64,000 nt of DNA, taken from positions 3-64,002 of the forward strand of contig CAZLBL010000001.1 in NCBI GenBank assembly GCA_964557825.1, read 5' to 3'. This document shows, one piece after another, positions 1 to 64,000 of the stretch. Position numbers and translations under genes: made by a program. Below the pieces are notes generated by a model. The model did not search any database. It saw only the letters and a list, made by a program, of their open reading frames with translations, and was not told the DNA's origin. The DNA is from an uncultured Ruminococcus sp. (lineage in GTDB: Bacteria > Bacillota > Clostridia > Oscillospirales > Ruminococcaceae). The number at the start of each line of letters is the position of its first letter. Within the stretch, counting starts at the first letter, position 1.

Positions 1-13
1 ATTATTTTATTAC

Positions 14-42
14 ATTATACGCCAAAATTGCCGATATGTCAA
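14..42 (-). promoter_or_regulatory. sigmaA promoter pointing out of the window
   Basis: Minus strand TTGACA (42-37), 17 bp spacer, TATAAT (19-14): perfect consensus. Confidence 0.75.
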
Positions 43-85
43 TAAGCGTGGCTGTTTGGTCAAAAAATAAAAATATCCAAAATAC

Positions 86-114
86 TTGAAATAATTCCGT
101 GCATACTGTATAAT
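86..114 (+). promoter_or_regulatory. sigmaA promoter of thioredoxin gene
   Basis: TTGAAA, 17 bp spacer, TATAAT. Confidence 0.7.
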
Positions 115-214
115 GGTGGTTGATACAACTACAATCTGGGCGCACAGGTTGACTGCTTGCTTCAGTGGAAATTCCGCCTGCCGCCCAGCAGCAAAAACAA
201 AGGAGGAAAAAGCC

Positions 215-523
215 ATGAGCGAAATAACACTTACCGCAGAAAATTTTGAGCAGCAGGTTATCAGAAGCGACAGAACCGTCCTTGTGGATTTCTGGGCTGA
301 CTGGTGCGCGCCCTGCGCAATGCTGTCACCCATCATTTCCGAAATTGCGGAGGAAACTCCCTCTATCGCTGTCGGCAAGGTGAATATTGATGAACAGTCC
401 GCGCTTGCGGAGCAATACGGCATAAGCAGCATACCAACCCTGCTGGTGTTCAGAAACGGCGAAATAATCAACAGGTCCGTAGGACTTGCTGGCAAGGAAA
501 ATATAAAACAAATGCTGAAATAA
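215..523 (+). CDS. trxA: Thioredoxin
   Basis: WADWCAPC active site, IPT cis-Pro motif; AGGAGG SD before ATG 215 (ORF track start 113 is too early). Confidence 0.95.
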   Translation: MSEITLTAENFEQQVIRSDRTVLVDFWADWCAPCAMLSPIISEIAEETPSIAVGKVNIDEQSALAEQYGISSIPTLLVFRNGEIINRSVGLAGKENIKQMLK

Positions 524-530
524 AATATGA

Positions 531-560
531 TTTCCCTCCGCAATCCGCGGAGGGATTTAT
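531..560 (+). terminator. Intrinsic terminator after trxA
   Basis: TCCCTCCGC-aatcc-GCGGAGGGA followed by TTTATT. Confidence 0.8.
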
Positions 561-644
561 TGTAACATGATGTAAATTATTTCCCAAAGATAAAAATATA
601 CAAAAACAACAATGTTTTTTGTGCATAATTGCCATTGAAGTATT

Positions 645-673
645 TTGCATTTTGGATTATCATAGAGTATAGT
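645..673 (+). promoter_or_regulatory. Promoter of V/A-ATPase operon
   Basis: TTGCAT, 17 bp spacer, TATAGT. Confidence 0.55.
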
Positions 674-726
674 TGTTTTCAAACATGGATATATAAATAT
701 GTATCCTCCGAAAGGCAGGTTATGGT

Positions 727-1035
727 ATGGATATTTTGCAGAGCATAATTGAAATGGACAAGACAGCCGCAGCCTCCACCAAGGCAGCAGTGGCAGAGGA
801 GCGCAAAAGGCTTGACGAAAAAGAAAAGAACGCGGACTCACGCAGAGCCGCTGTGCTTGACAGAAACCGCAGCGCCGCTGAAAATTCACGCCTTTCCCGC
901 GAACAGGCTCTCGCAGAGAAAAAGGCGGAAACGCAAGCCGCCCTGCTGGAAGGCAAGGCAAGGCTTGACGATATATTCGCCCGCAGCAGCGAAGCGTGGC
1001 AAAGTGAGATAATCAGCCGTATAACAGGAGTTTAA
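727..1035 (+). CDS. V/A-type ATPase peripheral stalk subunit G/H-like
   Basis: 102 aa charged coiled coil, first gene of the operon. Confidence 0.75.
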   Translation: MDILQSIIEMDKTAAASTKAAVAEERKRLDEKEKNADSRRAAVLDRNRSAAENSRLSREQALAEKKAETQAALLEGKARLDDIFARSSEAWQSEIISRITGV

Positions 1036-1036
1036 T

Positions 1037-2071
1037 ATGTCATTTTCATCAAATTCCGTAATTGCAAAGGCAAGGGCGGTATACGGTAAATCGCTGGCGC
1101 AGGAGGATTATCTGCGGCTTTGCGCGGCAGGCTCGGTATCGGAGGCGGCGGCGCTGCTTAAGCAGATGCCCCGTTATGAAACCGCGCTGCGCGATATAAA
1201 TCCACAGACGATACATCGCGGTCAGCTTGAAGCGCTGCTGAAAAAGGCTGCATTTGATGTGTTTGAACGCTTTCACCGCTTTGATTTCAGCGACAGCCGC
1301 GAGTTTTTCAGATATACGGTAATGGAATACGAAGCCGAGCAGATACTCACCGCGATAGAATGTGTGGGTGCAAGCAACCCAAACCGTTACATTGCGCTGC
1401 TGCCGATGTTTCTTATAGAGCATTCCAAGCTAGACCTTATAACGCTTGGAAAGGCGCGCAGCTTCAGCGATATCGCACGGCTGCTCGAGGGAACGCCTTA
1501 TGAAAAGCTTCTGCGGCAGCTTCTTATCGAAGCCGAAAGTAGCGGCAGCATAAACATAATTGAATGTGAGCGCCGCATATACACCTACTACTACATATCG
1601 GCGATTAAAACCGCAGAAAAATTGTACAAGGGTACACAGCTTACAGAGCTTAAACGCGCACTGCTTAAAAGCGTGGACATGGAAAATGTTGTGACCTGCT
1701 GCCGAATGAGAGCGTTCGGCATGGACAAGGACAGCGTAAAGGGCGCGCTGCTGCCATTCAGATACCGTATCAACGATGATGCTGCCGAGCGAATATTGCA
1801 GCTTGACAGTGTTGACAAAATAGAGTGCGAACTTGCACGGCTTGGTTATCGCACAGACGCTGCCGCCCAGCTTGACACGGTGGAGCAGCTTACGGAGAAA
1901 ATAAGCATGAATTATCTGCGCCGTCTGCTGCGGCTGTCGGGAAATTCGGCGGCGGTGTATTACGCGCTTATAGAAAGCCTGAAAATAGAACAAAGAAATG
2001 TAAAAACAGCAATAGAGGGTATACGCTATGGCTTAAGCAGCGGCGAGATACTTGCAATGCTGGTAATATGA
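1037..2071 (+). CDS. ntpC: V/A-type ATPase subunit C (d)
   Basis: AKARAVYGKSL N-terminus, size and operon position. Confidence 0.88.
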   Translation: MSFSSNSVIAKARAVYGKSLAQEDYLRLCAAGSVSEAAALLKQMPRYETALRDINPQTIHRGQLEALLKKAAFDVFERFHRFDFSDSREFFRYTVMEYEAEQILTAIECVGASNPNRYIALLPMFLIEHSKLDLITLGKARSFSDIARLLEGTPYEKLLRQLLIEAESSGSINIIECERRIYTYYYISAIKTAEKLYKGTQLTELKRALLKSVDMENVVTCCRMRAFGMDKDSVKGALLPFRYRINDDAAERILQLDSVDKIECELARLGYRTDAAAQLDTVEQLTEKISMNYLRRLLRLSGNSAAVYYALIESLKIEQRNVKTAIEGIRYGLSSGEILAMLVI

Positions 2072-2084
2072 AAGGGGTGCGGAA

Positions 2085-4040
2085 ATGGGTATAGAAAAAA
2101 TGTCGCGGCTTAATATCGAGGGCAGCCTTGATAAGCTTGACGACGCCCTTATGCTGTGCTGCGAAAGCAAGCAGTTCCAGATAACAGAGATGGGCGGTGC
2201 GGCGCTTCACAGCGTGCAGGAGCATAACCCATATGAAGGCGCATACAGCGCAATGTCGGGTATTATCTCATCGCTGAACATAACGCCGCAGTTTGCTGAT
2301 TACAGCGAGGTTGAAATAAACAGCGGGGACGAATTTACTGCATATACCGATAAAGTCAGCGCGGAGCTTGCGTGGATAAAAAGAGAATATGACGATATTT
2401 CGTCATCACTTGAGGAACATAAGCGTACCAACGCTTTTCTTAAGCATCTGCTTGGACTTGACGTAAGCTTTCACGACCTTAAAAGCCTGCGATATGTAAG
2501 CTTCAGGATAGGTACAGTTCCTACCGAAAATCTGCAAAAGCTGGAGTATTTTGACAACAAGGCGCTTGTGTTTATTCCGATTGACACAAGCGGCGCAGAT
2601 ACATGGGGCATTTACCTTGCGCCAAAAGACGGCATGGATTTTGCAGACGCCGCAATGAGTTCGCTGTTTTTTCAGGAGGCGCAGCTTCCTGACTATCTTG
2701 TGGCAGACCCCACAACTACAACCGCAATACTTGACAAGGTTATAGATGATGAGGAAAAAATAAAAACCGAGCTGCAAAAAAATCTGGACGAATATATCGG
2801 CGAGAAGCGCGCAGAGCTGCTTGCGGTGTTAAGCAAGCTTAAATATCTCAGCGACTGCTTTGAACTGAGGAAAAAGGCGTTTATCTCCGGCGACAGCTTC
2901 ACCTTTGCGGGCTATTGTCCCACAAGGCACAGCAGCGCACTTTGCGGCAAGCTTTCGGCAATAGACGGCGTAAGCGCCGCCGCAGTTGAAATAAAGGGCA
3001 AGAGCGCCACGGGCGATGTTCCCGTAAAGCTGCGCAACAACATAGTGTTCCGCCCGTTTGAGATGTTTGTAAAGATGTACGGACTTCCCGAATATGGCAC
3101 GTTCGACCCGACGCCGTATGTTGCGGTTACATACATGATGCTTTTCGGAATAATGTTCGGCGATGTGGGACAGGGCTTGCTGATATCCCTGCTTGGACTG
3201 CTGCTATCCCGCCTGACCCAAAACGGTCTTGCGCCGATAATGACAAGAATAGGTCTTTGTTCTGCCGCAATGGGCGTGGTTTACGGCTCGGTATTCGGTA
3301 TAGAAACAATAATAGAGCCGTTCTTCCACCGCGAAAGCATATGGCAGTTCCTTGGCTATGCGGAAAAGCCCGAAAATATATTCCAGGTATCAACAACGCT
3401 GCTTATAGCGGCGCTTGGCATAGGCATTGTGCTGATTGCAATTTCCATGACCTTCAACACGGTGCTTAACTTCTCACGGCACAAAATCGGTGAGGCGCTG
3501 TTCAGCGTAAACGGCGTGTGCGGTCTTACGTTCTATCTCTCGCTTGTTGCGGGCGCTGCGGGAACGCTGATGTTCGGCGCGGAGATATTCTCTCCCGCTT
3601 ATGTGATATGCCTTATTGTGCTGCCGCTTGTGCTGATATTCTTCAAGCACCCGCTTAGCGACCTTATAAGCGGCAAAAAGCGCACCGAAAAGATTTCTGT
3701 CGGAAACTTCATAATCGAAAACTTTATCGAGCTTTTTGAGGCTGCGCTAAGCTTTCTTTCCAACACCATGTCCTTCCTGCGTGTGGGCGGCTTTATACTC
3801 AGCCACGCGGGAATGATGCTGGTAGTTGCACAGCTTGCGGGAACAAATGCTCCCGACGCGCAGATAGGCTTTTCCACCGTTCTGGTATTTATTCTCGGCA
3901 ACCTGTTTGTAATGGGCGTTGAGGGTCTGCTTGTGGGAATACAGATACTAAGACTGGAATTCTATGAAATCTTCAACCGTTTTTACAGCGGCAACGGACA
4001 AAGCTTCCGTCCGCTTGAAGTCACCTTTGAACACAAATAA
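2085..4040 (+). CDS. ntpI: V/A-type ATPase subunit I (a)
   Basis: FGIMFGDVGQG, LSNTMSFLR, LQILRLEFYE-type motifs; multi-TM C-terminal half. Confidence 0.95.
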   Translation: MGIEKMSRLNIEGSLDKLDDALMLCCESKQFQITEMGGAALHSVQEHNPYEGAYSAMSGIISSLNITPQFADYSEVEINSGDEFTAYTDKVSAELAWIKREYDDISSSLEEHKRTNAFLKHLLGLDVSFHDLKSLRYVSFRIGTVPTENLQKLEYFDNKALVFIPIDTSGADTWGIYLAPKDGMDFADAAMSSLFFQEAQLPDYLVADPTTTTAILDKVIDDEEKIKTELQKNLDEYIGEKRAELLAVLSKLKYLSDCFELRKKAFISGDSFTFAGYCPTRHSSALCGKLSAIDGVSAAAVEIKGKSATGDVPVKLRNNIVFRPFEMFVKMYGLPEYGTFDPTPYVAVTYMMLFGIMFGDVGQGLLISLLGLLLSRLTQNGLAPIMTRIGLCSAAMGVVYGSVFGIETIIEPFFHRESIWQFLGYAEKPENIFQVSTTLLIAALGIGIVLIAISMTFNTVLNFSRHKIGEALFSVNGVCGLTFYLSLVAGAAGTLMFGAEIFSPAYVICLIVLPLVLIFFKHPLSDLISGKKRTEKISVGNFIIENFIELFEAALSFLSNTMSFLRVGGFILSHAGMMLVVAQLAGTNAPDAQIGFSTVLVFILGNLFVMGVEGLLVGIQILRLEFYEIFNRFYSGNGQSFRPLEVTFEHK

Positions 4041-4059
4041 TTTTTTGGAGGAAATTAAA

Positions 4060-4497
4060 ATGGATATCGTTATGTTTTTTGCAATGCCGCTTATTGCGGT
4101 TGCCGCTATACTGCTGCCCCTGTTTATCAACCTTAAGCGCACAAAGCAGCATAAGCCTGCCAACAGAAAGCGCGCGGTAATCACAAATATCGCGTCCTTT
4201 ATCGGCGTTATGGCGCTTATGACCGTTATCCCCGCAACGGGCGCATTTGCCGCAGGTGCAGAAGCCGCTGCTGCCGTTGACGGCTTTACCGAGGGTATGA
4301 AGTATCTTGCGGCTGCGCTCTCCACAGGTATGGCTACCATTGGCACAGGTATCGCGGTAGGAAGCGCCGCTCCCGCAGCTATCGGCGCTGTAAGCGAAAA
4401 CGACAAGGCGTTTACAAAGGCGCTGATTTTCGTTGCGCTTGGCGAGGGTGTTGCTATCTACGGTCTGCTTATCTCTATCCTTATCCTGTTTGGATAA
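4060..4497 (+). CDS. ntpK: V/A-type ATPase subunit K (c, proteolipid)
   Basis: Hairpin with conserved Glu in VALGEGVAIYGLLIS; GGAGG SD before ATG 4060. Confidence 0.92.
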   Translation: MDIVMFFAMPLIAVAAILLPLFINLKRTKQHKPANRKRAVITNIASFIGVMALMTVIPATGAFAAGAEAAAAVDGFTEGMKYLAAALSTGMATIGTGIAVGSAAPAAIGAVSENDKAFTKALIFVALGEGVAIYGLLISILILFG

Positions 4498-4504
4498 TAA
4501 AGCT

Positions 4505-4813
4505 ATGAAATTCTATCTGATAAGCGATAATATTGATACGCAGATGGGTATGCGGCTTGCGGGCGTTGAGGGCGAGGTTGCCCATACCGCCGAGGAAGTA
4601 AGCGCCGCTCTTGACCGTGCATTCTCTGACGAGAATACGGCTGTGGTGCTTATGACCGAAAAGCTTGTGGAACTTTGCCACGAGCGTGTTTACAAGCTGA
4701 AGCTAAACTGCCGCAGACCGCTGATAGTGGAAATCCCCGACCGCCACGGCAACTCTGACATTACCGAGGCTATCAGCCGCTATGTCAGCGAGGCTGTCGG
4801 CATAAAGCTGTAA
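4505..4813 (+). CDS. ntpG: V/A-type ATPase subunit F
   Basis: ISDNIDTQMGMRLAGVEG and IVEIPDRHG motifs; ATG 4505. Confidence 0.9.
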   Translation: MKFYLISDNIDTQMGMRLAGVEGEVAHTAEEVSAALDRAFSDENTAVVLMTEKLVELCHERVYKLKLNCRRPLIVEIPDRHGNSDITEAISRYVSEAVGIKL

Positions 4814-4883
4814 CAGCTTTGTCCGCTCATTCAATGGTGCTAAGCTAAGGCACAGACAAAAAGGCAGTAAGAAAGGCTGAAAA

Positions 4884-5462
4884 ATGGATAACAACGCAAA
4901 ACTTGAACTGTTCAGTCAGGAGATAAACCGCCAGTCGCGCGAGGACGCAGAAGCAAAAACCGCTGAGCTGCGCCGCCGCAGAAAGGAAGCGGGCAAGACC
5001 AAAAACGAGCTTGCCGCAAAAGCCGAACTGGACGGAATAAAAACGGAATTAAGCCGCGCCGACAGCGCATTCAGACGCGAAATGTCGCGCTGCGATTATG
5101 AGCTTAAAAAATCCGTACTTACGCACAGAAACAACCTTATCACAGAGTTTTTCTGCGAAACCGAAAAGCGGCTTAAACAGTTTGCCGCCTCCGAAGATTA
5201 CCCCGCATATCTCAAACGCTCTCTTGAAAAAATACGCGCTTCTATTGCGCTTGACAGCGCAACGCTTATATACGCAAGAGCCTGCGATGTGGATACAGTA
5301 AGGTCGCTGACAAGCTGTGAAGTCGCCTGCGACAACAGCATAAAGCTTGGCGGTCTGCGCGCGCTTTGCCGCAACAAGAATGTGCTTTGCGACGTTACGC
5401 TGGATATGGCGCTGTCTGATGAAAAGCGCCTGTTCGCCGAAAAAAGCGAGCTTCACCTCTGA
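4884..5462 (+). CDS. ntpE: V/A-type ATPase subunit E
   Basis: Coiled-coil N-terminus, C-terminal IKLGGL motif, operon position. Confidence 0.85.
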   Translation: MDNNAKLELFSQEINRQSREDAEAKTAELRRRRKEAGKTKNELAAKAELDGIKTELSRADSAFRREMSRCDYELKKSVLTHRNNLITEFFCETEKRLKQFAASEDYPAYLKRSLEKIRASIALDSATLIYARACDVDTVRSLTSCEVACDNSIKLGGLRALCRNKNVLCDVTLDMALSDEKRLFAEKSELHL

Positions 5463-5485
5463 TTCTCTGAAAGGAATGAAACCGA

Positions 5486-7234
5486 TTGAATACTATTTAT
5501 GCAATAAACGGTCCTGTTGTCAAGGTCGCCGCAGCAAAGGATTTTTCCATGCTGGAAATGGTCTATGTCGGCGAAAAACGCCTTATCGGAGAGGTAATCG
5601 GCGTTAATAACGAGTACACCACCATACAGGTATACGAAAATACCGCAGGACTTAAAATAGGCGAGCCTGTTGTGCCCGCGGGCACGCCCGTGTGCGCAAC
5701 GCTTGGACCTGGTATAATCTCCAATATATTTGATGGAATACAGCGCCCCCTGCGGGATATGACAAAGCAGAACGGCATTTTTGTAGCCGAGGGCAGCAGT
5801 ATCCCCGCGCTTGATGCGCAGCGCCTGTTTGATGTAACCGTTACCGCAAAGGTCGGTGACAGGCTTTCGGGCGGCGATATATACTGCACCTGCCCCGAAA
5901 CCGCGCTTATCACGCACAGGTGTATGATTCCCCCGAATGTATGCGGCGTTGTTTCCTTTGCCGCAGAAGACGGACAATATCGCGTAAACGATGTTATAAT
6001 CAAGCTTACCACCGACGACGGAACGGAAATCCCCCTCACAATGGTACAGAAATGGGCAATTAAAAAGAGCCGTCCCATTGCAAAGCGTCTGCCCGTAAGC
6101 AGACCGCTTATAACGGGTCAGCGTATAATCGACTCTATATGCCCCATTGCCAAAGGCGGCACGGCGGCTATTCCCGGCGGCTTCGGCACGGGCAAGACCA
6201 TGACGCAGCACCAGCTTGCAAAATGGTGCGACGCTGATATAATCGTATACATCGGCTGCGGCGAGCGCGGCAATGAAATGACGCAGGTGCTTGAGGAATT
6301 CGGCGAGCTTATCGACCCAAAATCGGGCAGACCGCTTACCGACAGAACCGTGCTTATCGCCAACACCTCAAATATGCCTGTTGCGGCGCGTGAAGCTTCA
6401 ATCTATACCGGAATTACTCTTGCGGAATATTACCGCGATATGGGTTATCATATCGCGATAATGGCAGACTCCACTTCGCGTTGGGCAGAAGCGCTGCGTG
6501 AGATTTCGGGCAGACTTGAGGAAATGCCCGCCGAGGAGGGCTTTCCCGCATATCTTCCCTCGCGTCTTTCAGAATTTTATGAGCGCGCAGGCTACGTTCA
6601 GACGCTTAACGACGCCGAGGGCAGCGTTACCATAATCGGCGCGGTTTCACCGCAGGGCAGCGATTTCTCCGAGCCTGTAACACAGAACACAAAGCGCTTT
6701 GTGCGGTGCTTCTGGGCGCTTGATAAATCACTTGCATATGCGCGCCATTACCCCGCGATAGACTGGACCAGCAGTTACAGTGAATACCTTGACGACCTTG
6801 CGGATTTCTACAATGACAACGTGGGCGCGGATTTTATGACGCTGCGCCGTGAAATCGCCAATATCCTGCTGGAAGAAAGCAAGCTTATGGAGATTGTAAA
6901 GCTTATCGGCGCGGACGTTCTGCCCGATGACCAGAAGCTCGCCATTGAGATTGCAAAGGTTGTGCGTGTAGGCTTCCTTCAGCAGAACGCATACCACAAG
7001 GACGATACCTATGTGCCGCTTGAAAAGCAGCTGCTGATGATGAAGGTTATCGTAAGGCTGTATAACCTGTCGCTTATCGCGGTAAGGGGCGGCGTTCCGA
7101 TATCCGCTATAACAAAGCTTGGCTTCTTTGAAAAGCTTATCAAAATGAAATACGATATCCCCAACGACAAGCCGGAGATGTTTGACGATTACCTTGCCGA
7201 AATGGACAAGGCATTCCGCACATTCCGCGTGTAA
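5486..7234 (+). CDS. ntpA: V/A-type ATPase subunit A (catalytic)
   Basis: Walker [30 protein letters not shown]; TTG start. Confidence 0.98.
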
Positions 7235-7255
7235 GGGTAAAGGAGATTTATTAAA

Positions 7256-8671
7256 ATGAGCAGCTTACAACACATGGGGTTTAAGGATATAAACGGCCCT
7301 CTCGTTGCGCTTGAGGGAGTATCTGGCGCGGCCTTTGACGAAATTGCAACTATCCGTCTGGACGACGGCACGGAGCGTATCGGCAGAGTGGTTGAAATGC
7401 AGGGCGACAAGGTAATCCTTCAGGTGTTTGAGGGAACAACGGGCATATCGCTTAACAACACAAGAACCGTTTTCTCCGGCAGACCGCTTGAAATACCGCT
7501 TGCAACCGAAATGCTGGGCAGAGTGTTCAGCGGCGCGGGAAAGCCTATTGACGGACTGGGTGCAGTATTCCCCGAAAAAATGGGCGATGTAAACGGACGT
7601 GCGCTTAACCCTGTTGCAAGGCAGTACCCCAGAAACTATATACATACAGGCATATCCTCGATAGACGCGCTTATGACGCTGATACGCGGTCAGAAGCTGC
7701 CGATTTTCTCAGGCTCGGGTCTTTCCCACAACAAGCTTGCCGTGCAGATAGTAAAGCAGGCAAAGCTTGCCAAGGAGGATAACGCCGAATTTGCCGTTGT
7801 TTTTGCGGCAATGGGCGTACAGAACGACGTTGCGGAATACTTCCGCCGCTCGTTTGAGGAAAACGGCGCTATTGAGCGTGTTGCAATGTTCCTTAATCTT
7901 TCCAACGACCCGATTATTGAGCGTATTCTCACACCGATGTGTGCGCTTACCGCCGCAGAATACCTTGCATACGAAAAGAATATGCACATTCTGGTTATCA
8001 TGACGGATATGACGTCTTATGCCGAAGCGCTGCGTGAGTTCTCCTCGTCAAAGGGTGAAATTCCTGGCAGAAAGGGTTATCCCGGCTATCTGTACTCAAA
8101 CCTTGCCGCGCTGTATGAGCGCGCAGGCGTTGTGGAGGGCAGCACAGGCTCGGTAACGCAGATTCCCATACTGACCATGCCTAACGACGATATAACCCAC
8201 CCTATCCCCGACCTTACCGCATATATAACCGAGGGACAGATAGTATTCGACCGCGACCTTGACCAGCGCGGTATATATCCGGGACTTTCGGTGCTGCTTT
8301 CGCTGTCGCGTCTTATGAAGGACGGCATAGGCGAGGGTTACACAAGAGCCGACCATTCTGCTGTTTCCAACCAGCTTTTTGCAGCATACGCAAAGGTTCA
8401 GGACGCGCGCTCGCTTGCCTCCGTTATCGGCGAGGAGGAGCTTTCCGATACCGACCGCGCTTATATGCAGTTTGGCAAGCTGTTTGAAGACAATTTCCTT
8501 GCACAGGGCTTTGACGAAAACCGCAGCATGGACGAAACGCTTGACCTTGGCTGGGATTTGCTTTGCACACTGCCAAAATCCGAGCTTGACCGTATAGACG
8601 AAAAGCTGCTTGAGGAAAAATACAGACCCACAAGGGCAGAACGCTTCAGAAAAAGCGCAGATAATACCTGA
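7256..8671 (+). CDS. ntpB: V/A-type ATPase subunit B
   Basis: [34 protein letters not shown]. Confidence 0.98.
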
Positions 8672-8697
8672 CCCAGATGAAAGGAGCGTATTTATAA

Positions 8698-9321
8698 TTG
8701 GCTGAACAAATATTTCCCACCAAGGGCAATCTGATAAAAGCAAAGCGCTCCCTGCGACAGGCAAAAATGGGCTATGAACTCATGGACAGAAAGCGCAACA
8801 TTCTTATCCGCGAGATGGTGGAGCTTACAGGCGAGGCAAAAGCTATACGCGGCACTATCAACGACACCTACACCAACGCATATAAAGCGCTTCAGCGCGC
8901 AAACATATCAATGGGCGTTGTAAGCGATATTGCGGACTCCTTTCCCGTGGACAATTCCATACAGATGAGTATAAGAAGCGTAATGGGCGTGGAGCTGCCA
9001 AAGCTGTCGCATGATGAAGGCGAGTTTGCCGCGCGTTACGGTATGCACCGCACCAATTCAAGCTTTGACGCGGCGTTTATCAGCTTTAACAAAGCAAAAG
9101 AGCTGACCGTGCGCCTTGCCGAGATTGAAAACAGCATTTACCGCCTTGCGGTAGCAATTAAGAAAACCCAGAAGCGCGCAAACGCGCTTAAAAACATAAT
9201 GATACCGAAATTTGACAATACGGTTCGGTTTATCGCAAATGCCCTTGAAGAAAAGGAGCGCGAGGAATTTTCCCGCCAGAAAGTAATCAAAAAGGCAAAG
9301 CTGAAAAAGAGCGGACAGTAA
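8698..9321 (+). CDS. ntpD: V/A-type ATPase subunit D
   Basis: PTKGNL, KTQKRANAL, LEEKEREEF; TTG start. Confidence 0.96.
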   Translation: MAEQIFPTKGNLIKAKRSLRQAKMGYELMDRKRNILIREMVELTGEAKAIRGTINDTYTNAYKALQRANISMGVVSDIADSFPVDNSIQMSIRSVMGVELPKLSHDEGEFAARYGMHRTNSSFDAAFISFNKAKELTVRLAEIENSIYRLAVAIKKTQKRANALKNIMIPKFDNTVRFIANALEEKEREEFSRQKVIKKAKLKKSGQ

Positions 9322-9346
9322 TAAATTACACCGCAAAAAATGATAT

Positions 9347-9387
9347 AAACGCCCCGCAGCGCATGAAATATTGTACGCGGGGCGTTT
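9347..9387 (+). terminator. Hairpin terminator after ATPase operon
   Basis: AAACGCCCCGC ... GCGGGGCGTTT inverted repeat. Confidence 0.7.
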
Positions 9388-9436
9388 GCCGTAACGGTAT
9401 GGTATAAAGCTTTATCAATATTAGCAGACATAACAT

Positions 9437-9465
9437 ATTTCATTTATATTTCACGGAGCTTTCAT
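9437..9465 (+). promoter_or_regulatory. Three 11-bp-phased direct repeats, OmpR/PhoB-type box candidate
   Basis: ATTTCAT (9437), ATTTCAC (9448), CTTTCAT (9459); extended -10 TGtTAGAAT at 9506-9514. Confidence 0.5.
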
Positions 9466-9578
9466 GTTTATAGTAAAAAACTATCAGTTTTTCTTCAGCG
9501 GGATATGTTAGAATTGCAGCTGTAAGAGGAAGCAAGGCTTTGCTCAGGGCTATCAGACATTGAAAGAGAGGTGAAAAG

Positions 9579-10250
9579 ATGGATTTTCGGCATGAATGGA
9601 AGCATGAAATAAATCTCTGCGATATGTACACCCTGCGTCAAAGGCTGCGGGCGGTTATGCAGCCCGACCCCTACGCCGCAGACGGAAAGTATTTTATCCG
9701 CAGCCTTTATTTTGACAATATTTCAGACAAGGCGTTGCGCGAGAAGCTTGACGGCGTAAACTGCCGCGAGAAATTCCGCATACGCTATTACAATGGCGAT
9801 ACATCGCTTATCCGTCTTGAAAAAAAGTCCAAGCTGAACGGACTTGGAAGCAAGCAAAGCGCGGTTTTGTCGGCGCAGGAGGCGCAGGCGGTTGTTGACG
9901 GCGATTACGGCTTTATGGCAAAGTGTAACAGACCGCTTGTGCAGGAGCTGTATTCCAAAATGATGTCGCAGGGGCTTCGTCCCAAGACAATTGTGGACTA
10001 CACGCGCGAACCGTTTATCTACGCACCGGGAAATGTGCGCGTTACCATTGATTACGACATACGCACAGGATTGCTCTGCACCGATTTTCTTAACCCCAAT
10101 TGTATCACGATACCCGCAGGAAACGTGCCTATTATCCTTGAAGTAAAGTGGGACGAGTTTCTGCCATCTGTAATCCGCGATATTGTACAGCTTGAAAGCA
10201 GGCACACCGCCGCTTTCTCAAAATATGCAGCCTGCCGTATTTACGGCTGA
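9579..10250 (+). CDS. VTC-domain (polyphosphate polymerase / CYTH-like) protein
   Basis: RHEWKH N-terminal motif, IRSLYFD, REKFRIRYY, LEKKSK, RVTID, ILEVKW, FSKY. Confidence 0.9.
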   Translation: MDFRHEWKHEINLCDMYTLRQRLRAVMQPDPYAADGKYFIRSLYFDNISDKALREKLDGVNCREKFRIRYYNGDTSLIRLEKKSKLNGLGSKQSAVLSAQEAQAVVDGDYGFMAKCNRPLVQELYSKMMSQGLRPKTIVDYTREPFIYAPGNVRVTIDYDIRTGLLCTDFLNPNCITIPAGNVPIILEVKWDEFLPSVIRDIVQLESRHTAAFSKYAACRIYG

Positions 10251-10266
10251 AAAAGGAGATTAACCA

Positions 10267-10938
10267 ATGAATTTCAGTGATATTTTCAAATCCAGCTTTC
10301 TGGATAACATAACCGGAGTAAACATACTTGATATGGCAATCGCCCTTGTACTGGCGTTTGCACTGGGACTTTTCATCTTTCTTATATACAAGAAAACCTA
10401 CAACGGCGTGATGTATTCATCAAGCTTCGGCGTTACCCTTATCGCGCTTACAATGATAACAACTGTTGTTATACTCGCCGTTACAAGCAACGTAGTGCTT
10501 TCGCTTGGTATGGTCGGCGCGCTTTCAATCGTCCGTTTCCGCACCGCGATTAAAGAGCCGCTGGATATTGCGTTTCTGTTCTGGTCAATTGGCGCGGGCA
10601 TTGTGCTTGCGGCGGGCATGATTCCGCTTGCGGTTATCGGCAGCGTGATTATCGGCGTGGTTCTGCTTGTGTTTGTAAACAGAAAGTCGCATACCAACCC
10701 TTATATTGTCGTTGTGCGCTGCGCCGACCATGAAGCCGAGGTAAAGGCTACGGACTTCCTTAAAGCCAGCACGGAGCGCTGCGTTGTAAAGAGCAAATCC
10801 GCGCAGAAGGGCGAAATAGAACTTAACATGGAAATCCGCCTTAAGGACGACAATACGGATTTTGTAAACGCCCTTGCAGATATCAGCGGCGTGCATAGAG
10901 CGGTGCTTGTAAGCTATAACGGCGATTATATGGGTTAA
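10267..10938 (+). CDS. DUF4956 membrane protein
   Basis: SLGMVGALSIVRFRTAIKEPLD motif; TM segments plus C-terminal soluble domain. Confidence 0.88.
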   Translation: MNFSDIFKSSFLDNITGVNILDMAIALVLAFALGLFIFLIYKKTYNGVMYSSSFGVTLIALTMITTVVILAVTSNVVLSLGMVGALSIVRFRTAIKEPLDIAFLFWSIGAGIVLAAGMIPLAVIGSVIIGVVLLVFVNRKSHTNPYIVVVRCADHEAEVKATDFLKASTERCVVKSKSAQKGEIELNMEIRLKDDNTDFVNALADISGVHRAVLVSYNGDYMG

Positions 10939-10947
10939 GGAGCGGGT

Positions 10948-13119
10948 ATGTCAACACATAAGTATATCGACCGCGTCTGCGTTATTGCCGTGGTTATCGC
11001 GGTTGTACTTTCCGCGCTGCTTATGAACGCGGAAGCGCTGGGCGTTTCGCACATGGAAAGCGTTATGGGCTACGAAACGCGGCTTTTCGATACCGACAGG
11101 GTTCACACCATTGACATAGTAATGAACGATTGGGACAGCTTTATCGGCACTGCCGAAAGCGAGGAATATTCCATGTGCGCCGTTGTGATAGACGGCGAAG
11201 CCTGCAAGAACGTTGCTATAAGAGGAAAAGGCAACACCTCTCTTAGCACGGTTGCGTCAATGGACAGCGAGAGATACAGCTTCAAAATAGAGTTTGACCA
11301 CTATGACAGCAACAAAAGCTATTACGGCTTGGACAAGCTTAGCCTTAACAATATCATTCAGGACAACACCTATATGAAAGACTACCTCACCTATCGCATG
11401 ATGAATGAGTTCGGCGTAAACGCTCCGCTTTGCAGCTTTGTGTACATCACGGTAAACGGCGAGGACTGGGGGCTTTATCTTGCGGTTGAGGGCGTAGAGG
11501 ACGGCTTTTTGCAGCGTAACTACGGCAGCGGTCACGGCGAGCTTTACAAGCCCGACAGCCTTAGCTTCGGCGGCGGCAGAGGAAACGGAATGGATTTCAA
11601 AATGGACGATTTTATGGGAAGTTCCGACAGCGGCGATAGCGGCTTTGCTGACAATGGCAAGCTTGACCTCAGCGCAATTTCCAACCTGCTGCCGGACGGG
11701 CTTGAAATTCCAGAGGATTTCAACCTTTCCGATATAATAAACGGTGATTTTGATTTCTCCACTATAAAGGACAGCGGCTTTGAAATGCCCGATATGGGCA
11801 GCAATGATGTAAAGCTGAAATACACCGATGACAGTTATGACAGCTATTCCAATATCTTTGACAACGCAAAAACGGATATTTCCGACAGCGACAAGGACAG
11901 ACTTATTTCCTCGCTTAAATCGCTGAGCAGCTATGAAAATCTTGAAGATGTTCTTGATATAGAGCAGGTGATACGCTACTTTGTGGTTCACAATTTTGTC
12001 TGCAACGGCGACAGCTATACAGGCTCCATGATACACAACTATTATCTGTATGAGGAGGACGGCAGACTTGCCATGATTCCGTGGGATTATAACCTTGCAT
12101 ACGGAACATTTCAGGGCGGCAATGCGCAAAGTGAGGTAAATTCGCCGATTGATACGCCTGTTTCGGGTGATATAAGCGACCGCCCCATGGTGGGCTGGAT
12201 TTTCAGCAGCGAGGAATATACAAGCCTGTATCATCAGTATTTTGCAGATTTTCTTTCAAGCGTGGATATAACGGGAATTATAGACGACGCGGCGGCGCTT
12301 ATTGCCGAGTATGTTGAGAAAGACCCGACCAAATTCTGCACCTATGAGGAGTTTGAAAAGGGTGTAAGCACCTTAAAAAGCTTCTGCACGCTGCGCGCCG
12401 AAAGCGTAAGCGGACAGCTTAACGGAACAATTCCCTCCACAACGGACGGACAGAATGCCGACAGTTCCGCGCTTGTTGACGCTTCCGCGATAACTCTTTC
12501 CGACATGGGCACTATGAATAACGGCGGCGGAATGGGCAATGGCGGTGACGGCGGAATGAATTTCGGCGGCAGGGATTTTGACGGAACTGGCAGAGTCGAA
12601 AAATCAAGTGAAACGTTTTCCGCTAATCAAGCCGCTTCCGATAGTGGTAATATGCCTGCTATGGGCGGAAATATGCCGCAGGGCGGCGGAATGCAGCCGC
12701 CCGATGGCTTTAACGGTGAGATGGGTGGAATGCCCGACTTTGGCAATATGCAGCCGCCATCGGATATAGGCGATAATTCCGATATGCCCACTCCGCCCGA
12801 TGTCAATGAACCCTCAGCAAACGAAGGTGAGAGCGGAAATTCCGAAACGCCAACTCCGTCAGACGAAAACGGGCAATCCTCAAACGAGGGCGAAAATGAA
12901 AATTCCGATATGCCCACTCCACCAAATGGAAACAGACAATTCCCAAGCGGCGGCAATAACGAAAACCGCTTTGAAAAGCCGTCTGACGACAACGGCGCAG
13001 GTCGCGATTTTGGGAATATGCAGGCTGAGGAGAACAGCGCCGAGCCGCTTATTCTTATGGGCGCTTCGGTGTTAGTTCTTGCGGCAGGCTTGCTGTTTGC
13101 GTTCAAATTCAGAAAATAA
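10948..13119 (+). CDS. CotH kinase-family protein, membrane anchored at both ends
   Basis: RGKGNTS, SFKIEF, LDKLSLNN, GLYLAVE, NGDSY, HNYYLY, IPWDYNLAYG; N-terminal TM; low-complexity linker; C-terminal TM plus KFRK. Confidence 0.88.
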   Translation: MSTHKYIDRVCVIAVVIAVVLSALLMNAEALGVSHMESVMGYETRLFDTDRVHTIDIVMNDWDSFIGTAESEEYSMCAVVIDGEACKNVAIRGKGNTSLSTVASMDSERYSFKIEFDHYDSNKSYYGLDKLSLNNIIQDNTYMKDYLTYRMMNEFGVNAPLCSFVYITVNGEDWGLYLAVEGVEDGFLQRNYGSGHGELYKPDSLSFGGGRGNGMDFKMDDFMGSSDSGDSGFADNGKLDLSAISNLLPDGLEIPEDFNLSDIINGDFDFSTIKDSGFEMPDMGSNDVKLKYTDDSYDSYSNIFDNAKTDISDSDKDRLISSLKSLSSYENLEDVLDIEQVIRYFVVHNFVCNGDSYTGSMIHNYYLYEEDGRLAMIPWDYNLAYGTFQGGNAQSEVNSPIDTPVSGDISDRPMVGWIFSSEEYTSLYHQYFADFLSSVDITGIIDDAAALIAEYVEKDPTKFCTYEEFEKGVSTLKSFCTLRAESVSGQLNGTIPSTTDGQNADSSALVDASAITLSDMGTMNNGGGMGNGGDGGMNFGGRDFDGTGRVEKSSETFSANQAASDSGNMPAMGGNMPQGGGMQPPDGFNGEMGGMPDFGNMQPPSDIGDNSDMPTPPDVNEPSANEGESGNSETPTPSDENGQSSNEGENENSDMPTPPNGNRQFPSGGNNENRFEKPSDDNGAGRDFGNMQAEENSAEPLILMGASVLVLAAGLLFAFKFRK
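12775..12924 (+). repeat. 63-bp (21 aa) tandem repeat in the CotH linker
   Basis: AATTCCGA(T/A)A(T/C)GCC(C/A)ACTCC at 12775, 12838, 12901 (NSDMPTPP / NSETPTPS / NSDMPTPP). Confidence 0.8.
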
Positions 13120-13125
13120 ATAAAC

Positions 13126-13156
13126 AACGTCCCGTCATGCAAGGCGGGGCGTTTTC
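13126..13156 (+). terminator. Terminator after cotH-like gene
   Basis: AACGTCCCGTC ... GGCGGGGCGTTTT. Confidence 0.7.
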
Positions 13157-13322
13157 TGTAGCGGTGATTTTTGCCAAATAGCGGCGAGGTTTTTGTGGAA
13201 TAAGCAGAATTTTATGTTTCCGACAAAAATTGCTTGACACAGGGGGGCGTTTTATGGCAAAATAATAGCAAGCTAGCTGTTTGGCTGTCGGAAAATAATT
13301 TTTATTTTTAGGAGGACACCAA

Positions 13323-13928
13323 ATGAAAAAGCGTACAAAATTAGCACTACTCGTTACCTCGACCATACTCGCGGCAACAATTCCATTCGGCGCTGTAAGT
13401 GCCGAAAACAACGAAACTCTTGATAGCAGAAATTCATCAGCAATACAAATGCTACATCGACAGTATCCAAATGGTTCGTATTACTCCACCACTGGAAGTG
13501 CTTGCACTTGCAATTCATGGTGTGAACCATACAGTAATTGCACTTGCATAAAATTCGATAATGCTTCACAGTGTGATGGCTTTGCAAGGTACTGCTACTA
13601 CTGTTATAACGATGAGCATGTTGATTACTATGACTATGATTATTCTGGTTCAACTGTCACACTAACCGCAGACAATCTCTATAGTTATTTACAAGCAATT
13701 GGCAATTGTGCTTATATCAGAGGATACACATTAAGTGGTTCTATACACAGCGTGTTTGTTGTAAGTTATTCCGATGAAGATGTTACCGTATATCAGGCAA
13801 ACTATGGGGCAAGATGCCTTGTAAAATATGAAACTGTACCATACAGTAGTTTTTTAAATTACATGGGACAAATATCTTGGTGTGTTACCAATGACGGAAC
13901 ATTCATGAGCGATCCCGACATCATCTGA
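13323..13928 (+). CDS. Secreted Cys-rich protein with CHAP/NlpC-P60-like papain-fold motifs
   Basis: Signal peptide; SQCDGFA (Cys), HSVFV (His), VTVYQANY; AT-rich relative to neighbours. Confidence 0.6.
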   Translation: MKKRTKLALLVTSTILAATIPFGAVSAENNETLDSRNSSAIQMLHRQYPNGSYYSTTGSACTCNSWCEPYSNCTCIKFDNASQCDGFARYCYYCYNDEHVDYYDYDYSGSTVTLTADNLYSYLQAIGNCAYIRGYTLSGSIHSVFVVSYSDEDVTVYQANYGARCLVKYETVPYSSFLNYMGQISWCVTNDGTFMSDPDII

Positions 13929-13942
13929 AAGGAGGATAAAAC

Positions 13943-14797
13943 ATGAAACACAAAATCTGCCTTGCCGCATTATTATCTCTGGCTATGCTTTCCACAGGCT
14001 GCCAAAACAGCGAAACATCATCAGCGGCAAACTCGGATAATTCATCTTCCGAAACAACCTCGCATACCCATATAACCGAGGACAGCGCTGTTTCCCCCGA
14101 CAGCACCCCGTCCAATACGGATACCGAAAATTTAACCTTTACGGGCGAACTTGGAGAAACCTTGTGCCTTGCTGACGCAGCGCCCACTAATCCCATTTCA
14201 TACGGCGATAATCTGTATCGGTTTGAGGGCTGGACATATATGAGCTTAAGTGATGGAGTGGTGTGGAACTCTGTGGCAAACAGCGATATTGACTATGAGG
14301 GAAGCTTTGATTTCCCTGCGCAGAAAGTAACTCTTTTCAAGGCTGAAAACGGCTCTGCCGCTGGCGGTCTTACGCTGGAAAACGCATACGCAGATTTTCA
14401 GGTCAGCAGCGACAATATCTTTTTGAAGCGTGTTCACGCAGAGTATTCGGGGCAGATAACGCTTAAGGGATATCTGTATACATTCCCCGAAGCAAGCGAT
14501 TACATGGAAAAGGGCGATATCTTCTTCCTTGCAGACAACGGAGAATGGAACGGTTTGCCGTATTTTAATCTGGATTATAACCATAACCGTTGGTGGACAG
14601 AAAAAGATTTCCACTGGGTGGCAAACGCGCCCTTTTTAAGACTTGGCAATATAGAGGATTATGACTTTGACCTTGGCTTTATTAAGACAGACGGCGAGGT
14701 TGTACACGCAAGCGTTGTTCTGGACGGTCTTGATATAACCGATGGGCAGGTTACAAAAATTTATAAATCCACACTGGTTGAAGCGGAAGCTATATAA
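13943..14797 (+). CDS. Lipoprotein of unknown function
   Basis: Lipobox LSTGC, Ser/Thr-rich linker, GGAGG SD. Confidence 0.75.
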   Translation: MKHKICLAALLSLAMLSTGCQNSETSSAANSDNSSSETTSHTHITEDSAVSPDSTPSNTDTENLTFTGELGETLCLADAAPTNPISYGDNLYRFEGWTYMSLSDGVVWNSVANSDIDYEGSFDFPAQKVTLFKAENGSAAGGLTLENAYADFQVSSDNIFLKRVHAEYSGQITLKGYLYTFPEASDYMEKGDIFFLADNGEWNGLPYFNLDYNHNRWWTEKDFHWVANAPFLRLGNIEDYDFDLGFIKTDGEVVHASVVLDGLDITDGQVTKIYKSTLVEAEAI

Positions 14798-14806
14798 CAT
14801 AATATC

Positions 14807-14901
14807 TAGGGAAACGCTGATTAAATCAAATTCGCCCCGTTCAAACGAGCATACTCACGCGGCTGAATTTGATACGCTGCGCTTTAATCAGCGTGTCCCT
14901 A
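14807..14901. mobile_element. MITE/REP-like 95-bp palindromic element
   Basis: 19-bp terminal inverted repeat with 1 mismatch (TAGGGAAACGCTGATTAAA / TTTAATCAGCGTGTCCCTA), TA at both ends, inner 8-bp inverted repeat, no coding capacity. Confidence 0.5.
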
Positions 14902-14925
14902 AATCCCCTCGTTTGAGGGGATTTA
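14900..14925 (+). terminator. Terminator hairpin after lipoprotein gene
   Basis: Perfect 11-bp stem TAAATCCCCTC-gttt-GAGGGGATTTA. Confidence 0.75.
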
Positions 14926-14934
14926 TTTATGCTC

Positions 14935-14963
14935 TTGTATTTATCGCAAAAATGGTGTATAAT
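14935..14963 (+). promoter_or_regulatory. Promoter of GH26 gene
   Basis: TTGTAT, 17 bp spacer, TATAAT. Confidence 0.65.
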
Positions 14964-14999
14964 GGTCTTATCCAAATAAAACAGGAAAGGAATATCCAC

Positions 15000-16376
15000 A
15001 TGAAAAAAATTATATCCGCTGTTCTGGCGGCGGCTATGCTGTTATCCCTTGCGGGCTGTGCAGGCTCGGCTAACGGCAGCTCTGCAAGCACTGACAACTC
15101 CTCTGCCGCAGATGTTACCGAAAGCGACAGCACCGTACAGGAAGACGCAAAGCACTCCAACCCCGTTAAAATGACCGAGGACGGCGATATTGACATGACG
15201 GTGGCGCTTCAGTACCAAACTGATTTTGACGCGCTGATTGAGCAGTTCAACGCAAAGGAAGTCGACCCCTCAAAGCCTGTTTCCGAAAACTCCAACGAAA
15301 GCACGCTGAGCGTATTTAACTATCTGCGCAGCATTTACGGCAAGCAGATTATGTCCTCACAGGAAATGATGAGTACAAAATGCTATGAGGACCTTGTTTA
15401 CTACAACGCAACCAACGACCTGCCCGCAATGAAAGGCTTTGATTTTATATTCTGCGTAGGTTCTTCCATAGGCGACAGTCTGGTTGACGAAGCTATCGAA
15501 TGGCACAAGGAAAGCGGCGGTCTGGTAAACTTTACATGGCACTGGAATGTTCCGCGCAATATTGACGACCCCGACAGCTCTGGAGCATTCTATGCTGACG
15601 AAATCACAAATTTCAGCGCGCTTAACGCGGTTACTCCCGGCACAAAGGAATATGAACAGGTTATCCATGATATAGACCTTGTGGCATATCATATACAGCG
15701 CATGGAAAGCGAGGGAATGACAATACTGTTCCGCCCGCTGCATGAAGCAAGCGGAAACTGGTTCTGGTGGGGTGTATCTGATAAGGATTATATCAACAAC
15801 GAGATATTCCAGAAGCTGTGGTATATGATATACGACCGCATGGAGAACTACCACAAGCTCACCAATATTATTTGGGTGTGGAACGGACAATCCAAATTCT
15901 GTGCGGTTCACCCCAATTCCTTTGATATCGCGGGTATAGATTATTACGCTAGCACGGAAACTCATGATTCCTGCAAGTCGCAGTTTGCAAGCGTAGAAAA
16001 CTATATTGAAGCCTGCTACACCAAGTATCTCGGCGAGGATTATAAGCTTGACGAGGATAAATACAGCGGCAAGATGATTGCACTGACAGAGTGCGGATAT
16101 ATCCCCGACCCCGCACAATGTGCCGCAGATGACTGTATGTGGCTTTTCTATATGATATGGTACGGCGATTTTGTATATGAAGCAAGCGGCGGTTCTGCAA
16201 TAGTAAGCATCGACGGAACGCCCCGCCCAAATCCCGAGCGTATGACCAATGAAATGCTTGTGGAATATTTCGGAAATGATATCATGATTACCTACCGCGA
16301 CCTGCCCGAAGAATATATCGGCGGAAAGGATATCCCCTCCGCAATAAAAACGTGGGAATATTTCAAGATGAATTAA
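15000..16376 (+). CDS. GH26 beta-mannanase-family lipoprotein
   Basis: FRPLHEASGNWFWWG (acid/base Glu), IALTECG (nucleophile Glu), lipobox LAGC; true start ATG 15000. Confidence 0.88.
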   Translation: MKKIISAVLAAAMLLSLAGCAGSANGSSASTDNSSAADVTESDSTVQEDAKHSNPVKMTEDGDIDMTVALQYQTDFDALIEQFNAKEVDPSKPVSENSNESTLSVFNYLRSIYGKQIMSSQEMMSTKCYEDLVYYNATNDLPAMKGFDFIFCVGSSIGDSLVDEAIEWHKESGGLVNFTWHWNVPRNIDDPDSSGAFYADEITNFSALNAVTPGTKEYEQVIHDIDLVAYHIQRMESEGMTILFRPLHEASGNWFWWGVSDKDYINNEIFQKLWYMIYDRMENYHKLTNIIWVWNGQSKFCAVHPNSFDIAGIDYYASTETHDSCKSQFASVENYIEACYTKYLGEDYKLDEDKYSGKMIALTECGYIPDPAQCAADDCMWLFYMIWYGDFVYEASGGSAIVSIDGTPRPNPERMTNEMLVEYFGNDIMITYRDLPEEYIGGKDIPSAIKTWEYFKMN

Positions 16377-16383
16377 CGGCTGC

Positions 16384-16413
16384 TGCGCCCCTAAAATTTA
16401 GGGGCGCATTTTT
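16384..16413 (+). terminator. Terminator after GH26 gene
   Basis: TGCGCCCCTAA-aat-TTAGGGGCGCA followed by T-run. Confidence 0.8.
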
Positions 16414-16503
16414 GTGTAATATAACAAAATTATTAGTACATCTTGACTAAATAGTGCAGAAATGATAAAATGTAGTAGAGGTTTACAAACGGAGGTAAAA
16501 AAT

Positions 16504-16866
16504 ATGCTTAACCATGAAATATGCGCTGAGTTGTCATCGGCAGGTCTGAACTGCTCCGAAATGATACATAAATTTATGGACAGCGAAGAAATGTTTTTGA
16601 AATATTTCAAAAAATTCTTTGAGTCCGCAGACAGCGTTGTGGAGGAGCTTGCCGCTGCCGTAAAGGCAGGCGACATTCCCGCTATAGAAAACCGCGCACA
16701 CGCGCTTAAGGGTCTTTCCGGAAACATAGGACTTTATGGTGTGTATGACCCTGCAAGAAATATCGTTGACGAGGTTCGCACAGGAAATCTGGGCGGCTAT
16801 AAATGGCACTTTGAAAAGCTGCTGCCCGCGTACCAGAAAGCAAAATCCGTTGCAGAGAAGCTTTAA
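16504..16866 (+). CDS. Stand-alone Hpt (histidine phosphotransfer) protein
   Basis: RAHALKGLSGNIG motif; GGAGG SD before ATG 16504. Confidence 0.88.
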   Translation: MLNHEICAELSSAGLNCSEMIHKFMDSEEMFLKYFKKFFESADSVVEELAAAVKAGDIPAIENRAHALKGLSGNIGLYGVYDPARNIVDEVRTGNLGGYKWHFEKLLPAYQKAKSVAEKL

Positions 16867-16955
16867 TTCAATAACCGACCTTTGGATTTACGCGCACCAT
16901 GCGCATAATAATTCAGTATAGGCTTTGTCAAAACAGAAAGAGAGGTAATTAAATC

Positions 16956-18518
16956 ATGCCGGAAAATTTTACAGGAATTATCATTCCCGCTGTCATCATC
17001 ATTGTGGTAATAATATTCATGTTCACCGCGGGCTACCGCAAGGCGCCGCCCGATAAGGCGTACATTATAAGCGGTCTGCGCAAAAAGGCGAAAATCGCCG
17101 TAGGAAAGGCAACCGTAAAGCTGCCGTTTTTTGAGCGCTGCGATGTTCTGGAGCTTGCCCTGATGTCGGTTGACGTTAAAACCGCACAGGCCGTTCCAAC
17201 TGCCGACTACATCAATATTATGGTTGACGCCAACGTAAATGTTAAAATCTCCCCCAACCCCGAGATTATCGCGCGCGCACAGCAGAACTTCCTCAACAAG
17301 AATGTTGACTACATAACCAAGGTGGCAAGAGAGGTTCTGGAGGGCAATATGCGTGAGATTGTCGGTCAGATGCGCCTTGAGGAAATGGTTTCCAACCGAC
17401 AGGCATTTGCCGATAAGGTTAAGCAGAACGCCGACCCCGACCTGCAGGCTATGGGTCTTGAAATAGTATCGTTCAATGTGCAGAATTTTGTTGACGATAA
17501 CGGAATTATCAACGATATGGGTATCGACAACACCATGCAGATAAAGAAAAAAGCGGCTATTTCCAAGGCTGAAGCGGAGAGAGATATCAAGATTGCACAG
17601 GCAGAGGCTAACCGCAAGGCAAACGACGCCCGCGTTGACAGCGAAACCGCAATTGCCGAGCGCGAGAACGAGCTTGCAATAAAACAGGCAGAGCTTAAGC
17701 GCGCAGCCGATATCAAGCAGGCTGAGGCAGACGCTGCATACACCATTCAGCAGGAGGAGCAGCGTAAGACAATAGAAATCACCAGCGCCAACGCAAATCT
17801 TGCCCGCCAGGAGCGCGAGGTTGAAATAAAGGCAAAGGAAGCCGAAATCAAGGAGCGTGCGCTTGAAGCCGAGGTTAAAAAAACCGCCGAGGCAAATAAG
17901 TACGCCGCTCAGCAGAAAGCAGACGCAGAGCTGTATACAATACAGCGTAACGCGGAGGCTAAGAAATATGAGGATATTCAGAACGCGGAAGCAGAGCTTG
18001 AAATCAAAAAGAATGAGGCTGCCGCTATCCTTGTAACCGCACAGAACGAAGCTGCCGCAGAAAAGGCAAAGGCAGAGGCAGCGCGCTTCGCCGCCGAGCA
18101 GGAGGCAGAGGGTATCCGCGCAAGAGGTCTTGCAGAGGCAGAAGCAGTCCGCGCAAAGGCGCTGGCTGAAGCCGAAGGTCTTGACAAAAAGGCAGAAGCC
18201 ATGAAAAAGATGGAAGAAGCCGCTGTGCTTCAGATGTACTTTGAGCAGATGCCCGCAGTTGCACAGGCAATTGCAAAGCCGCTTGAAAATGTTGACAGCA
18301 TAACCATGTACGGCGACGGCAACACCTCAAAGCTTGTCAAGGATATAACCGAAGCAACCACACAGGCGTCCGCAGGCTTGCTTGACGGTTTGGGTATTGA
18401 CCTTAAAACCATGATAAGCAGCTTTGTTACAGGAAAGGCTATGGCAGCAGGAATTAACACCGAAGCACACACAGCACAGCCTGTTTCAGAAATTGAGAAC
18501 GAAACGGTAACGCAGTAA
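16956..18518 (+). CDS. Flotillin-like SPFH/band-7 protein
   Basis: N-terminal TM, LEGNMREIVGQM SPFH core, long EA-rich coiled coil. Confidence 0.93.
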   Translation: MPENFTGIIIPAVIIIVVIIFMFTAGYRKAPPDKAYIISGLRKKAKIAVGKATVKLPFFERCDVLELALMSVDVKTAQAVPTADYINIMVDANVNVKISPNPEIIARAQQNFLNKNVDYITKVAREVLEGNMREIVGQMRLEEMVSNRQAFADKVKQNADPDLQAMGLEIVSFNVQNFVDDNGIINDMGIDNTMQIKKKAAISKAEAERDIKIAQAEANRKANDARVDSETAIAERENELAIKQAELKRAADIKQAEADAAYTIQQEEQRKTIEITSANANLARQEREVEIKAKEAEIKERALEAEVKKTAEANKYAAQQKADAELYTIQRNAEAKKYEDIQNAEAELEIKKNEAAAILVTAQNEAAAEKAKAEAARFAAEQEAEGIRARGLAEAEAVRAKALAEAEGLDKKAEAMKKMEEAAVLQMYFEQMPAVAQAIAKPLENVDSITMYGDGNTSKLVKDITEATTQASAGLLDGLGIDLKTMISSFVTGKAMAAGINTEAHTAQPVSEIENETVTQ

Positions 18519-18526
18519 TAAATACC

Positions 18527-18563
18527 AATCCCCCGATGCACTCACAGCTTCGGGGGATTTTTC
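18527..18563 (+). terminator. Terminator after flotillin gene
   Basis: AATCCCCCGA ... TCGGGGGATTTTT. Confidence 0.75.
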
Positions 18564-18634
18564 TGCCAGCCGCTTCAGTTCAAGGATACTAAAATCTCTG
18601 AAACGGTCTTTTGGATTTCTTGCCATAAACAGCC

Positions 18635-18662
18635 AAAAGTCCCGCCGAATATCGGCGGGACT
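18635..18662 (-). terminator. Terminator of the minus-strand alaS...lipoprotein gene run
   Basis: AGTCCCGCCGA-ata-TCGGCGGGACT with A-run on the + side. Confidence 0.75.
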
Positions 18663-18683
18663 ACGCTTGCAACAAAATAAAAA

Positions 18684-19319
18684 TCACGGATAAGCCTTTA
18701 TCATCTCAAAGGTCTGTGCTGCCGCTTCGCGGTCGGTCTGCTGCGGCAATCCAACCTGAATACAATAGATGTCATCGCCGCTTTCAAACATAAACTCGAT
18801 ATAGCCTATAACAAACTGCGGCTCTTCGCCATCTGTGGGAGCAGTAGTCACCTCGAAAAAGGAAACCCAGCCGTCCTTGCCGCCGTAGGAAGCCTCGCTC
18901 AGCGAGGTGTTTTCAGTGGTACGGTAGCCGCTTGCATAATATTCAAATATCGTTGTATCGTGAACCTGACGCGCGTAATCCTCAAGCGTTGTGCGCTCGG
19001 TATCCTCATCGGGCGTCATATCCTGCGCGCTTATAACTATGATATCGCTGCCATCGGTTGCATGAACCAGATAGCTTATGCCGTTTTCCTCATACTCTGC
19101 TTTAATCTCCTCGGCAGTCGTGTTGTACGAAAGAGCGCCGCCAAGGGTTCGGTAGATTTCATCACCGGTTATTACAGTGTAGTTATCGGGAAATTCTATC
19201 GCAATCCCCGCCGCGGGAATTGCCGCAGTGCTTCCGTCAAGCGTAACCTCCGTAGCGTCTGAGCAGCCGGAAAGCAGCATTGCGCCGCACATTGCGATTA
19301 AAAAAACAGCCTTTTTCAT
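18684..19319 (-). CDS. Lipoprotein of unknown function (PsbP/DcrB-like fold possible)
   Basis: Lipobox LSGC; acidic alpha/beta domain; 4-bp overlap with upstream gene. Confidence 0.7.
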   Translation of the reverse strand: MKKAVFLIAMCGAMLLSGCSDATEVTLDGSTAAIPAAGIAIEFPDNYTVITGDEIYRTLGGALSYNTTAEEIKAEYEENGISYLVHATDGSDIIVISAQDMTPDEDTERTTLEDYARQVHDTTIFEYYASGYRTTENTSLSEASYGGKDGWVSFFEVTTAPTDGEEPQFVIGYIEFMFESGDDIYCIQVGLPQQTDREAAAQTFEMIKAYP

Positions 19320-20176
19320 TTGTTACCTCTGTTGTCGTCTAAAAGCTTCTGCATATCGTCGGGGATAGGCGAGGAAAGCGTTATCTGCTCGCCTGTTACA
19401 GGGTGGGGAAAGCTGACCTCGCCGCAGTGCAGCGCGTGACGGTCGATAGCCTCAAGACTGCCGCCATACATTCCGTCACCGCACAACGGAAATCCCACAT
19501 ACGCAAAATGTACGCGTATCTGGTGCGTGCGCCCTGTTTTAAGTATTACACGCACAAGCGTGCGGTTGTTTCGGTGGAGTATGCCCTCGTAAAGCGTCAG
19601 CGCATATTGCCCGTTGGGCGTTACATTGCGGTAAATTATGCTGTCCTCTACCCTGCCGACAGGAACATCAATCTCGCCCTTGCCCATATCTCCGTCAACA
19701 ACGGCATAATAAACCTTCTGCACCTTTTTGGAAAGCCCCGCTGCCGCAAGCTTGTTCTTGGCGCACACGCAAAGACCCGATGTGTTGCGGTCAAGGCGGT
19801 TTATCGCGCGGAACGGAGTATCGGGATACATCGCCGCAAACAGGTTTCCCAAGGTGTCGCTGCTGTGCTTTATTGAGGGGTGAACCGCCATATACGGCGG
19901 CTTGTTAAATACTATAACGTCCTCGTCCTCATAGGCTACGCACGCTTTAAGGTCGGGATTTGGTATAAGTCCGCCCTCGTCCTGCATAAGCACGCGGATT
20001 TTATCGCCTGTGTAAACGGTATCTATTGTGCGGATAAGCACGCCGTCACGGGTTACTCCGTCAGCGGCGTGCTTAAGCTTTACAATTATTCTGCGCGAGA
20101 AGCCGCGGCTTCTGAGAAACTCCTGAAGCTGTCTGCCGTCAAATTCCTCAGAAACCGTCAATATAAGTTCTCTCAT
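19316..20176 (-). CDS. RluA-family pseudouridine synthase
   Basis: NKPPYMAVHP, NRLDRNTSG (catalytic Asp), TGRTHQIRVH. Confidence 0.95.
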   Translation of the reverse strand: MRELILTVSEEFDGRQLQEFLRSRGFSRRIIVKLKHAADGVTRDGVLIRTIDTVYTGDKIRVLMQDEGGLIPNPDLKACVAYEDEDVIVFNKPPYMAVHPSIKHSSDTLGNLFAAMYPDTPFRAINRLDRNTSGLCVCAKNKLAAAGLSKKVQKVYYAVVDGDMGKGEIDVPVGRVEDSIIYRNVTPNGQYALTLYEGILHRNNRTLVRVILKTGRTHQIRVHFAYVGFPLCGDGMYGGSLEAIDRHALHCGEVSFPHPVTGEQITLSSPIPDDMQKLLDDNRGNK

Positions 20177-21384
20177 TTTGTAAACCTTATCTTGTCAAGC
20201 GACTCGTCAGAGGAGAAAGAAACCGCGTTGAACATAAACAGCGCCTGCGTATATTCGTCAACATCAATAAAATAATTAAGGTCAACATTGATATAGCGCA
20301 TATCCACCATTGTAATCTGCTCATAATGGTTTGCAAGGAACGGAACAAGGCTGTGCGCATAGCTGTCCTTGATTATCAGCAGCTTTTTGCCGTTTTTGAT
20401 ATTGGTGTCAATGGTGATTATAGGCTGATTGCTGCCTGTAAAGGAGGAATACTTGTCCTTTACCTCAAGATAATCGCGTACATAAAGGCTGTCATAAACC
20501 TGCTCCTCTGTTCCGGTGTATGCCGTCATGGTTATTTCTGGCTCGCCGTTTTTTAGGTGGTAATAATCAATGCTGTCGGGAGCAACTCCGTCATCAAGGG
20601 TTTTGGAGTACAGCGTGCCGCGGAAGCTGCCGCTTGCGGTTTCTATATTGAAATCGTTAAGACTGTACGCGCTGTAACCCAGAGCCTTTGCAGCAGAGCA
20701 GTAAGCGTAATATGCGCCAAGACTTGTCCAGTGATGGTCTGTGCGGTAGAACAGGTAGTCGTCCTTATGCTCCGTCATAAAGCTTAACGCGTCAATTGTT
20801 GTAATTCCGTCAAGCTGACCATACACGCCCTCAATGAAGGTTTTCTGGCTGAGATAGCCGTTATAGCTTGGCATTTTGCTGCGGAAAAACTCCTGAGCGG
20901 TGGGCGCAAGCATTATGGAGCAAGGAAGCTCCGGGTGCTTTTGCGCAAATATATTCATAGCCTCTATGGAGTCCTGAACTGTCTGCTCGTCATACTCGGT
21001 AAACACCTGTATCATGTGACCGTCCACGGTATAAATACCGTTTATCTCCTGCTTTCCTATAAGCAGCTCCAGCTTGTTCTTCGCCTTAACCCACTGCTCG
21101 CGTCCCACAAGATGGTCGGCGTAGTAGGTTTCTATATCGTCCATAAAGCTTGGGTCGTCACGGACTGTGATATAATCCCATTTTATCGCGCCGACATAGT
21201 CGCCGAAATCCTCCGCCTTGTCCCATTTTTTCTGATTTATCAGCGTGGGGAAGGTAGCAAGCGTGCGGTTCTCGTTTTCACTGCGCTCCTGCTTTGGAAG
21301 CGCTATGGTTGCAATAGGCACTGCAAGCAACACAGCCGCAAATATGCCAATCATAAGCCTTGACGGATTCATTTTTAATTTCAT
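20173..21384 (-). CDS. DHHW-family (AlgJ/AlgX-like SGNH) O-acyltransferase partner
   Basis: YRTDHHWTSLGAY, ENENRTLA, IIKDSYA; N-terminal TM. Confidence 0.88.
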   Translation of the reverse strand: MKLKMNPSRLMIGIFAAVLLAVPIATIALPKQERSENENRTLATFPTLINQKKWDKAEDFGDYVGAIKWDYITVRDDPSFMDDIETYYADHLVGREQWVKAKNKLELLIGKQEINGIYTVDGHMIQVFTEYDEQTVQDSIEAMNIFAQKHPELPCSIMLAPTAQEFFRSKMPSYNGYLSQKTFIEGVYGQLDGITTIDALSFMTEHKDDYLFYRTDHHWTSLGAYYAYCSAAKALGYSAYSLNDFNIETASGSFRGTLYSKTLDDGVAPDSIDYYHLKNGEPEITMTAYTGTEEQVYDSLYVRDYLEVKDKYSSFTGSNQPIITIDTNIKNGKKLLIIKDSYAHSLVPFLANHYEQITMVDMRYINVDLNYFIDVDEYTQALFMFNAVSFSSDESLDKIRFTK

Positions 21385-21399
21385 TCGTGCGCCTCCTTA

Positions 21400-22839
21400 T
21401 CAGAAATTAAAGTACAGGAACGGGTTATAGGTTGCCGTGGAGAGATATGCTATGCTTGCCAACATAACCACAAGCTGAACAGCGGGAATGCTGTACTGCG
21501 TCCACTTGGGAGCCTTTGTCCTGATATATGTGGAGATACTCTTGACAATATCGGAGCTGCCAAGGATACAAACGGCAAATATCACTCCGTAGTTCATAAG
21601 CGCGCTTGTTGCAAAATCGTCCATGAATACGCCGTTTGCGCCGAACATTGCGCCGATATAATCGCCAACCTGCTTAAACATCAACAGAATGTCAACATTG
21701 GTCTGGTCTATCGCCTCAAACAGTACCCAGCCGAAAATAACCAGTATAAAGGTATAAAGCCAGCTGAAGAACGCAGGGATTTTTTCAAGCCACTTGCCAA
21801 GGAACAGACGCTCCAACACTATCAGCACGCCGAAATACAATCCCCATAGCATAAAGTTCCAGCTTGCGCCATGCCATATGCCCGTTACCGCCCATACAAC
21901 CAGCAGATTGAAAATCGTGCGGGGCAGACCTTTGCGGTTGCCGCCAAGCGGGATATAAATATAGCTTCTGAACCAGCCGCCAAGCGTCATGTGCCAGCGG
22001 CGCCAGAACTCGGATATACTATGGCTCATATAGGGATAATCAAAGTTCTCAGGGAAGTTGAAGCCCATCATCTTTCCAAGACCTATCGCCATATCGGAAT
22101 AGCCGGAGAAATCAAAGAAAATCTGGAATGTAAACGCAAGTATGCCAAGCCATGCCGTAACAGTGGAAAGCTGCGTGTAATCAAAGCCTGCCATTGTTTT
22201 TACGCTTGTCCACAGCAGACCGATATTGTTTGCAATAAGCACCTTTTTGCCAAGACCTGTTATAAAGCGGCAGATGCCGTCGCCCACCATTTTCTCGGTT
22301 ATTGTGCGGTTGTCAATCTCGTTCTGGATATCCTCGTAGCGCACAATAGGACCTGCAACAAGCTGCGGAAACAGCGATACAAAGCCGATAAAGCTTACGG
22401 GATTTTTCTGCACCTTGATATTTCTTCTGTACAAGTCGATTGTATAGGACATAGACTGGAACGTAAAGAAGCTTATACCGATAGGCAGCGGCAGATTGGG
22501 ATTGGTAATGCTCAACCCAAACCACGCATTGACCGAGTCGATAATAAATCCAAGATACTTGAACGTGCCTAAAAGACCAAGGTTCATAATCAGCGATACC
22601 AACAGGCACGCCGTGCGGATTTTGGCATTGTCGTCAAATTTGTTGATGATAAGTCCCGCAAAATAGTCAATTGCCGTTGACAACAGCATTACAAAGACAT
22701 AAAGCGGTTCTCCCCATGCATAAAACAAAATGCCGCTTATCATGATTATTACGTTTTTGGCTTTCAGCGGCACCGCGTAATAGGTTATCAGCACCAGCGG
22801 CAGAAAAGCAAACAAAAACGTCAAGCTAGAAAATACCAT
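21400..22839 (-). CDS. MBOAT O-acyltransferase (AlgI/DltB-like)
   Basis: LPIGISFFTFQ, FPQLVAGPIVRY, DFSGYSDMAIG, FWRRWH, GIWHGA. Confidence 0.95.
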   Translation of the reverse strand: MVFSSLTFLFAFLPLVLITYYAVPLKAKNVIIMISGILFYAWGEPLYVFVMLLSTAIDYFAGLIINKFDDNAKIRTACLLVSLIMNLGLLGTFKYLGFIIDSVNAWFGLSITNPNLPLPIGISFFTFQSMSYTIDLYRRNIKVQKNPVSFIGFVSLFPQLVAGPIVRYEDIQNEIDNRTITEKMVGDGICRFITGLGKKVLIANNIGLLWTSVKTMAGFDYTQLSTVTAWLGILAFTFQIFFDFSGYSDMAIGLGKMMGFNFPENFDYPYMSHSISEFWRRWHMTLGGWFRSYIYIPLGGNRKGLPRTIFNLLVVWAVTGIWHGASWNFMLWGLYFGVLIVLERLFLGKWLEKIPAFFSWLYTFILVIFGWVLFEAIDQTNVDILLMFKQVGDYIGAMFGANGVFMDDFATSALMNYGVIFAVCILGSSDIVKSISTYIRTKAPKWTQYSIPAVQLVVMLASIAYLSTATYNPFLYFNF

Positions 22840-22860
22840 ATTTCCCCCTGTTTTTGCTTT

Positions 22861-23466
22861 TTATTCTTCTTCAGAAAGGCCGTTGCAGCCCTCTGAAGTC
22901 TTATTTATGAACTGCTCCCTTGTGAACATCACATTAAGCATTTCAATCAACATATTGGCGGAAAGCAGTCCCGGCAGCCCAAGGCTTTCCTGAAGAGCGG
23001 CGCGTCTTTCCGCCGCCCCGTCGCAGCCGATAAGTCCCATATCCATAAGGTCGGCTTTGGTTATAGGGTCGCGCTTCGGCTCGGCTTCGGCAGCAAAAAC
23101 TCCCGCCTTTTCAAAAGCCTCAAGCAGTGTGCGCTTGTCCATTCCCTCAACGCCAAGCTTGCCCTCCTTGGACGGCTGCGCTTTTCGCCGCTCCTTGCCG
23201 TGCATATCGGGTATGTAGACGTTGATAATCTCGCCCTTTTTTACAATATTCCGCAGATGGGCGCGGATTTTGAAGCCCGCGCTATCGCTGTCGGTAAGAA
23301 TGATTATTCCCGTTTTCTCGGCAAGCGACTGTATCAGCGCGATTTTTTCCTTGTCCTTATATATGCCGAACCCGTTTGTCGGAATAATAAGTGCGTCCAC
23401 AAGCGCGCCAAGCGTTATTTTATCGTACTTGCCCTCTACTATTATTGCCTGATTTATCTTTATCAT
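22861..23466 (-). CDS. rnmV: Ribonuclease M5-like Toprim protein
   Basis: IIVEGKYD and ILTDSDSAG Toprim motifs; C-terminal DUF4093-like region. Confidence 0.8.
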   Translation of the reverse strand: MIKINQAIIVEGKYDKITLGALVDALIIPTNGFGIYKDKEKIALIQSLAEKTGIIILTDSDSAGFKIRAHLRNIVKKGEIINVYIPDMHGKERRKAQPSKEGKLGVEGMDKRTLLEAFEKAGVFAAEAEPKRDPITKADLMDMGLIGCDGAAERRAALQESLGLPGLLSANMLIEMLNVMFTREQFINKTSEGCNGLSEEE

Positions 23467-24506
23467 GTCCGTTTTAGCTGAGATATTTCCGTCAGCGCGC
23501 GCTCTATCAGCATACGGCGGCTTGCCCTTGAAAGATTAAGCAGCCTGTTGGTTTCATACAGAATTTCAATACATTGCTTAAGATACTCCGCCGAAAGGTA
23601 CTTAACTGCGCCAAACGCTTTGGTAACAACAAAGACGCGGTTTCTGGGATAATTGAACGCTGCTGCGGCTTCATTTGCGGTTTTGCCCGCAAGCTGCGCC
23701 AGCTTTGCCCTATAACAATCCACAAAATGTCCCGAAAGCGCCGCCGATATAACAACCGGCTCTATACGCTGTACAAACAAATCGTCAAGTATGCGCATGG
23801 CTTTTGCGGTATTTCCCGCAAAAAGCTCCGAAGCAAGCGTGTACACGCTTGTATCAACAAGCTTAGGTACAAGCGCGTCTATGGCGGCGCGGGTGATTTC
23901 CCCGCTTACGGTATAGTCGCACAGCTTGCCCACCTCGGTGGAGAGCAGGTTCATATCCCTGCCGCAAAGCTCTGCAAGTAAAACAGCGTTCTCCTGTGAA
24001 AGGTTGCAATTAAGCCGCAAAGATTTTTTTATCGCCATCTGCGCAAGCTGCGAAACGCTCATATGCTTCATCTCGCACAGCGCGCCGTATTTTTCCGCGG
24101 CTTCCATCAGCTTTTTCATTTTAGCCTTTGGCTTTTTGGAGTCGATTTCTATATTCACCTGCGAAATAATCAGCACCGTTGTATCGGGAAGCTGCGAAAT
24201 CAGGTCGGTATAAGCCTTTATTTCGGCGTTGTCAAGCTTGTCTGCGTCAAAGTCGCTGATGACAATAACCTTGTATTCCGCAAAAAACGGCATACTGTCC
24301 GCAAAATCCGACAGCTTATCGCAGGGCGGCGCCTCGCCAAAGCGCACAAGGTTCATGTCGGACGGCTCTTTTCCAAGCGCAGTTTCCACAATCTTGCTTT
24401 CGTATGTCTTTACAAGAAAATGCTCCTCGCCATAAAGGAAATACACGCGCGCAAGCTGTCCCGCTTTAAGGTCTGCCTTAAGGCGCGGCTCTTCTATTCT
24501 CGCCAT
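23463..24506 (-). CDS. holA: DNA polymerase III delta subunit
   Basis: VYFLYGEEHFL, MPFF, size about 347 aa. Confidence 0.88.
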   Translation of the reverse strand: MARIEEPRLKADLKAGQLARVYFLYGEEHFLVKTYESKIVETALGKEPSDMNLVRFGEAPPCDKLSDFADSMPFFAEYKVIVISDFDADKLDNAEIKAYTDLISQLPDTTVLIISQVNIEIDSKKPKAKMKKLMEAAEKYGALCEMKHMSVSQLAQMAIKKSLRLNCNLSQENAVLLAELCGRDMNLLSTEVGKLCDYTVSGEITRAAIDALVPKLVDTSVYTLASELFAGNTAKAMRILDDLFVQRIEPVVISAALSGHFVDCYRAKLAQLAGKTANEAAAAFNYPRNRVFVVTKAFGAVKYLSAEYLKQCIEILYETNRLLNLSRASRRMLIERALTEISQLKRT

Positions 24507-24847
24507 TATGCCATTTCCGTTGAAAGCTTTCTGCCGCCGAGGATATGGAAGTGCAGGTGTCTTACAGTCTGACCGCCGTCCTCACCGATATTTGATACAA
24601 CGCGATAGCCGTTTTCAAGCTTCTCGGCGCGCGCAATCTGCGGGATAACAGAGAAAATGTGCGCCACAATATCCGCGTTGTCGGCGGTAATTTCGTCCAC
24701 GCCGCCGATATGCTGCTTTGGAATTACAAGAATATGCACGGGCGCCATGGGCGCGATATCGCGGAACGCAAGGCACTTGTCGTCCTCATAAACCTTTGTT
24801 GAGGGAATTTCGCCCGCAATGATTTTGCAGAATAAGCAGTTTTCCAT
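24506..24847 (-). CDS. hinT: HIT-family nucleotide-binding protein
   Basis: CLFCKI N-terminus and HLHFH triad; ATG 24847. Confidence 0.9.
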   Translation of the reverse strand: MENCLFCKIIAGEIPSTKVYEDDKCLAFRDIAPMAPVHILVIPKQHIGGVDEITADNADIVAHIFSVIPQIARAEKLENGYRVVSNIGEDGGQTVRHLHFHILGGRKLSTEMA

Positions 24848-24948
24848 TTTTATTTCCTCCTGTGAATTACACAACACGGTCTTTGAAGCATTTATCCAAA
24901 GACCGCATTGCAGATATTGATTATAGCGTGTTCACATTAACGCTCCGG

Positions 24949-27594
24949 TTACTTGATATACTTTGCGGCAATGCTCTCTGCTGCCGCAAGAGCCTCCGCA
25001 ATTTTGCCGCTGTCGGGGATACCCGCCATAGCCTGATCGGGCTTTCCACCGCCCTTGCCGCCTGCAACAGCAGCGATTTCGCGCACAAGCGTGCCGGCGT
25101 TTGCGCCCTTTTCAACAGCAGATTTGCTGCACTTGCACAGAATACTGCTCTTTCCGTCCGCTGTTCCCGCAAGAAGCGCAACAAAGCAGTCATACTTATC
25201 GGCAAGGCTGTCGCCGATTTTTCTAAGGCCGTCAGCGCCTGTACCGTCAAGTGCGGCTGTAATTATCTTAACGCCGTTTATGTCGGCACAGTTGTCGCCA
25301 AGCTTGCCCATCTGCGCGTTTGCGGCAGCCTGCTGCATGGCTTCAAGCTTTTTATCCTTTTCACGAAGCTCTGCCATAACGCTTTCGCAGCGCTTTACAA
25401 GCTCGTTGGTGTTGGCGATTTTCAGCGTTTCGGCAGCCTTGGCGGTGATATCCTTGTAGCTGTTAAGCAGAGAAAGCACATTTGCGCCCGTAACCGCCTC
25501 AATTCTTCTTACGCCGCTTGCAACAGAGGTTTCAGAAACTATCTTGAACAGCCCTGCCTGCGCGGAATTTTTAAGATGCGTGCCGCCGCAGAATTCAGTT
25601 GAATAATCTCCCACAGAAACAACGCGTACAACATCGCCGTATTTCTCGCCAAACAGCGCCATTGCGCCCTTCTTCTTGGCTTCCTCAATGGGAAGCTCCT
25701 CTGTAACAACAGGAACAGCCGCCATGATTATATTATTTACATAATCCTCAACACGCTGAATTTCCTCGGCGGTCATTGCGCTGAAGTGGCTGAAGTCGAA
25801 GCGGCACTGGTACGGGTCAACATAAGAGCCGCTCTGGTGAACGTGGTCGCCGAGAACCTCTCTCAAAGCCGCCTGAAGAATATGCGCGGAGGTATGATTA
25901 CGCTCGGTTGCGGCGCGCTTTTCCGCGTAAACCTTAGCCGTAACCTCGTCGCCTGCTGCAAAGCCGCCGCTGATTACCTTACCATTGGAAATAAACGCGC
26001 CGTTGGTAAGCTTCTGTGTGTCTGCAATCTCGATAACAGAGGAGCCGTTTGTTATTGTTCCGCAATCGCCTACCTGGCCGCCCATTTCAGCATAGAAAGG
26101 CGTGTTTTCAATTATTACGGAAACCTCGTCACCCTCGCCGCAAAGCTCCGCAGGCTCGCCGTCCTTAACGATCGCAAGCAGCTTTGTCTTGCTTTCAAGC
26201 GTGGTATAGCCAACGAAATTTGTCTTGTAAGCGTCAAGCGCGGAGTTTTTCGCGTTATCCCAGCCGCCGCCAAGCTTCTTGTTTTTGCGGGCAGTTTCTT
26301 TCTGGATTTTCATGCACTCGTGGAAGCCGTCCTCGTCTGCGCAAAGACCCTTTTCCTCAAGAATTTCCTTTGTAAGGTCAAGCGGGAAGCCGTAAGTGTC
26401 GTGAAGCTTGAATACGTCCTCGCCGCAGAGGGTCTTTTCACCCTTTGCAAGCAGCGCGTCAATCATCTCGGAAAGTATCTCCGTGCCTTTGTCGATAGTC
26501 TTTGCAAAGCTTTCTTCCTCGGTCTTTATTACCTTTTTGATGTAAGCGCGCTTCTCTGCAAGCTCAGGGTATGCGGAAAGGTTCTCGTCAATAACCGTAT
26601 CGCAAACCTCATAAAGGAACGAGTTGTTATAGCCAAGCATTCTGCCGTGTCTTGCCGCGCGGCGGAGAAGCCTGCGCAGAACATAACCGCGACCCTCATT
26701 TGAGGGAAGAACACCATCGCCTACCATAAAGGTGGTGGAACGGATATGGTCGGTTATAACGCGGATAGAGATATCCTTCTTTGCGTCAGCCTTGTACTCA
26801 ACCCCGATGATGGAGCAAATCTTTTTCATGATGTTCTGAACAGTGTCAACCTCAAAAAGGTTGTCAACGTCCTGCATTACGCAGGCAAGTCTTTCAAGAC
26901 CCATGCCTGTGTCGATATTCTTTGTGGCAAGCTGGGTATAATTGCCCTTGCCGTCGTTGTCGAACTGGGTGAATACGTTGTTCCAGATTTCGATGATACG
27001 GTCGCAGTCGCCGACTTCCTCAAAGTTATCCTGTCCGATATGGTCAAACTTGCCGTACTTCTCGCCGCGGTCATAGTGGATTTCGGAGCAGGGACCGCAA
27101 GGGCCGCTGCCATGCTCCCAGAAGTTGTCCTTTTTGCCAAGCTTGATTATACGCTCACGCGGAACGCCTACCTCGTTCGCCCAGATATCGCCTGCCTCGT
27201 CGTCCTGCTCGTAGATGGTAACCCACAGCCTGTCCTCAGGGATTTCGAGCGTCTTTGTAAGGAACTCCCATGCCCAAGCGATAGCTTCATGCTTAAAGTA
27301 ATCACCAAAGGAGAAGTTACCCAGCATTTCAAAATAAGTGCCGTGGCGCGCGGTCTTGCCTACGTTCTCGATATCGGGAGTGCGAATGCACTTCTGGCAG
27401 GTTGTAACGCGGTGACGGGGCGGTTCTTCAATGCCCTGAAAGTACTTTTTGAGCGGAGTCATGCCGGCATTTATCAGCAGAATGGAATTATCCCCCTGCG
27501 GCACAAGCGGAAAGCTCGCCAAACGCAGGTGTCCCTTGCTTTCAAAGAATTTCAGATAGCTTTCGCGGAGGTCATTTAAGCCTGTCCATTTCAT
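24949..27594 (-). CDS. alaS: Alanine--tRNA ligase
   Basis: NAGM, RHGTYFEMLGNFSFGDYFK, HTSAH/CGGTH editing motifs, GGKGGG C-terminus. Confidence 0.99.
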   Translation of the reverse strand: MKWTGLNDLRESYLKFFESKGHLRLASFPLVPQGDNSILLINAGMTPLKKYFQGIEEPPRHRVTTCQKCIRTPDIENVGKTARHGTYFEMLGNFSFGDYFKHEAIAWAWEFLTKTLEIPEDRLWVTIYEQDDEAGDIWANEVGVPRERIIKLGKKDNFWEHGSGPCGPCSEIHYDRGEKYGKFDHIGQDNFEEVGDCDRIIEIWNNVFTQFDNDGKGNYTQLATKNIDTGMGLERLACVMQDVDNLFEVDTVQNIMKKICSIIGVEYKADAKKDISIRVITDHIRSTTFMVGDGVLPSNEGRGYVLRRLLRRAARHGRMLGYNNSFLYEVCDTVIDENLSAYPELAEKRAYIKKVIKTEEESFAKTIDKGTEILSEMIDALLAKGEKTLCGEDVFKLHDTYGFPLDLTKEILEEKGLCADEDGFHECMKIQKETARKNKKLGGGWDNAKNSALDAYKTNFVGYTTLESKTKLLAIVKDGEPAELCGEGDEVSVIIENTPFYAEMGGQVGDCGTITNGSSVIEIADTQKLTNGAFISNGKVISGGFAAGDEVTAKVYAEKRAATERNHTSAHILQAALREVLGDHVHQSGSYVDPYQCRFDFSHFSAMTAEEIQRVEDYVNNIIMAAVPVVTEELPIEEAKKKGAMALFGEKYGDVVRVVSVGDYSTEFCGGTHLKNSAQAGLFKIVSETSVASGVRRIEAVTGANVLSLLNSYKDITAKAAETLKIANTNELVKRCESVMAELREKDKKLEAMQQAAANAQMGKLGDNCADINGVKIITAALDGTGADGLRKIGDSLADKYDCFVALLAGTADGKSSILCKCSKSAVEKGANAGTLVREIAAVAGGKGGGKPDQAMAGIPDSGKIAEALAAAESIAAKYIK

Positions 27595-27677
27595 AATAGT
27601 TGTCCTCGATTTTCATTTTTGATTTATTGCACGCGGCTGTCTGCCGCGCCTTTTTTTACGCTTACGCATACACATTT

Positions 27678-27706
27678 ATTATAAAGCAGTTTTGCGATAT
27701 TGTCAA
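27678..27706 (-). promoter_or_regulatory. Promoter of alaS
   Basis: TTGACA, 17 bp spacer, TATAAT on minus strand. Confidence 0.8.
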
Positions 27707-27807
27707 TAGGGAATAAGCCGCAAGGGGCAAAAAATTTAGGGCAGGCGGGCGCGGCGCATAAAACCTTGTGCAATATATTCCGACTAATTTTTTTGGATAT
27801 TTTTGTA

Positions 27808-27836
27808 TTGACATACCGAGGTTTTTGGTGTAAAAT
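27808..27836 (+). promoter_or_regulatory. Promoter of Ltp-repeat lipoprotein gene
   Basis: TTGACA, 17 bp spacer, TAAAAT. Confidence 0.75.
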
Positions 27837-27878
27837 AGTTATATCAAATACCAAAAAAATGTAGAAAGGTGAAAAATT

Positions 27879-28763
27879 ATGAAGAAAACCAAAATTGCAT
27901 TCATTCTTGCTGCAGTTATGCTGACAAGCACACTTTCTGCTTGTGAGAACAAGACAAATTCTTCGGACGTAAGCTCAGTTGGTAGTGACACCACAACTTC
28001 AAGTAATACCTCAGCTATGTCTGAGGATAAAGCAAGCGGCTCCGAAGATAAGACAAACAATGTTAAGGAAGATGTAAATTCTCCCGAGAAAGAAACAAGT
28101 ATTCCAGAAGAAGAATCAAGCACTTCCAAGAAAGAAGATAGCGAGTTTACCGCAAGCACGACTGCCGCAAATCCTGTAAATGCGATCACCGCAACCATCG
28201 GAGAACAGAATGCATTAAAAAAAGCACAAAGTTATCTTGACTTTATGGCATTTTCAAGAAGCGGATTGATAGAGCAGCTCAAATTTGAGGGATTTTCTGA
28301 TACAGAAGCGGAATATGGCGTAGATAATTGCGGTGCAGATTGGAACGAGCAAGCTACGAAAAAAGCAAAAAGCTATCTTGAGCTTATGTCTTTTTCGCGC
28401 GAAGGCATTATTGAGCAGTTAGAATTCGAAGGCTTTACACATGAGCAGGCAGTTTATGGTGCAGATAAAGCTGGAATTAACGAAGATGATCAAGCAACCC
28501 AAAAGGCAAAGAGTTATTTGAACCTTATGGCATTTTCACATGACGGACTTGTTCAGCAACTGGAGTTTGAAGGATTTTCTCATGAACAGGCTGTAAAAGC
28601 CGCCGACAACTGCGGTGCGGATTGGAACGAACAGGCTGCGAAAAAAGCAAAAAGCTATCTTGATCTTATGTCTTTTTCGCGAGATAAGCTTATTCAACAG
28701 TTAGAGTTTGATGGCTTCACGCATGAACAAGCAATATACGGAGTAACTGCGGTTGGATATTAA
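27879..28763 (+). CDS. Ltp-family (host cell surface-exposed) lipoprotein with four repeats
   Basis: Lipobox LSAC, S/T/E-rich linker, 4 x AxxKAxSYL...FSxxxLxxQLxFEGF. Confidence 0.85.
   Translation: MKKTKIAFILAAVMLTSTLSACENKTNSSDVSSVGSDTTTSSNTSAMSEDKASGSEDKTNNVKEDVNSPEKETSIPEEESSTSKKEDSEFTASTTAANPVNAITATIGEQNALKKAQSYLDFMAFSRSGLIEQLKFEGFSDTEAEYGVDNCGADWNEQATKKAKSYLELMSFSREGIIEQLEFEGFTHEQAVYGADKAGINEDDQATQKAKSYLNLMAFSHDGLVQQLEFEGFSHEQAVKAADNCGADWNEQAAKKAKSYLDLMSFSRDKLIQQLEFDGFTHEQAIYGVTAVGY
28195..28760 (+). repeat. Four roughly 141-bp intragenic repeats (a duplicated two-repeat unit)
   Basis: CGADWNEQA-encoding DNA at 28326 and 28608 (282 bp apart); AAAAGC/GTTAT(C/T)T blocks recur. Confidence 0.8.
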
Positions 28764-28831
28764 TACGCTCCTAATCCAATTATATAGGCAACTTCTACAA
28801 AGCCCCCAACGGATAAAACCCCCAGACGCAC

Positions 28832-28860
28832 AAAACCCGCCTTTCACGGCGGGTTTTCTT
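28832..28860. terminator. Bidirectional terminator between convergent genes
   Basis: AAAACCCGCC-tttcac-GGCGGGTTTT. Confidence 0.8.
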
Positions 28861-29371
28861 ATCCCTTAAACAGCCCCTGCATTTCCTCCATAAACGGTTC
28901 TTCATACAATTTTGGGTAAAAGCCAAAGACAAGGTCGTAAAACTGCGCGTCCGTCAGCGCTTCAAACTCCCCGAAAAGAAACCCGGGATAGCTTTTCATA
29001 GCGTCCGCCATGGAGCGCGCCTTGTTTTTCTCGCCGCCGGCAAGCTTTGCGCATATCATATCATTGCCGTAAATTATCGCAGGAATGTGCTTAACCGCCT
29101 TGTTAAAGTCATAATCCATAGCGGGCGTAAGCCGTGAGAAGCACGGCTTTATGGTGCGGTAAAGCTCGCGGTCGGCGCGCTTAAGTTCCCTTTTAAGCTG
29201 ACCAAGACAGCGGGACAGCGGCTTGCGCTCATTAAGACAATGCGACAGCGCAGCAGAAATGCTGTCAAGCATATCGGCGCCGTTTTCGGCAGTGCCATCT
29301 GCAAGCACACAATATATCTTACGCGCCGCGCAAAGCACCCGCCGCAATGCAGCTTTTTCTGTTACAGCCAA
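28859..29371 (-). CDS. Hypothetical protein
   Basis: Open frame; likely TTG start 29371 after GGGGGTG SD; no motif recognised. Confidence 0.55.
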   Translation of the reverse strand: MAVTEKAALRRVLCAARKIYCVLADGTAENGADMLDSISAALSHCLNERKPLSRCLGQLKRELKRADRELYRTIKPCFSRLTPAMDYDFNKAVKHIPAIIYGNDMICAKLAGGEKNKARSMADAMKSYPGFLFGEFEALTDAQFYDLVFGFYPKLYEEPFMEEMQGLFKG

Positions 29372-29524
29372 GACTTCACCCCCATGCCGATCATACCTAA
29401 AGTATACCACAACCGCGCCGTTTTGTAAAGAAGCAAAATTATTTCGCGCGGTACTTGTAATTCGGAACAAAAAGTGGTACAATATAAAATGTATATTGAT
29501 ATCTTGCGCAGCAGGGAGTGGCTC

Positions 29525-31348
29525 ATGAACGAACGACTGGACTATTTAAGAGATAAAGCAAACAGGCTTCCGCTGAAGCCCGGGGTTTATCTTATGAAGG
29601 ACAAAACCGATAAAATAATCTATGTCGGCAAGGCAAAGGCGCTGAAAAACCGTGTTACATCATACTTCCGCAGCGATGGCAGCCATAACGCCAAAACCAT
29701 CAAGCTCGTAAGCAATATCCATGATTTTGACTTTATAATCTGCCCAAGCGAGCTTGACGCGCTTGTACTGGAATGCAGCCTTATAAAGCTTCATCAGCCT
29801 AAATACAATATCCTGCTGAAGGACGACAAGGGATATAATTACATCAAAATTTCCCACGGCGCATATCCAAGAATAACCTACGCGCTGAATACCGCCGACA
29901 AAAACGCGGATTATCTCGGCCCGTTTACAAGCGGCTTCACCGTAAAACAGGCGGTAGAGGAAGCCAACACAATATTCATGCTGCCAACCTGCCGCAAAAG
30001 CTTCCCGATGGATTTCGGCAAGGAGCGCCCCTGCCTTAATATGCACATTAAAAAGTGCATGGGCGTTTGCAGGGGGAAAATTTCCTCCGAGGAATATAAA
30101 AAAATAGTGGACGAGGCTTTGCAATACCTTAAAGACGGCAGCCGAAAATCCGCAGAACAGCTTCGCGCCGAGATGGAAGAAGCCGCAGAAAATCTGGAAT
30201 TTGAAAAGGCGGCAAAGCTGCGCGACAGAATACAGGCAATTGCGCGGCTGCATAATTCCCAAAAGATATTCGACTACAAGACAGACGATTACGATATTGT
30301 CGCGCTTGCGCAGAATATCAGCCTTGCAAGCGTTGCGGTAGTGAAATACCGCGGCGGCAGACTGATAGACAAGGAGAATTTCTTTATCGGCGACGAGTAT
30401 GACTCCGCCGCAATGCGGCGCGACTTCCTGCTTGGCTACTATCCCGACCGCGAGGATATCCCAAAGGAAATTTACATTGACGAGCCGTTTGAGGATATGG
30501 AAATTGTTACCCAGCTTCTGCGCGACAAGGCAAACCATGCGGTTAAATTTGTTGTTCCGCAGCGCGGCGAGGGATTGGCGCAGGTGGTTCTTGCCAAAAG
30601 CAATGCAAGCGAATATTTGGCGCTTAAGGTGGGAAGAACCGCAAAGGAAATAAACTCCCTTGAGGATTTGAAAAATCTGCTGGGACTTGAAAAAATCCCG
30701 CTGTGCATTGAAAGCTACGATATATCAAACTTTGGCGAAACGGGACGCGTTGGCGGCATGATTGTATACCGCAACGGCAGACCGTTCAAAGCGGGCTATC
30801 GCCGCTTCGGCATTAAAGAGGTTGTGGGCATTGACGACTACGCGTGTATGCAGGAGGTGCTGCGCCGCAGGCTTCAGCGCTATCTTGACGGCGATGAAAG
30901 CTTTTCGCCGCTGCCCGACCTTATACTGCTTGACGGCGGCAAGGGTCATGTGGCGGCTGTAAGACAGGTTCTGGACGAGCTTGGTGTGGACGTTCCGCTG
31001 TTTGGACTTGTAAAGGACAGCAAGCACCGCACCCGCGCCATTGCAAAGGACGGCGGCGAGATATCGGTAAGCGCAAACAAGGCGCTGTTCAAGCTGCTGA
31101 CTAATATCCAGGACGAGGTTCACCGCTATTCCATATCCTTTCAGCGCGTAAGGCATAAGCAGAAAACATACGGGCTTGAGCTTACCGAGGTTAAAGGCAT
31201 AGGCGAAGCAAAGGCAAGGGCGCTGCTTAAGGAGTTCCGCACAAAGCAGGGACTTAAGGAAGCAACCACAGAGCAGCTTCGCATAACGGCTAAAATAAGC
31301 GCGGAAAAGGCGCAGGAGCTGTACAATTTTATTCAGGAGAGATTTTAA
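29525..31348 (+). CDS. uvrC: Excinuclease ABC subunit C
   Basis: PGVYLM, YVGKAK GIY-YIG, FEKAAKLRD, IESYDISN, LILLDGGKG, RDE/QDEVHR, HhH; start ATG 29525. Confidence 0.98.
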   Translation: MNERLDYLRDKANRLPLKPGVYLMKDKTDKIIYVGKAKALKNRVTSYFRSDGSHNAKTIKLVSNIHDFDFIICPSELDALVLECSLIKLHQPKYNILLKDDKGYNYIKISHGAYPRITYALNTADKNADYLGPFTSGFTVKQAVEEANTIFMLPTCRKSFPMDFGKERPCLNMHIKKCMGVCRGKISSEEYKKIVDEALQYLKDGSRKSAEQLRAEMEEAAENLEFEKAAKLRDRIQAIARLHNSQKIFDYKTDDYDIVALAQNISLASVAVVKYRGGRLIDKENFFIGDEYDSAAMRRDFLLGYYPDREDIPKEIYIDEPFEDMEIVTQLLRDKANHAVKFVVPQRGEGLAQVVLAKSNASEYLALKVGRTAKEINSLEDLKNLLGLEKIPLCIESYDISNFGETGRVGGMIVYRNGRPFKAGYRRFGIKEVVGIDDYACMQEVLRRRLQRYLDGDESFSPLPDLILLDGGKGHVAAVRQVLDELGVDVPLFGLVKDSKHRTRAIAKDGGEISVSANKALFKLLTNIQDEVHRYSISFQRVRHKQKTYGLELTEVKGIGEAKARALLKEFRTKQGLKEATTEQLRITAKISAEKAQELYNFIQERF

Positions 31349-31902
31349 TGAGAGTTATAACAGGCTCGGCGAGGGGCAGCAAGCTTGTCACCGTTGAGGG
31401 TACGGAGTTAGTAAGACCCACCACCGACGGCGTTAAGGAGGCTATCTTTTCCGCCATTCAGTTTGAAATAGAGGGGCGCACGGTGCTTGATTTGTTCGCG
31501 GGCAGCGGACAGCTTGGAATTGAGGCACTCAGCCGCGGCGCAAAGGAAGCATATTTTGTAGACTCCGCCGCAGCCTCCATAAAGGCGGTAAGGCAAAATC
31601 TTGCGCACACCCATCTTGAGGACAGGGCGTACGTTGTCAATATACCGTTTACGGCATTCCTTAAAAGCACGCAGGCGGTGTTTGATATTGCAATACTCGA
31701 CCCGCCGTATAACCTTAAGATACTAAACAAAGCGCTTCCCCACCTTGAAGGAAAAATGTCCGACAGCGGCATTATTATATGCGAGCATGAAAAGGAGCTC
31801 ACCCTGCCGCATGAGCTTGGCAGGTTTGAAATAGCAAAGGTGTTGAAGCACTCGCGCACCTCGGTTACTGTATATCGCCCGAAAGAGCGGAACGAGGAAT
31901 AA
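31348..31902 (+). CDS. rsmD: 16S rRNA m2G966 methyltransferase
   Basis: MRVITG, RPTTDGVKEAIF, LDLFAGSGQLGIEALSRGA, DPPY. Confidence 0.96.
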   Translation: MRVITGSARGSKLVTVEGTELVRPTTDGVKEAIFSAIQFEIEGRTVLDLFAGSGQLGIEALSRGAKEAYFVDSAAASIKAVRQNLAHTHLEDRAYVVNIPFTAFLKSTQAVFDIAILDPPYNLKILNKALPHLEGKMSDSGIIICEHEKELTLPHELGRFEIAKVLKHSRTSVTVYRPKERNEE

Positions 31903-31925
31903 CGGCGAAAGGACTGATATATTTT

Positions 31926-32450
31926 ATGAAAACCGCTATTTATCCCGGCAGCTTTGACCCCGTGACAAACGGGCATCTCGATATTATAACACGCGCCTCA
32001 AAGATGTTTGACAAGCTTATCGTGGTGGTGCTTATCAACCCCATGAAGACCTACTCGTTTACCATTCCTGAGCGCTGCCGTCTTTTAAGGCGCGCAACGG
32101 AGCATCTTCCCAATATTGAGGTTGCAAGCTTTGACGGACTGCTTGCCGATTATTTCAACACGCGCGATGATGTTGACGTTATAGTAAAAGGCTTACGCGC
32201 AACCACCGATTTTGAATCGGAATTTCAGCAGGCGCACACGAACAAGGACCTTAACCCAAGGGCGGAAACAGTGTTTATCCCCGCAAGCCAAAACACCACC
32301 TTTATTTCCTCAAGCATGGTAAAACAAGTCGCGATGTTCGGCGGAGATGTAAGCAAATACCTGCCCGAATGCATTCACGAGGAGATTTCACAGAAGCTAT
32401 ATAAGGATTTTACAGCCGCAAGAAAAGCAGCCGAAAAGAATAATAATTGA
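31926..32450 (+). CDS. coaD: Pantetheine-phosphate adenylyltransferase
   Basis: YPGSFDPVTNGHLDII, KGLRA, ISSSMVK. Confidence 0.98.
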   Translation: MKTAIYPGSFDPVTNGHLDIITRASKMFDKLIVVVLINPMKTYSFTIPERCRLLRRATEHLPNIEVASFDGLLADYFNTRDDVDVIVKGLRATTDFESEFQQAHTNKDLNPRAETVFIPASQNTTFISSSMVKQVAMFGGDVSKYLPECIHEEISQKLYKDFTAARKAAEKNNN

Positions 32451-32472
32451 CGGAAAGGACGGAATTTTAACA

Positions 32473-32976
32473 ATGGATTACAGCCTTTTAGACCTTATCT
32501 CAATGCTTGACGAGGTGGTAAGAAAAGCCACTCCCGTTCCGCTGTCCAAGAAAAGCATGGTGGACGTTGCACAGATAGACGAAATTGCAACCGAAATGCG
32601 CCTTGTGCTGCCGAAGGAAATACAGCAGGCGCAGAATGTAGTTTCGGACAAAAACCGCATTATTTCCGACGCAAAGCGCGAGGCGGAGGATATTATCCGC
32701 AAGGCAGAGCAGCGCAGAAACGAGCTGCTTGACCAGAACGCCATCATGAAGGAGGCGCGTAAGCGCGCTACCGAGGAGATAAGCAACGCACAGGCGCGCT
32801 CCAACCTTATACGCACATCTACCAACGAATTTACCGACAAAATGCTTGGCAGGGTTGAAGAACTGCTTGCCAAGGATATCAACAATCTGCGTGTAATGCG
32901 CAGAACGCTCAGCAGCGGCGCAGATATAACAGCGCCCGCTAAACAGCAGGCTCAGCCGCAGCAGCCTAAAAAATGA
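32473..32976 (+). CDS. Coiled-coil protein of the kind found after coaD (DivIVA/SepIVA-like)
   Basis: LPKEIQQAQNVV...IISDAKREAEDII heptad pattern; position after coaD. Confidence 0.7.
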   Translation: MDYSLLDLISMLDEVVRKATPVPLSKKSMVDVAQIDEIATEMRLVLPKEIQQAQNVVSDKNRIISDAKREAEDIIRKAEQRRNELLDQNAIMKEARKRATEEISNAQARSNLIRTSTNEFTDKMLGRVEELLAKDINNLRVMRRTLSSGADITAPAKQQAQPQQPKK

Positions 32977-33485
32977 TATTTGGCGCACCACGCGAAACGG
33001 TGAAGCTTTGCGAACATGACGATGAATGGATTATCATGGCGGCGCAGAAAATCTGGCAGCTTGAAAAGGATTTGCGCAGATACAATGTAGAGCTGCAGCA
33101 CGTTGGAAGCACCGCAGTAGCGTCAATAATGTCAAACCCCGTAATTGATATCGTGGTAGGCGTGGAATGCCCCGAGGATATCAAGCGCGTTTGCGGTTGG
33201 TTTTCAAGACACGGTTATGTAAAAGCCAAGACAGTGATACCTCAGACAACGCTGTTCTGCCTTGAAAACGACGGAATACGCTATTATCAGTTCTTTGTGG
33301 TGGACAGGCGTAGTTCGGCATGGGAAAGATTGGTGAGATTTCGCAGCTTTCTTAATGGCGATTACAATATCGCGCAGATGTACAACCGAACCAATATCAA
33401 AAACTCCGACCTGCCATATTATGAATATCTGCAACGGAAAGACTCGCTGGTTGAGGCTATATTGAAACGCCTTAACCGCTTTTAA
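32973..33485 (+). CDS. GrpB/UPF0157-family nucleotidyltransferase-like protein
   Basis: HVGSTAV...PVIDI motif, FRSFL, YxxxK C-terminal pattern; ATGA overlap. Confidence 0.8.
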   Translation: MIFGAPRETVKLCEHDDEWIIMAAQKIWQLEKDLRRYNVELQHVGSTAVASIMSNPVIDIVVGVECPEDIKRVCGWFSRHGYVKAKTVIPQTTLFCLENDGIRYYQFFVVDRRSSAWERLVRFRSFLNGDYNIAQMYNRTNIKNSDLPYYEYLQRKDSLVEAILKRLNRF

Positions 33486-33534
33486 TCCGCACTGTCCGGC
33501 AGCACATACATACCTTGATTTTATCAGAATAACC

Positions 33535-33571
33535 ATCGCCCCCGAAAGCGCCAACGGCCTTCGGGGGCGAT
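33535..33571. terminator. Terminator between grpB-like and MFS genes
   Basis: ATCGCCCCCGAA ... TTCGGGGGCGAT. Confidence 0.75.
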
Positions 33572-33595
33572 ATGATATTATTTTTATCTGCGCGC

Positions 33596-34783
33596 TTACT
33601 GTCTGTGTTTATCTGCAGCGGATTTCAGCATTATTCCTGCTATCATCAGCAAAGGGAATATTATGCCAAGCACTAGACCGCCCTTGAGGTTTCCGCCCAT
33701 AGCGCCGGAAACAAGTCCCACTATCGTAGGCCCGCCGGAGCAGCCTAAATCTCCCGACAGCGCAAGCAGTGCAAACAGCGCCGCTCCACCCTTTGGTATG
33801 GAAGCCGAAGCAACGCTGTAAACACTTGGCCACATTATGCCAACCGAAAGCCCGCACAAGCCGCAGCCGACCAACGCAAGCACAGGATTTCCCGAAAGCG
33901 AAGCAAGCAGATACGAAACAATGCACAGCCCGCTGCTGCCAAAAAGGAACACCGTCAGATTGATTTTGTGGCTCATCTTTCCGTAAAACAGTCTTGCGCT
34001 GCCCATAAGTACCGAGAAAACGCAGGGCCCTAGCAAATCGCCCATTGTTTTTGATATGCCAAGACCGCTTTCCGCAAATGCCGAAGCCCATTGACTCATT
34101 GCCTGCTCGCTTGCGCCTGCGGCAAACATAAGCAGAATGAAAATCCAGAAAAGCTTCATGGAGCAAAGTTTGCGGATAGACAGCTCCTCGCCCTCCTCAA
34201 CCAGTGTATATATCGGAACTTGTGTGAAATATACTCCCACCGCAAGAGGAAAAAGCGCCCACAGCAGCGCAAGTATACCCCAGCTCTCCTTGCCGAAAAA
34301 ATACAGAAACAGCGTGGAAATTGCAATTACCCCCACTGTTCCCCAGCAATAGAACGAGTGCAGCAGGCTCATAACGCCCGCCTTGTTATCGGTAGGACAA
34401 GCCTCAACAAGAGGACTTACCATAACCTCGATAAGTCCGCCGCCGACTGCATAAAAAACCACGCATACAATAAGCCCCGCAAACGGCGGCATGATATGCG
34501 GCAGCAGCGAAAGTCCCGCAAGACCTGCGGCGGCAAAAATGTGCGCGGCAACTATACATCTGCGCCAGCCTATTTTATCCACATACTTTGCGGCAAGAAA
34601 ATCCACCGCAAGCTGTATAAGGAAATTGATGGTTATAAGCAGCGTAAGCTGCTCCAGCGGAATACCGAAGCTGTCACGGAAAATTATGAAAAGCAGCGGC
34701 ATGAAATTATTGACTATCGCCTGTGTTATGTAGCCGCCATAGCTTGCAAGTATGGTGTGGCGGGGATTATCCTTTATTGACAT
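33596..34783 (-). CDS. MFS transporter
   Basis: About 12 hydrophobic segments, DKIGWRR loop motif; probable ATG 34783. Confidence 0.9.
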   Translation of the reverse strand: MSIKDNPRHTILASYGGYITQAIVNNFMPLLFIIFRDSFGIPLEQLTLLITINFLIQLAVDFLAAKYVDKIGWRRCIVAAHIFAAAGLAGLSLLPHIMPPFAGLIVCVVFYAVGGGLIEVMVSPLVEACPTDNKAGVMSLLHSFYCWGTVGVIAISTLFLYFFGKESWGILALLWALFPLAVGVYFTQVPIYTLVEEGEELSIRKLCSMKLFWIFILLMFAAGASEQAMSQWASAFAESGLGISKTMGDLLGPCVFSVLMGSARLFYGKMSHKINLTVFLFGSSGLCIVSYLLASLSGNPVLALVGCGLCGLSVGIMWPSVYSVASASIPKGGAALFALLALSGDLGCSGGPTIVGLVSGAMGGNLKGGLVLGIIFPLLMIAGIMLKSAADKHRQ

Positions 34784-34813
34784 TTTGCACCTCGCTGAAA
34801 ACAAACTTCAGTA

Positions 34814-34842
34814 ATTATACATCATCAGCCTTGTTTTGTCAA
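34814..34842 (-). promoter_or_regulatory. Promoter of MFS gene
   Basis: TTGACA, 17 bp spacer, TATAAT. Confidence 0.75.
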
Positions 34843-34869
34843 TAGCGCAAAATGGATTTTTTCAAAAAT

Positions 34870-34895
34870 TAAATCCCCGAAAAATCGGGGATTTA
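34870..34895 (-). terminator. Terminator after ComFB-like gene
   Basis: TAAATCCCCGA-aaaa-TCGGGGATTTA. Confidence 0.75.
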
Positions 34896-34926
34896 AGAAC
34901 GTCGAAAAAGCCTTGCGGAGATTAGT

Positions 34927-35538
34927 TTATATATCGTGGAAGCTGCGCTTTTTATTCTGCATTACAAGCCGTATCATATGCGATGTAACCGCCCGTTTAA
35001 GCGGCTCTTTAAGCTGCTCCACCTCGGAAGTTCTTTGCTCCACCGAGCGCCTTTTCAGCTTTACAAAGCGCGCAGGAATACTTTCAGCCGTAAGCTGCGA
35101 CAGCCGCTCTATGCATATTTCGCAATCACAGGCATTAAACCGCCGCAAAATCTGCGCCGCTTGGTCGTCAATCACAAGCGCGGTCAGGTTGAAGGTTTCC
35201 GTTTCCTCGCTGGTGCCAAGCACCGTTTCAACGTCACGCTTCATAATCTTTGTAAGCGGCTCAAGCCCCCTCAGCCTGCGCGGAATGCTGCTCTTTCCCG
35301 CCAGTATGGTGGGATTTACCATATCGCTGCGCTGCTCAACAAGGCGCATAACCTGCGGGGTTTTGCTGCTTTGCTCACCGCTGCTGCACTCTTTATGCGC
35401 GCTGCGCTTTTTAACGGACTGCTTTGCCGCACTGCCAACAGCCGCCTTTCCGCCTGCCTTGACACTTCCTGCGGCTTGATGTTCCTGCGGAATTTCCGCT
35501 GCGGGTTGTTTTTTCTTTCGTGTTTTTTCAGCACTCAT
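34927..35538 (-). CDS. Protein with basic disordered N-terminus and C-terminal ComFB-like domain
   Basis: FNLTALVI...ACDCEIC...IPARFV...SFH resembles the ComFB pattern (CxCxxC, P-x-Y/F, terminal H). Confidence 0.62.
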   Translation of the reverse strand: MSAEKTRKKKQPAAEIPQEHQAAGSVKAGGKAAVGSAAKQSVKKRSAHKECSSGEQSSKTPQVMRLVEQRSDMVNPTILAGKSSIPRRLRGLEPLTKIMKRDVETVLGTSEETETFNLTALVIDDQAAQILRRFNACDCEICIERLSQLTAESIPARFVKLKRRSVEQRTSEVEQLKEPLKRAVTSHMIRLVMQNKKRSFHDI

Positions 35539-36320
35539 TTGCTGCTTTCTCCGACCTTTTTAGCCTTAGAGCCGACAATCTCGTCCACCAGTGCAACAAA
35601 CTCCTTGGTTGCCTTGGATTTTGGCGAATATGTTATAACCGACTCGCCGTGGGCAGGCGCTTCGGCAATACATACGCTGGTGCTTATCCGCGTTTTGAAT
35701 ATCTCTGTATCAAGCTGCTCCGCTATCATTGCAGCAAGCTCCTCAACCTCCCGCGTCAGCATAAGGCGGGAATTATACTTGTTAAGCAATATGCCGCGGA
35801 CGCGCAGATTTTTGTTATAATACCGCTGCACCGCAAAAATCGTCTGCTTAAGCTGCGCAATGCCCTGCAGGCTGAGTATCTCGCAAAGCATGGGGATTAC
35901 CAAATCGTCCGACGCGGTGTAGGCGTTGATTGTAAGCACCGACAGCGCAGGCGGCGTATCAAGGATTATATAATCGTACCTGTCCTTGATTTCATCAAGC
36001 TGTTCGCGCAGAATATACTCCCTGCCAACGCCTGTAAGCTCAAGCTCAACACCCGAAAGCAGTATATTGGACGGTATAACATCGCACACCTCACCCTTGA
36101 TTATCGCGTCTGTAATTTCGCAGTTTCCCTTAAAAATGTCATATGCCGTAAAATTATCCTCTGCCTCAGTTCCAAGACTGAAGCCGAGATTGCCTTGTGG
36201 GTCAAGGTCGATTGCAAGCACCTTGTAACCCTTTTTTACAAGCCCGCCGCAAAGCCCGCAGCAGGTGGTGGTTTTTCCAACGCCGCCTTTTTGATTGGTA
36301 ATAGCAATAACCTTTGCCAA
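35535..36320 (-). CDS. ParA/Soj-family ATPase (orphan)
   Basis: NQKGGVGKTTT deviant Walker A, IDLDPQGN, YIILDTPPAL; TTG start. Confidence 0.95.
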   Translation of the reverse strand: MAKVIAITNQKGGVGKTTTCCGLCGGLVKKGYKVLAIDLDPQGNLGFSLGTEAEDNFTAYDIFKGNCEITDAIIKGEVCDVIPSNILLSGVELELTGVGREYILREQLDEIKDRYDYIILDTPPALSVLTINAYTASDDLVIPMLCEILSLQGIAQLKQTIFAVQRYYNKNLRVRGILLNKYNSRLMLTREVEELAAMIAEQLDTEIFKTRISTSVCIAEAPAHGESVITYSPKSKATKEFVALVDEIVGSKAKKVGESSK

Positions 36321-36392
36321 AGCTTTCCACCTCCAAAGATATCATAGGGCGCACAATTTCTGTCCGCCCTATGTGTGATATTTATTGTGCAA

Positions 36393-38378
36393 TTAGAATT
36401 CGGGGTCGATGTATTCGCCAGACTCCGTATCCTCGGGGCAGTACATATGGTAATTGGTTTTACCGTTCTTCTTAACGAAGTACATAGCAGTATCGGAGAA
36501 TGCAAGCAGCTCGGTGCAATCCTCTGAATGCTCGGGGCAAAGCGCAATGCCTATACTTGCCTTTACGTTGATTGTCATGCTTCCGTCCGAGGTTGTATAA
36601 CCGCTGTACAACTCGTTGATGATATCCATTGAGATATTCTCGATATTCTCTATATCCTCCTGGTCTGTAAAGCACAGAACAAACTCATCACCGCCGAAGC
36701 GTCCTGCAAAGCCACCCTTGTTATCAACCTTAAGGCGGATAGTATCGGCAACATACTTGATAACCTCATCACCGATTGTGTGACCATATCTGTCGTTGAT
36801 AAACTTAAAGTCGTCAACGTCAATAAACAGCAGGGCAAGCTTGTTGGCGCCGCGGCGCTCAAGCTCAGATACAAGGTTTCTTGTAAAGGTATTTCTGTTA
36901 TAAAGCTGTGAAAGGAAGTCAAAGCTTGCGCGCTCAGAAAGCTGAAGTTCCATCTTCTTTTCGTTATCAATATCGGTCATAACGCCGATAACTCTCAGCG
37001 GCTCGCCAAGACGGTCTGTAATACAAACAGCACGCAGCGACACCCAAATTACCGTGCCGGATTTTGCCTTAAGCTGATACTCGGAGCTGTAACCGTTCTT
37101 ATCCCTGAGAAGCTGGCTGATATCCCTCTTGTACTTTTCAGCGTCCTCAGCAGGCATAAGCGCGTCTATAAATCTGCCGTTGGAAAGCGTTGCGCCGTCT
37201 GTATCTATGTTGAACTTAGCGTGGGCGTTCTGGGAAACATACATACTCTCCTTGTGGAAATCCCACTCGAAAAGCATATTGTCGGACAGCTCAGCAATGG
37301 TGCGGTGACGCTCCTCGCTCATCATAACCTCATCAAGCATATCGTTGAAGGATTCCTTGATGCGTGCAAGCTCGCTGTTGCCGTTCTTTGAGGTAAATCT
37401 TATCTTGTAGCCGTTATCTTCTTCGGAAATAGCGTCCATGGTGCGCAGCATATCCTGCATCTGGTTTATAAATCTGTTGATGATAAACCATGCACAGAAC
37501 GAAGCCACAGCACAAGCCGCAAGCACAACGCCCCAGCCGATAATTACCGACATAGCCGAATACGAAGTGAATGTGCCCGTCTTTACAAGACCTGCCCATC
37601 TCCACGCGCCAACGCCCGGAAGTGCGCCGCAGGCGTATGTATACTCGCCGAAGCTGCCTGTTATAACATTCTGACTTGCAGCGGAACCATCAGACGATGT
37701 ACGCGAACGCATATCTGCAAGCGCACTGCTGACAGACACATCATTTTTAACAGACATATCGTTTCCAAAATTTACGGTTTTACCGCTCTCATCAAACAAA
37801 ACCATATGGCCGCCGTCAAGGAACTCTCCTGAGAGTGCAGCTGCAATGTTGCTGTCAGCACCGAGGGAAACAATGGCGATTGCATAGCCGCACTTTGCGG
37901 TGTTGTCATAAATATCCTTGGCAACATAGAATGCGTCAGCGCTGCCGTAGTTGTTCCAAGTAAGCGCTCCGGAAACGGAAGCAAGTCCCGTGTCGCTGAA
38001 ATGCTCAAACTTAAGACCTGTATTGCCCTTTGCGGAAGCAATAATATCGCCGTCAGTAGCGACAATCATGAGGTCCACAAAGTCCTTATCGGTGTCAACC
38101 ACGGACTTAAGCACGGAATCCGCGTCAGTACCGCCATTTGCGGCTTCTATCACTACCTCTGTCTTGGCAAGCGTTGAAACAGTGCTTGTGTAGTAGGAAA
38201 ACAGCTGGTCAAGCGCAACCGCCTTTGACTTTGATACTGCAGAAAGAGTATCGGTCTTTACGGAAGCCTCATGTCCGAGGAATGAGAACGTTCCCACTGC
38301 ACCCACGACAAGCGCAGGCACGATAGCGAAAACCAGCAGTATCGCCGTAAGAACGACCTTCAGCTTTGCATTATTCAT
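36393..38378 (-). CDS. Membrane sensor diguanylate cyclase (Cache-HAMP-PAS-GGDEF)
   Basis: Two TM segments, FDFLSQLYNR, DVDDFKFINDRYGHTIGD, RFGGDEF; no RxxD I-site (NKGG). Confidence 0.93.
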   Translation of the reverse strand: MNNAKLKVVLTAILLVFAIVPALVVGAVGTFSFLGHEASVKTDTLSAVSKSKAVALDQLFSYYTSTVSTLAKTEVVIEAANGGTDADSVLKSVVDTDKDFVDLMIVATDGDIIASAKGNTGLKFEHFSDTGLASVSGALTWNNYGSADAFYVAKDIYDNTAKCGYAIAIVSLGADSNIAAALSGEFLDGGHMVLFDESGKTVNFGNDMSVKNDVSVSSALADMRSRTSSDGSAASQNVITGSFGEYTYACGALPGVGAWRWAGLVKTGTFTSYSAMSVIIGWGVVLAACAVASFCAWFIINRFINQMQDMLRTMDAISEEDNGYKIRFTSKNGNSELARIKESFNDMLDEVMMSEERHRTIAELSDNMLFEWDFHKESMYVSQNAHAKFNIDTDGATLSNGRFIDALMPAEDAEKYKRDISQLLRDKNGYSSEYQLKAKSGTVIWVSLRAVCITDRLGEPLRVIGVMTDIDNEKKMELQLSERASFDFLSQLYNRNTFTRNLVSELERRGANKLALLFIDVDDFKFINDRYGHTIGDEVIKYVADTIRLKVDNKGGFAGRFGGDEFVLCFTDQEDIENIENISMDIINELYSGYTTSDGSMTINVKASIGIALCPEHSEDCTELLAFSDTAMYFVKKNGKTNYHMYCPEDTESGEYIDPEF

Positions 38379-38428
38379 CTTTAACTAATCCCCCTGGTTA
38401 AGTATATTTTTGCCGAATGTAAGCTTTA

Positions 38429-39106
38429 TCAATAATCCAAATCACGCGCCATTTCCTTCTGACGCTGTGCAAACTGGATTTTGTAGATGTACTTTCCGAT
38501 ATAATCCTCCTGTGAGGCGGTAAGCCCCTGAAACTGGCAGCCATAACCCTTTATGCTGCCGTCAGCATTTTTCTGCACACGAAGAATAGCAGCCACAGCA
38601 TTAAGCCGATAATCCACAAACAGGTCTATATCAAGGCAGATTACATCTTCCTCCTGAAAAACATAATCGCTGCTTGTTATAAAAACGCCGCCTATGTTGA
38701 TATCCTGTATCTCAATCGGTATCGGCTCGTCAAAGCGGACGGTTTCATCATCGCGCACCAAAAACAGCACGCGCCCGTGTTCCTCCACCTTGATTTTGAA
38801 GTATCTGCGCCGCTCCTCCAGTACCTCTGTGTCGCGGGTTTTGAGGATACGCACATTAAGCTGCGCATCAAGAGATACGGTGACTACTCCCGGATATTTG
38901 ATACGGTCGCCCGCCTTGGTTGTGGCTATAACGTGAACCCTTTCGTCCCTTGGGAACTCCCGCATGCCTGTACCTTTGATTATCAGAATACTATCGTCAG
39001 CACTTTCAATGTTCTTGGGGAACACAAAACCCTTATCCGATGTAACCGCAGTGATACCGTTTCTGTCCAGGATCTCAACCTTTATAATCTTGTTTCCAAA
39101 AAACAA
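38429..39106 (-). CDS. PilZ-domain protein
   Basis: ERRRYFK and DINIGG motifs, YGCQF, EDYIGKYIY; TTG start. Confidence 0.8.
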   Translation of the reverse strand: MFFGNKIIKVEILDRNGITAVTSDKGFVFPKNIESADDSILIIKGTGMREFPRDERVHVIATTKAGDRIKYPGVVTVSLDAQLNVRILKTRDTEVLEERRRYFKIKVEEHGRVLFLVRDDETVRFDEPIPIEIQDINIGGVFITSSDYVFQEEDVICLDIDLFVDYRLNAVAAILRVQKNADGSIKGYGCQFQGLTASQEDYIGKYIYKIQFAQRQKEMARDLDY

Positions 39107-39183
39107 AGCATCAAATCCTTTTGTGTCAATATTTCAAAGCCAATGCAGCCAAACGCATGATATGGCAGAATAGTTCTTATTAC

Positions 39184-39212
39184 ATTATACTATATTCAAC
39201 AAAATAAATCAA
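39184..39212 (-). promoter_or_regulatory. Promoter of PilZ-GGDEF cluster
   Basis: TTGATT, 17 bp spacer, TATAAT. Confidence 0.65.
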
Positions 39213-39295
39213 GTGAAATTGCGCATTTTCTAAAAATCTTCCATATTTTTTTGTTTTTTTTGGATAACATAACAAATTGCAAACCACACCAAAGC

Positions 39296-39322
39296 AAAAA
39301 GCGAAGCCATAGCCTCGCTTTT
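39296..39322 (-). terminator. Terminator after metK
   Basis: AAAAGCGA ... TCGCTTTT. Confidence 0.6.
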
Positions 39323-39365
39323 TACATCTATAAATCCGTGCAAATTTGTGCAGGTACTTCCCTAA

Positions 39366-40541
39366 TCACTTCAGCGCAGCTATAAGCGCCTCTGTTTTAT
39401 CGGTGCGCTCCCAAGCAACGCCCAAATCCTCGCGTCCCATGTGGCCGTATGCGGCAAGCTTGCGGTACTGCGGCTTGCGAAGTTCAAGTATGCTGATTAT
39501 AGCGGCGGGACGGAAATCAAACACCTTTGCAACTGCGGCAGCAATCTGTTCATCGCTGTACTTTCCTGTGCCGAATGTATCCACCATTATAGAAACAGGC
39601 TTAGCCACGCCGATTGCGTATGCCACTTCAAGCTCTGCGCGCTCTGCAAGTCCTGCGGCAACGATATTTTTTGCGGCATATCTTGCCATGTATGCTGCGG
39701 AACGGTCAACCTTTGTGGGGTCCTTGCCGCTGAACGCACCGCCGCCATGGCGCGCACAGCCGCCGTAAGTATCCACAATTATCTTTCTGCCCGTAAGTCC
39801 GCTGTCGCCCTGAGGTCCGCCCACAACAAACCGTCCTGTGGGGTTTACAAAGTACTTGGTGTTTTCATCAAGCAGCTCTGCGGGAACGGTAGTCTTTATT
39901 ACCTTTTCGATTACATCTGCGCGTATCTGCTCAAGCGTTGCATAAGCCTTGTGCTGCGAGGAAACAACCACCGCGTCAACGCGGACGGGCTTGTTGTCGA
40001 TATACTCAACCGTAACCTGCGTTTTGCCATCGGGAAGCAGATAGGGCAGCTCGCCGCTTTTGCGAACCTCGGTCAGCTTTCTTGCAAGCTTCTGCGCAAG
40101 GCTTATCGGCAGCGGCATAAGCTCAGGAGTTTCGCTGCAGGCATAGCCAAACATCATGCCCTGGTCGCCTGCGCCCGTATCGCCAAGGTTCTGCTCTCTG
40201 CCCTCAAGCGCGTTATTTACGCCCATTGCGATATCGGGGGACTGCTTGTCTATCGTTGTAAGCACGGCGCAGGTGTTGCAGTCAAAACCGTACTCCGAGT
40301 TGTCATAGCCAATCTCGCGCACGGTATCGCGTACAATTGCGGGAATATCAATCTGCGCCGTGGTGGTAATTTCGCCCATTACCATTACCATGCCGGTGGT
40401 TGTGCAGGTTTCGCAAGCAACTCTGCCCATTGGGTCCTGCGCCAGTATTGCGTCAAGAACCGCGTCAGAAATATTGTCACAAATTTTGTCGGGGTGACCC
40501 TCTGTTACGCTTTCAGATGTAAATAAAAATTTCTTTGCCAT
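39366..40541 (-). CDS. metK: S-adenosylmethionine synthetase
   Basis: [45 protein letters not shown]; ATG 40541. Confidence 0.99.
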
Positions 40542-40584
40542 AATGTCCCTTTCCTTTCTTGTGGGGGAAATAAAATCCCCCAAC

Positions 40585-40613
40585 AAAACAAAAACGCACT
40601 CCGTGGAGTGCGT
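40585..40613 (-). terminator. Riboswitch expression-platform terminator
   Basis: Minus strand ACGCACTCC-AC-GGAGTGCGT followed by TTTTGTTTT. Confidence 0.85.
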
Positions 40614-40632
40614 AAACTTGCGTTATACACTC

Positions 40633-40743
40633 CTCATCTTTCGGCTTACGCCGCAGGAAGTAGCACCTTTTTCCGGAGAATAGGTTGCCGGGCTTCATAG
40701 GGACCAGTCCCCCGTCTTTCGACCAGAAGCCACTCTTGATAAG
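40633..40743 (-). ncRNA. SAM-I (S-box) riboswitch, variant P2
   Basis: Minus strand CTTATCAAGAG...GGGACTGGTCCC...GGCAACC...GGTGC...GAAAGATGAG upstream of metK. Confidence 0.92.
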
Positions 40744-40759
40744 GTTTTATTACTTTTTT

Positions 40760-40788
40760 ATTATATCATACTATATACGCCGTGTCAA
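40760..40788 (-). promoter_or_regulatory. Promoter of metK leader
   Basis: TTGACA, 17 bp spacer, TATAAT. Confidence 0.85.
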
Positions 40789-40795
40789 TAGGCAA

Positions 40796-41812
40796 TCAGC
40801 TTTTTTGAAATTTTTTCCCGCTCGCCGCTGCGTATACCTCCAGAAGCTGCTCGCCAATTCTGCGGATATCCTTATCCTCAACCGCCTTATAGCCCTCGTC
40901 CTTAAGCGATGTAAGCTCTCCCGAGGTGATGCCCCTGATTTTCTGTACAAAATCCTCAACATCATTTGCCATATAGCAATTCTTGCCATCGGTCAGCCAA
41001 TCAAACACGGGGATATCGCGGACAATTACGTTTGCGCGGCTTGCAAGCGCCTCCAGCAGAACAATGCCCTCTGTTTCCTCATAAGTCGGAAATATGTACA
41101 CATCTGCGCCCGCATATGCTTTTTTAAGTTCATCGGGAGAAACATAACCCGCGAAAATCAGATTTGGCAGCTTTGTTTTAACAGCCTTGCGAACCTTTCG
41201 CGGAACGCTTATCAGCGGTGTTTTTCCAAACCATATAAATTTGTGGTCGGGCATTTCCTGCGCAAGCTTTACAAAATCCAGTATTCCCTTGCGCTCAAAG
41301 TAAAGACCTACCGATACAACAACCTTATCCTGCGCAGAAAAGCCATATTTCTCGCGAAAAGCCTCCCTATCGCCCTCTTTGGCAGCATAAAACTCCAAAT
41401 CAATACCGTTTGACACGGCGTAAATCGGCTTATCCAGGCCATAACCCATAAGCAGACGCTTTGAATACTCGGTCGGGGTGATTATAACATCGCCGCGCTT
41501 GTAGCATGAGCATATCCACTTCTTATACGGTCCTGCCACTAAATTTGAGCCTGTAAACGAATTGCGGAAATCCTCCTGCGTTGAATGCGCATGATACACA
41601 ACAGTTTTTCCTGCCTTCTTTGCTTTTTTTGCAAGATGCTTTGACTTAGGTCCAAGCGTATTGATATGCACAATATCGTAGGTATTGTCCGATGGGTCAT
41701 CGGTAAAGCTTGTTCCGCAGTGTTCAAGTGCCCTTTTCTGATGTCTTATGGCGCGCCCAAGTCCCGATATTTTGATAAGGCGCATGGCCTCGGAATAAAG
41801 CAATACCTTCAT
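40796..41812 (-). CDS. GT4 glycosyltransferase (glycolipid synthase CpoA-like)
   Basis: VSNGID, ERKG, YEETEGIVLLEALAS (EX7E motif). Confidence 0.88.
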   Translation of the reverse strand: MKVLLYSEAMRLIKISGLGRAIRHQKRALEHCGTSFTDDPSDNTYDIVHINTLGPKSKHLAKKAKKAGKTVVYHAHSTQEDFRNSFTGSNLVAGPYKKWICSCYKRGDVIITPTEYSKRLLMGYGLDKPIYAVSNGIDLEFYAAKEGDREAFREKYGFSAQDKVVVSVGLYFERKGILDFVKLAQEMPDHKFIWFGKTPLISVPRKVRKAVKTKLPNLIFAGYVSPDELKKAYAGADVYIFPTYEETEGIVLLEALASRANVIVRDIPVFDWLTDGKNCYMANDVEDFVQKIRGITSGELTSLKDEGYKAVEDKDIRRIGEQLLEVYAAASGKKFQKS

Positions 41813-41829
41813 GGTTACCTCCGTAATAA

Positions 41830-41855
41830 CTCCCCCGAATGGGACTTCGGGGGAG
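41830..41855 (-). terminator. Hairpin between LRR and GT4 genes
   Basis: CTCCCCCGAA ... TTCGGGGGAG; weak U-tract. Confidence 0.5.
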
Positions 41856-41896
41856 CAGTAATTTGTGTCAGTGCTGAAAATGCTATTTTGTGGTTA

Positions 41897-43360
41897 TCAG
41901 AACAGCGAGGTGTTAATGCCGTTGTACATATCACCGCTGCCGCTAGTATATCTGTTTGTGCCAATGGATATCGAACCGAACGCATTCTGCTCAACAACAT
42001 TTACACTGCGGGGCAGACCGATATAGGTAAGCTTGCTGTCAACAAACGCTTCATAACCGATTTTATTCAATCCCGAAAGGATAGTTATAGACTTTATGGA
42101 GCTGTTGCGGAATGCCGCTGTATCAATCTCCTTGACGCCTGCGGGAACGGTATAATCTATAATCGCGCTGTTTTCGGGCATCTTCATAAGAAGCGTCATC
42201 TTCTTGTTGAACAGAACGCCGTCTGCGCTTGCATACTTTGCATTGCCCTCGTCAACATTTATCGCCGTAAGCGACTCGCAGCCGTCAAACGCATACTGAC
42301 CTACATACTTAACTGCTGAGCCTATATTAGCCACAGTCATGCTTTCGCAGCCGCTGAACGCGCCATTGCCTATATATGTAAGGTCTTCGGAAAGGGTGAT
42401 ATCGGCAAGGTTCTTACAGCTTCCAAACGCCCAATCGTCAACACTTGAAGCAAGCGAAACATCTATATTGACAAGCTCCTCACAGCAGGAGAACGCATAT
42501 GCGCCAATATCTATATTATCGCCAGCGATAACGACATCTGTAAGCCACTCGCACTTGCCAAAGGACCAGTCGGGAATTTCGGTGACCTCTGCGGGAATAT
42601 AAACGCTTCTCAGCGCCGAGCCGGAGAAAGCATACTTGCCTTCAAGGCACTTCGCGGGGATATTCATTCTGGAAACGCCTATTCCATTGTACTCGCCGTC
42701 AAGCTTAACATTGTTAAGCTGGCTCATCTTCACGCATCTGTCCGCATAATCGCCAAGGTCGATAGCCTGTGCGCTTTCGGGCAGAATGATGATATCAATA
42801 TCACTGGTGCAGGTGGACAAGTCAACACCGACAACATTCATTGTACCCGAGGAGGTTTCCACCGTATCGGGCAGCTTTAATATAGGTGTATTGGCGTAGT
42901 AATTTGTGATAACAACGCCGCCAAGCTCCTCATCAACATAGGAAAGGAAGCCGGAGGTGGGCGCTTTTGCCGTTTTAAGCCTGCTGATTATATCGTTATA
43001 TTTCATCAGACTGATATCTTCCACAGTTTCGGGAACGATAAGCGACTCTATAATCTTTGCGCTATTGCTGAAATCAATCTCCAGAACGGTGTAGCCGTCA
43101 ATCGTGTCGGGAACCTTTACATTAGAATCATAGCCATTGTACTCCGTAATGACAATACCGCCAAGCTTTTCATCATAGCTGTATGTAAAATCGGAAGCGG
43201 GCGTCGCTTCTATATTATAAAGTCCGCCCCAGTACTCTTCAAGCGTAACCGAAGCGACAGCGGGCGCGCTTTCAGCCGAAATAAGCTGCGCAGCAGCGGC
43301 AGCCGTTCCAAACGCAACAGCACCCGATATAATAACCGACAAGCTTTTCTTTAACTTCAT
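41897..43360 (-). CDS. BspA-type leucine-rich-repeat secreted protein
   Basis: Signal peptide; repeats such as IGAYAFSCC, IGNGAFSGCESM, VGQYAFDGCESL; ATG 43360. Confidence 0.88.
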   Translation of the reverse strand: MKLKKSLSVIISGAVAFGTAAAAAQLISAESAPAVASVTLEEYWGGLYNIEATPASDFTYSYDEKLGGIVITEYNGYDSNVKVPDTIDGYTVLEIDFSNSAKIIESLIVPETVEDISLMKYNDIISRLKTAKAPTSGFLSYVDEELGGVVITNYYANTPILKLPDTVETSSGTMNVVGVDLSTCTSDIDIIILPESAQAIDLGDYADRCVKMSQLNNVKLDGEYNGIGVSRMNIPAKCLEGKYAFSGSALRSVYIPAEVTEIPDWSFGKCEWLTDVVIAGDNIDIGAYAFSCCEELVNIDVSLASSVDDWAFGSCKNLADITLSEDLTYIGNGAFSGCESMTVANIGSAVKYVGQYAFDGCESLTAINVDEGNAKYASADGVLFNKKMTLLMKMPENSAIIDYTVPAGVKEIDTAAFRNSSIKSITILSGLNKIGYEAFVDSKLTYIGLPRSVNVVEQNAFGSISIGTNRYTSGSGDMYNGINTSLF

Positions 43361-43428
43361 TGTCAGACCTCCACCAAAAATCGGTATAAATTTCACAGCA
43401 CAAAAAGCGTATGCTGCCAGATAATAAT

Positions 43429-43457
43429 AGTATACAACATAAATACCAAAAAGTCAA
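43429..43457 (-). promoter_or_regulatory. Promoter of LRR gene
   Basis: TTGACT, 17 bp spacer, TATACT. Confidence 0.6.
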
Positions 43458-43521
43458 TAGCGGCAGAACAAAAAATGTAATCGTTTTTTGCCGATATCAA
43501 TAAAATAATATTCCAACGCGC

Positions 43522-43605
43522 AAAAAAGCAGCACCATATTTATACGGTGCTGCTTGAAATATTGCGCTGTTGCCGCTGCGGGGCATAACCACCCGCAGCT
43601 GCGGC
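43522..43605 (-). terminator. Two hairpins after GH94 gene
   Basis: GCCGC/TGCGGG stem 43572-43605 and AAGCAGCACC/GGTGCTGCTT stem 43526-43555 with T-run on minus strand. Confidence 0.7.
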
Positions 43606-43606
43606 A

Positions 43607-46000
43607 TTACATCTCGATGATTACATCGTTTTCGGTCTTAAGAATGGAGTCAAGGATAAGCTTGCCCTCAATCTTTTCGCCGTTTACGGTTACGGACTTA
43701 ACGCCATGCTCAGAGCCGTTGGGGTTCTTTACGGTAACGTGAAGCTTCTTACCACGGAAGGTCTTGTCCATGGTGTATTCCTTCCACTCAGAGGGGATAG
43801 ACGGGTCGATAACAAGACCCTTTGTTTCAGGGTTAAGACCGAGGATACCCTCTGTTGTACCAACCATAACGGTGGAAGCAGTACCTGTCAGCCAGTGAAC
43901 GTGCGCACGGCCTGCAAACGGACTGTCCTTGCCCTCAACGAACTGACCGTAAACATACGGCTCGAGTACGCGGTGTTCTGCGTTGTCGTTGTAAGTTGCG
44001 GGAGCAGCTTCTGTCCAGTACTTGTACGCGCGGTTGCCGTGACCAAGCTTGGACTCTGCGAGAATAAGCCAGCCCTGCGGCTGAGAGAAGATACCCGCGT
44101 TCTCCTTTGTGCATTTGTTGAAGCACTGCATAAGCGCGCCGTCAAAGCCGTGCTTAACATAAGGCGGATACATAACCATTGCGCCGTAGGGAGTGTTAAG
44201 CTCGCGCTCAACGCTGTCCATAGCCTTTTCACCCTGCTCCTTGGTAGCAAAACCGGAGATAACGGACCAGCTCTGCGGATTAAGCCACATGGAAGCCTCG
44301 GGGTCGGTGCGCTGACCGATAACGGTGCCGTCCTCCTTGTAGCCTCTTATCCATCTGTCCTCGTTCCAGCAAGCGGAGAGGATAGTGTCAAGCTTAGCCT
44401 TGATTTCGTCGAGGTACTTGATGTACTCGGTATCGTTCTTTTCAACTGCATAGGTGCGAAGGATTTTAACCGCATAAACAAGCTGGAATGCAACGAATGT
44501 GGACTCGCCCTTCTTGCCGAGGCGCAGGCAGTCGTTCCAGTCTGCGTGCAGACCTGCGGGCATACCGTGATTTCCGAGATGGTTCATGGAGAAGTCGATA
44601 GCTCTCTTGAGGTGGTCGTATACAGTACCCTTTTCGCCGTCGTTAGCATAGAGAATTTCCTCGTCAAGGAATGCGCTGTCGCCACTTTCGGAGATGTACT
44701 TGTACACCGTCGGGAAGAGCCACAGAGCGTCGTCTGCGCGGTAGGAGGGGTGACCTGTCTGCTTTGCGTAAACGGAGTTTTCGTCGTTTTCGTCGGGGTG
44801 ATTTTCCTGTCCTGCCTTGTGGTCGTACTTAACAAGCGGCAAACCTGCGCCGTTTGTAACCTGTGCGGAAAGCATGAACTCAATCTGCTTCTTAGCCATT
44901 TCGGGCGCAAGGTGGATTATACCCTGGATATCCTGTACTGTATCGCGGTAGCCGAAGCCGTTTCTCAGACCGCAGTACTGGAACGAAGCCGCTCTGGACC
45001 AGATAAAGGTGATGAAGCAGTTGTATGCGTTCCATGTATTTACCATGTTGTTGAAGTTAGCGTCGGGAGTGTGAACCTGAAGGTTGTCAAGCTTTGCGTG
45101 CCAGTAGTTCTTGAGCGCGGAAAGTTCAGCCTCAACAGTGCCGCTGTTTTCATACTTTGCGATAATCTCGGTTATCTCAGCTTCTGTCTTCTGTCCGCCG
45201 AGAACGTATGTCAATTCCTTTGTTTCGCCTGGCTGGAGAACGATGTCGCTCTGGAGCGCGCCGCAGGAGTTTGTGTTGTAGTTGAGGTCGCCCTTAAGAC
45301 CCTCTTCGATGCCCTTGGGGTTAGCGTAGCTTCTGTAAGAACCCACAAAAGCGTCACGGTCGCCGCAGTAAGCGTCAGCCTTTGCTCTTGCAAGGCCGAG
45401 GAAGCGTCCGCTGTTGGGGTTGTAAACCTCATTCTGCATCTGGTGGATATAGCTGCCCTTGAAGTAGGTGCGTGTGATGAACAGTGTGTACTGAAGGTTT
45501 ACCTGATCCTGCTCATAGTTGGGGTCGTTTACAAATTCGCAATAGCCTGTTACAGCCATCTTACGGGGCTTGTCGGAGGTGTTGGTTACCTTAGCTGCCC
45601 ATACCTCGTAGGTTGCGCCCTGCGGAACGTAATATGTAACCTCGGACTTAATGCCCTTGTATTCGGAAGTGATGACGGTGTAAGCTGTACCGTGGCGGCA
45701 TTCGCTCTTGAATTCGTCAAGCGGCTTGCATACAGGTGCCCAAGAAGCGGACCAGTATTCGCCTGTTTCTGTATCGCGCAGGTATACATATCTGCCGGGG
45801 GTGTCGTTTGCAACACCGTTAAAGCGGTAGCGTATAACACGGCCGTTAGCACCGCTCTTTACAAAGCTGTAACCGCCTGCGTTGTTGGAAATAATTGCGC
45901 CGTATTCGGGGTCGCCGAGATAGTTTGCCCATGCCGAGGGTGTATCGGGACGGGTGATGACATACTCTTTTCTGAGTTCGTCGAAATGACCGTAGTTCAT
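43607..46000 (-). CDS. GH94 glycoside phosphorylase (cellodextrin/cellobiose/chitobiose type)
   Basis: EYVITRPDTP, GFGYRDTVQD, ADWNDCL (catalytic Asp), KENAGIF, WLTGTA. Confidence 0.93.
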   Translation of the reverse strand: MNYGHFDELRKEYVITRPDTPSAWANYLGDPEYGAIISNNAGGYSFVKSGANGRVIRYRFNGVANDTPGRYVYLRDTETGEYWSASWAPVCKPLDEFKSECRHGTAYTVITSEYKGIKSEVTYYVPQGATYEVWAAKVTNTSDKPRKMAVTGYCEFVNDPNYEQDQVNLQYTLFITRTYFKGSYIHQMQNEVYNPNSGRFLGLARAKADAYCGDRDAFVGSYRSYANPKGIEEGLKGDLNYNTNSCGALQSDIVLQPGETKELTYVLGGQKTEAEITEIIAKYENSGTVEAELSALKNYWHAKLDNLQVHTPDANFNNMVNTWNAYNCFITFIWSRAASFQYCGLRNGFGYRDTVQDIQGIIHLAPEMAKKQIEFMLSAQVTNGAGLPLVKYDHKAGQENHPDENDENSVYAKQTGHPSYRADDALWLFPTVYKYISESGDSAFLDEEILYANDGEKGTVYDHLKRAIDFSMNHLGNHGMPAGLHADWNDCLRLGKKGESTFVAFQLVYAVKILRTYAVEKNDTEYIKYLDEIKAKLDTILSACWNEDRWIRGYKEDGTVIGQRTDPEASMWLNPQSWSVISGFATKEQGEKAMDSVERELNTPYGAMVMYPPYVKHGFDGALMQCFNKCTKENAGIFSQPQGWLILAESKLGHGNRAYKYWTEAAPATYNDNAEHRVLEPYVYGQFVEGKDSPFAGRAHVHWLTGTASTVMVGTTEGILGLNPETKGLVIDPSIPSEWKEYTMDKTFRGKKLHVTVKNPNGSEHGVKSVTVNGEKIEGKLILDSILKTENDVIIEM

Positions 46001-46080
46001 TGGTTTTTCCTCCGTTGGTATTTATTTCGCGCCCTGTCGGACGTCAGTTTCGTTTTGAGAGAACATTCCCTCTATACACT

Positions 46081-46109
46081 ATTATAGCAGTAAATCGTTT
46101 ACATTACAA
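46081..46109 (-). promoter_or_regulatory. GH94 promoter with cre/LacI-like operator in the spacer
   Basis: TTGTAA, 17 bp spacer, TATAAT; spacer contains TGTAAACGATTTAC. Confidence 0.6.
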
Positions 46110-46185
46110 GGGCGGTATTTTATACAAATTTCCTGTGGCGAATTTAGACATCTTGCACAAACTGCTTAACTTATAGCACAAATCA

Positions 46186-46207
46186 CCCCCGCAGCCTTGT
46201 GCGGGGG
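46186..46207 (-). terminator. Terminator hairpin after hpf
   Basis: CCCCCGCA ... TGCGGGGG. Confidence 0.6.
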
Positions 46208-46216
46208 CGCGTACAA

Positions 46217-46741
46217 TCAATTTTCGGGAACAAGAACGGCGTAATTTCCGTCCTCTCTTGAATAAACAACGTTTACAAGACCGCTTTCCGCATTTTTGAA
46301 CATAAAGAACGAATGTCCCAAAAGGTTCATCTGAAGTATAGCCTCGTCAACGGTCATAGGTCTGAGGCTGAAGGTCTTGTAGCGGATAACCTCATACTCC
46401 TTCTCCTCTGCCTCTGCGTCAGGCTCAAGACCTGCAAACGCATTGGCACGCAGGCTTTTTTCAACCTTTGTTTTCTGCTTTCTTATCTGGCGAATGATAC
46501 GGTCGATAGTAACATCAAGCGCGTCATTCTTATCCTTTGCCGCCTGCTCCGCACGGTAGATAATACCGTTATATTTCACAGTAAGCTCCAGAAGAATCTG
46601 CTCGCGGCGCTCTGCCAGCGTAAGCTTAGCTTCAGCCTCTTCGGGGAAGAAGCGGTCAAGCTTTGCGTTAAGCCTGTCCACTGCATAATCCGTGAACGCC
46701 TGAGAAATGTTGAGTTTTTTTGCTGTGATGGTTACTTTCAT
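46217..46741 (-). CDS. hpf: Ribosome hibernation promoting factor (long HPF)
   Basis: IRQIRKQKTK, KTFSLRPMTVDEAILQMNLLGHSFFMF, NVVYSREDGNY. Confidence 0.95.
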   Translation of the reverse strand: MKVTITAKKLNISQAFTDYAVDRLNAKLDRFFPEEAEAKLTLAERREQILLELTVKYNGIIYRAEQAAKDKNDALDVTIDRIIRQIRKQKTKVEKSLRANAFAGLEPDAEAEEKEYEVIRYKTFSLRPMTVDEAILQMNLLGHSFFMFKNAESGLVNVVYSREDGNYAVLVPEN

Positions 46742-46811
46742 TCAAATCATCCTCTCGTGGTTAGATAGCGGTATACGCTGAAGAAATCCGATATCGGTTT
46801 TCTCTGTTTTC

Positions 46812-46840
46812 ATTTTACCACATTTGCCCGAAATATACAA
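46812..46840 (-). promoter_or_regulatory. Promoter of hpf
   Basis: TTGTAT, 17 bp spacer, TAAAAT with upstream TG. Confidence 0.6.
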
Positions 46841-46926
46841 GTGTTTTTCTGAAAATTCTTGATTTTTGAACAATTTCAACAAATATTTCAACCATCACTG
46901 TGACACTATGCAGATTTTTCAGCTAA

Positions 46927-47718
46927 CTAGAGCTTTACAAATTCCGCCTTTCTGCCGCGGAAAACCGCACAATAGGCAAAGCCTGCCGCTTTCAGAATTT
47001 CCTCTGCCTTGTCAAAATCATACGCGATATTCGCGCCCGTGTGAGCGTCAGAACCTACGGTTATTATCTCCCCTCCAAGCTCGCGATAGCGCTTCAGCAC
47101 CTGCGGGTGCGGGTGTGCAAAGGCAAGCCCGTACTTCAGACCTGCGGTATTAAGCTCAATGCCCTTGCCCATTGAAATAATCTTCCGAAGTATTTCATCA
47201 AGCATATCCCAGAAATCCAGTGGATTATATGTCATTGACTTGCTGTACCTAACCACATAGTCAAGGTGACCATACACATCAAAATCATCAAAGGCGGAAA
47301 TGTTATCCAAAATGCTTTGGAAGTATCTGAGTATTCCCTCGCTGTCACCGAATTTGTCGAAATATTCCAGATAGTAAGGGTCAACTCCGTCCACAAGATG
47401 GGACGAGCCGATAATAAAATCAAACGGATAGGCGGAAGCAAACTCATAAAGCTGCGGCGCAAGATAATCCATAACACCAAGCTCAACACCGAAAAGCAGC
47501 TCTATCCTGTCGGAATAAAGCTGCTTAACGCGGAAAAGTTCCTTTTGATATCGGGCGGCGTCAAGCGCAAACTCCCCTGTGGGATAATCCATATCCATGT
47601 GTTCAGTTATACACAGAGTTTTAAGACCCTTCTGCGCCGCAGCTGCAACAGCGGCTTCAAGCCGTTCCTCGCTGTCGCTTGAAAAAGAGGTATGCACATG
47701 AAAATCAGCCGTTATCAT
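46927..47718 (-). CDS. HisJ-family histidinol-phosphatase / PHP hydrolase
   Basis: DFHVHT, ITEH, GHLD, IELNT, GSDAH; ATG 47718. Confidence 0.88.
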   Translation of the reverse strand: MITADFHVHTSFSSDSEERLEAAVAAAAQKGLKTLCITEHMDMDYPTGEFALDAARYQKELFRVKQLYSDRIELLFGVELGVMDYLAPQLYEFASAYPFDFIIGSSHLVDGVDPYYLEYFDKFGDSEGILRYFQSILDNISAFDDFDVYGHLDYVVRYSKSMTYNPLDFWDMLDEILRKIISMGKGIELNTAGLKYGLAFAHPHPQVLKRYRELGGEIITVGSDAHTGANIAYDFDKAEEILKAAGFAYCAVFRGRKAEFVKL

Positions 47719-48328
47719 TTTCTTTCTTCCTTTGTTCATACATTCTGTAATACTCTCTCATATACAGGAAAAATGCCATTGCATTAAAGGCAAACATAAC
47801 GCCAATCATAATCAGCGCCGCCCAGTTTGCTATGTAGGGCGCGCCGATAAGTACGATAACAAGCACATAGAACACAATTGTTGCCGATTTGCCAAACCAT
47901 TTTGCGCCGCCCAAATCCTGACCTTTTTTAAGAAAAAGCAGCGCCATAATCAGCAGAGTAATCTCTTTTATTACAATAAGTATAAAAAGTGCCGCAATTG
48001 CCCACCAAATCTTATTATATCTGATAACAAGGCATACAACCACCGCCGCCTGCGTAAGCTTATCAGCAAGCGGGTCAAGCGCCTTGCCAAGGTCCGTTAT
48101 CATATTAAAGCGGCGGGCAATAAAACCGTCTGCCGCGTCTGTAATACCCGATATCACCACAATAATCGCTGCAAGAATATACCCGTTTGTCCCCTTGAAA
48201 AGCTGACTTTCGCTTTGTATCATTCCGTCCTCCCAAAGAAAGGCATATACAAAAAATGGTATAAGGACAATCCTTGCCAATGTCAATAAATTCGGAATTT
48301 TTGTAATATCCCGAATGTCAAGCTTCAT
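47705..48328 (-). CDS. CDP-alcohol phosphatidyltransferase (PgsA-like)
   Basis: IPNLLTLARI, DAADGFIARRFNMITDLGKALDPLADK. Confidence 0.9.
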   Translation of the reverse strand: MKLDIRDITKIPNLLTLARIVLIPFFVYAFLWEDGMIQSESQLFKGTNGYILAAIIVVISGITDAADGFIARRFNMITDLGKALDPLADKLTQAAVVVCLVIRYNKIWWAIAALFILIVIKEITLLIMALLFLKKGQDLGGAKWFGKSATIVFYVLVIVLIGAPYIANWAALIMIGVMFAFNAMAFFLYMREYYRMYEQRKKENDNG

Positions 48329-48382
48329 TAAATCACCCCAGTTGCATAAAAATATTCATACCACCAAACTTTGAATGCAGGA

Positions 48383-48802
48383 TTATTTTTCTTCGTTATC
48401 CTCCGCATTTTCTGCGGCAGATTGGGTTTCCTGTTCTTCCGCAGCAGCCCTCATAATCTTCTCAATTTCATGGTTACGCTGCAACATCTCAAAACGCTCT
48501 GTAAAATCCTTAAGCTTCATATAACGCTCTGTGACCTTACGGGCGCGGTCAAGTATCTCCTGCTTTTCCTCCTCGGTATAAGTATGGGTTGCAGGGTCGG
48601 CTCTCCTGCGGCGTCTTTCCTTATCCTGCTCGGCTTTTGCCAGCTTCTGATAAGCTTCGTTAAGACGCTGCTTTGCCTCGTTGATGTTCTGCCTCCGCTC
48701 GTCCTTTTCACGCTGATACGCTTCACGATTGGCATCTATTCTGTTCAGCAGTTCCTGCTCGTCTATCTGCTGCTTCTGCTGCTTCTCGTTCTTTTCTTTC
48801 AT
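48383..48802 (-). CDS. Highly charged helical hypothetical protein
   Basis: AAGGA SD, E/K/R/Q-rich ORF; no motif recognised. Confidence 0.6.
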   Translation of the reverse strand: MKEKNEKQQKQQIDEQELLNRIDANREAYQREKDERRQNINEAKQRLNEAYQKLAKAEQDKERRRRRADPATHTYTEEEKQEILDRARKVTERYMKLKDFTERFEMLQRNHEIEKIMRAAAEEQETQSAAENAEDNEEK

Positions 48803-49163
48803 AATTTGTATCCTTTCTCAACGGTTATATTTAGTCCCGTTTGTTCTACCCGATTTGCCGATATGCACGCAGTGAGCCAACGGCGAACGTATGTGCAAGG
48901 CAATTGAAATAATTTATAATAAACGCTTCGCGTTTATTATATCACATTTTTTTCATCTATGCAATATGCTGAACTCCAAAAAATCGACTGCATATTCATA
49001 TTTTTATGGCAATAAAGCAATATTATGCATACCGCAAGCAAGGCAAACCAATAGCTGCCGCTGTTTCGGCATATAGCTTAGAATTACGCTATTGCTGGAT
49101 ATGCCATACAAAAGGAAAAGTGCCTTGCGGAAATCCACAGGGCGCTTTCATATGCCAACAAAT

Positions 49164-49607
49164 CTATTTATGCGAATAATTGTCACGCTGTGCAACGGCA
49201 AGCCTGTCGCAGCGCTCGTTTTCATCATGACCCGCGTGACCCTTTATCCAGCAAAACTCAACCTTATGCACCTCAAGCAAACACAGCAGCCTTTCCCACA
49301 GGTCGGGGTTAAGGGCGGGTTTGCCATCGCCTTTTTTCCAGCCGCGCTTTTTCCAGCCTGCCGCCCAGCCCTTGGTTATGCCGTCAACAACATACTTGCT
49401 GTCGGTGGTAAGCTTCACTTCACAGGGGAATTTCAGCGCCTCCAACGCGGTAATAACCGCCGTCAACTCCATACGGTTGTTGGTTGTATGAGACTCTCCT
49501 CCCGAAAGCTCCTTTTCCTTGCCATCACAGCGCAGAATTGCTCCGTAGCCGCCGGGTCCCGGGTTTCCGCTGCAAGCGCCATCGGTGAATATCTCAACAA
49601 ATCTCAT
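49164..49607 (-). CDS. rnhA: Ribonuclease HI
   Basis: [42 protein letters not shown]. Confidence 0.98.
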
Positions 49608-49673
49608 ATGCCCTCCATATCGGCAAAACAGCCCCCTTTGCGGAGGCTGAATATGCTTGTTTTGTATTGCGGA

Positions 49674-50933
49674 TTAGTTTGCAAGACCCGCTCTTTCGAT
49701 ACCCTCTGTAAAGTATTTCTGTAGGAATACATACATGATAACGATAGGCGCGATTGCAAGCAGACAGCCTGCCTCCATCCACACGATAAACTCGGTCGCA
49801 TTACGAACCTCATTATACAAGTACATGGAGATACTTACCGCAATGGTGTCAATCTTCAGGGAAATTGTATTTGCGTTGGTAAAGTACATGGAGGATACAT
49901 AGTAGTCGTTCCAGTACCAAACGATTGAGAAGATGAATACCGTAAGGAATGAACTTGCCGCGTTGGGAACCATTACACTGATAAAGGTCTTGAACGGACC
50001 GCAGCCATCGAGGTAAGCGGCGTCCTCAAGCTCCTTAGGAAGTCCGCGGAAGAACTGTCTGAACAGGTAAATAAACAGACCCGAACGTATACCGTTGCAG
50101 AAGAACGCAGGGATATACATTGACCAGTTTGTATCGGTAAGCGTGATAGGCGCACCAAGCATTGAGTTGAAGATACCGAATACATCGAAATATCTGAACT
50201 GCATAAACTGGGGGATAAGGATAATCTGGGAAGGTACGATAATCTGGAGGATTACAATACCAAACAGAAGGTTTTTACCCTTAAACTTAAATCTTGCAAA
50301 GCCATAACCCGTAAGTGCGCAGGTGCCAACCTGAAGTATCGAAGATATAATGTTAAGCACCAACGTATTCCAAAGGGTCTTGGGATAGTCTATCGCATTC
50401 CAGATTTCAACGAAGTTCTCAAAGCGGATAGACTTGGGTATCCACATTACCGAGGGGTCGTTCATCTCAGACTGGGGACGGATAGAAGTGGAAATCATGT
50501 ACAGTATCGGGTACAGGATTACAAACGAAAGACCAAAGATAATTACAAATCTGAAGAACGGCCATACCCAACCCGAAAGTCTGCGCTTTACCAGATAGCG
50601 GTAATGCTTTTTCTCTTTGTCGGTATAGTGGCGGTAGTTCTTGATTATCTCAAGGGTTGATACATGATAATCGTCTTTCTTTTTCTTTGCCTTTTTAGGC
50701 TTGCCCGTTTCAATCGGAACAGCCACAACAGCGGCGGCGTCATTGATATCGGCAATGGCCTCAGCTATTGCTTCGGGCGCAGCGTCCACAGGCTCTGACG
50801 CTGCAAAAGCTGCCTCAGCGTTTAATTCTTCGGCTGCCTGTGTATTGTCGGAAACAGATGTCATACTCTCAGCAGGCTGATTAGCAACATTAACATCTTC
50901 CTCGCTTGGGAAAGCAAAATTATTATCTGTCAC
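49674..50933 (-). CDS. Carbohydrate ABC permease (MalG-like) with acidic N-terminal extension
   Basis: ELEDAAYLDG EAA motif, WYWNDY; likely GTG start 50933 after AAGGAGG. Confidence 0.9.
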   Translation of the reverse strand: MTDNNFAFPSEEDVNVANQPAESMTSVSDNTQAAEELNAEAAFAASEPVDAAPEAIAEAIADINDAAAVVAVPIETGKPKKAKKKKDDYHVSTLEIIKNYRHYTDKEKKHYRYLVKRRLSGWVWPFFRFVIIFGLSFVILYPILYMISTSIRPQSEMNDPSVMWIPKSIRFENFVEIWNAIDYPKTLWNTLVLNIISSILQVGTCALTGYGFARFKFKGKNLLFGIVILQIIVPSQIILIPQFMQFRYFDVFGIFNSMLGAPITLTDTNWSMYIPAFFCNGIRSGLFIYLFRQFFRGLPKELEDAAYLDGCGPFKTFISVMVPNAASSFLTVFIFSIVWYWNDYYVSSMYFTNANTISLKIDTIAVSISMYLYNEVRNATEFIVWMEAGCLLAIAPIVIMYVFLQKYFTEGIERAGLAN

Positions 50934-50946
50934 TTCTCTAACCTCC

Positions 50947-52122
50947 TTACTCATTCTCGTAGAATACAAATCTGTTGACTATCACGGTGATAATCGCAAG
51001 GCAAGCGCCGATTATTGCGAAGTAAATCCATGCGAGCGCCGCAGATGTACCGTATTCCCAGTTTTTCGAAGCCTTAAGCACGCATTCCATAACCTCGTTA
51101 TCGGTTGCCACAAAGGCGTCTATTACCGTATACACAAGGTTTGACAAAATCATCGGGCTTATGTAGGGGAATGTAATCTTCCAGAAGAATTCCCATGAGG
51201 TTGCGCCCTCCATGCTGGCAGCTTCCTTCGCGGACGGAGGAATTGTTTGCAGCGCGGACAGGAATATCAGTATCTGGATACCTGAGTTCCATACAAGGTT
51301 AAGCACGTCACTGGTGATATCCTGAATAAACTCGGTGAGCGATTGGTTGATGCCATAGATGCCGACAAACTCCATCAGCTCTGTAACAAGGTCTGTCTTG
51401 AACAGTGTGCTGAACTGTGCCGCATCGGAAACGCCGCGCGAAGTCATATCACCGTTGATTACGCTGATAACGGGACCTGTTGCGATAAGCACAGGCAGGA
51501 AGAAGATGGAACGCGCCAAGGTTCTTCCTCTGAACTTCTGGTTAAGAATAACAGCGATAAACAGCGAGAATATCAGGATTACTATTGATTTAGGTCCGAT
51601 ATCCGCAAGGGAGTTAAGCAGTGCGGGCAGGAACTCTGCGCTGTCGCCGAAAGCGTCGATATAGTTGCTGAAGTTGTTCCACTCGGTATAGATACCTGCG
51701 GTGGTCATACCATGCAGCAGCGCGTCAGCCTTTGCATACAGCTTGGTATCGCACAGCGAATACCAAAGCGATGTGATAACGGGAAGGACAAACAGCCACA
51801 ATGTACCAACCGCCCAAAGCGCGATAAAGCCGTAGCCATACAGCCCTTTCTTTCTCTCATAGGAAATTTTAGAGGTTTTGATTTTGCGCTGTTGCTTAGC
51901 GCCGTTCTTCCTTCGTACATCGACCTCCGAGCCTTCAAGGTTGAAGGCTGCGGCTGCCGCTGTATTGTGGGCAGAAACACGAACGGGAGCAGTCTGCTGA
52001 ACCTCTGCAACGGCTTCAACCGCTGCCGGCTCTAAGCTCTCTGCGGGAGCTTCAGCGACCTCTGATACAGCTGCGTTTACTTCAGCTTCATCGTTCGGTT
52101 CGAAATTTCTTTCGTCACTCAT
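50947..52122 (-). CDS. Carbohydrate ABC permease (MalF-like) with acidic N-terminal extension
   Basis: LSALQTIPPSAKEAASMEGATSWEFFWKITFP EAA motif. Confidence 0.9.
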   Translation of the reverse strand: MSDERNFEPNDEAEVNAAVSEVAEAPAESLEPAAVEAVAEVQQTAPVRVSAHNTAAAAAFNLEGSEVDVRRKNGAKQQRKIKTSKISYERKKGLYGYGFIALWAVGTLWLFVLPVITSLWYSLCDTKLYAKADALLHGMTTAGIYTEWNNFSNYIDAFGDSAEFLPALLNSLADIGPKSIVILIFSLFIAVILNQKFRGRTLARSIFFLPVLIATGPVISVINGDMTSRGVSDAAQFSTLFKTDLVTELMEFVGIYGINQSLTEFIQDITSDVLNLVWNSGIQILIFLSALQTIPPSAKEAASMEGATSWEFFWKITFPYISPMILSNLVYTVIDAFVATDNEVMECVLKASKNWEYGTSAALAWIYFAIIGACLAIITVIVNRFVFYENE

Positions 52123-54485
52123 CAGTCAGTTGTCGCTCCTTTCAGTCCGTAATCGGTAAGGTTGATAGCCGTACCGTTGATTTCAAGCTTGAGGTTTTCA
52201 AGGTCTGCCTTGATTACCGTTCCATCGGAGAATGTTGTCTTAACAACCTTGCTGTCGATATACTCAAAATCTGTGATAGTTTCATCTGCCAGACCCTTTA
52301 TGAAGTCCTGCGATACCCTGTACTGTGCAGCGGCATTATCAAGCCAGCCATCGTAGTAGGTATAGAACAGTGTGTCATAGGTGCTGTCGGTAAACTCGTT
52401 GGGGTTCTCGTACATTACCTCGTAGTGGACGGGAGTGCCTGTCGCAAGGGCGAGCAGATACATCTCATCAGCACTGGAGCTTGCATTCATGGCCTTGGTT
52501 GTATAGGGGATATAGCCATGAATTACTATCTCATAGAAGGGAATGTCATAGTTGTAAATATCAAAGTCACTGCTGTAAAGCGGGACATTTCTGATACAGT
52601 CAACATATTTCAGTGCATAATCATTGCAGGCGTCTGCAACAAATGTAAGACCGTTGTCCTTGATTATCTGATAGCAGCTCTGAAGATACTCAACAGCTTT
52701 CTGTCTTGAAGTCTGCTTTGTTGTGTTTGCTGTAAAGTCGCTGTACAGCATATTTGTTGCTTCTTCAAGCGATATTGCCGTGATGCCTTCCTTAACATAG
52801 CTGTTTACTATCTTCTGGACTGCGTCCTGATAATAAGCGGGGGTCATGATGTACCAGCTTTCTCTGGTATCATGCGGCGTTCCAAAAGCACGCTCATACT
52901 CAATCTGGGTAGCGTATGCCTTGGTAACGCGGATAACGGAAGACGTTGTTGTGGAATAACCGTTGCCCGAACGGTGGAACTCCTGAATATCAACACTGGG
53001 AGCCAGCGTTGCGCCTATGCTTGCGCAGTAATCGGAAAGCAGCTTGTACTTGGATTTTCCACCAAGCGTACCTGCGTAATCAACGCTGTTGGAAATGCGG
53101 CTTGTAATTCCTGCTTTGTTGAAGTCCTCATAGGTTATAACCAAGTCATCAACGCCAAGCGCATACAGCTTCTCGATTATTTCCTTTGCCTGCTCATATG
53201 TTGTAGCGGCAGTTTCGAGAGAAACAGGGAAGCCCATAACAGACTGCTGCTTTACCGTGCCGCCGAAAATATCAAGGTAGAACGGCAAGCCTTCGCTTGT
53301 CTTGCCCTTTGTCAGCACGCCCTCATCAACAAGATGCTGCTGATAACGCAGGGCAACGTCTACATAGTCCGCATTGGTCTTTGCGATTGGGTAATAGCGA
53401 ACCGTTACTTTATCCTCGGGTATAATGTTGGTTTCATAAGCGCTGAGCGCCGCGTTGCTTTGTCCCATGTAATAGGAGTCTGCCGAACGCAGGCTGAAAT
53501 CAAACCAAGCGGAATTGTAAGATGTGGCACCCTGACCATTTATGCTTGCCCTTGCGGTAGCATAGGCAGAACCCTCTGTTGCGACTGCAAGAAGTGCGTT
53601 ATCCTCCTTGACGATACCAACTATCGGGAGATAAGCTTGCTCTGTCTTTGCGGGAGCCATCTCGGAGCTTACGGCAACATCTCGTCCGTAAAGCTTCTGG
53701 CTGTACTCGGCAGACTTTGATTTGCCGTTGTTGAAGTTAATTACAGCGCCGGAGCCATCGGGAGTTATCAGATAACCCTCCTCCTCGCTTGAACCTGCGC
53801 CGAGATCTTTGAACAGACTGACCGTGATAATAGAGCGAACCGTTTCGGAAGTGTTGCCCAAAAACTCCTCCTCAATTATCTCGTCAACGCCGATGGAAAC
53901 CTCAAAATAGTCATCAACAAGCGTTACATAATAAGGGATTGTGATACCCTCGTTCTTGAACACCAGCGTACACTTAAAGCCGTTTTCCACCGCCTCAAGC
54001 GTGTAAGAATCGCTTGTCATAACGTTGTAGGACTTTATATCGGTTTTGCTGTGGTCAGTATCTGTAACCTTTCTGCCCTCTATGCAAAGGGCGGATTTAA
54101 GTCCGGCAAGGTTAGAACCGGTAGCAATCGCGTCGGAATCCGCGTTGTAAGGATTGCTCCACCAGCAATAGCCGGTGTCCTTATTTTGAACCGCGAATAC
54201 TCCGGTGCTCTCATTTACATAAAGCGCCAGCGTGGACGACTGCGCATAAAGCTTACACTCTGCAAGCGCCTGCTCCTCGGTTATGAGAGAAGCTTCGGGG
54301 GCTGCTGTGCTGTCGGTATCGGCAGCAGCTTCCTCGTCTGTATTCTCGGCTGCTTCAGCCGATTCAACAGTGCCTGCATCGGTGGGAACCTCAGCGTTTT
54401 CAGACCATGCAACGCTCTGGCTTGCCGTAAGCACCATTGCAGAGCAAAGCACGCCGGCAAGTATTTTCTTGCGTAATTGAAGCAT
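52122..54485 (-). CDS. DUF5696-family secreted protein
   Basis: Signal peptide, acidic linker, WWSNP, YLITPDGSGAVI, YLPIVG, TTYEQAKEII; context typical of the family. Confidence 0.75.
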   Translation of the reverse strand: MLQLRKKILAGVLCSAMVLTASQSVAWSENAEVPTDAGTVESAEAAENTDEEAAADTDSTAAPEASLITEEQALAECKLYAQSSTLALYVNESTGVFAVQNKDTGYCWWSNPYNADSDAIATGSNLAGLKSALCIEGRKVTDTDHSKTDIKSYNVMTSDSYTLEAVENGFKCTLVFKNEGITIPYYVTLVDDYFEVSIGVDEIIEEEFLGNTSETVRSIITVSLFKDLGAGSSEEEGYLITPDGSGAVINFNNGKSKSAEYSQKLYGRDVAVSSEMAPAKTEQAYLPIVGIVKEDNALLAVATEGSAYATARASINGQGATSYNSAWFDFSLRSADSYYMGQSNAALSAYETNIIPEDKVTVRYYPIAKTNADYVDVALRYQQHLVDEGVLTKGKTSEGLPFYLDIFGGTVKQQSVMGFPVSLETAATTYEQAKEIIEKLYALGVDDLVITYEDFNKAGITSRISNSVDYAGTLGGKSKYKLLSDYCASIGATLAPSVDIQEFHRSGNGYSTTTSSVIRVTKAYATQIEYERAFGTPHDTRESWYIMTPAYYQDAVQKIVNSYVKEGITAISLEEATNMLYSDFTANTTKQTSRQKAVEYLQSCYQIIKDNGLTFVADACNDYALKYVDCIRNVPLYSSDFDIYNYDIPFYEIVIHGYIPYTTKAMNASSSADEMYLLALATGTPVHYEVMYENPNEFTDSTYDTLFYTYYDGWLDNAAAQYRVSQDFIKGLADETITDFEYIDSKVVKTTFSDGTVIKADLENLKLEINGTAINLTDYGLKGATTD

Positions 54486-54531
54486 TTTTACACCACCATT
54501 TTCAATAATAAAACGTTGTAGTTACTGTTCA

Positions 54532-55296
54532 TCAGGATTTAAGCTTTTCCATCTGCTTTTTAAGCTGGTGCTTTTCAACAAGCGTGTACGCTGTGATGAC
54601 GATAGCGGCGATAACAACCACCACGCCAACCATAATCAGTATCAGCGTTGTCGGCTCCAGATTTGTAAATCTGTAAAGCAGCTCTGTGTAAATTGAATAT
54701 ACAAAAACATAAACCTGCTGGAAAAGCGAAACGAGAAGTACGAGCAGTATGATTATAACAAGCATTGCGCACACTGTTATAAACATAAACAGAAGGGTTT
54801 TAGGTATTGAATACTGGTGAACCGTCCTCATGCCCGAAATCAGCAGAATGGCTGTCCAGAGAAGCGTAAGGTAGGATACAAACACGATAAACGCGCTCTC
54901 TGTCCGCTGAAGGCAGTTACTGAGAATAATGTTTACTACCTTGCCGATAAGCATGGGAACCAGCGCATAAGCAGTGTTAGCGCAGATATTTTTCATTGTA
55001 CCCTCGCCGTCAAACAGCGTACACAGCGCCCAGTTGCCTATTACCCATGTAAAGAACAGGACCAACGTCTGGATAATGATGGGGACGATATTGAATATCT
55101 TAACGTAATTTTCATTGAAGAGGAAGCCCGTCATGAGCTGTTCGCAGACGCTTATGATAAAGAACAGCGCTACAATCACCATGGAAACTCTCATGCTGTA
55201 GGCTTTCTTCCATCTTAAATCCTCAAAGCCCTCAAAGGGGTGGAGCATTATGTAGAAAGGCCATTTCCACTTTGGCATATCAAGGTCAAATCTCAT
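54532..55296 (-). CDS. Yip1-family membrane protein
   Basis: HPFEGFEDL, NWALCTLFDGEG, YALVP, VHQY. Confidence 0.8.
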   Translation of the reverse strand: MRFDLDMPKWKWPFYIMLHPFEGFEDLRWKKAYSMRVSMVIVALFFIISVCEQLMTGFLFNENYVKIFNIVPIIIQTLVLFFTWVIGNWALCTLFDGEGTMKNICANTAYALVPMLIGKVVNIILSNCLQRTESAFIVFVSYLTLLWTAILLISGMRTVHQYSIPKTLLFMFITVCAMLVIIILLVLLVSLFQQVYVFVYSIYTELLYRFTNLEPTTLILIMVGVVVVIAAIVITAYTLVEKHQLKKQMEKLKS

Positions 55297-55299
55297 GCG

Positions 55300-56928
55300 T
55301 TAATCCTCCCTTCCCTTATTCCGTTCTTTGAAGATACGCTCCGCCTCGGCGCGTTTCTTTGCTCTCATCTTGCCTCTTACGGAAGCGATAACATAAATGC
55401 CGACAAGCAGACCAACGATAATTATCGCGATAACGGTGAAGTTATCTCTGATGAAATCCATACGCCAGCCCTTGAACGCGTCATTATAACCGGTTTTGGA
55501 ATTGTACAGGAAGTACTCCATTGCGGTTTCATAATCGCCTTGATTAAGGTAAGCGTTGCCAAGACCGATGTAAGCCAGCCAGTAGTTGGAGTCGCGCTTG
55601 AGTACTTCCTCCCACGGACCGCGCGCCAGTTCATACTTACCGCTGTTAAACAGCGTGATTGCCTCATGAACAAGGCTGCCGAACTCGGTCTGCTTAAACA
55701 CGGTTATGCTTGCCTTACGTCCGTCAAGGACATAAACGTTTGTTCCAAGGCTTTCAACCGCGTTTACGGTTGTGAACGTACCCTTTTGCTGACCCTTGCC
55801 GCCGAAGATAAACAGCAGGGCACACTCATCGTCATACTGGAACACACGGCCTGTCTTAAGGTCAAGCAGGTTTATTGTTCCGTTCTCGCCGATATCAACA
55901 TCGGTAATCTGCGAGGAGTAAGTCTGACCACGGTAGTATTTTGTAAGGTAGTCACCAAAGATATAGTCGGAATATCCGAGATTTATAAAGATATTTGTAC
56001 CTGCGGAGTTAAGCTTCTTGATGATATCCGTTTCAACGCTCTTGGACTCGGTAACAGTGTAGATGAAGTTATCTGAGTCGATATCAAAGTTTGAAATCTC
56101 AACAGGAACGTTTCTCTGCATCTTCTTAACCTGCTCACGGGTGAATATCAGCTTCCAGAAAGCGTTCATAAGAACGTCCGCGGTAGCCTCAACACGGTTT
56201 GCGCCGAAGTATCCGTTGAACTCGCCGTCCTTAGAGAATACAACAGCGCCCTTTGTGATGGATTTGATACAGATATATACATTGCCCGCCGCGTCAACCA
56301 AAACCTTACTAGGGTTAAAGGTTGTGTTTGCGTCATAAACATCAGCGTCGGGGCGTGTGAACACCCTAATAACCTCGCCGTAACCAACGCCGTTTTCATC
56401 TACCTTTACGGTCATGGAAACCACGCGGTCGTTGGAATTATCGGCAACATAGACAACATCGTCTTTCACAAAAACGCCCGTAGGACCGTCAAAGTAGATG
56501 TCACTGACTTTATTGTACTGGCTCTGCTTTTCAGAAAGTTCTTCTTTCTTTGCAGCAAGCCATTCCTGCTGGTTGCTGAAGTCAAGGTACTCTATAGCAT
56601 TTATGAAGTTGAAATCCTTATCGGTGATAACAATTCTGCCCTTCATGCTTGCGTCCAACGTACCCTTATAGCCTGTATCCGCAATATATATTTTCTCGTC
56701 CTCTGATACATAAAGGTCGGAAGGCTCTGTAAACGAGCCAATGCCGAGATCCAGGCCGGTAACAACCTTATCCACAACATAGCCGTTCTGGGAGGGAACA
56801 GGGTCGCCCCACCAGTCGTAGTTGTAGCCGTCATACGGCTCGTCTGCGAAGGCGGTGCAGGTACCCAATGTAACAGCAGCCATTACCGCGGCGACAGCGC
56901 GCACTGCGATACGCTTTATTGATGGCAC
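55300..56928 (-). CDS. NHL beta-propeller plus TPR protein with C-terminal membrane anchor
   Basis: Signal peptide; FTEPSDLYV/YIADTG, FDGPTGVFV/YVADNS repeats; TPR YIGLGNAYLNQGDYETAMEYF; C-terminal TM. Confidence 0.82.
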   Translation of the reverse strand: MPSIKRIAVRAVAAVMAAVTLGTCTAFADEPYDGYNYDWWGDPVPSQNGYVVDKVVTGLDLGIGSFTEPSDLYVSEDEKIYIADTGYKGTLDASMKGRIVITDKDFNFINAIEYLDFSNQQEWLAAKKEELSEKQSQYNKVSDIYFDGPTGVFVKDDVVYVADNSNDRVVSMTVKVDENGVGYGEVIRVFTRPDADVYDANTTFNPSKVLVDAAGNVYICIKSITKGAVVFSKDGEFNGYFGANRVEATADVLMNAFWKLIFTREQVKKMQRNVPVEISNFDIDSDNFIYTVTESKSVETDIIKKLNSAGTNIFINLGYSDYIFGDYLTKYYRGQTYSSQITDVDIGENGTINLLDLKTGRVFQYDDECALLFIFGGKGQQKGTFTTVNAVESLGTNVYVLDGRKASITVFKQTEFGSLVHEAITLFNSGKYELARGPWEEVLKRDSNYWLAYIGLGNAYLNQGDYETAMEYFLYNSKTGYNDAFKGWRMDFIRDNFTVIAIIIVGLLVGIYVIASVRGKMRAKKRAEAERIFKERNKGRED

Positions 56929-56957
56929 TCAAAATCATCCTTTCGTTATTTATTTCA

Positions 56958-57818
56958 TCAATCCTTAAGACCCGAGTGAGCCATCGTTTCAACAACGTTT
57001 GACTGCAGGATAAGGAACAGTATCATTGGCGGCAGCATAAGTACCACAACCGTTGCCGATGAAACGCCGGCTCGGGCAATACCCGCAGCGGAAATCTGCT
57101 GCATAACTATGGGGATAGGCTTGAGCTGCTCACTGTAAACGAAGAGATAACCGGTAATCTGCCAAGCACCCTGGAATGCGAAAATCATCAGGGTAAGCCA
57201 TGCAGGCTTAACATTGGGCATTACAATCTGCCAGCACACTCTGAGATGGCTTGCGCCGTCAAGCTTTGCCGCCTCAATCATACTTTCGGGGATTTGTCCC
57301 ATAAACTGCTTCATAAGGAACAGACCCATAGGCGTTGCTATGTACGGCAGCGTGATTGCCCAGTAGGTATCAATCATACCAAGGGTTGCCATAACTATGT
57401 ACTGCACGATGTATGTAACGGAAGATGTAAACAGCAGCGCGATTTCGATAACCTTGTTCATTGCCTTTACGCCGGGAGCCTTTACCTTTGCAAGCACATA
57501 AGCGGCAGAGGAGGAAAGGAACAGCTGCGCAACCGTTACAACAACGGAAACGAAAATCGAGTTGAATACATATCTTGAGAACGGAACGTCCAAACTGCCC
57601 GCAACCTTAAGCATATCCTCAAAGTTCTGCGAGGTGGGACGCTGAACATAAAGCTTTGGCGGGAACACGAACAGTTCCTCAACAGGCTTTATTGACTGTA
57701 TAACGGACAGGTAGATAGGGAACAGCATGAACACGCCGATAAGGCACAGAACAACAAATATCGCAATGTCGCCGCCGCGTGAGCCGCCCCATCTCTTTCT
57801 TCTTTGTATAATACGCAT
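56958..57818 (-). CDS. Carbohydrate ABC permease (MalG-like)
   Basis: IPESMIEAAKLDGAS EAA motif. Confidence 0.93.
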   Translation of the reverse strand: MRIIQRRKRWGGSRGGDIAIFVVLCLIGVFMLFPIYLSVIQSIKPVEELFVFPPKLYVQRPTSQNFEDMLKVAGSLDVPFSRYVFNSIFVSVVVTVAQLFLSSSAAYVLAKVKAPGVKAMNKVIEIALLFTSSVTYIVQYIVMATLGMIDTYWAITLPYIATPMGLFLMKQFMGQIPESMIEAAKLDGASHLRVCWQIVMPNVKPAWLTLMIFAFQGAWQITGYLFVYSEQLKPIPIVMQQISAAGIARAGVSSATVVVLMLPPMILFLILQSNVVETMAHSGLKD

Positions 57819-57833
57819 GTGCTACTGTCCTCC

Positions 57834-58772
57834 TTAAGTTTCCAAAATTCCGCTCATTGCCTTGCGTATTACGTTGTTTACGAGCATCATTACAAGGAAT
57901 AGCAGGAAGCAGATCGCACAGGCATAACCCATTTCGTATCTGATAGAGCCGTAGTCGAAAGCGTGGGTCATGATGGTGTGCGCAGCGTAATCGGTTGAAG
58001 GGAAGGCTGTAAGCGAACGTCCGATATCGCCCGCTGTAAACGAAGCGGTTATCTGCATTACAGCAGCGAACAGAAGCTGCGGACCCATGCTGGGGATTGT
58101 AATATACAGAAGCTCCTGCCAGCGGTTTTTGATACCCTCGATAGCGCCCGCCTCATAGCCTGATTTATCAATGCCCTGGAAGCCTGCGCGGAGTGAAAGG
58201 AAGCCTGCACCAAGCGACATCCACATCTGGACAACAATAACGCAGACAAGAATATATCTTGCGTCTGTAAGCCACTGCTGCGGACCCTTGATAATACCGA
58301 GATCCATCAGTGTGGAGTTAAGGAAGCCGTAGGTATCGCCAGAGAAGATAAGCTGCCATGTAGCAAAAATGTTACCTGCCAGCGTGGGCGCATAAAAGAT
58401 ATATGTAAATACCGTTTTAAGCGCGCCAGGCATCTCATTGATAAGCCATGCAAGCAGGAAGCACATTACATAGCTTACAGGACCTGTGATAATAGCGAAT
58501 ACCAGCGTATTCTGGATTGCAATAAGGAAAACATCGTCCCCAAGGAACAGGGTATAGAAGTTATTAAGACCAACCCAAGTCGGAAACTGTACCATGTTGA
58601 AGCTGGTAAAGCCGATAGGGAGGGATATAAGAACAGGGATACCCGTGAATATCAGGAACAGCACAAAGTACGGAAGTGCCAGCAAATATGCGCTGCCGTT
58701 CTTTTTAATTTCACGCATGGTATAACGAAATCTACTGTCTTCGATATACTGCGTTTTATCTTTACCGAACAA
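57834..58772 (-). CDS. Carbohydrate ABC permease (MalF-like)
   Basis: WVGLNNF, GYEAGAIEGIKN EAA-like motif; TTG start. Confidence 0.92.
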   Translation of the reverse strand: MFGKDKTQYIEDSRFRYTMREIKKNGSAYLLALPYFVLFLIFTGIPVLISLPIGFTSFNMVQFPTWVGLNNFYTLFLGDDVFLIAIQNTLVFAIITGPVSYVMCFLLAWLINEMPGALKTVFTYIFYAPTLAGNIFATWQLIFSGDTYGFLNSTLMDLGIIKGPQQWLTDARYILVCVIVVQMWMSLGAGFLSLRAGFQGIDKSGYEAGAIEGIKNRWQELLYITIPSMGPQLLFAAVMQITASFTAGDIGRSLTAFPSTDYAAHTIMTHAFDYGSIRYEMGYACAICFLLFLVMMLVNNVIRKAMSGILET

Positions 58773-58834
58773 ACTGATTCCTCCTAATAGTTATTGGAAA
58801 GAGCGACCGCTCTTCCAGATTGCTCCGGAAAAGC

Positions 58835-61774
58835 TTACTCTTCATAGAAGCCAAGCTCTTTCAGCTTTCTTACAATTTCGCTGTTAATATCTCTGTTGTA
58901 AGAGATGAGCTGGTATCTGGGGTTTTTCTGGTTATTTACAACCGCTCTGAACGCGTTGTAAACGTTACGGGTTACAGCGTAGGAAGCGGGGATAATCGGC
59001 ACTTCCTTCAGATTTGCCATCTGATCGCTGATCTTTCTGTACTCGGCGGTAGACCAGTTAAGTCTGGACAGCGCCTCAAGGTTTGCTGTATCATAACGGC
59101 CGAGCGGACCCATAATGGCTTCAATGTTCTTACCGTAGGAAACCTGAGTTTCTGTTTCGGTAAACCACTTGATAAACTCCCATGCTGCCTGTTTGTTGGA
59201 GCAGGACTGGAAGATAACCGCACCGGAGGAACCAGAGTTAGCGGTATAGTCGAGAATGGTCTTGCCGTTCTCTGTTCTGTATGTGCCGGGTACATGGGTG
59301 AAATCCCACAGACCCTTGATTTCGGGAGCAGCAACGCTAAGCTGGTTATAGAACGTGTAATTCTGCACCATGATGGGCATTTCACCTGTTCTGAAACGCG
59401 TAAATGCGTCATAGGTCTGGTCGAAATCGTATACCGTGTAGAACTTTGTCCACTTTGTAAACGCATTAACCGCTGCCTCGGTATCAAATGTTGTTGCTGT
59501 CTGCTTCTCGTTGTAGAAGCTCTGACCTGTCTGGTTCATCAGCAGTACAAAGGTGTTGCCTGCGTCAAATACCTGCGAAGAAACGTTGGACGGCAGGATA
59601 AGACCAACCTCAAGATATTTTCTTTGCAGGTCGGGGAGCATATCGATAAGCGCGTCCCATGACTCTGGCGGTGCATCGTAACCAAGTTCCTCAAGAACGT
59701 CGGTACGATAGAACAGCATCGGGAAGTTCTGCGTAAGCGGTATGCCGTAAACGCCGTCGTTAAACTCATACAGCGTGGTGATATCCTCGCTGAAGCGGGA
59801 AACAACCTCGTCATAATCAGTGAAGCCCTTCATATTTACGAGAAGTCCTCTTGAAGCGCAGACAACAGGGAAGTCGCCGCCTATGAACAGCGCAACCTCA
59901 GGTCCCTTGCCCGCAAGCGTTGCTTCAAGCACGGCGCCCTGTACAAGGCTGATGGAGATGGGAGTCGAATGCTCCTGATTATATTCGGAGCTTACCAGCT
60001 CGCTTACTACGGTTGCCTGGTCACGGCCGAGGGAAACCCATACGTTAAGCGCCTGCTCGGTTGAATCTGTGATAGATGTGTAATCCTCAAAGAAAGAACC
60101 GATAAAGGACTGGAAGCCAAACGCAAACGCCGAGAAGAAGTTGGAGCCTGCGTCCTTATATTTGTCATGAACCGTCTTAACCTCAATATAGTCGAGTTCA
60201 AGCGGCTGGTCGCGGTAGTCGCGCATCCACGCGGAAACAGCGGAAATCTGATCCTTTATGCTGGAGAGCATAAGCGGGATATCATCAGGCTCGTCAACAG
60301 CCATCTGAAGAATAACCGCCATGGTCTGAAGCGTGGAAGCCTCAGAGCCTTCGCCTGTCAGCTCCTCAATACCTGCTTTTTCAGCATAGAGAGTGTCAAT
60401 AGCGTTCTGGAAAACGCTCAGCAGTTCGGGAATCTGCTCATCGATGTAGTAGTCGTTGTACTCATCGGGAGAGGGACCCGTAATCATCAGAATTCTTCTG
60501 TAATAGTAGTTAAGCTCGTAGATAAGGTCGTCAAGGCGCTGCATAACCTCGCCGATATCACCGGGGATAGCCTCAAGCATTATGGTGTTTTTCTTGTCTG
60601 CTTCAAGATAAAGGTAGATGGGGTTGCCATCGCCATCGCACAGTTCAACCGTCTGCCAGTTGGGGTCGTACTTAACCTTTACGCAGTCAAGTTCCTTACA
60701 GGGAACTTCACCGTTAATGTAAACTCGTCTGTTGGAGAAGAAGCCGCGCATTGTGCTCTGGCGCGCTTTCATCTGTATTGTATAGTAGCCGTCTGCGGGA
60801 ACTTCAAACTCCCAGCAGATGGACTGCGTAGCCTGATCCCATGTATCCGTACCGATTGTATTGTATCGCTTGTTTACGGGGTGGGAGGGGCTGACAGTGT
60901 AGTCTGTTCTGTCGTAAGTGGGGTACAGCGTAGAGGAAGTTGTGTACACCGGCGACTCCGCCTCAAACAGGATTGCCTGATTATCGGCAAGGGCGGGAGT
61001 ATTGTCAATCTGCTCCTGCGTGGGTGCTATGTCCGCATAGGACGGAAGCTCCTCCGAGTTGTAGAAGCGAATACCCTTCATGTAAAGGTTTGTTTTTACG
61101 CCGTCAAGGGATAATGTATGTTCACCCTCGGAAAGGTAGAAGAAGTACGGCGTATTTATAAGGCCGTCCTTATCCTTGATTGGATATGTCACCCAGCAGT
61201 CGTACTCCTCCTGCGGAGGGCGCTTCTGGTTTTTCTGCTTTGCGTCATATCCGATAGCGGTTGCACTGTGCCAATAGCGGTCAAGCTCAATAAGCTCTGC
61301 CTCGTCAAAGGGGCTTTCGCCGTCTATCCGGAGAACCACCTCAATCGTTGTGTTTGTGCTGGCAACGGGGTGATAGAACATCTCAAGATTGTAAAGACCT
61401 GCCTGTTCAACATTGAACGTCCATGTGATAGTTCCCTCGCTGTCCAGCCATGAAACGCAGTCCTTTTCAATGCCATAATCCACCACTTCGGTGACAGCGC
61501 CGTCTGAAGCCTTGTAGTTGAGGATATCCACAACCACTTCCTTCATGGGCATTTCTGCGTCAGCGTACTTTTCGATGTAGTTTTTGTACGCGTCCTCATT
61601 GCTTGACATACCGACATTTGCGGTACTTACTGATGACGACCCCATGGACGACTTCTGCTCTTCCTCAGCAGCAGCGCCAATAGTCATCGGAAGCTGAACG
61701 GCAGTGCTTAGCATCAATGCCGACAAAAACATTGACGTAACCCTTTTCAGCTTCAATGTGTGCTTTCTTGCCAC
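58835..61774 (-). CDS. Giant (about 979 aa) extracellular sugar-binding protein with N-terminal CBM-like domains
   Basis: Probable GTG start 61774; signal peptide; two jelly-roll-like segments (ITWTFNVEQAGLYNL, ICWEFEVPADGYYTI); C-terminal MalE-like domain (LFYRTDVLEELG, FRTGEMPI, AAWEFIKWFT). Confidence 0.85.
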   Translation of the reverse strand: MARKHTLKLKRVTSMFLSALMLSTAVQLPMTIGAAAEEEQKSSMGSSSVSTANVGMSSNEDAYKNYIEKYADAEMPMKEVVVDILNYKASDGAVTEVVDYGIEKDCVSWLDSEGTITWTFNVEQAGLYNLEMFYHPVASTNTTIEVVLRIDGESPFDEAELIELDRYWHSATAIGYDAKQKNQKRPPQEEYDCWVTYPIKDKDGLINTPYFFYLSEGEHTLSLDGVKTNLYMKGIRFYNSEELPSYADIAPTQEQIDNTPALADNQAILFEAESPVYTTSSTLYPTYDRTDYTVSPSHPVNKRYNTIGTDTWDQATQSICWEFEVPADGYYTIQMKARQSTMRGFFSNRRVYINGEVPCKELDCVKVKYDPNWQTVELCDGDGNPIYLYLEADKKNTIMLEAIPGDIGEVMQRLDDLIYELNYYYRRILMITGPSPDEYNDYYIDEQIPELLSVFQNAIDTLYAEKAGIEELTGEGSEASTLQTMAVILQMAVDEPDDIPLMLSSIKDQISAVSAWMRDYRDQPLELDYIEVKTVHDKYKDAGSNFFSAFAFGFQSFIGSFFEDYTSITDSTEQALNVWVSLGRDQATVVSELVSSEYNQEHSTPISISLVQGAVLEATLAGKGPEVALFIGGDFPVVCASRGLLVNMKGFTDYDEVVSRFSEDITTLYEFNDGVYGIPLTQNFPMLFYRTDVLEELGYDAPPESWDALIDMLPDLQRKYLEVGLILPSNVSSQVFDAGNTFVLLMNQTGQSFYNEKQTATTFDTEAAVNAFTKWTKFYTVYDFDQTYDAFTRFRTGEMPIMVQNYTFYNQLSVAAPEIKGLWDFTHVPGTYRTENGKTILDYTANSGSSGAVIFQSCSNKQAAWEFIKWFTETETQVSYGKNIEAIMGPLGRYDTANLEALSRLNWSTAEYRKISDQMANLKEVPIIPASYAVTRNVYNAFRAVVNNQKNPRYQLISYNRDINSEIVRKLKELGFYEE

Positions 61775-61856
61775 AGTGTTTTCCACCTTTCCTAGACTGT
61801 AATGCAGCATATCGAAATCGGGCAGCGCCCAATCAAGATACAAAATTAAATTCACC

Positions 61857-62762
61857 CTAGCGAGGGTAAATACATATCCTGCCGTCCTCAAGCTCAACGC
61901 GTACTTTATCGCCGCCCTTAAGCCCAAGTTCTTCAAGATATTCCTTGGGAATTTGCAGACGCCCCGCGCGGTCAAGAACCGAAAGCTCCTCATGGGCGGT
62001 TTGTTCTGCTTCCTCTGTAAGCTCCCCGAACGACTTCGCCGAAGCCCTTCTGACAAGCTCCGTAGAGGTTTTGCCATCGCGGATTGCCACAACGCGGTCA
62101 ATCTGCGCGGAAAGCTTTGTATCATGCGTTACTATTATAATGGTAACGCCCATGACCTTGTTAAGCTGACGGAACACATCAAGTATAAGCTTCGCCGTTG
62201 CGGTGTCAACCGAGCCTGTCGGCTCGTCCGCAAGCAGCAACTTCGGGTTGTTTGAAAGAGCAATTGCTATCGCAACGCGCTGCTGCTCTCCGCCCGACAT
62301 CTGGTCAAGGCGGCTGTTTCTGCGGTGGGAAAGACCCACCATGTCAAGCAGCTCCACAGCCCTTGCGCTTCTCCGCGAGAAGCCCGAAAGCAGAAGCGGC
62401 ATTTCCACATTCTGCTGTGCCGTCAAATAGGGAATCAGGTTGCGCGCATTATTCTGCCACACAAACCCGACTGTTTTTCTCTTGTATTCTATGAAATCCT
62501 TTTCAGTGAACTTCAGCATATCCTTTCCGTCAACGAAAAGGCTGCCCGCAGATGGTCTATCAAGACCGCCAAGCATATTAAGCAGGGTAGATTTACCGCT
62601 GCCGCTTGAGCCAACAATACCCATCAGTTCGCCGCGCTCCACTGTGAGGTCAAGCCCTTGCAGCGCCATAACCTCCACATCTGTGGACTTGTATATTTTG
62701 ACGAGGTTATCCGCCTGAACCATAACGTTCTCGGGCGGGGCAAGCATGACTTTTTTAGGCAT
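61857..62762 (-). CDS. LolD/MacB-type ABC ATPase with C-terminal AbrB/MazE-like domain
   Basis: GSSGSGKST, MSGGEQQRVAIA, LADEPTG; C-terminal LDRAGRLQIPKEYLEELGL; ATG 62762. Confidence 0.9.
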   Translation of the reverse strand: MPKKVMLAPPENVMVQADNLVKIYKSTDVEVMALQGLDLTVERGELMGIVGSSGSGKSTLLNMLGGLDRPSAGSLFVDGKDMLKFTEKDFIEYKRKTVGFVWQNNARNLIPYLTAQQNVEMPLLLSGFSRRSARAVELLDMVGLSHRRNSRLDQMSGGEQQRVAIAIALSNNPKLLLADEPTGSVDTATAKLILDVFRQLNKVMGVTIIIVTHDTKLSAQIDRVVAIRDGKTSTELVRRASAKSFGELTEEAEQTAHEELSVLDRAGRLQIPKEYLEELGLKGGDKVRVELEDGRICIYPR

Positions 62763-63480
62763 CTGCAACCTCCCCGTCGTCAATGGGATTTTCCGTGATG
62801 TCGCTGATAACGCCGTCCTCCAGCGTGTAAACGATATCAGCAAGCTCCATTATTGAGGTATCATGTGTTGTCATAACGATTGTAAGACCGCCGCTGTGCA
62901 CAAGCTCCCTGAACAGGCGCATTACCGCAAGACCCGTTGGCAGGTCAAGCTCGGCAGTCGGCTCGTCCGCGAAGATGATTTTTGGCGAAACCGCGATTGC
63001 CCTTGCTATGGCGACCCTCTGCTGCTCGCCGCCCGACATCTCGCCGGGGCGGTGGTGCATACGCTTTTCAAGACCCACCTGCACAAGTGCCTGTTTCGCA
63101 CGCTCTGCGCGCTGCTTATACGGCAGCTTTTGCAGCCTTAACGCGAACTCCACATTCTCAAACGCGGTCATAGTTGAAATGAGGGCGACCGACTGAAACA
63201 CAAACGCCATCTCGCAGCGGCGAAGCTTATCGCGCGCCGAATCCGACAGCTTTGTGATATCGTTATCCTGTCTGAGGAACAAAACCTCTCCCGATGTAGG
63301 TCTGTCCAGTGCGCCGAGAATATTTATCAGCGTGGTTTTGCCCGAACCCGAACGCCCGCGCAGCACCGAAAGCTTATTCGGCTTAATTTGCAAATTTATG
63401 CCCTTAAGCGCATGAACAGTGCTTCCATCGCCGATATTGAAGTCCATGCAGACGTTATTCGCTTGAATTATATGTTCCAT
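62755..63480 (-). CDS. LolD/MacB-type ABC ATPase
   Basis: GRSGSGKTT, MSGGEQQRVAIARA, FADEPTA, TTHD. Confidence 0.93.
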   Translation of the reverse strand: MEHIIQANNVCMDFNIGDGSTVHALKGINLQIKPNKLSVLRGRSGSGKTTLINILGALDRPTSGEVLFLRQDNDITKLSDSARDKLRRCEMAFVFQSVALISTMTAFENVEFALRLQKLPYKQRAERAKQALVQVGLEKRMHHRPGEMSGGEQQRVAIARAIAVSPKIIFADEPTAELDLPTGLAVMRLFRELVHSGGLTIVMTTHDTSIMELADIVYTLEDGVISDITENPIDDGEVADA

Positions 63481-63555
63481 TTAAGTCCTTTCGCCCGCAG
63501 GAAAGGCGGCAGTTTTACACAAAGTCATAACACCGCTATCATATATACCGTAATA

Positions 63556-63584
63556 ATTATATCAAATTTATACGCTGATGTCAA
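63556..63584 (-). promoter_or_regulatory. Promoter of ABC cluster
   Basis: TTGACA, 17 bp spacer, TATAAT: perfect consensus. Confidence 0.85.
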
Positions 63585-63844
63585 TAAGATTTGAATTTTT
63601 TTATGCAATTTATATAAATAATGAAGCGGGCTAACTTTTTATTCATAAAGCGCGATGAAAAGGCAATCTTCTTCAATATTTTGTGGGAAATGCCGAACAT
63701 CGTCGGCAAATGTGCTAGATGTTGATTTAAGTAATTACCTCAATATGCGCGGTATGCTGCGGTGGCGCGATTTTTGGCGATTTGCACAAAAAAACGGCTG
63801 ATTTTCGGCAAAGCGCACAGCCGCCGAAAACCGCCGAAAATGGC

Positions 63845-63873
63845 AAAAACAAAACCTCCCCTTTCGGGGAGGC
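63845..63873 (-). terminator. Terminator after partial surface-protein gene
   Basis: Minus strand CCTCCCC-GAAA-GGGGAGG followed by TTTTGTTTTT. Confidence 0.85.
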
Positions 63874-63907
63874 AGTGTGTTTAAGAATGAACTAATTCAA
63901 TCAAGAA

Positions 63908-64000
63908 TTACTTTCTCTTCTTAGAAACTACGATAGCAGCGCCAGCGATAACTGCGGGAGCAACTGCAAGAGCGATACCTGTGGGAACGTTGCCCTCATC
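63908..64000 (-). CDS. 3' end of a cell-wall-anchored protein (partial)
   Basis: Translates DEGNVPTGIALAVAPAVIAGAAIVVSKKRK*: sorting-like motif, hydrophobic helix, basic tail. Confidence 0.8.
   Translation of the reverse strand, partial: DEGNVPTGIALAVAPAVIAGAAIVVSKKRK

Follow-up and report, generated by a model that had tools for sequence, protein, structure and literature searches.

The window analysed here is a 64,000-nucleotide stretch of DNA from an uncultured Ruminococcus sp. On its minus strand, between positions 63480 and 49674, ten tightly packed ORFs follow one another, bounded by a consensus promoter and a terminator. The promoter (63556..63584, minus strand) is a sigma-70-type element, TTGACA-17(TG)-TATAAT, that matches the consensus at 12/12 positions and lies ~75 nt 5' of the first gene, atpA; the gene upstream of the operon ends in its own terminator at 63873-63854. 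A sequence-only reading of this DNA had described ten ORFs with their domains, a perfect promoter and junctions made of overlaps or short gaps, all of which our analysis of ORFs and domains bears out. The ATG of atpB lies inside the end of atpA (8-nt overlap). Gaps of 82 nt (atpB/SBP), 62 nt (SBP/perm1), 15 nt (perm1/perm2), 29 nt (perm2/NHL-TPR), 3 nt (NHL-TPR/Yip1) and 46 nt (Yip1/DUF5696) are then followed by a 1-nt overlap, where the sequence ATGA holds both the stop of DUF5696 and the start of perm3, and by an overlap of 8-23 nt between perm3 and perm4, depending on the choice of the perm4 start. A GC-rich terminator-like hairpin 3' of perm4 (49624..49649, minus strand; CAGCCUCC-GCAAA-GGGGGCUG, then UUUUG) ends the operon, and rnhA is the next gene past it. 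The earlier statement that no clear internal terminator is present was right only in part. In fact, the spacer between atpB and the SBP gene contains two conserved RNA hairpins (61790..61875, minus strand; MFE -28.3 kcal/mol, z = -2.3), the first a 9-bp stem that spans the atpB stop and carries a weak U-tract, and both are kept in relatives with compensatory changes. The first hairpin may be a partial terminator or a processing or stabilising element. The operon as a whole goes beyond chance because all ten genes are syntenic in 13/13 region-spanning loci, among 16 related Oscillospiraceae loci compared. Our observations concern gene content, synteny, orthology, phyletic patterns and folds.

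Eight of the genes form a sugar cassette, which opens with a giant solute-binding protein (SBP, 58835..61774, minus strand; 979 aa) whose GTG start and RBS are conserved in 10/10 relatives. It has a signal peptide with no lipobox, and its chain is built from a pair of CBM6/35-like beta-sandwiches, a stalk of helices and, at the C-terminus, a CUT1-type SBP domain. SBP_bac_1/8 covers the C-terminal 400 aa only, residues 571-971 match Lin1841 (E 1.9e-16) and, in the AF2 model (pLDDT 82), the sandwiches match CBM35/CBM6 (TM 0.56-0.68). A lipid anchor is generally missing from the giant SBPs of cassette loci, which suggests that they are held by partner proteins. Four permeases, all on the minus strand, are arranged as two pairs. 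The first consists of MalF/UgpA-type perm1 (57834..58772; EAA loop YEAGAIEGIKNRWQEL) and MalG/UgpE-type perm2 (56958..57818; EAA loop IEAAKLDGAS), the second of MalF-type perm3 (50947..52122), with a ~95-aa acidic Ala-rich N-terminal tail, and MalG-type perm4 (49674..50969), with an N-terminal tail of ~130 aa. That two permease pairs are encoded with just one binding protein, as had been pointed out for this locus, is true here and in most cassette loci. We infer a glycan substrate: the wall-spanning SBP would take glycan fragments and pass them to perm1/2.

Three accessory envelope proteins are encoded between the pairs, also on the minus strand. NHL-TPR (55300..56928) combines a signal peptide, an NHL-repeat beta-propeller, TPR and a C-terminal membrane anchor, and Yip1 (54532..55296; PF04893, 55.7 bits) is a multi-pass membrane protein; in many other lineages the two are one fused gene. 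Together they would constitute a membrane scaffold. In DUF5696 (52122..54485; 787 aa, 499.6 bits), a hydrophobic helix at the N-terminus and an acidic linker precede a GH129/GH101-like beta-sandwich, a (beta/alpha)8 barrel and a beta domain. On the evidence of fold and profile it is a remote homologue of GH129 enzymes such as the 3,6-anhydro-D-galactosidase ZgGH129 (5opq, 8rzk) and the alpha-N-acetylgalactosaminidase NagBb (5wzn): its fold matches 5opq over the whole chain (E 4e-31, TM 0.57/0.67), and at the profile level its sequence is homologous to 8rzk/5opq in the N-terminal sandwich and the opening strands of the barrel (E 5e-13). Identity to GH129 structures is 13-16%, and the GH129 Pfam model gives no match to DUF5696. 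Unlike these enzymes, DUF5696 is membrane-anchored and has no invariant Asp or Glu across 26 diverse family members; the catalytic Asp of ZgGH129 is D486. This GH129-like protein would be placed at the membrane beside the second pair, perm3/4.

The eight genes (SBP, perm1-4, NHL-TPR, Yip1 and DUF5696) are conserved across Bacillota. All eight are present, in the same order or a circular permutation of it, at 16/20 distant DUF5696 loci from many families. One of the 20 loci (L072) has an MsmX-type ATPase directly 5' of the SBP gene. DUF5696 itself occurs in 32/401 genomes of a phylum sample, 79/300 of a class sample and 27/81 of a family sample. By gene content and order, the cassette is a widespread module of Bacillota. 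The co-conservation of these genes in fixed order across families, together with the frequent NHL-Yip1 fusion, makes the earlier suggestion of a multi-protein module for glycan capture and import a reasonable one. The idea that all ten genes form one machine did not hold as an ancestral unit: the two ATPases are not co-conserved with the cassette, and 20/20 distant cassette loci lack the pair and any other LolD-type ATPase. Neighbourhood conservation, which the sequence-only reading had proposed as a check, therefore favours the eight cassette genes and not the two ATPases.

As in other CUT1 importers (TC 3.A.1.1; MalEFGK2, UgpBAEC, MsmEFGK/MsmX), the binding domain of the cassette is SBP_bac_1/8 and its permeases, which are MalF/G- and UgpA/E-like, have EAA loops; an orphan MsmX-type ATPase is encoded elsewhere in the genome. 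What sets the locus apart is that two permease pairs go with one SBP, that this SBP is ~980 aa long, carries CBM-like modules and has no lipobox, that three accessory envelope proteins are conserved with it, and that the operon includes LolD-type ATPase genes. The closest published counterpart in our comparison is the C. bescii xylan locus, where xloEFG, the NHL-repeat gene Athe_0177, the 'GH129' gene Athe_0178 and axoFGE form one xylan/Avicel-induced operon (PMC8579813). By that paper's annotations, this locus shares the order SBP, two permeases, NHL, GH129-like, two permeases, is of the CUT1 type and lacks an ATPase gene; it differs by a second SBP and xylanases downstream and has no LolD-type ATPases. 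Its authors interpret this set of genes as a pair of transporters with an enzyme, and not as a conserved module (PMC8579813). Extended to our locus, this view leaves no higher-order machine: a pair of ordinary CUT1 importers, each working by itself, would simply be encoded in one operon along with an enzyme and a hypothetical membrane protein. In its favour, XloEFG and AxoFGE are annotated as separate transporters, with the GH129 gene and an unknown one in between (PMC8579813), and both permease pairs of our locus have standard EAA loops. Yet gene order and NHL-Yip1 fusions are kept among lineages whose cassette proteins are only 17-35% identical (SBP-P-P-NHL/Yip1-DUF5696-P-P), most loci, including ours, encode just one giant SBP with the two pairs, and its usual lack of a lipid anchor hints at a partner-held protein, so that we consider two independent importers unlikely.

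The two ATPases have a different origin. AtpA (62755..63480, minus strand; 241 aa, ABC_tran) has intact Walker A, signature, Walker B-Glu and H-loop motifs, and its best NCBIfam matches are of the DevA/LolD/FtsE/MacB type. AtpB (61857..62762, minus strand; ~301 aa) is of the LolD/MacB type and carries a C-terminal AbrB/MazE-like (SpoVT-AbrB) domain (PF04014, 31.5 bits), a tail also found in pump-linked orthologues. Orthologous pairs lie directly 3' of HlyD-doubleFtsX genes at 32/43 loci of the class sample and in 5 family genomes, and in these pump operons the atpA orthologue sits between the double-FtsX permease and atpB. Phyletic patterns agree. In the class sample, 40 genomes have both atpB and the double-FtsX permease, 4 have the permease but not atpB, 1 has atpB but not the permease and 255 have neither of them, such that the permease is found in 40/41 atpB genomes; in the family sample, the genomes with atpB are exactly those with the permease (13/13). 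Judged by orthology, AtpA and AtpB are not part of the eight-gene cassette: their orthologues are the two ATPases of a HlyD/double-FtsX pump. On contig C8, the genome of the window encodes a HlyD-like adaptor and a double-FtsX permease of 929 aa, both intact, with no ATPase gene beside them. To explain these patterns, we propose that AtpA and AtpB form the heterodimeric ATPase of a MacB-type (type VII) ABC pump whose membrane parts would be the C8 adaptor and fused permease. This assignment is drawn from orthology and phyletic pattern and not by elimination, because a second LolD-like, stand-alone ATPase is encoded on contig C79. The predicted pump resembles the MacAB-like type VII Spr0693-0694-0695 system of S. 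pneumoniae (PMC5768738) in its LolD/MacB-type NBD, its FtsX-type permease with a MacB periplasmic core and its HlyD-like adaptor. In contrast, our permease is a single chain with two FtsX modules, the two NBDs differ from each other (one with an AbrB-like tail), and their genes lie apart from the membrane parts, inside a sugar-importer operon.

What, then, powers the importer? No MalK/MsmX-type ATPase had been seen, which is correct for the locus and not for the genome: C30:14382-15509 encodes an MsmX-type ATPase (479.6 bits against the UgpC/MsmX model, cut-off 432) with no permease or SBP beside it. A shared orphan MsmX is the usual Firmicute arrangement, which accounts for the missing gene at the locus, and C. 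bescii deleted for its shared msmK grows very poorly on xylan, cellulose, pectin and cellobiose (PMC8579813). Because the EAA coupling loops of perm1-4 are canonical, essentially as in cassettes that lack the ATPase pair, and because this orphan exists, MsmX is by analogy the likely motor of the cassette permeases; it would drive both translocons in trans, as in other Firmicute CUT1 systems. MsmX/UgpC-type ATPases above the curated cut-off occur in 9/9 other pump-linked genomes as well, but their presence does not discriminate between motors, because the one other CUT1 system of this genome, on contig C5, would need MsmX anyway. Against a composite of importer and pump, the head position of the ATPase genes, kept in at least eight genera of the family, also fits a dedicated importer motor. 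AtpA and AtpB could have been recruited to one or both MalF/G-type pairs, replacing MsmX or in addition to their pump role: their genes overlap by 8 nt and lie 82 nt from the SBP gene, two ATPase genes face two permease pairs, and LolD-type NBDs are close to MetN-type importer NBDs and score well against models of these, making cross-use possible. Such a motor swap nevertheless seems quite improbable to us, given the perfect or near-perfect phyletic coupling of the pair to a double-FtsX permease that is kept intact without an ATPase of its own, the unchanged EAA loops, the retention of MsmX in 10/10 carriers, an ATPase branch that is not clearly accelerated in the cassette-linked clade, and 18 cassette-bearing genomes of the same family without the pair.

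What is new here is the repeated linkage of pump and cassette. The order AtpA-AtpB-cassette is found in the genome of the window and in G644, G706, G735, G701 and G750; in two further genomes, from 2 genera (G720 and G714), HlyD-FtsX2 follows, so that pump parts flank the cassette at both ends; and in family f196 (G633, G499) HlyD-FtsX2 precedes the cassette while the ATPases are elsewhere in the genome. The f1 and f196 cassettes belong to separate, well-supported clades, so their linkages are independent events. These three arrangements of MacB-type pump parts abutting the cassette lend comparative support to the coupled import-export device that had been suggested as one option. We give a probability of about 70% to the reading of this operon as two joined systems, the eight-gene sugar cassette with MsmX as its likely motor and the ATPase genes of the pump on C8.

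The pump genes could also be neutral hitch-hikers that landed downstream of a strong promoter with no functional tie, the other adjacencies being due to coincidence or common descent. In at least four families the pump operon is in fact split up, two of these families having the ATPase pair as a stand-alone locus with no cassette nearby, and many genomes have one system without the other. Moreover, G720 has a strong terminator after the cassette and a separate promoter before HlyD-FtsX2, so that this adjacency is not proof of co-transcription. We nonetheless find hitch-hiking doubtful, although the least improbable of the alternatives: three arrangements occur in two families and in unrelated cassette lineages, chance abutment is very improbable in 2-3 Mb genomes, and the congener G739 lacks cassette, atpB and double-FtsX permease together, linked and unlinked parts alike. 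The presence of the two systems is also positively associated (OR ~6; p = 0.0075 in the family and 4e-7 in the class, ignoring kinship between genomes).

In the two-system operon that we favour, atpA and atpB would be transcribed from the strong promoter of the cassette. Their coupling to it is old, being common to at least eight genera, and the same pump type became linked independently in the other family; from this, comparative genomics suggests that the two systems are probably under common regulation and may cooperate. Any such cooperation is facultative, because 54 genomes of the class sample carry only the cassette of the two systems and 16 carry only the pump.

Two known kinds of ABC system, a CUT1 importer and a MacB-type pump, probably meet in the ten-gene operon. 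Its minus-strand genes, atpA, atpB, SBP, perm1, perm2, NHL-TPR, Yip1, DUF5696, perm3 and perm4, follow one another from 63480 down to 49674, and all the domains named in the sequence-only reading are there. The perfect upstream promoter described in that reading is also confirmed: TTGACA-17(TG)-TATAAT at 63584-63556 matches at 12 of 12 positions and lies downstream of the preceding gene's terminator. At the far end, a GC-rich hairpin followed by UUUU (49649-49624, minus strand) closes the operon, with rnhA next. The neighbourhood is conserved: in every related Oscillospiraceae MAG locus that is long enough, all ten genes recur in the same order (16 loci compared, with DUF5696 identities of 62-93%). 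Adjacent genes overlap or are spaced by 3-82 nt, and the sequence features as a whole point to one transcriptional unit. The absence of an internal terminator, however, was not quite rightly called, because two conserved hairpins occupy the widest gap, the 82 nt between atpB and SBP. These hairpins (61790-61875, minus strand) are kept with compensatory substitutions among relatives, and the RBS and the GTG start codon of SBP, which lie in the same gap, are both conserved. They may form a weak attenuator or a processing site between the ATPase genes and the remaining operon. The ratio of ATPase to cassette expression may be set here. A promoter-like site within atpB (62209-62182) overlaps conserved codons.

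The eight genes from SBP to perm4 form a cassette of their own. DUF5696 occurs in 32 of 401 genomes of a phylum sample, in 79 of 300 genomes of a class sample (48 of 178 genera, with as many as four copies in one genome) and in 27 of 81 genomes sampled from the window's family. We fetched 20 kb around each of 20 distant copies, which are 17-35% identical to the window's protein. All eight genes were found in 16 of these 20 loci, in the order SBP through perm4 seen here or in a circular permutation of it beginning at NHL, and NHL-TPR and Yip1 are often fused there into one protein of about 700 aa. Thus, the proposed ten-gene unit stands for the eight cassette genes but not for the ATPase pair, which is absent from the distant loci, with no LolD-type ATPase near the cassette in any of the 20. 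One of them (L072) carries an MsmX-type ATPase gene directly upstream of the giant SBP gene. A full-text literature search did not find the name DUF5696, and a search on the combination of Yip1, NHL and SBP returned nothing relevant; to our knowledge, the NHL-TPR protein, Yip1 and the GH129-like DUF5696 protein of the cassette have never been studied. The cassette itself is already present in the literature, annotated piecemeal in C. bescii and unrecognised as a module. The C. bescii locus, likened to the window's cassette by published annotation, is induced on xylan and Avicel; CUT1 systems of this species come without their own ATPase, and a mutant deleted for the msmK gene that they share grows very poorly on xylan, cellulose, pectin and cellobiose (PMC8579813).

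Both the binding protein and the permeases of the operon are of CUT1 type. The SBP is about 980 aa long and its final 400 residues form an SBP_bac_1/8 domain, with matches over residues ~605-892 to PF13416 (87.6 bits) and PF01547 (72.4 bits) and with the Listeria sophoro-oligosaccharide binding protein Lin1841 as its nearest relative (E 1.9e-16). The N-terminal half is predicted (pLDDT 82) to comprise two CBM35/CBM6-like beta-sandwiches and a long helical stalk. The sandwiches match CBM35/CBM6 in Foldseek (E 1e-5 to 1e-7, TM to target 0.56-0.68), and the Pfam CBM_35 and Golvesin_C matches fall below cut-off. We rejected the idea of a lipoprotein, as the lipobox is missing from this SBP and from most of its relatives. 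For SBPs of Gram-positive bacteria the missing lipobox is unusual, and it suggests that partner proteins may retain the giant SBP. As for the permeases, all four carry an EAA coupling loop; perm2 and perm4 exceed the Pfam BPD_transp_1 cut-off, perm3 falls just under it (23.8 against 26.4) and perm1 is matched only by the NCBIfam UgpA/PotB models. Acidic, Ala-rich and poorly conserved cytoplasmic tails form the N-terminal ends of perm3 (~95 aa; 51840-52122, minus strand) and perm4 (~130 aa; 50580-50969, minus strand), and the ORFs of these two permeases typically measure 333-432 aa in the clade of ATPase-headed cassettes, against about 300-330 aa elsewhere.

The DUF5696 protein (499.6 bits to the DUF5696 model) has the predicted fold of a GH129 enzyme, with an N-terminal beta-sandwich, a (beta/alpha)8 barrel and a C-terminal beta domain (AF2 model, pLDDT 73, pTM 0.80). 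A whole-chain Foldseek search finds ZgGH129 (5opq, E 4e-31, TM 0.57/0.67), followed by NagBb (E 3e-25) and then GH101. There is no GH129 Pfam match in the window's protein; a profile of 26 diverse DUF5696 members recovers ZgGH129 (8rzk/5opq, E 5e-13) and NagBb (2.8e-7), and a single-clade profile reaches just E 6e-4. The profile-to-PDB alignment ends upstream of the catalytic Asp of ZgGH129, D486. Across the 26 diverse sequences no Asp or Glu is invariant: D583 is Asp in 20 of 25, and position 681 is Glu in 23 of 25 and Ala in the window's protein. Position 645 (codon 52551-52553), part of a YDYD motif, is Asp in 20 of 25 distant and 38 of 40 close homologues and Asn in the window's protein and its nearest relative, which could reflect the loss of a functional acidic residue. 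The protein is a candidate for either an enzyme or a binding pseudo-enzyme. Of its two companions, the NHL-TPR protein has a C-terminal membrane anchor and Yip1 matches PF04893 over residues 15-184 (55.7 bits, cut-off 28.6).

The best NCBIfam matches of AtpA and AtpB are DevA, LolD, FtsE and MacB (1e-49 to 5e-66), all under the equivalog cut-offs, so that the LolD/MacB/FtsE subfamily holds and no named equivalog can be assigned. AtpB ends in an AbrB/MazE-like C-terminal domain, a tail also found in its pump-linked orthologues. Elsewhere in the same genome, an intact gene on contig C8 (C8:2861-5650) encodes a permease of 929 aa that combines MacB_PCD with two FtsX modules. An HlyD-like adaptor (C8:1831-2826) lies upstream of it, as in all loci examined, with weak matches to Biotin_lipoyl_2, HlyD_3 and HlyD_D23, of which HlyD_3 alone is above cut-off; no ATPase gene stands beside the pair. 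Among the 300 class-sample genomes, orthologues of the double-FtsX permease occur in 44 and those of atpB in 41, with both in 40, the permease only in four, atpB only in one and neither in 255. Moreover, in 32 of the 43 class-sample atpB loci the permease gene is less than 3 kb away and the genes run HlyD, double-FtsX, AtpA, AtpB, and in the family sample of 81 genomes the two sets are identical (13/13). Another species of the window's genus (G739) has neither DUF5696 nor an atpB orthologue nor a double-FtsX permease, even though the window's genome carries its permease gene apart from the cassette and atpB.

The operon indeed has no MalK/MsmX-type ATPase, as first noted, but the genome does: an MsmX/UgpC-type gene stands alone on contig C30 (479.6 bits, cut-off 432). 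The operon accounts for two of the three CUT1 permease pairs that this genome encodes in all, and MsmX is kept in all nine other pump-linked genomes. Could AtpA/AtpB have been recruited as the ATPase of the MalF/G-type permease pairs? The EAA loops of perm1-4 argue against such a swap, since they are canonical and match those from cassettes without the ATPase pair, as does the retention of MsmX by the nine other pump-linked genomes. The ATPase tree follows family taxonomy, and the lack of any striking acceleration in the cassette-linked clade also speaks against recruitment; the cassette-linked branch is somewhat long, yet within the range of the pump-linked lineages, so the tree decides nothing on a switch of partner. 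On the phyletic, EAA-loop and MsmX evidence we down-weighted the idea that the ATPases power the cassette, and we take AtpA/AtpB to be the putative motor of the MacB-type pump on C8, and MsmX to be that of the importer. A caveat on this assignment is another, stand-alone LolD-like ATPase of 221 aa, 45% identical to AtpA (C79:1599-2264, minus strand). This gene has a LysM-like protein upstream and no FtsX-type permease beside it. For annotation, the warning is that adjacency alone is insufficient for pairing ATPases with permeases.

Pump and cassette have become linked in several ways. Three kinds of locus exist in the window's family (f1): the canonical pump operon, kept in five genera; AtpA-AtpB-cassette, in six (the window's genome, G644, G706, G735, G701 and G750); and AtpA-AtpB-cassette-HlyD-doubleFtsX on a single strand, in two (G720 and G714). 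The loci of family f196 (G633 and G499) read HlyD-doubleFtsX-cassette and have the ATPase pair at another site, and a sister genus in this family has the pump operon intact. Two genera of family f150 (L098/L099 of G404, and G439:C34) have the HlyD-doubleFtsX-AtpA-AtpB operon intact, with a DUF5696 cassette ~17-21 kb away on that contig. The f1 and f196 cassettes fall into different, well-supported clades of a concatenated-permease tree, and thus these two linkages arose independently. Pump and cassette also tend to occur together, with an odds ratio of ~6; without correction for phylogeny, p is 0.0075 among the sampled genomes of the family and 4e-7 among those of the class. Adjacency is not always co-transcription, given the strong terminator and promoter between cassette and HlyD in G720 and the promoter-like site ahead of SBP in G633, and 54 class-sample genomes have the cassette without the pump. 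The association is therefore real but facultative; co-regulation is likely, and the two systems may also cooperate, physically or functionally. As far as we found, this three-way, independently evolved linkage of the cassette to a split heterodimeric pump is undescribed, and its repeated origin offers a concrete, testable hypothesis of an importer that cooperates with a type VII ABC system.

We envision that the CBM-like modules of the stalked SBP would catch glycan fragments beyond the wall and that its SBP domain would pass oligosaccharides to perm1/2. The NHL-TPR/Yip1 unit would provide a membrane scaffold for the unanchored SBP and the GH129-like protein, while DUF5696, whose gene is always immediately before perm3/4, would trim or present a second ligand to that pair. 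Judging from family knowledge and from C. bescii (PMC8579813), an MsmX dimer would energise both permease pairs; orthology and phyletic evidence suggest that AtpA/AtpB would energise the HlyD/double-FtsX pump. If NHL-TPR, Yip1 and DUF5696 truly complex with two translocons, this would be a Gram-positive solution for capturing large glycans and feeding them to ABC importers. That the MacB-type pump forms one envelope machine with the twin-importer cassette in these lineages seems improbable to us, at roughly one chance in seven. In such a machine, the type VII mechanotransmission stroke may act on the SBP, the NHL-TPR/Yip1 scaffold or the GH129-like protein, or the pump may rid the cell of something formed as a by-product when glycans are imported. 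The most daring version would have the LolD-type AtpA/AtpB heterodimer dock on MalF/G-type permeases as well; if true, an ABC motor would then have been exchanged between classes.

A GH94 phosphorylase of 797 aa, the size of cellobiose/cellodextrin phosphorylases, is encoded 3.7 kb downstream of the operon (43607-46000, minus strand), beyond rnhA and genes for a CDP-alcohol phosphatidyltransferase, a PHP protein and a hibernation factor; its nearness is a weak hint that beta-glucan oligosaccharides may be what the cassette takes in. Further downstream, with no evident link to the operon, are a BspA-type leucine-rich-repeat surface protein (41897-43396, minus strand) and a dCache-PAS-GGDEF diguanylate cyclase (36393-38378, minus strand). 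Just past the window's right end, upstream of the operon and on its strand, is a gene whose 841-aa product carries a type I dockerin at its C terminus and has no further Pfam match (C1:64631-67156, or L074:2632-5157), which suggests a cellulosome-type fibre degrader. Together, the dockerin-bearing neighbour and the nearby GH94 phosphorylase make the organism probably a degrader of fibre. The cassette is found in about one quarter of the Clostridia genomes of the class sample, frequently as more than one copy, and supplies two of the three CUT1 pairs of the window's small genome (2.4 Mb). Given this prevalence, its CUT1 share and the fibre-degrader context, the cassette probably serves Firmicutes of gut and rumen as a main way of taking up oligosaccharides.
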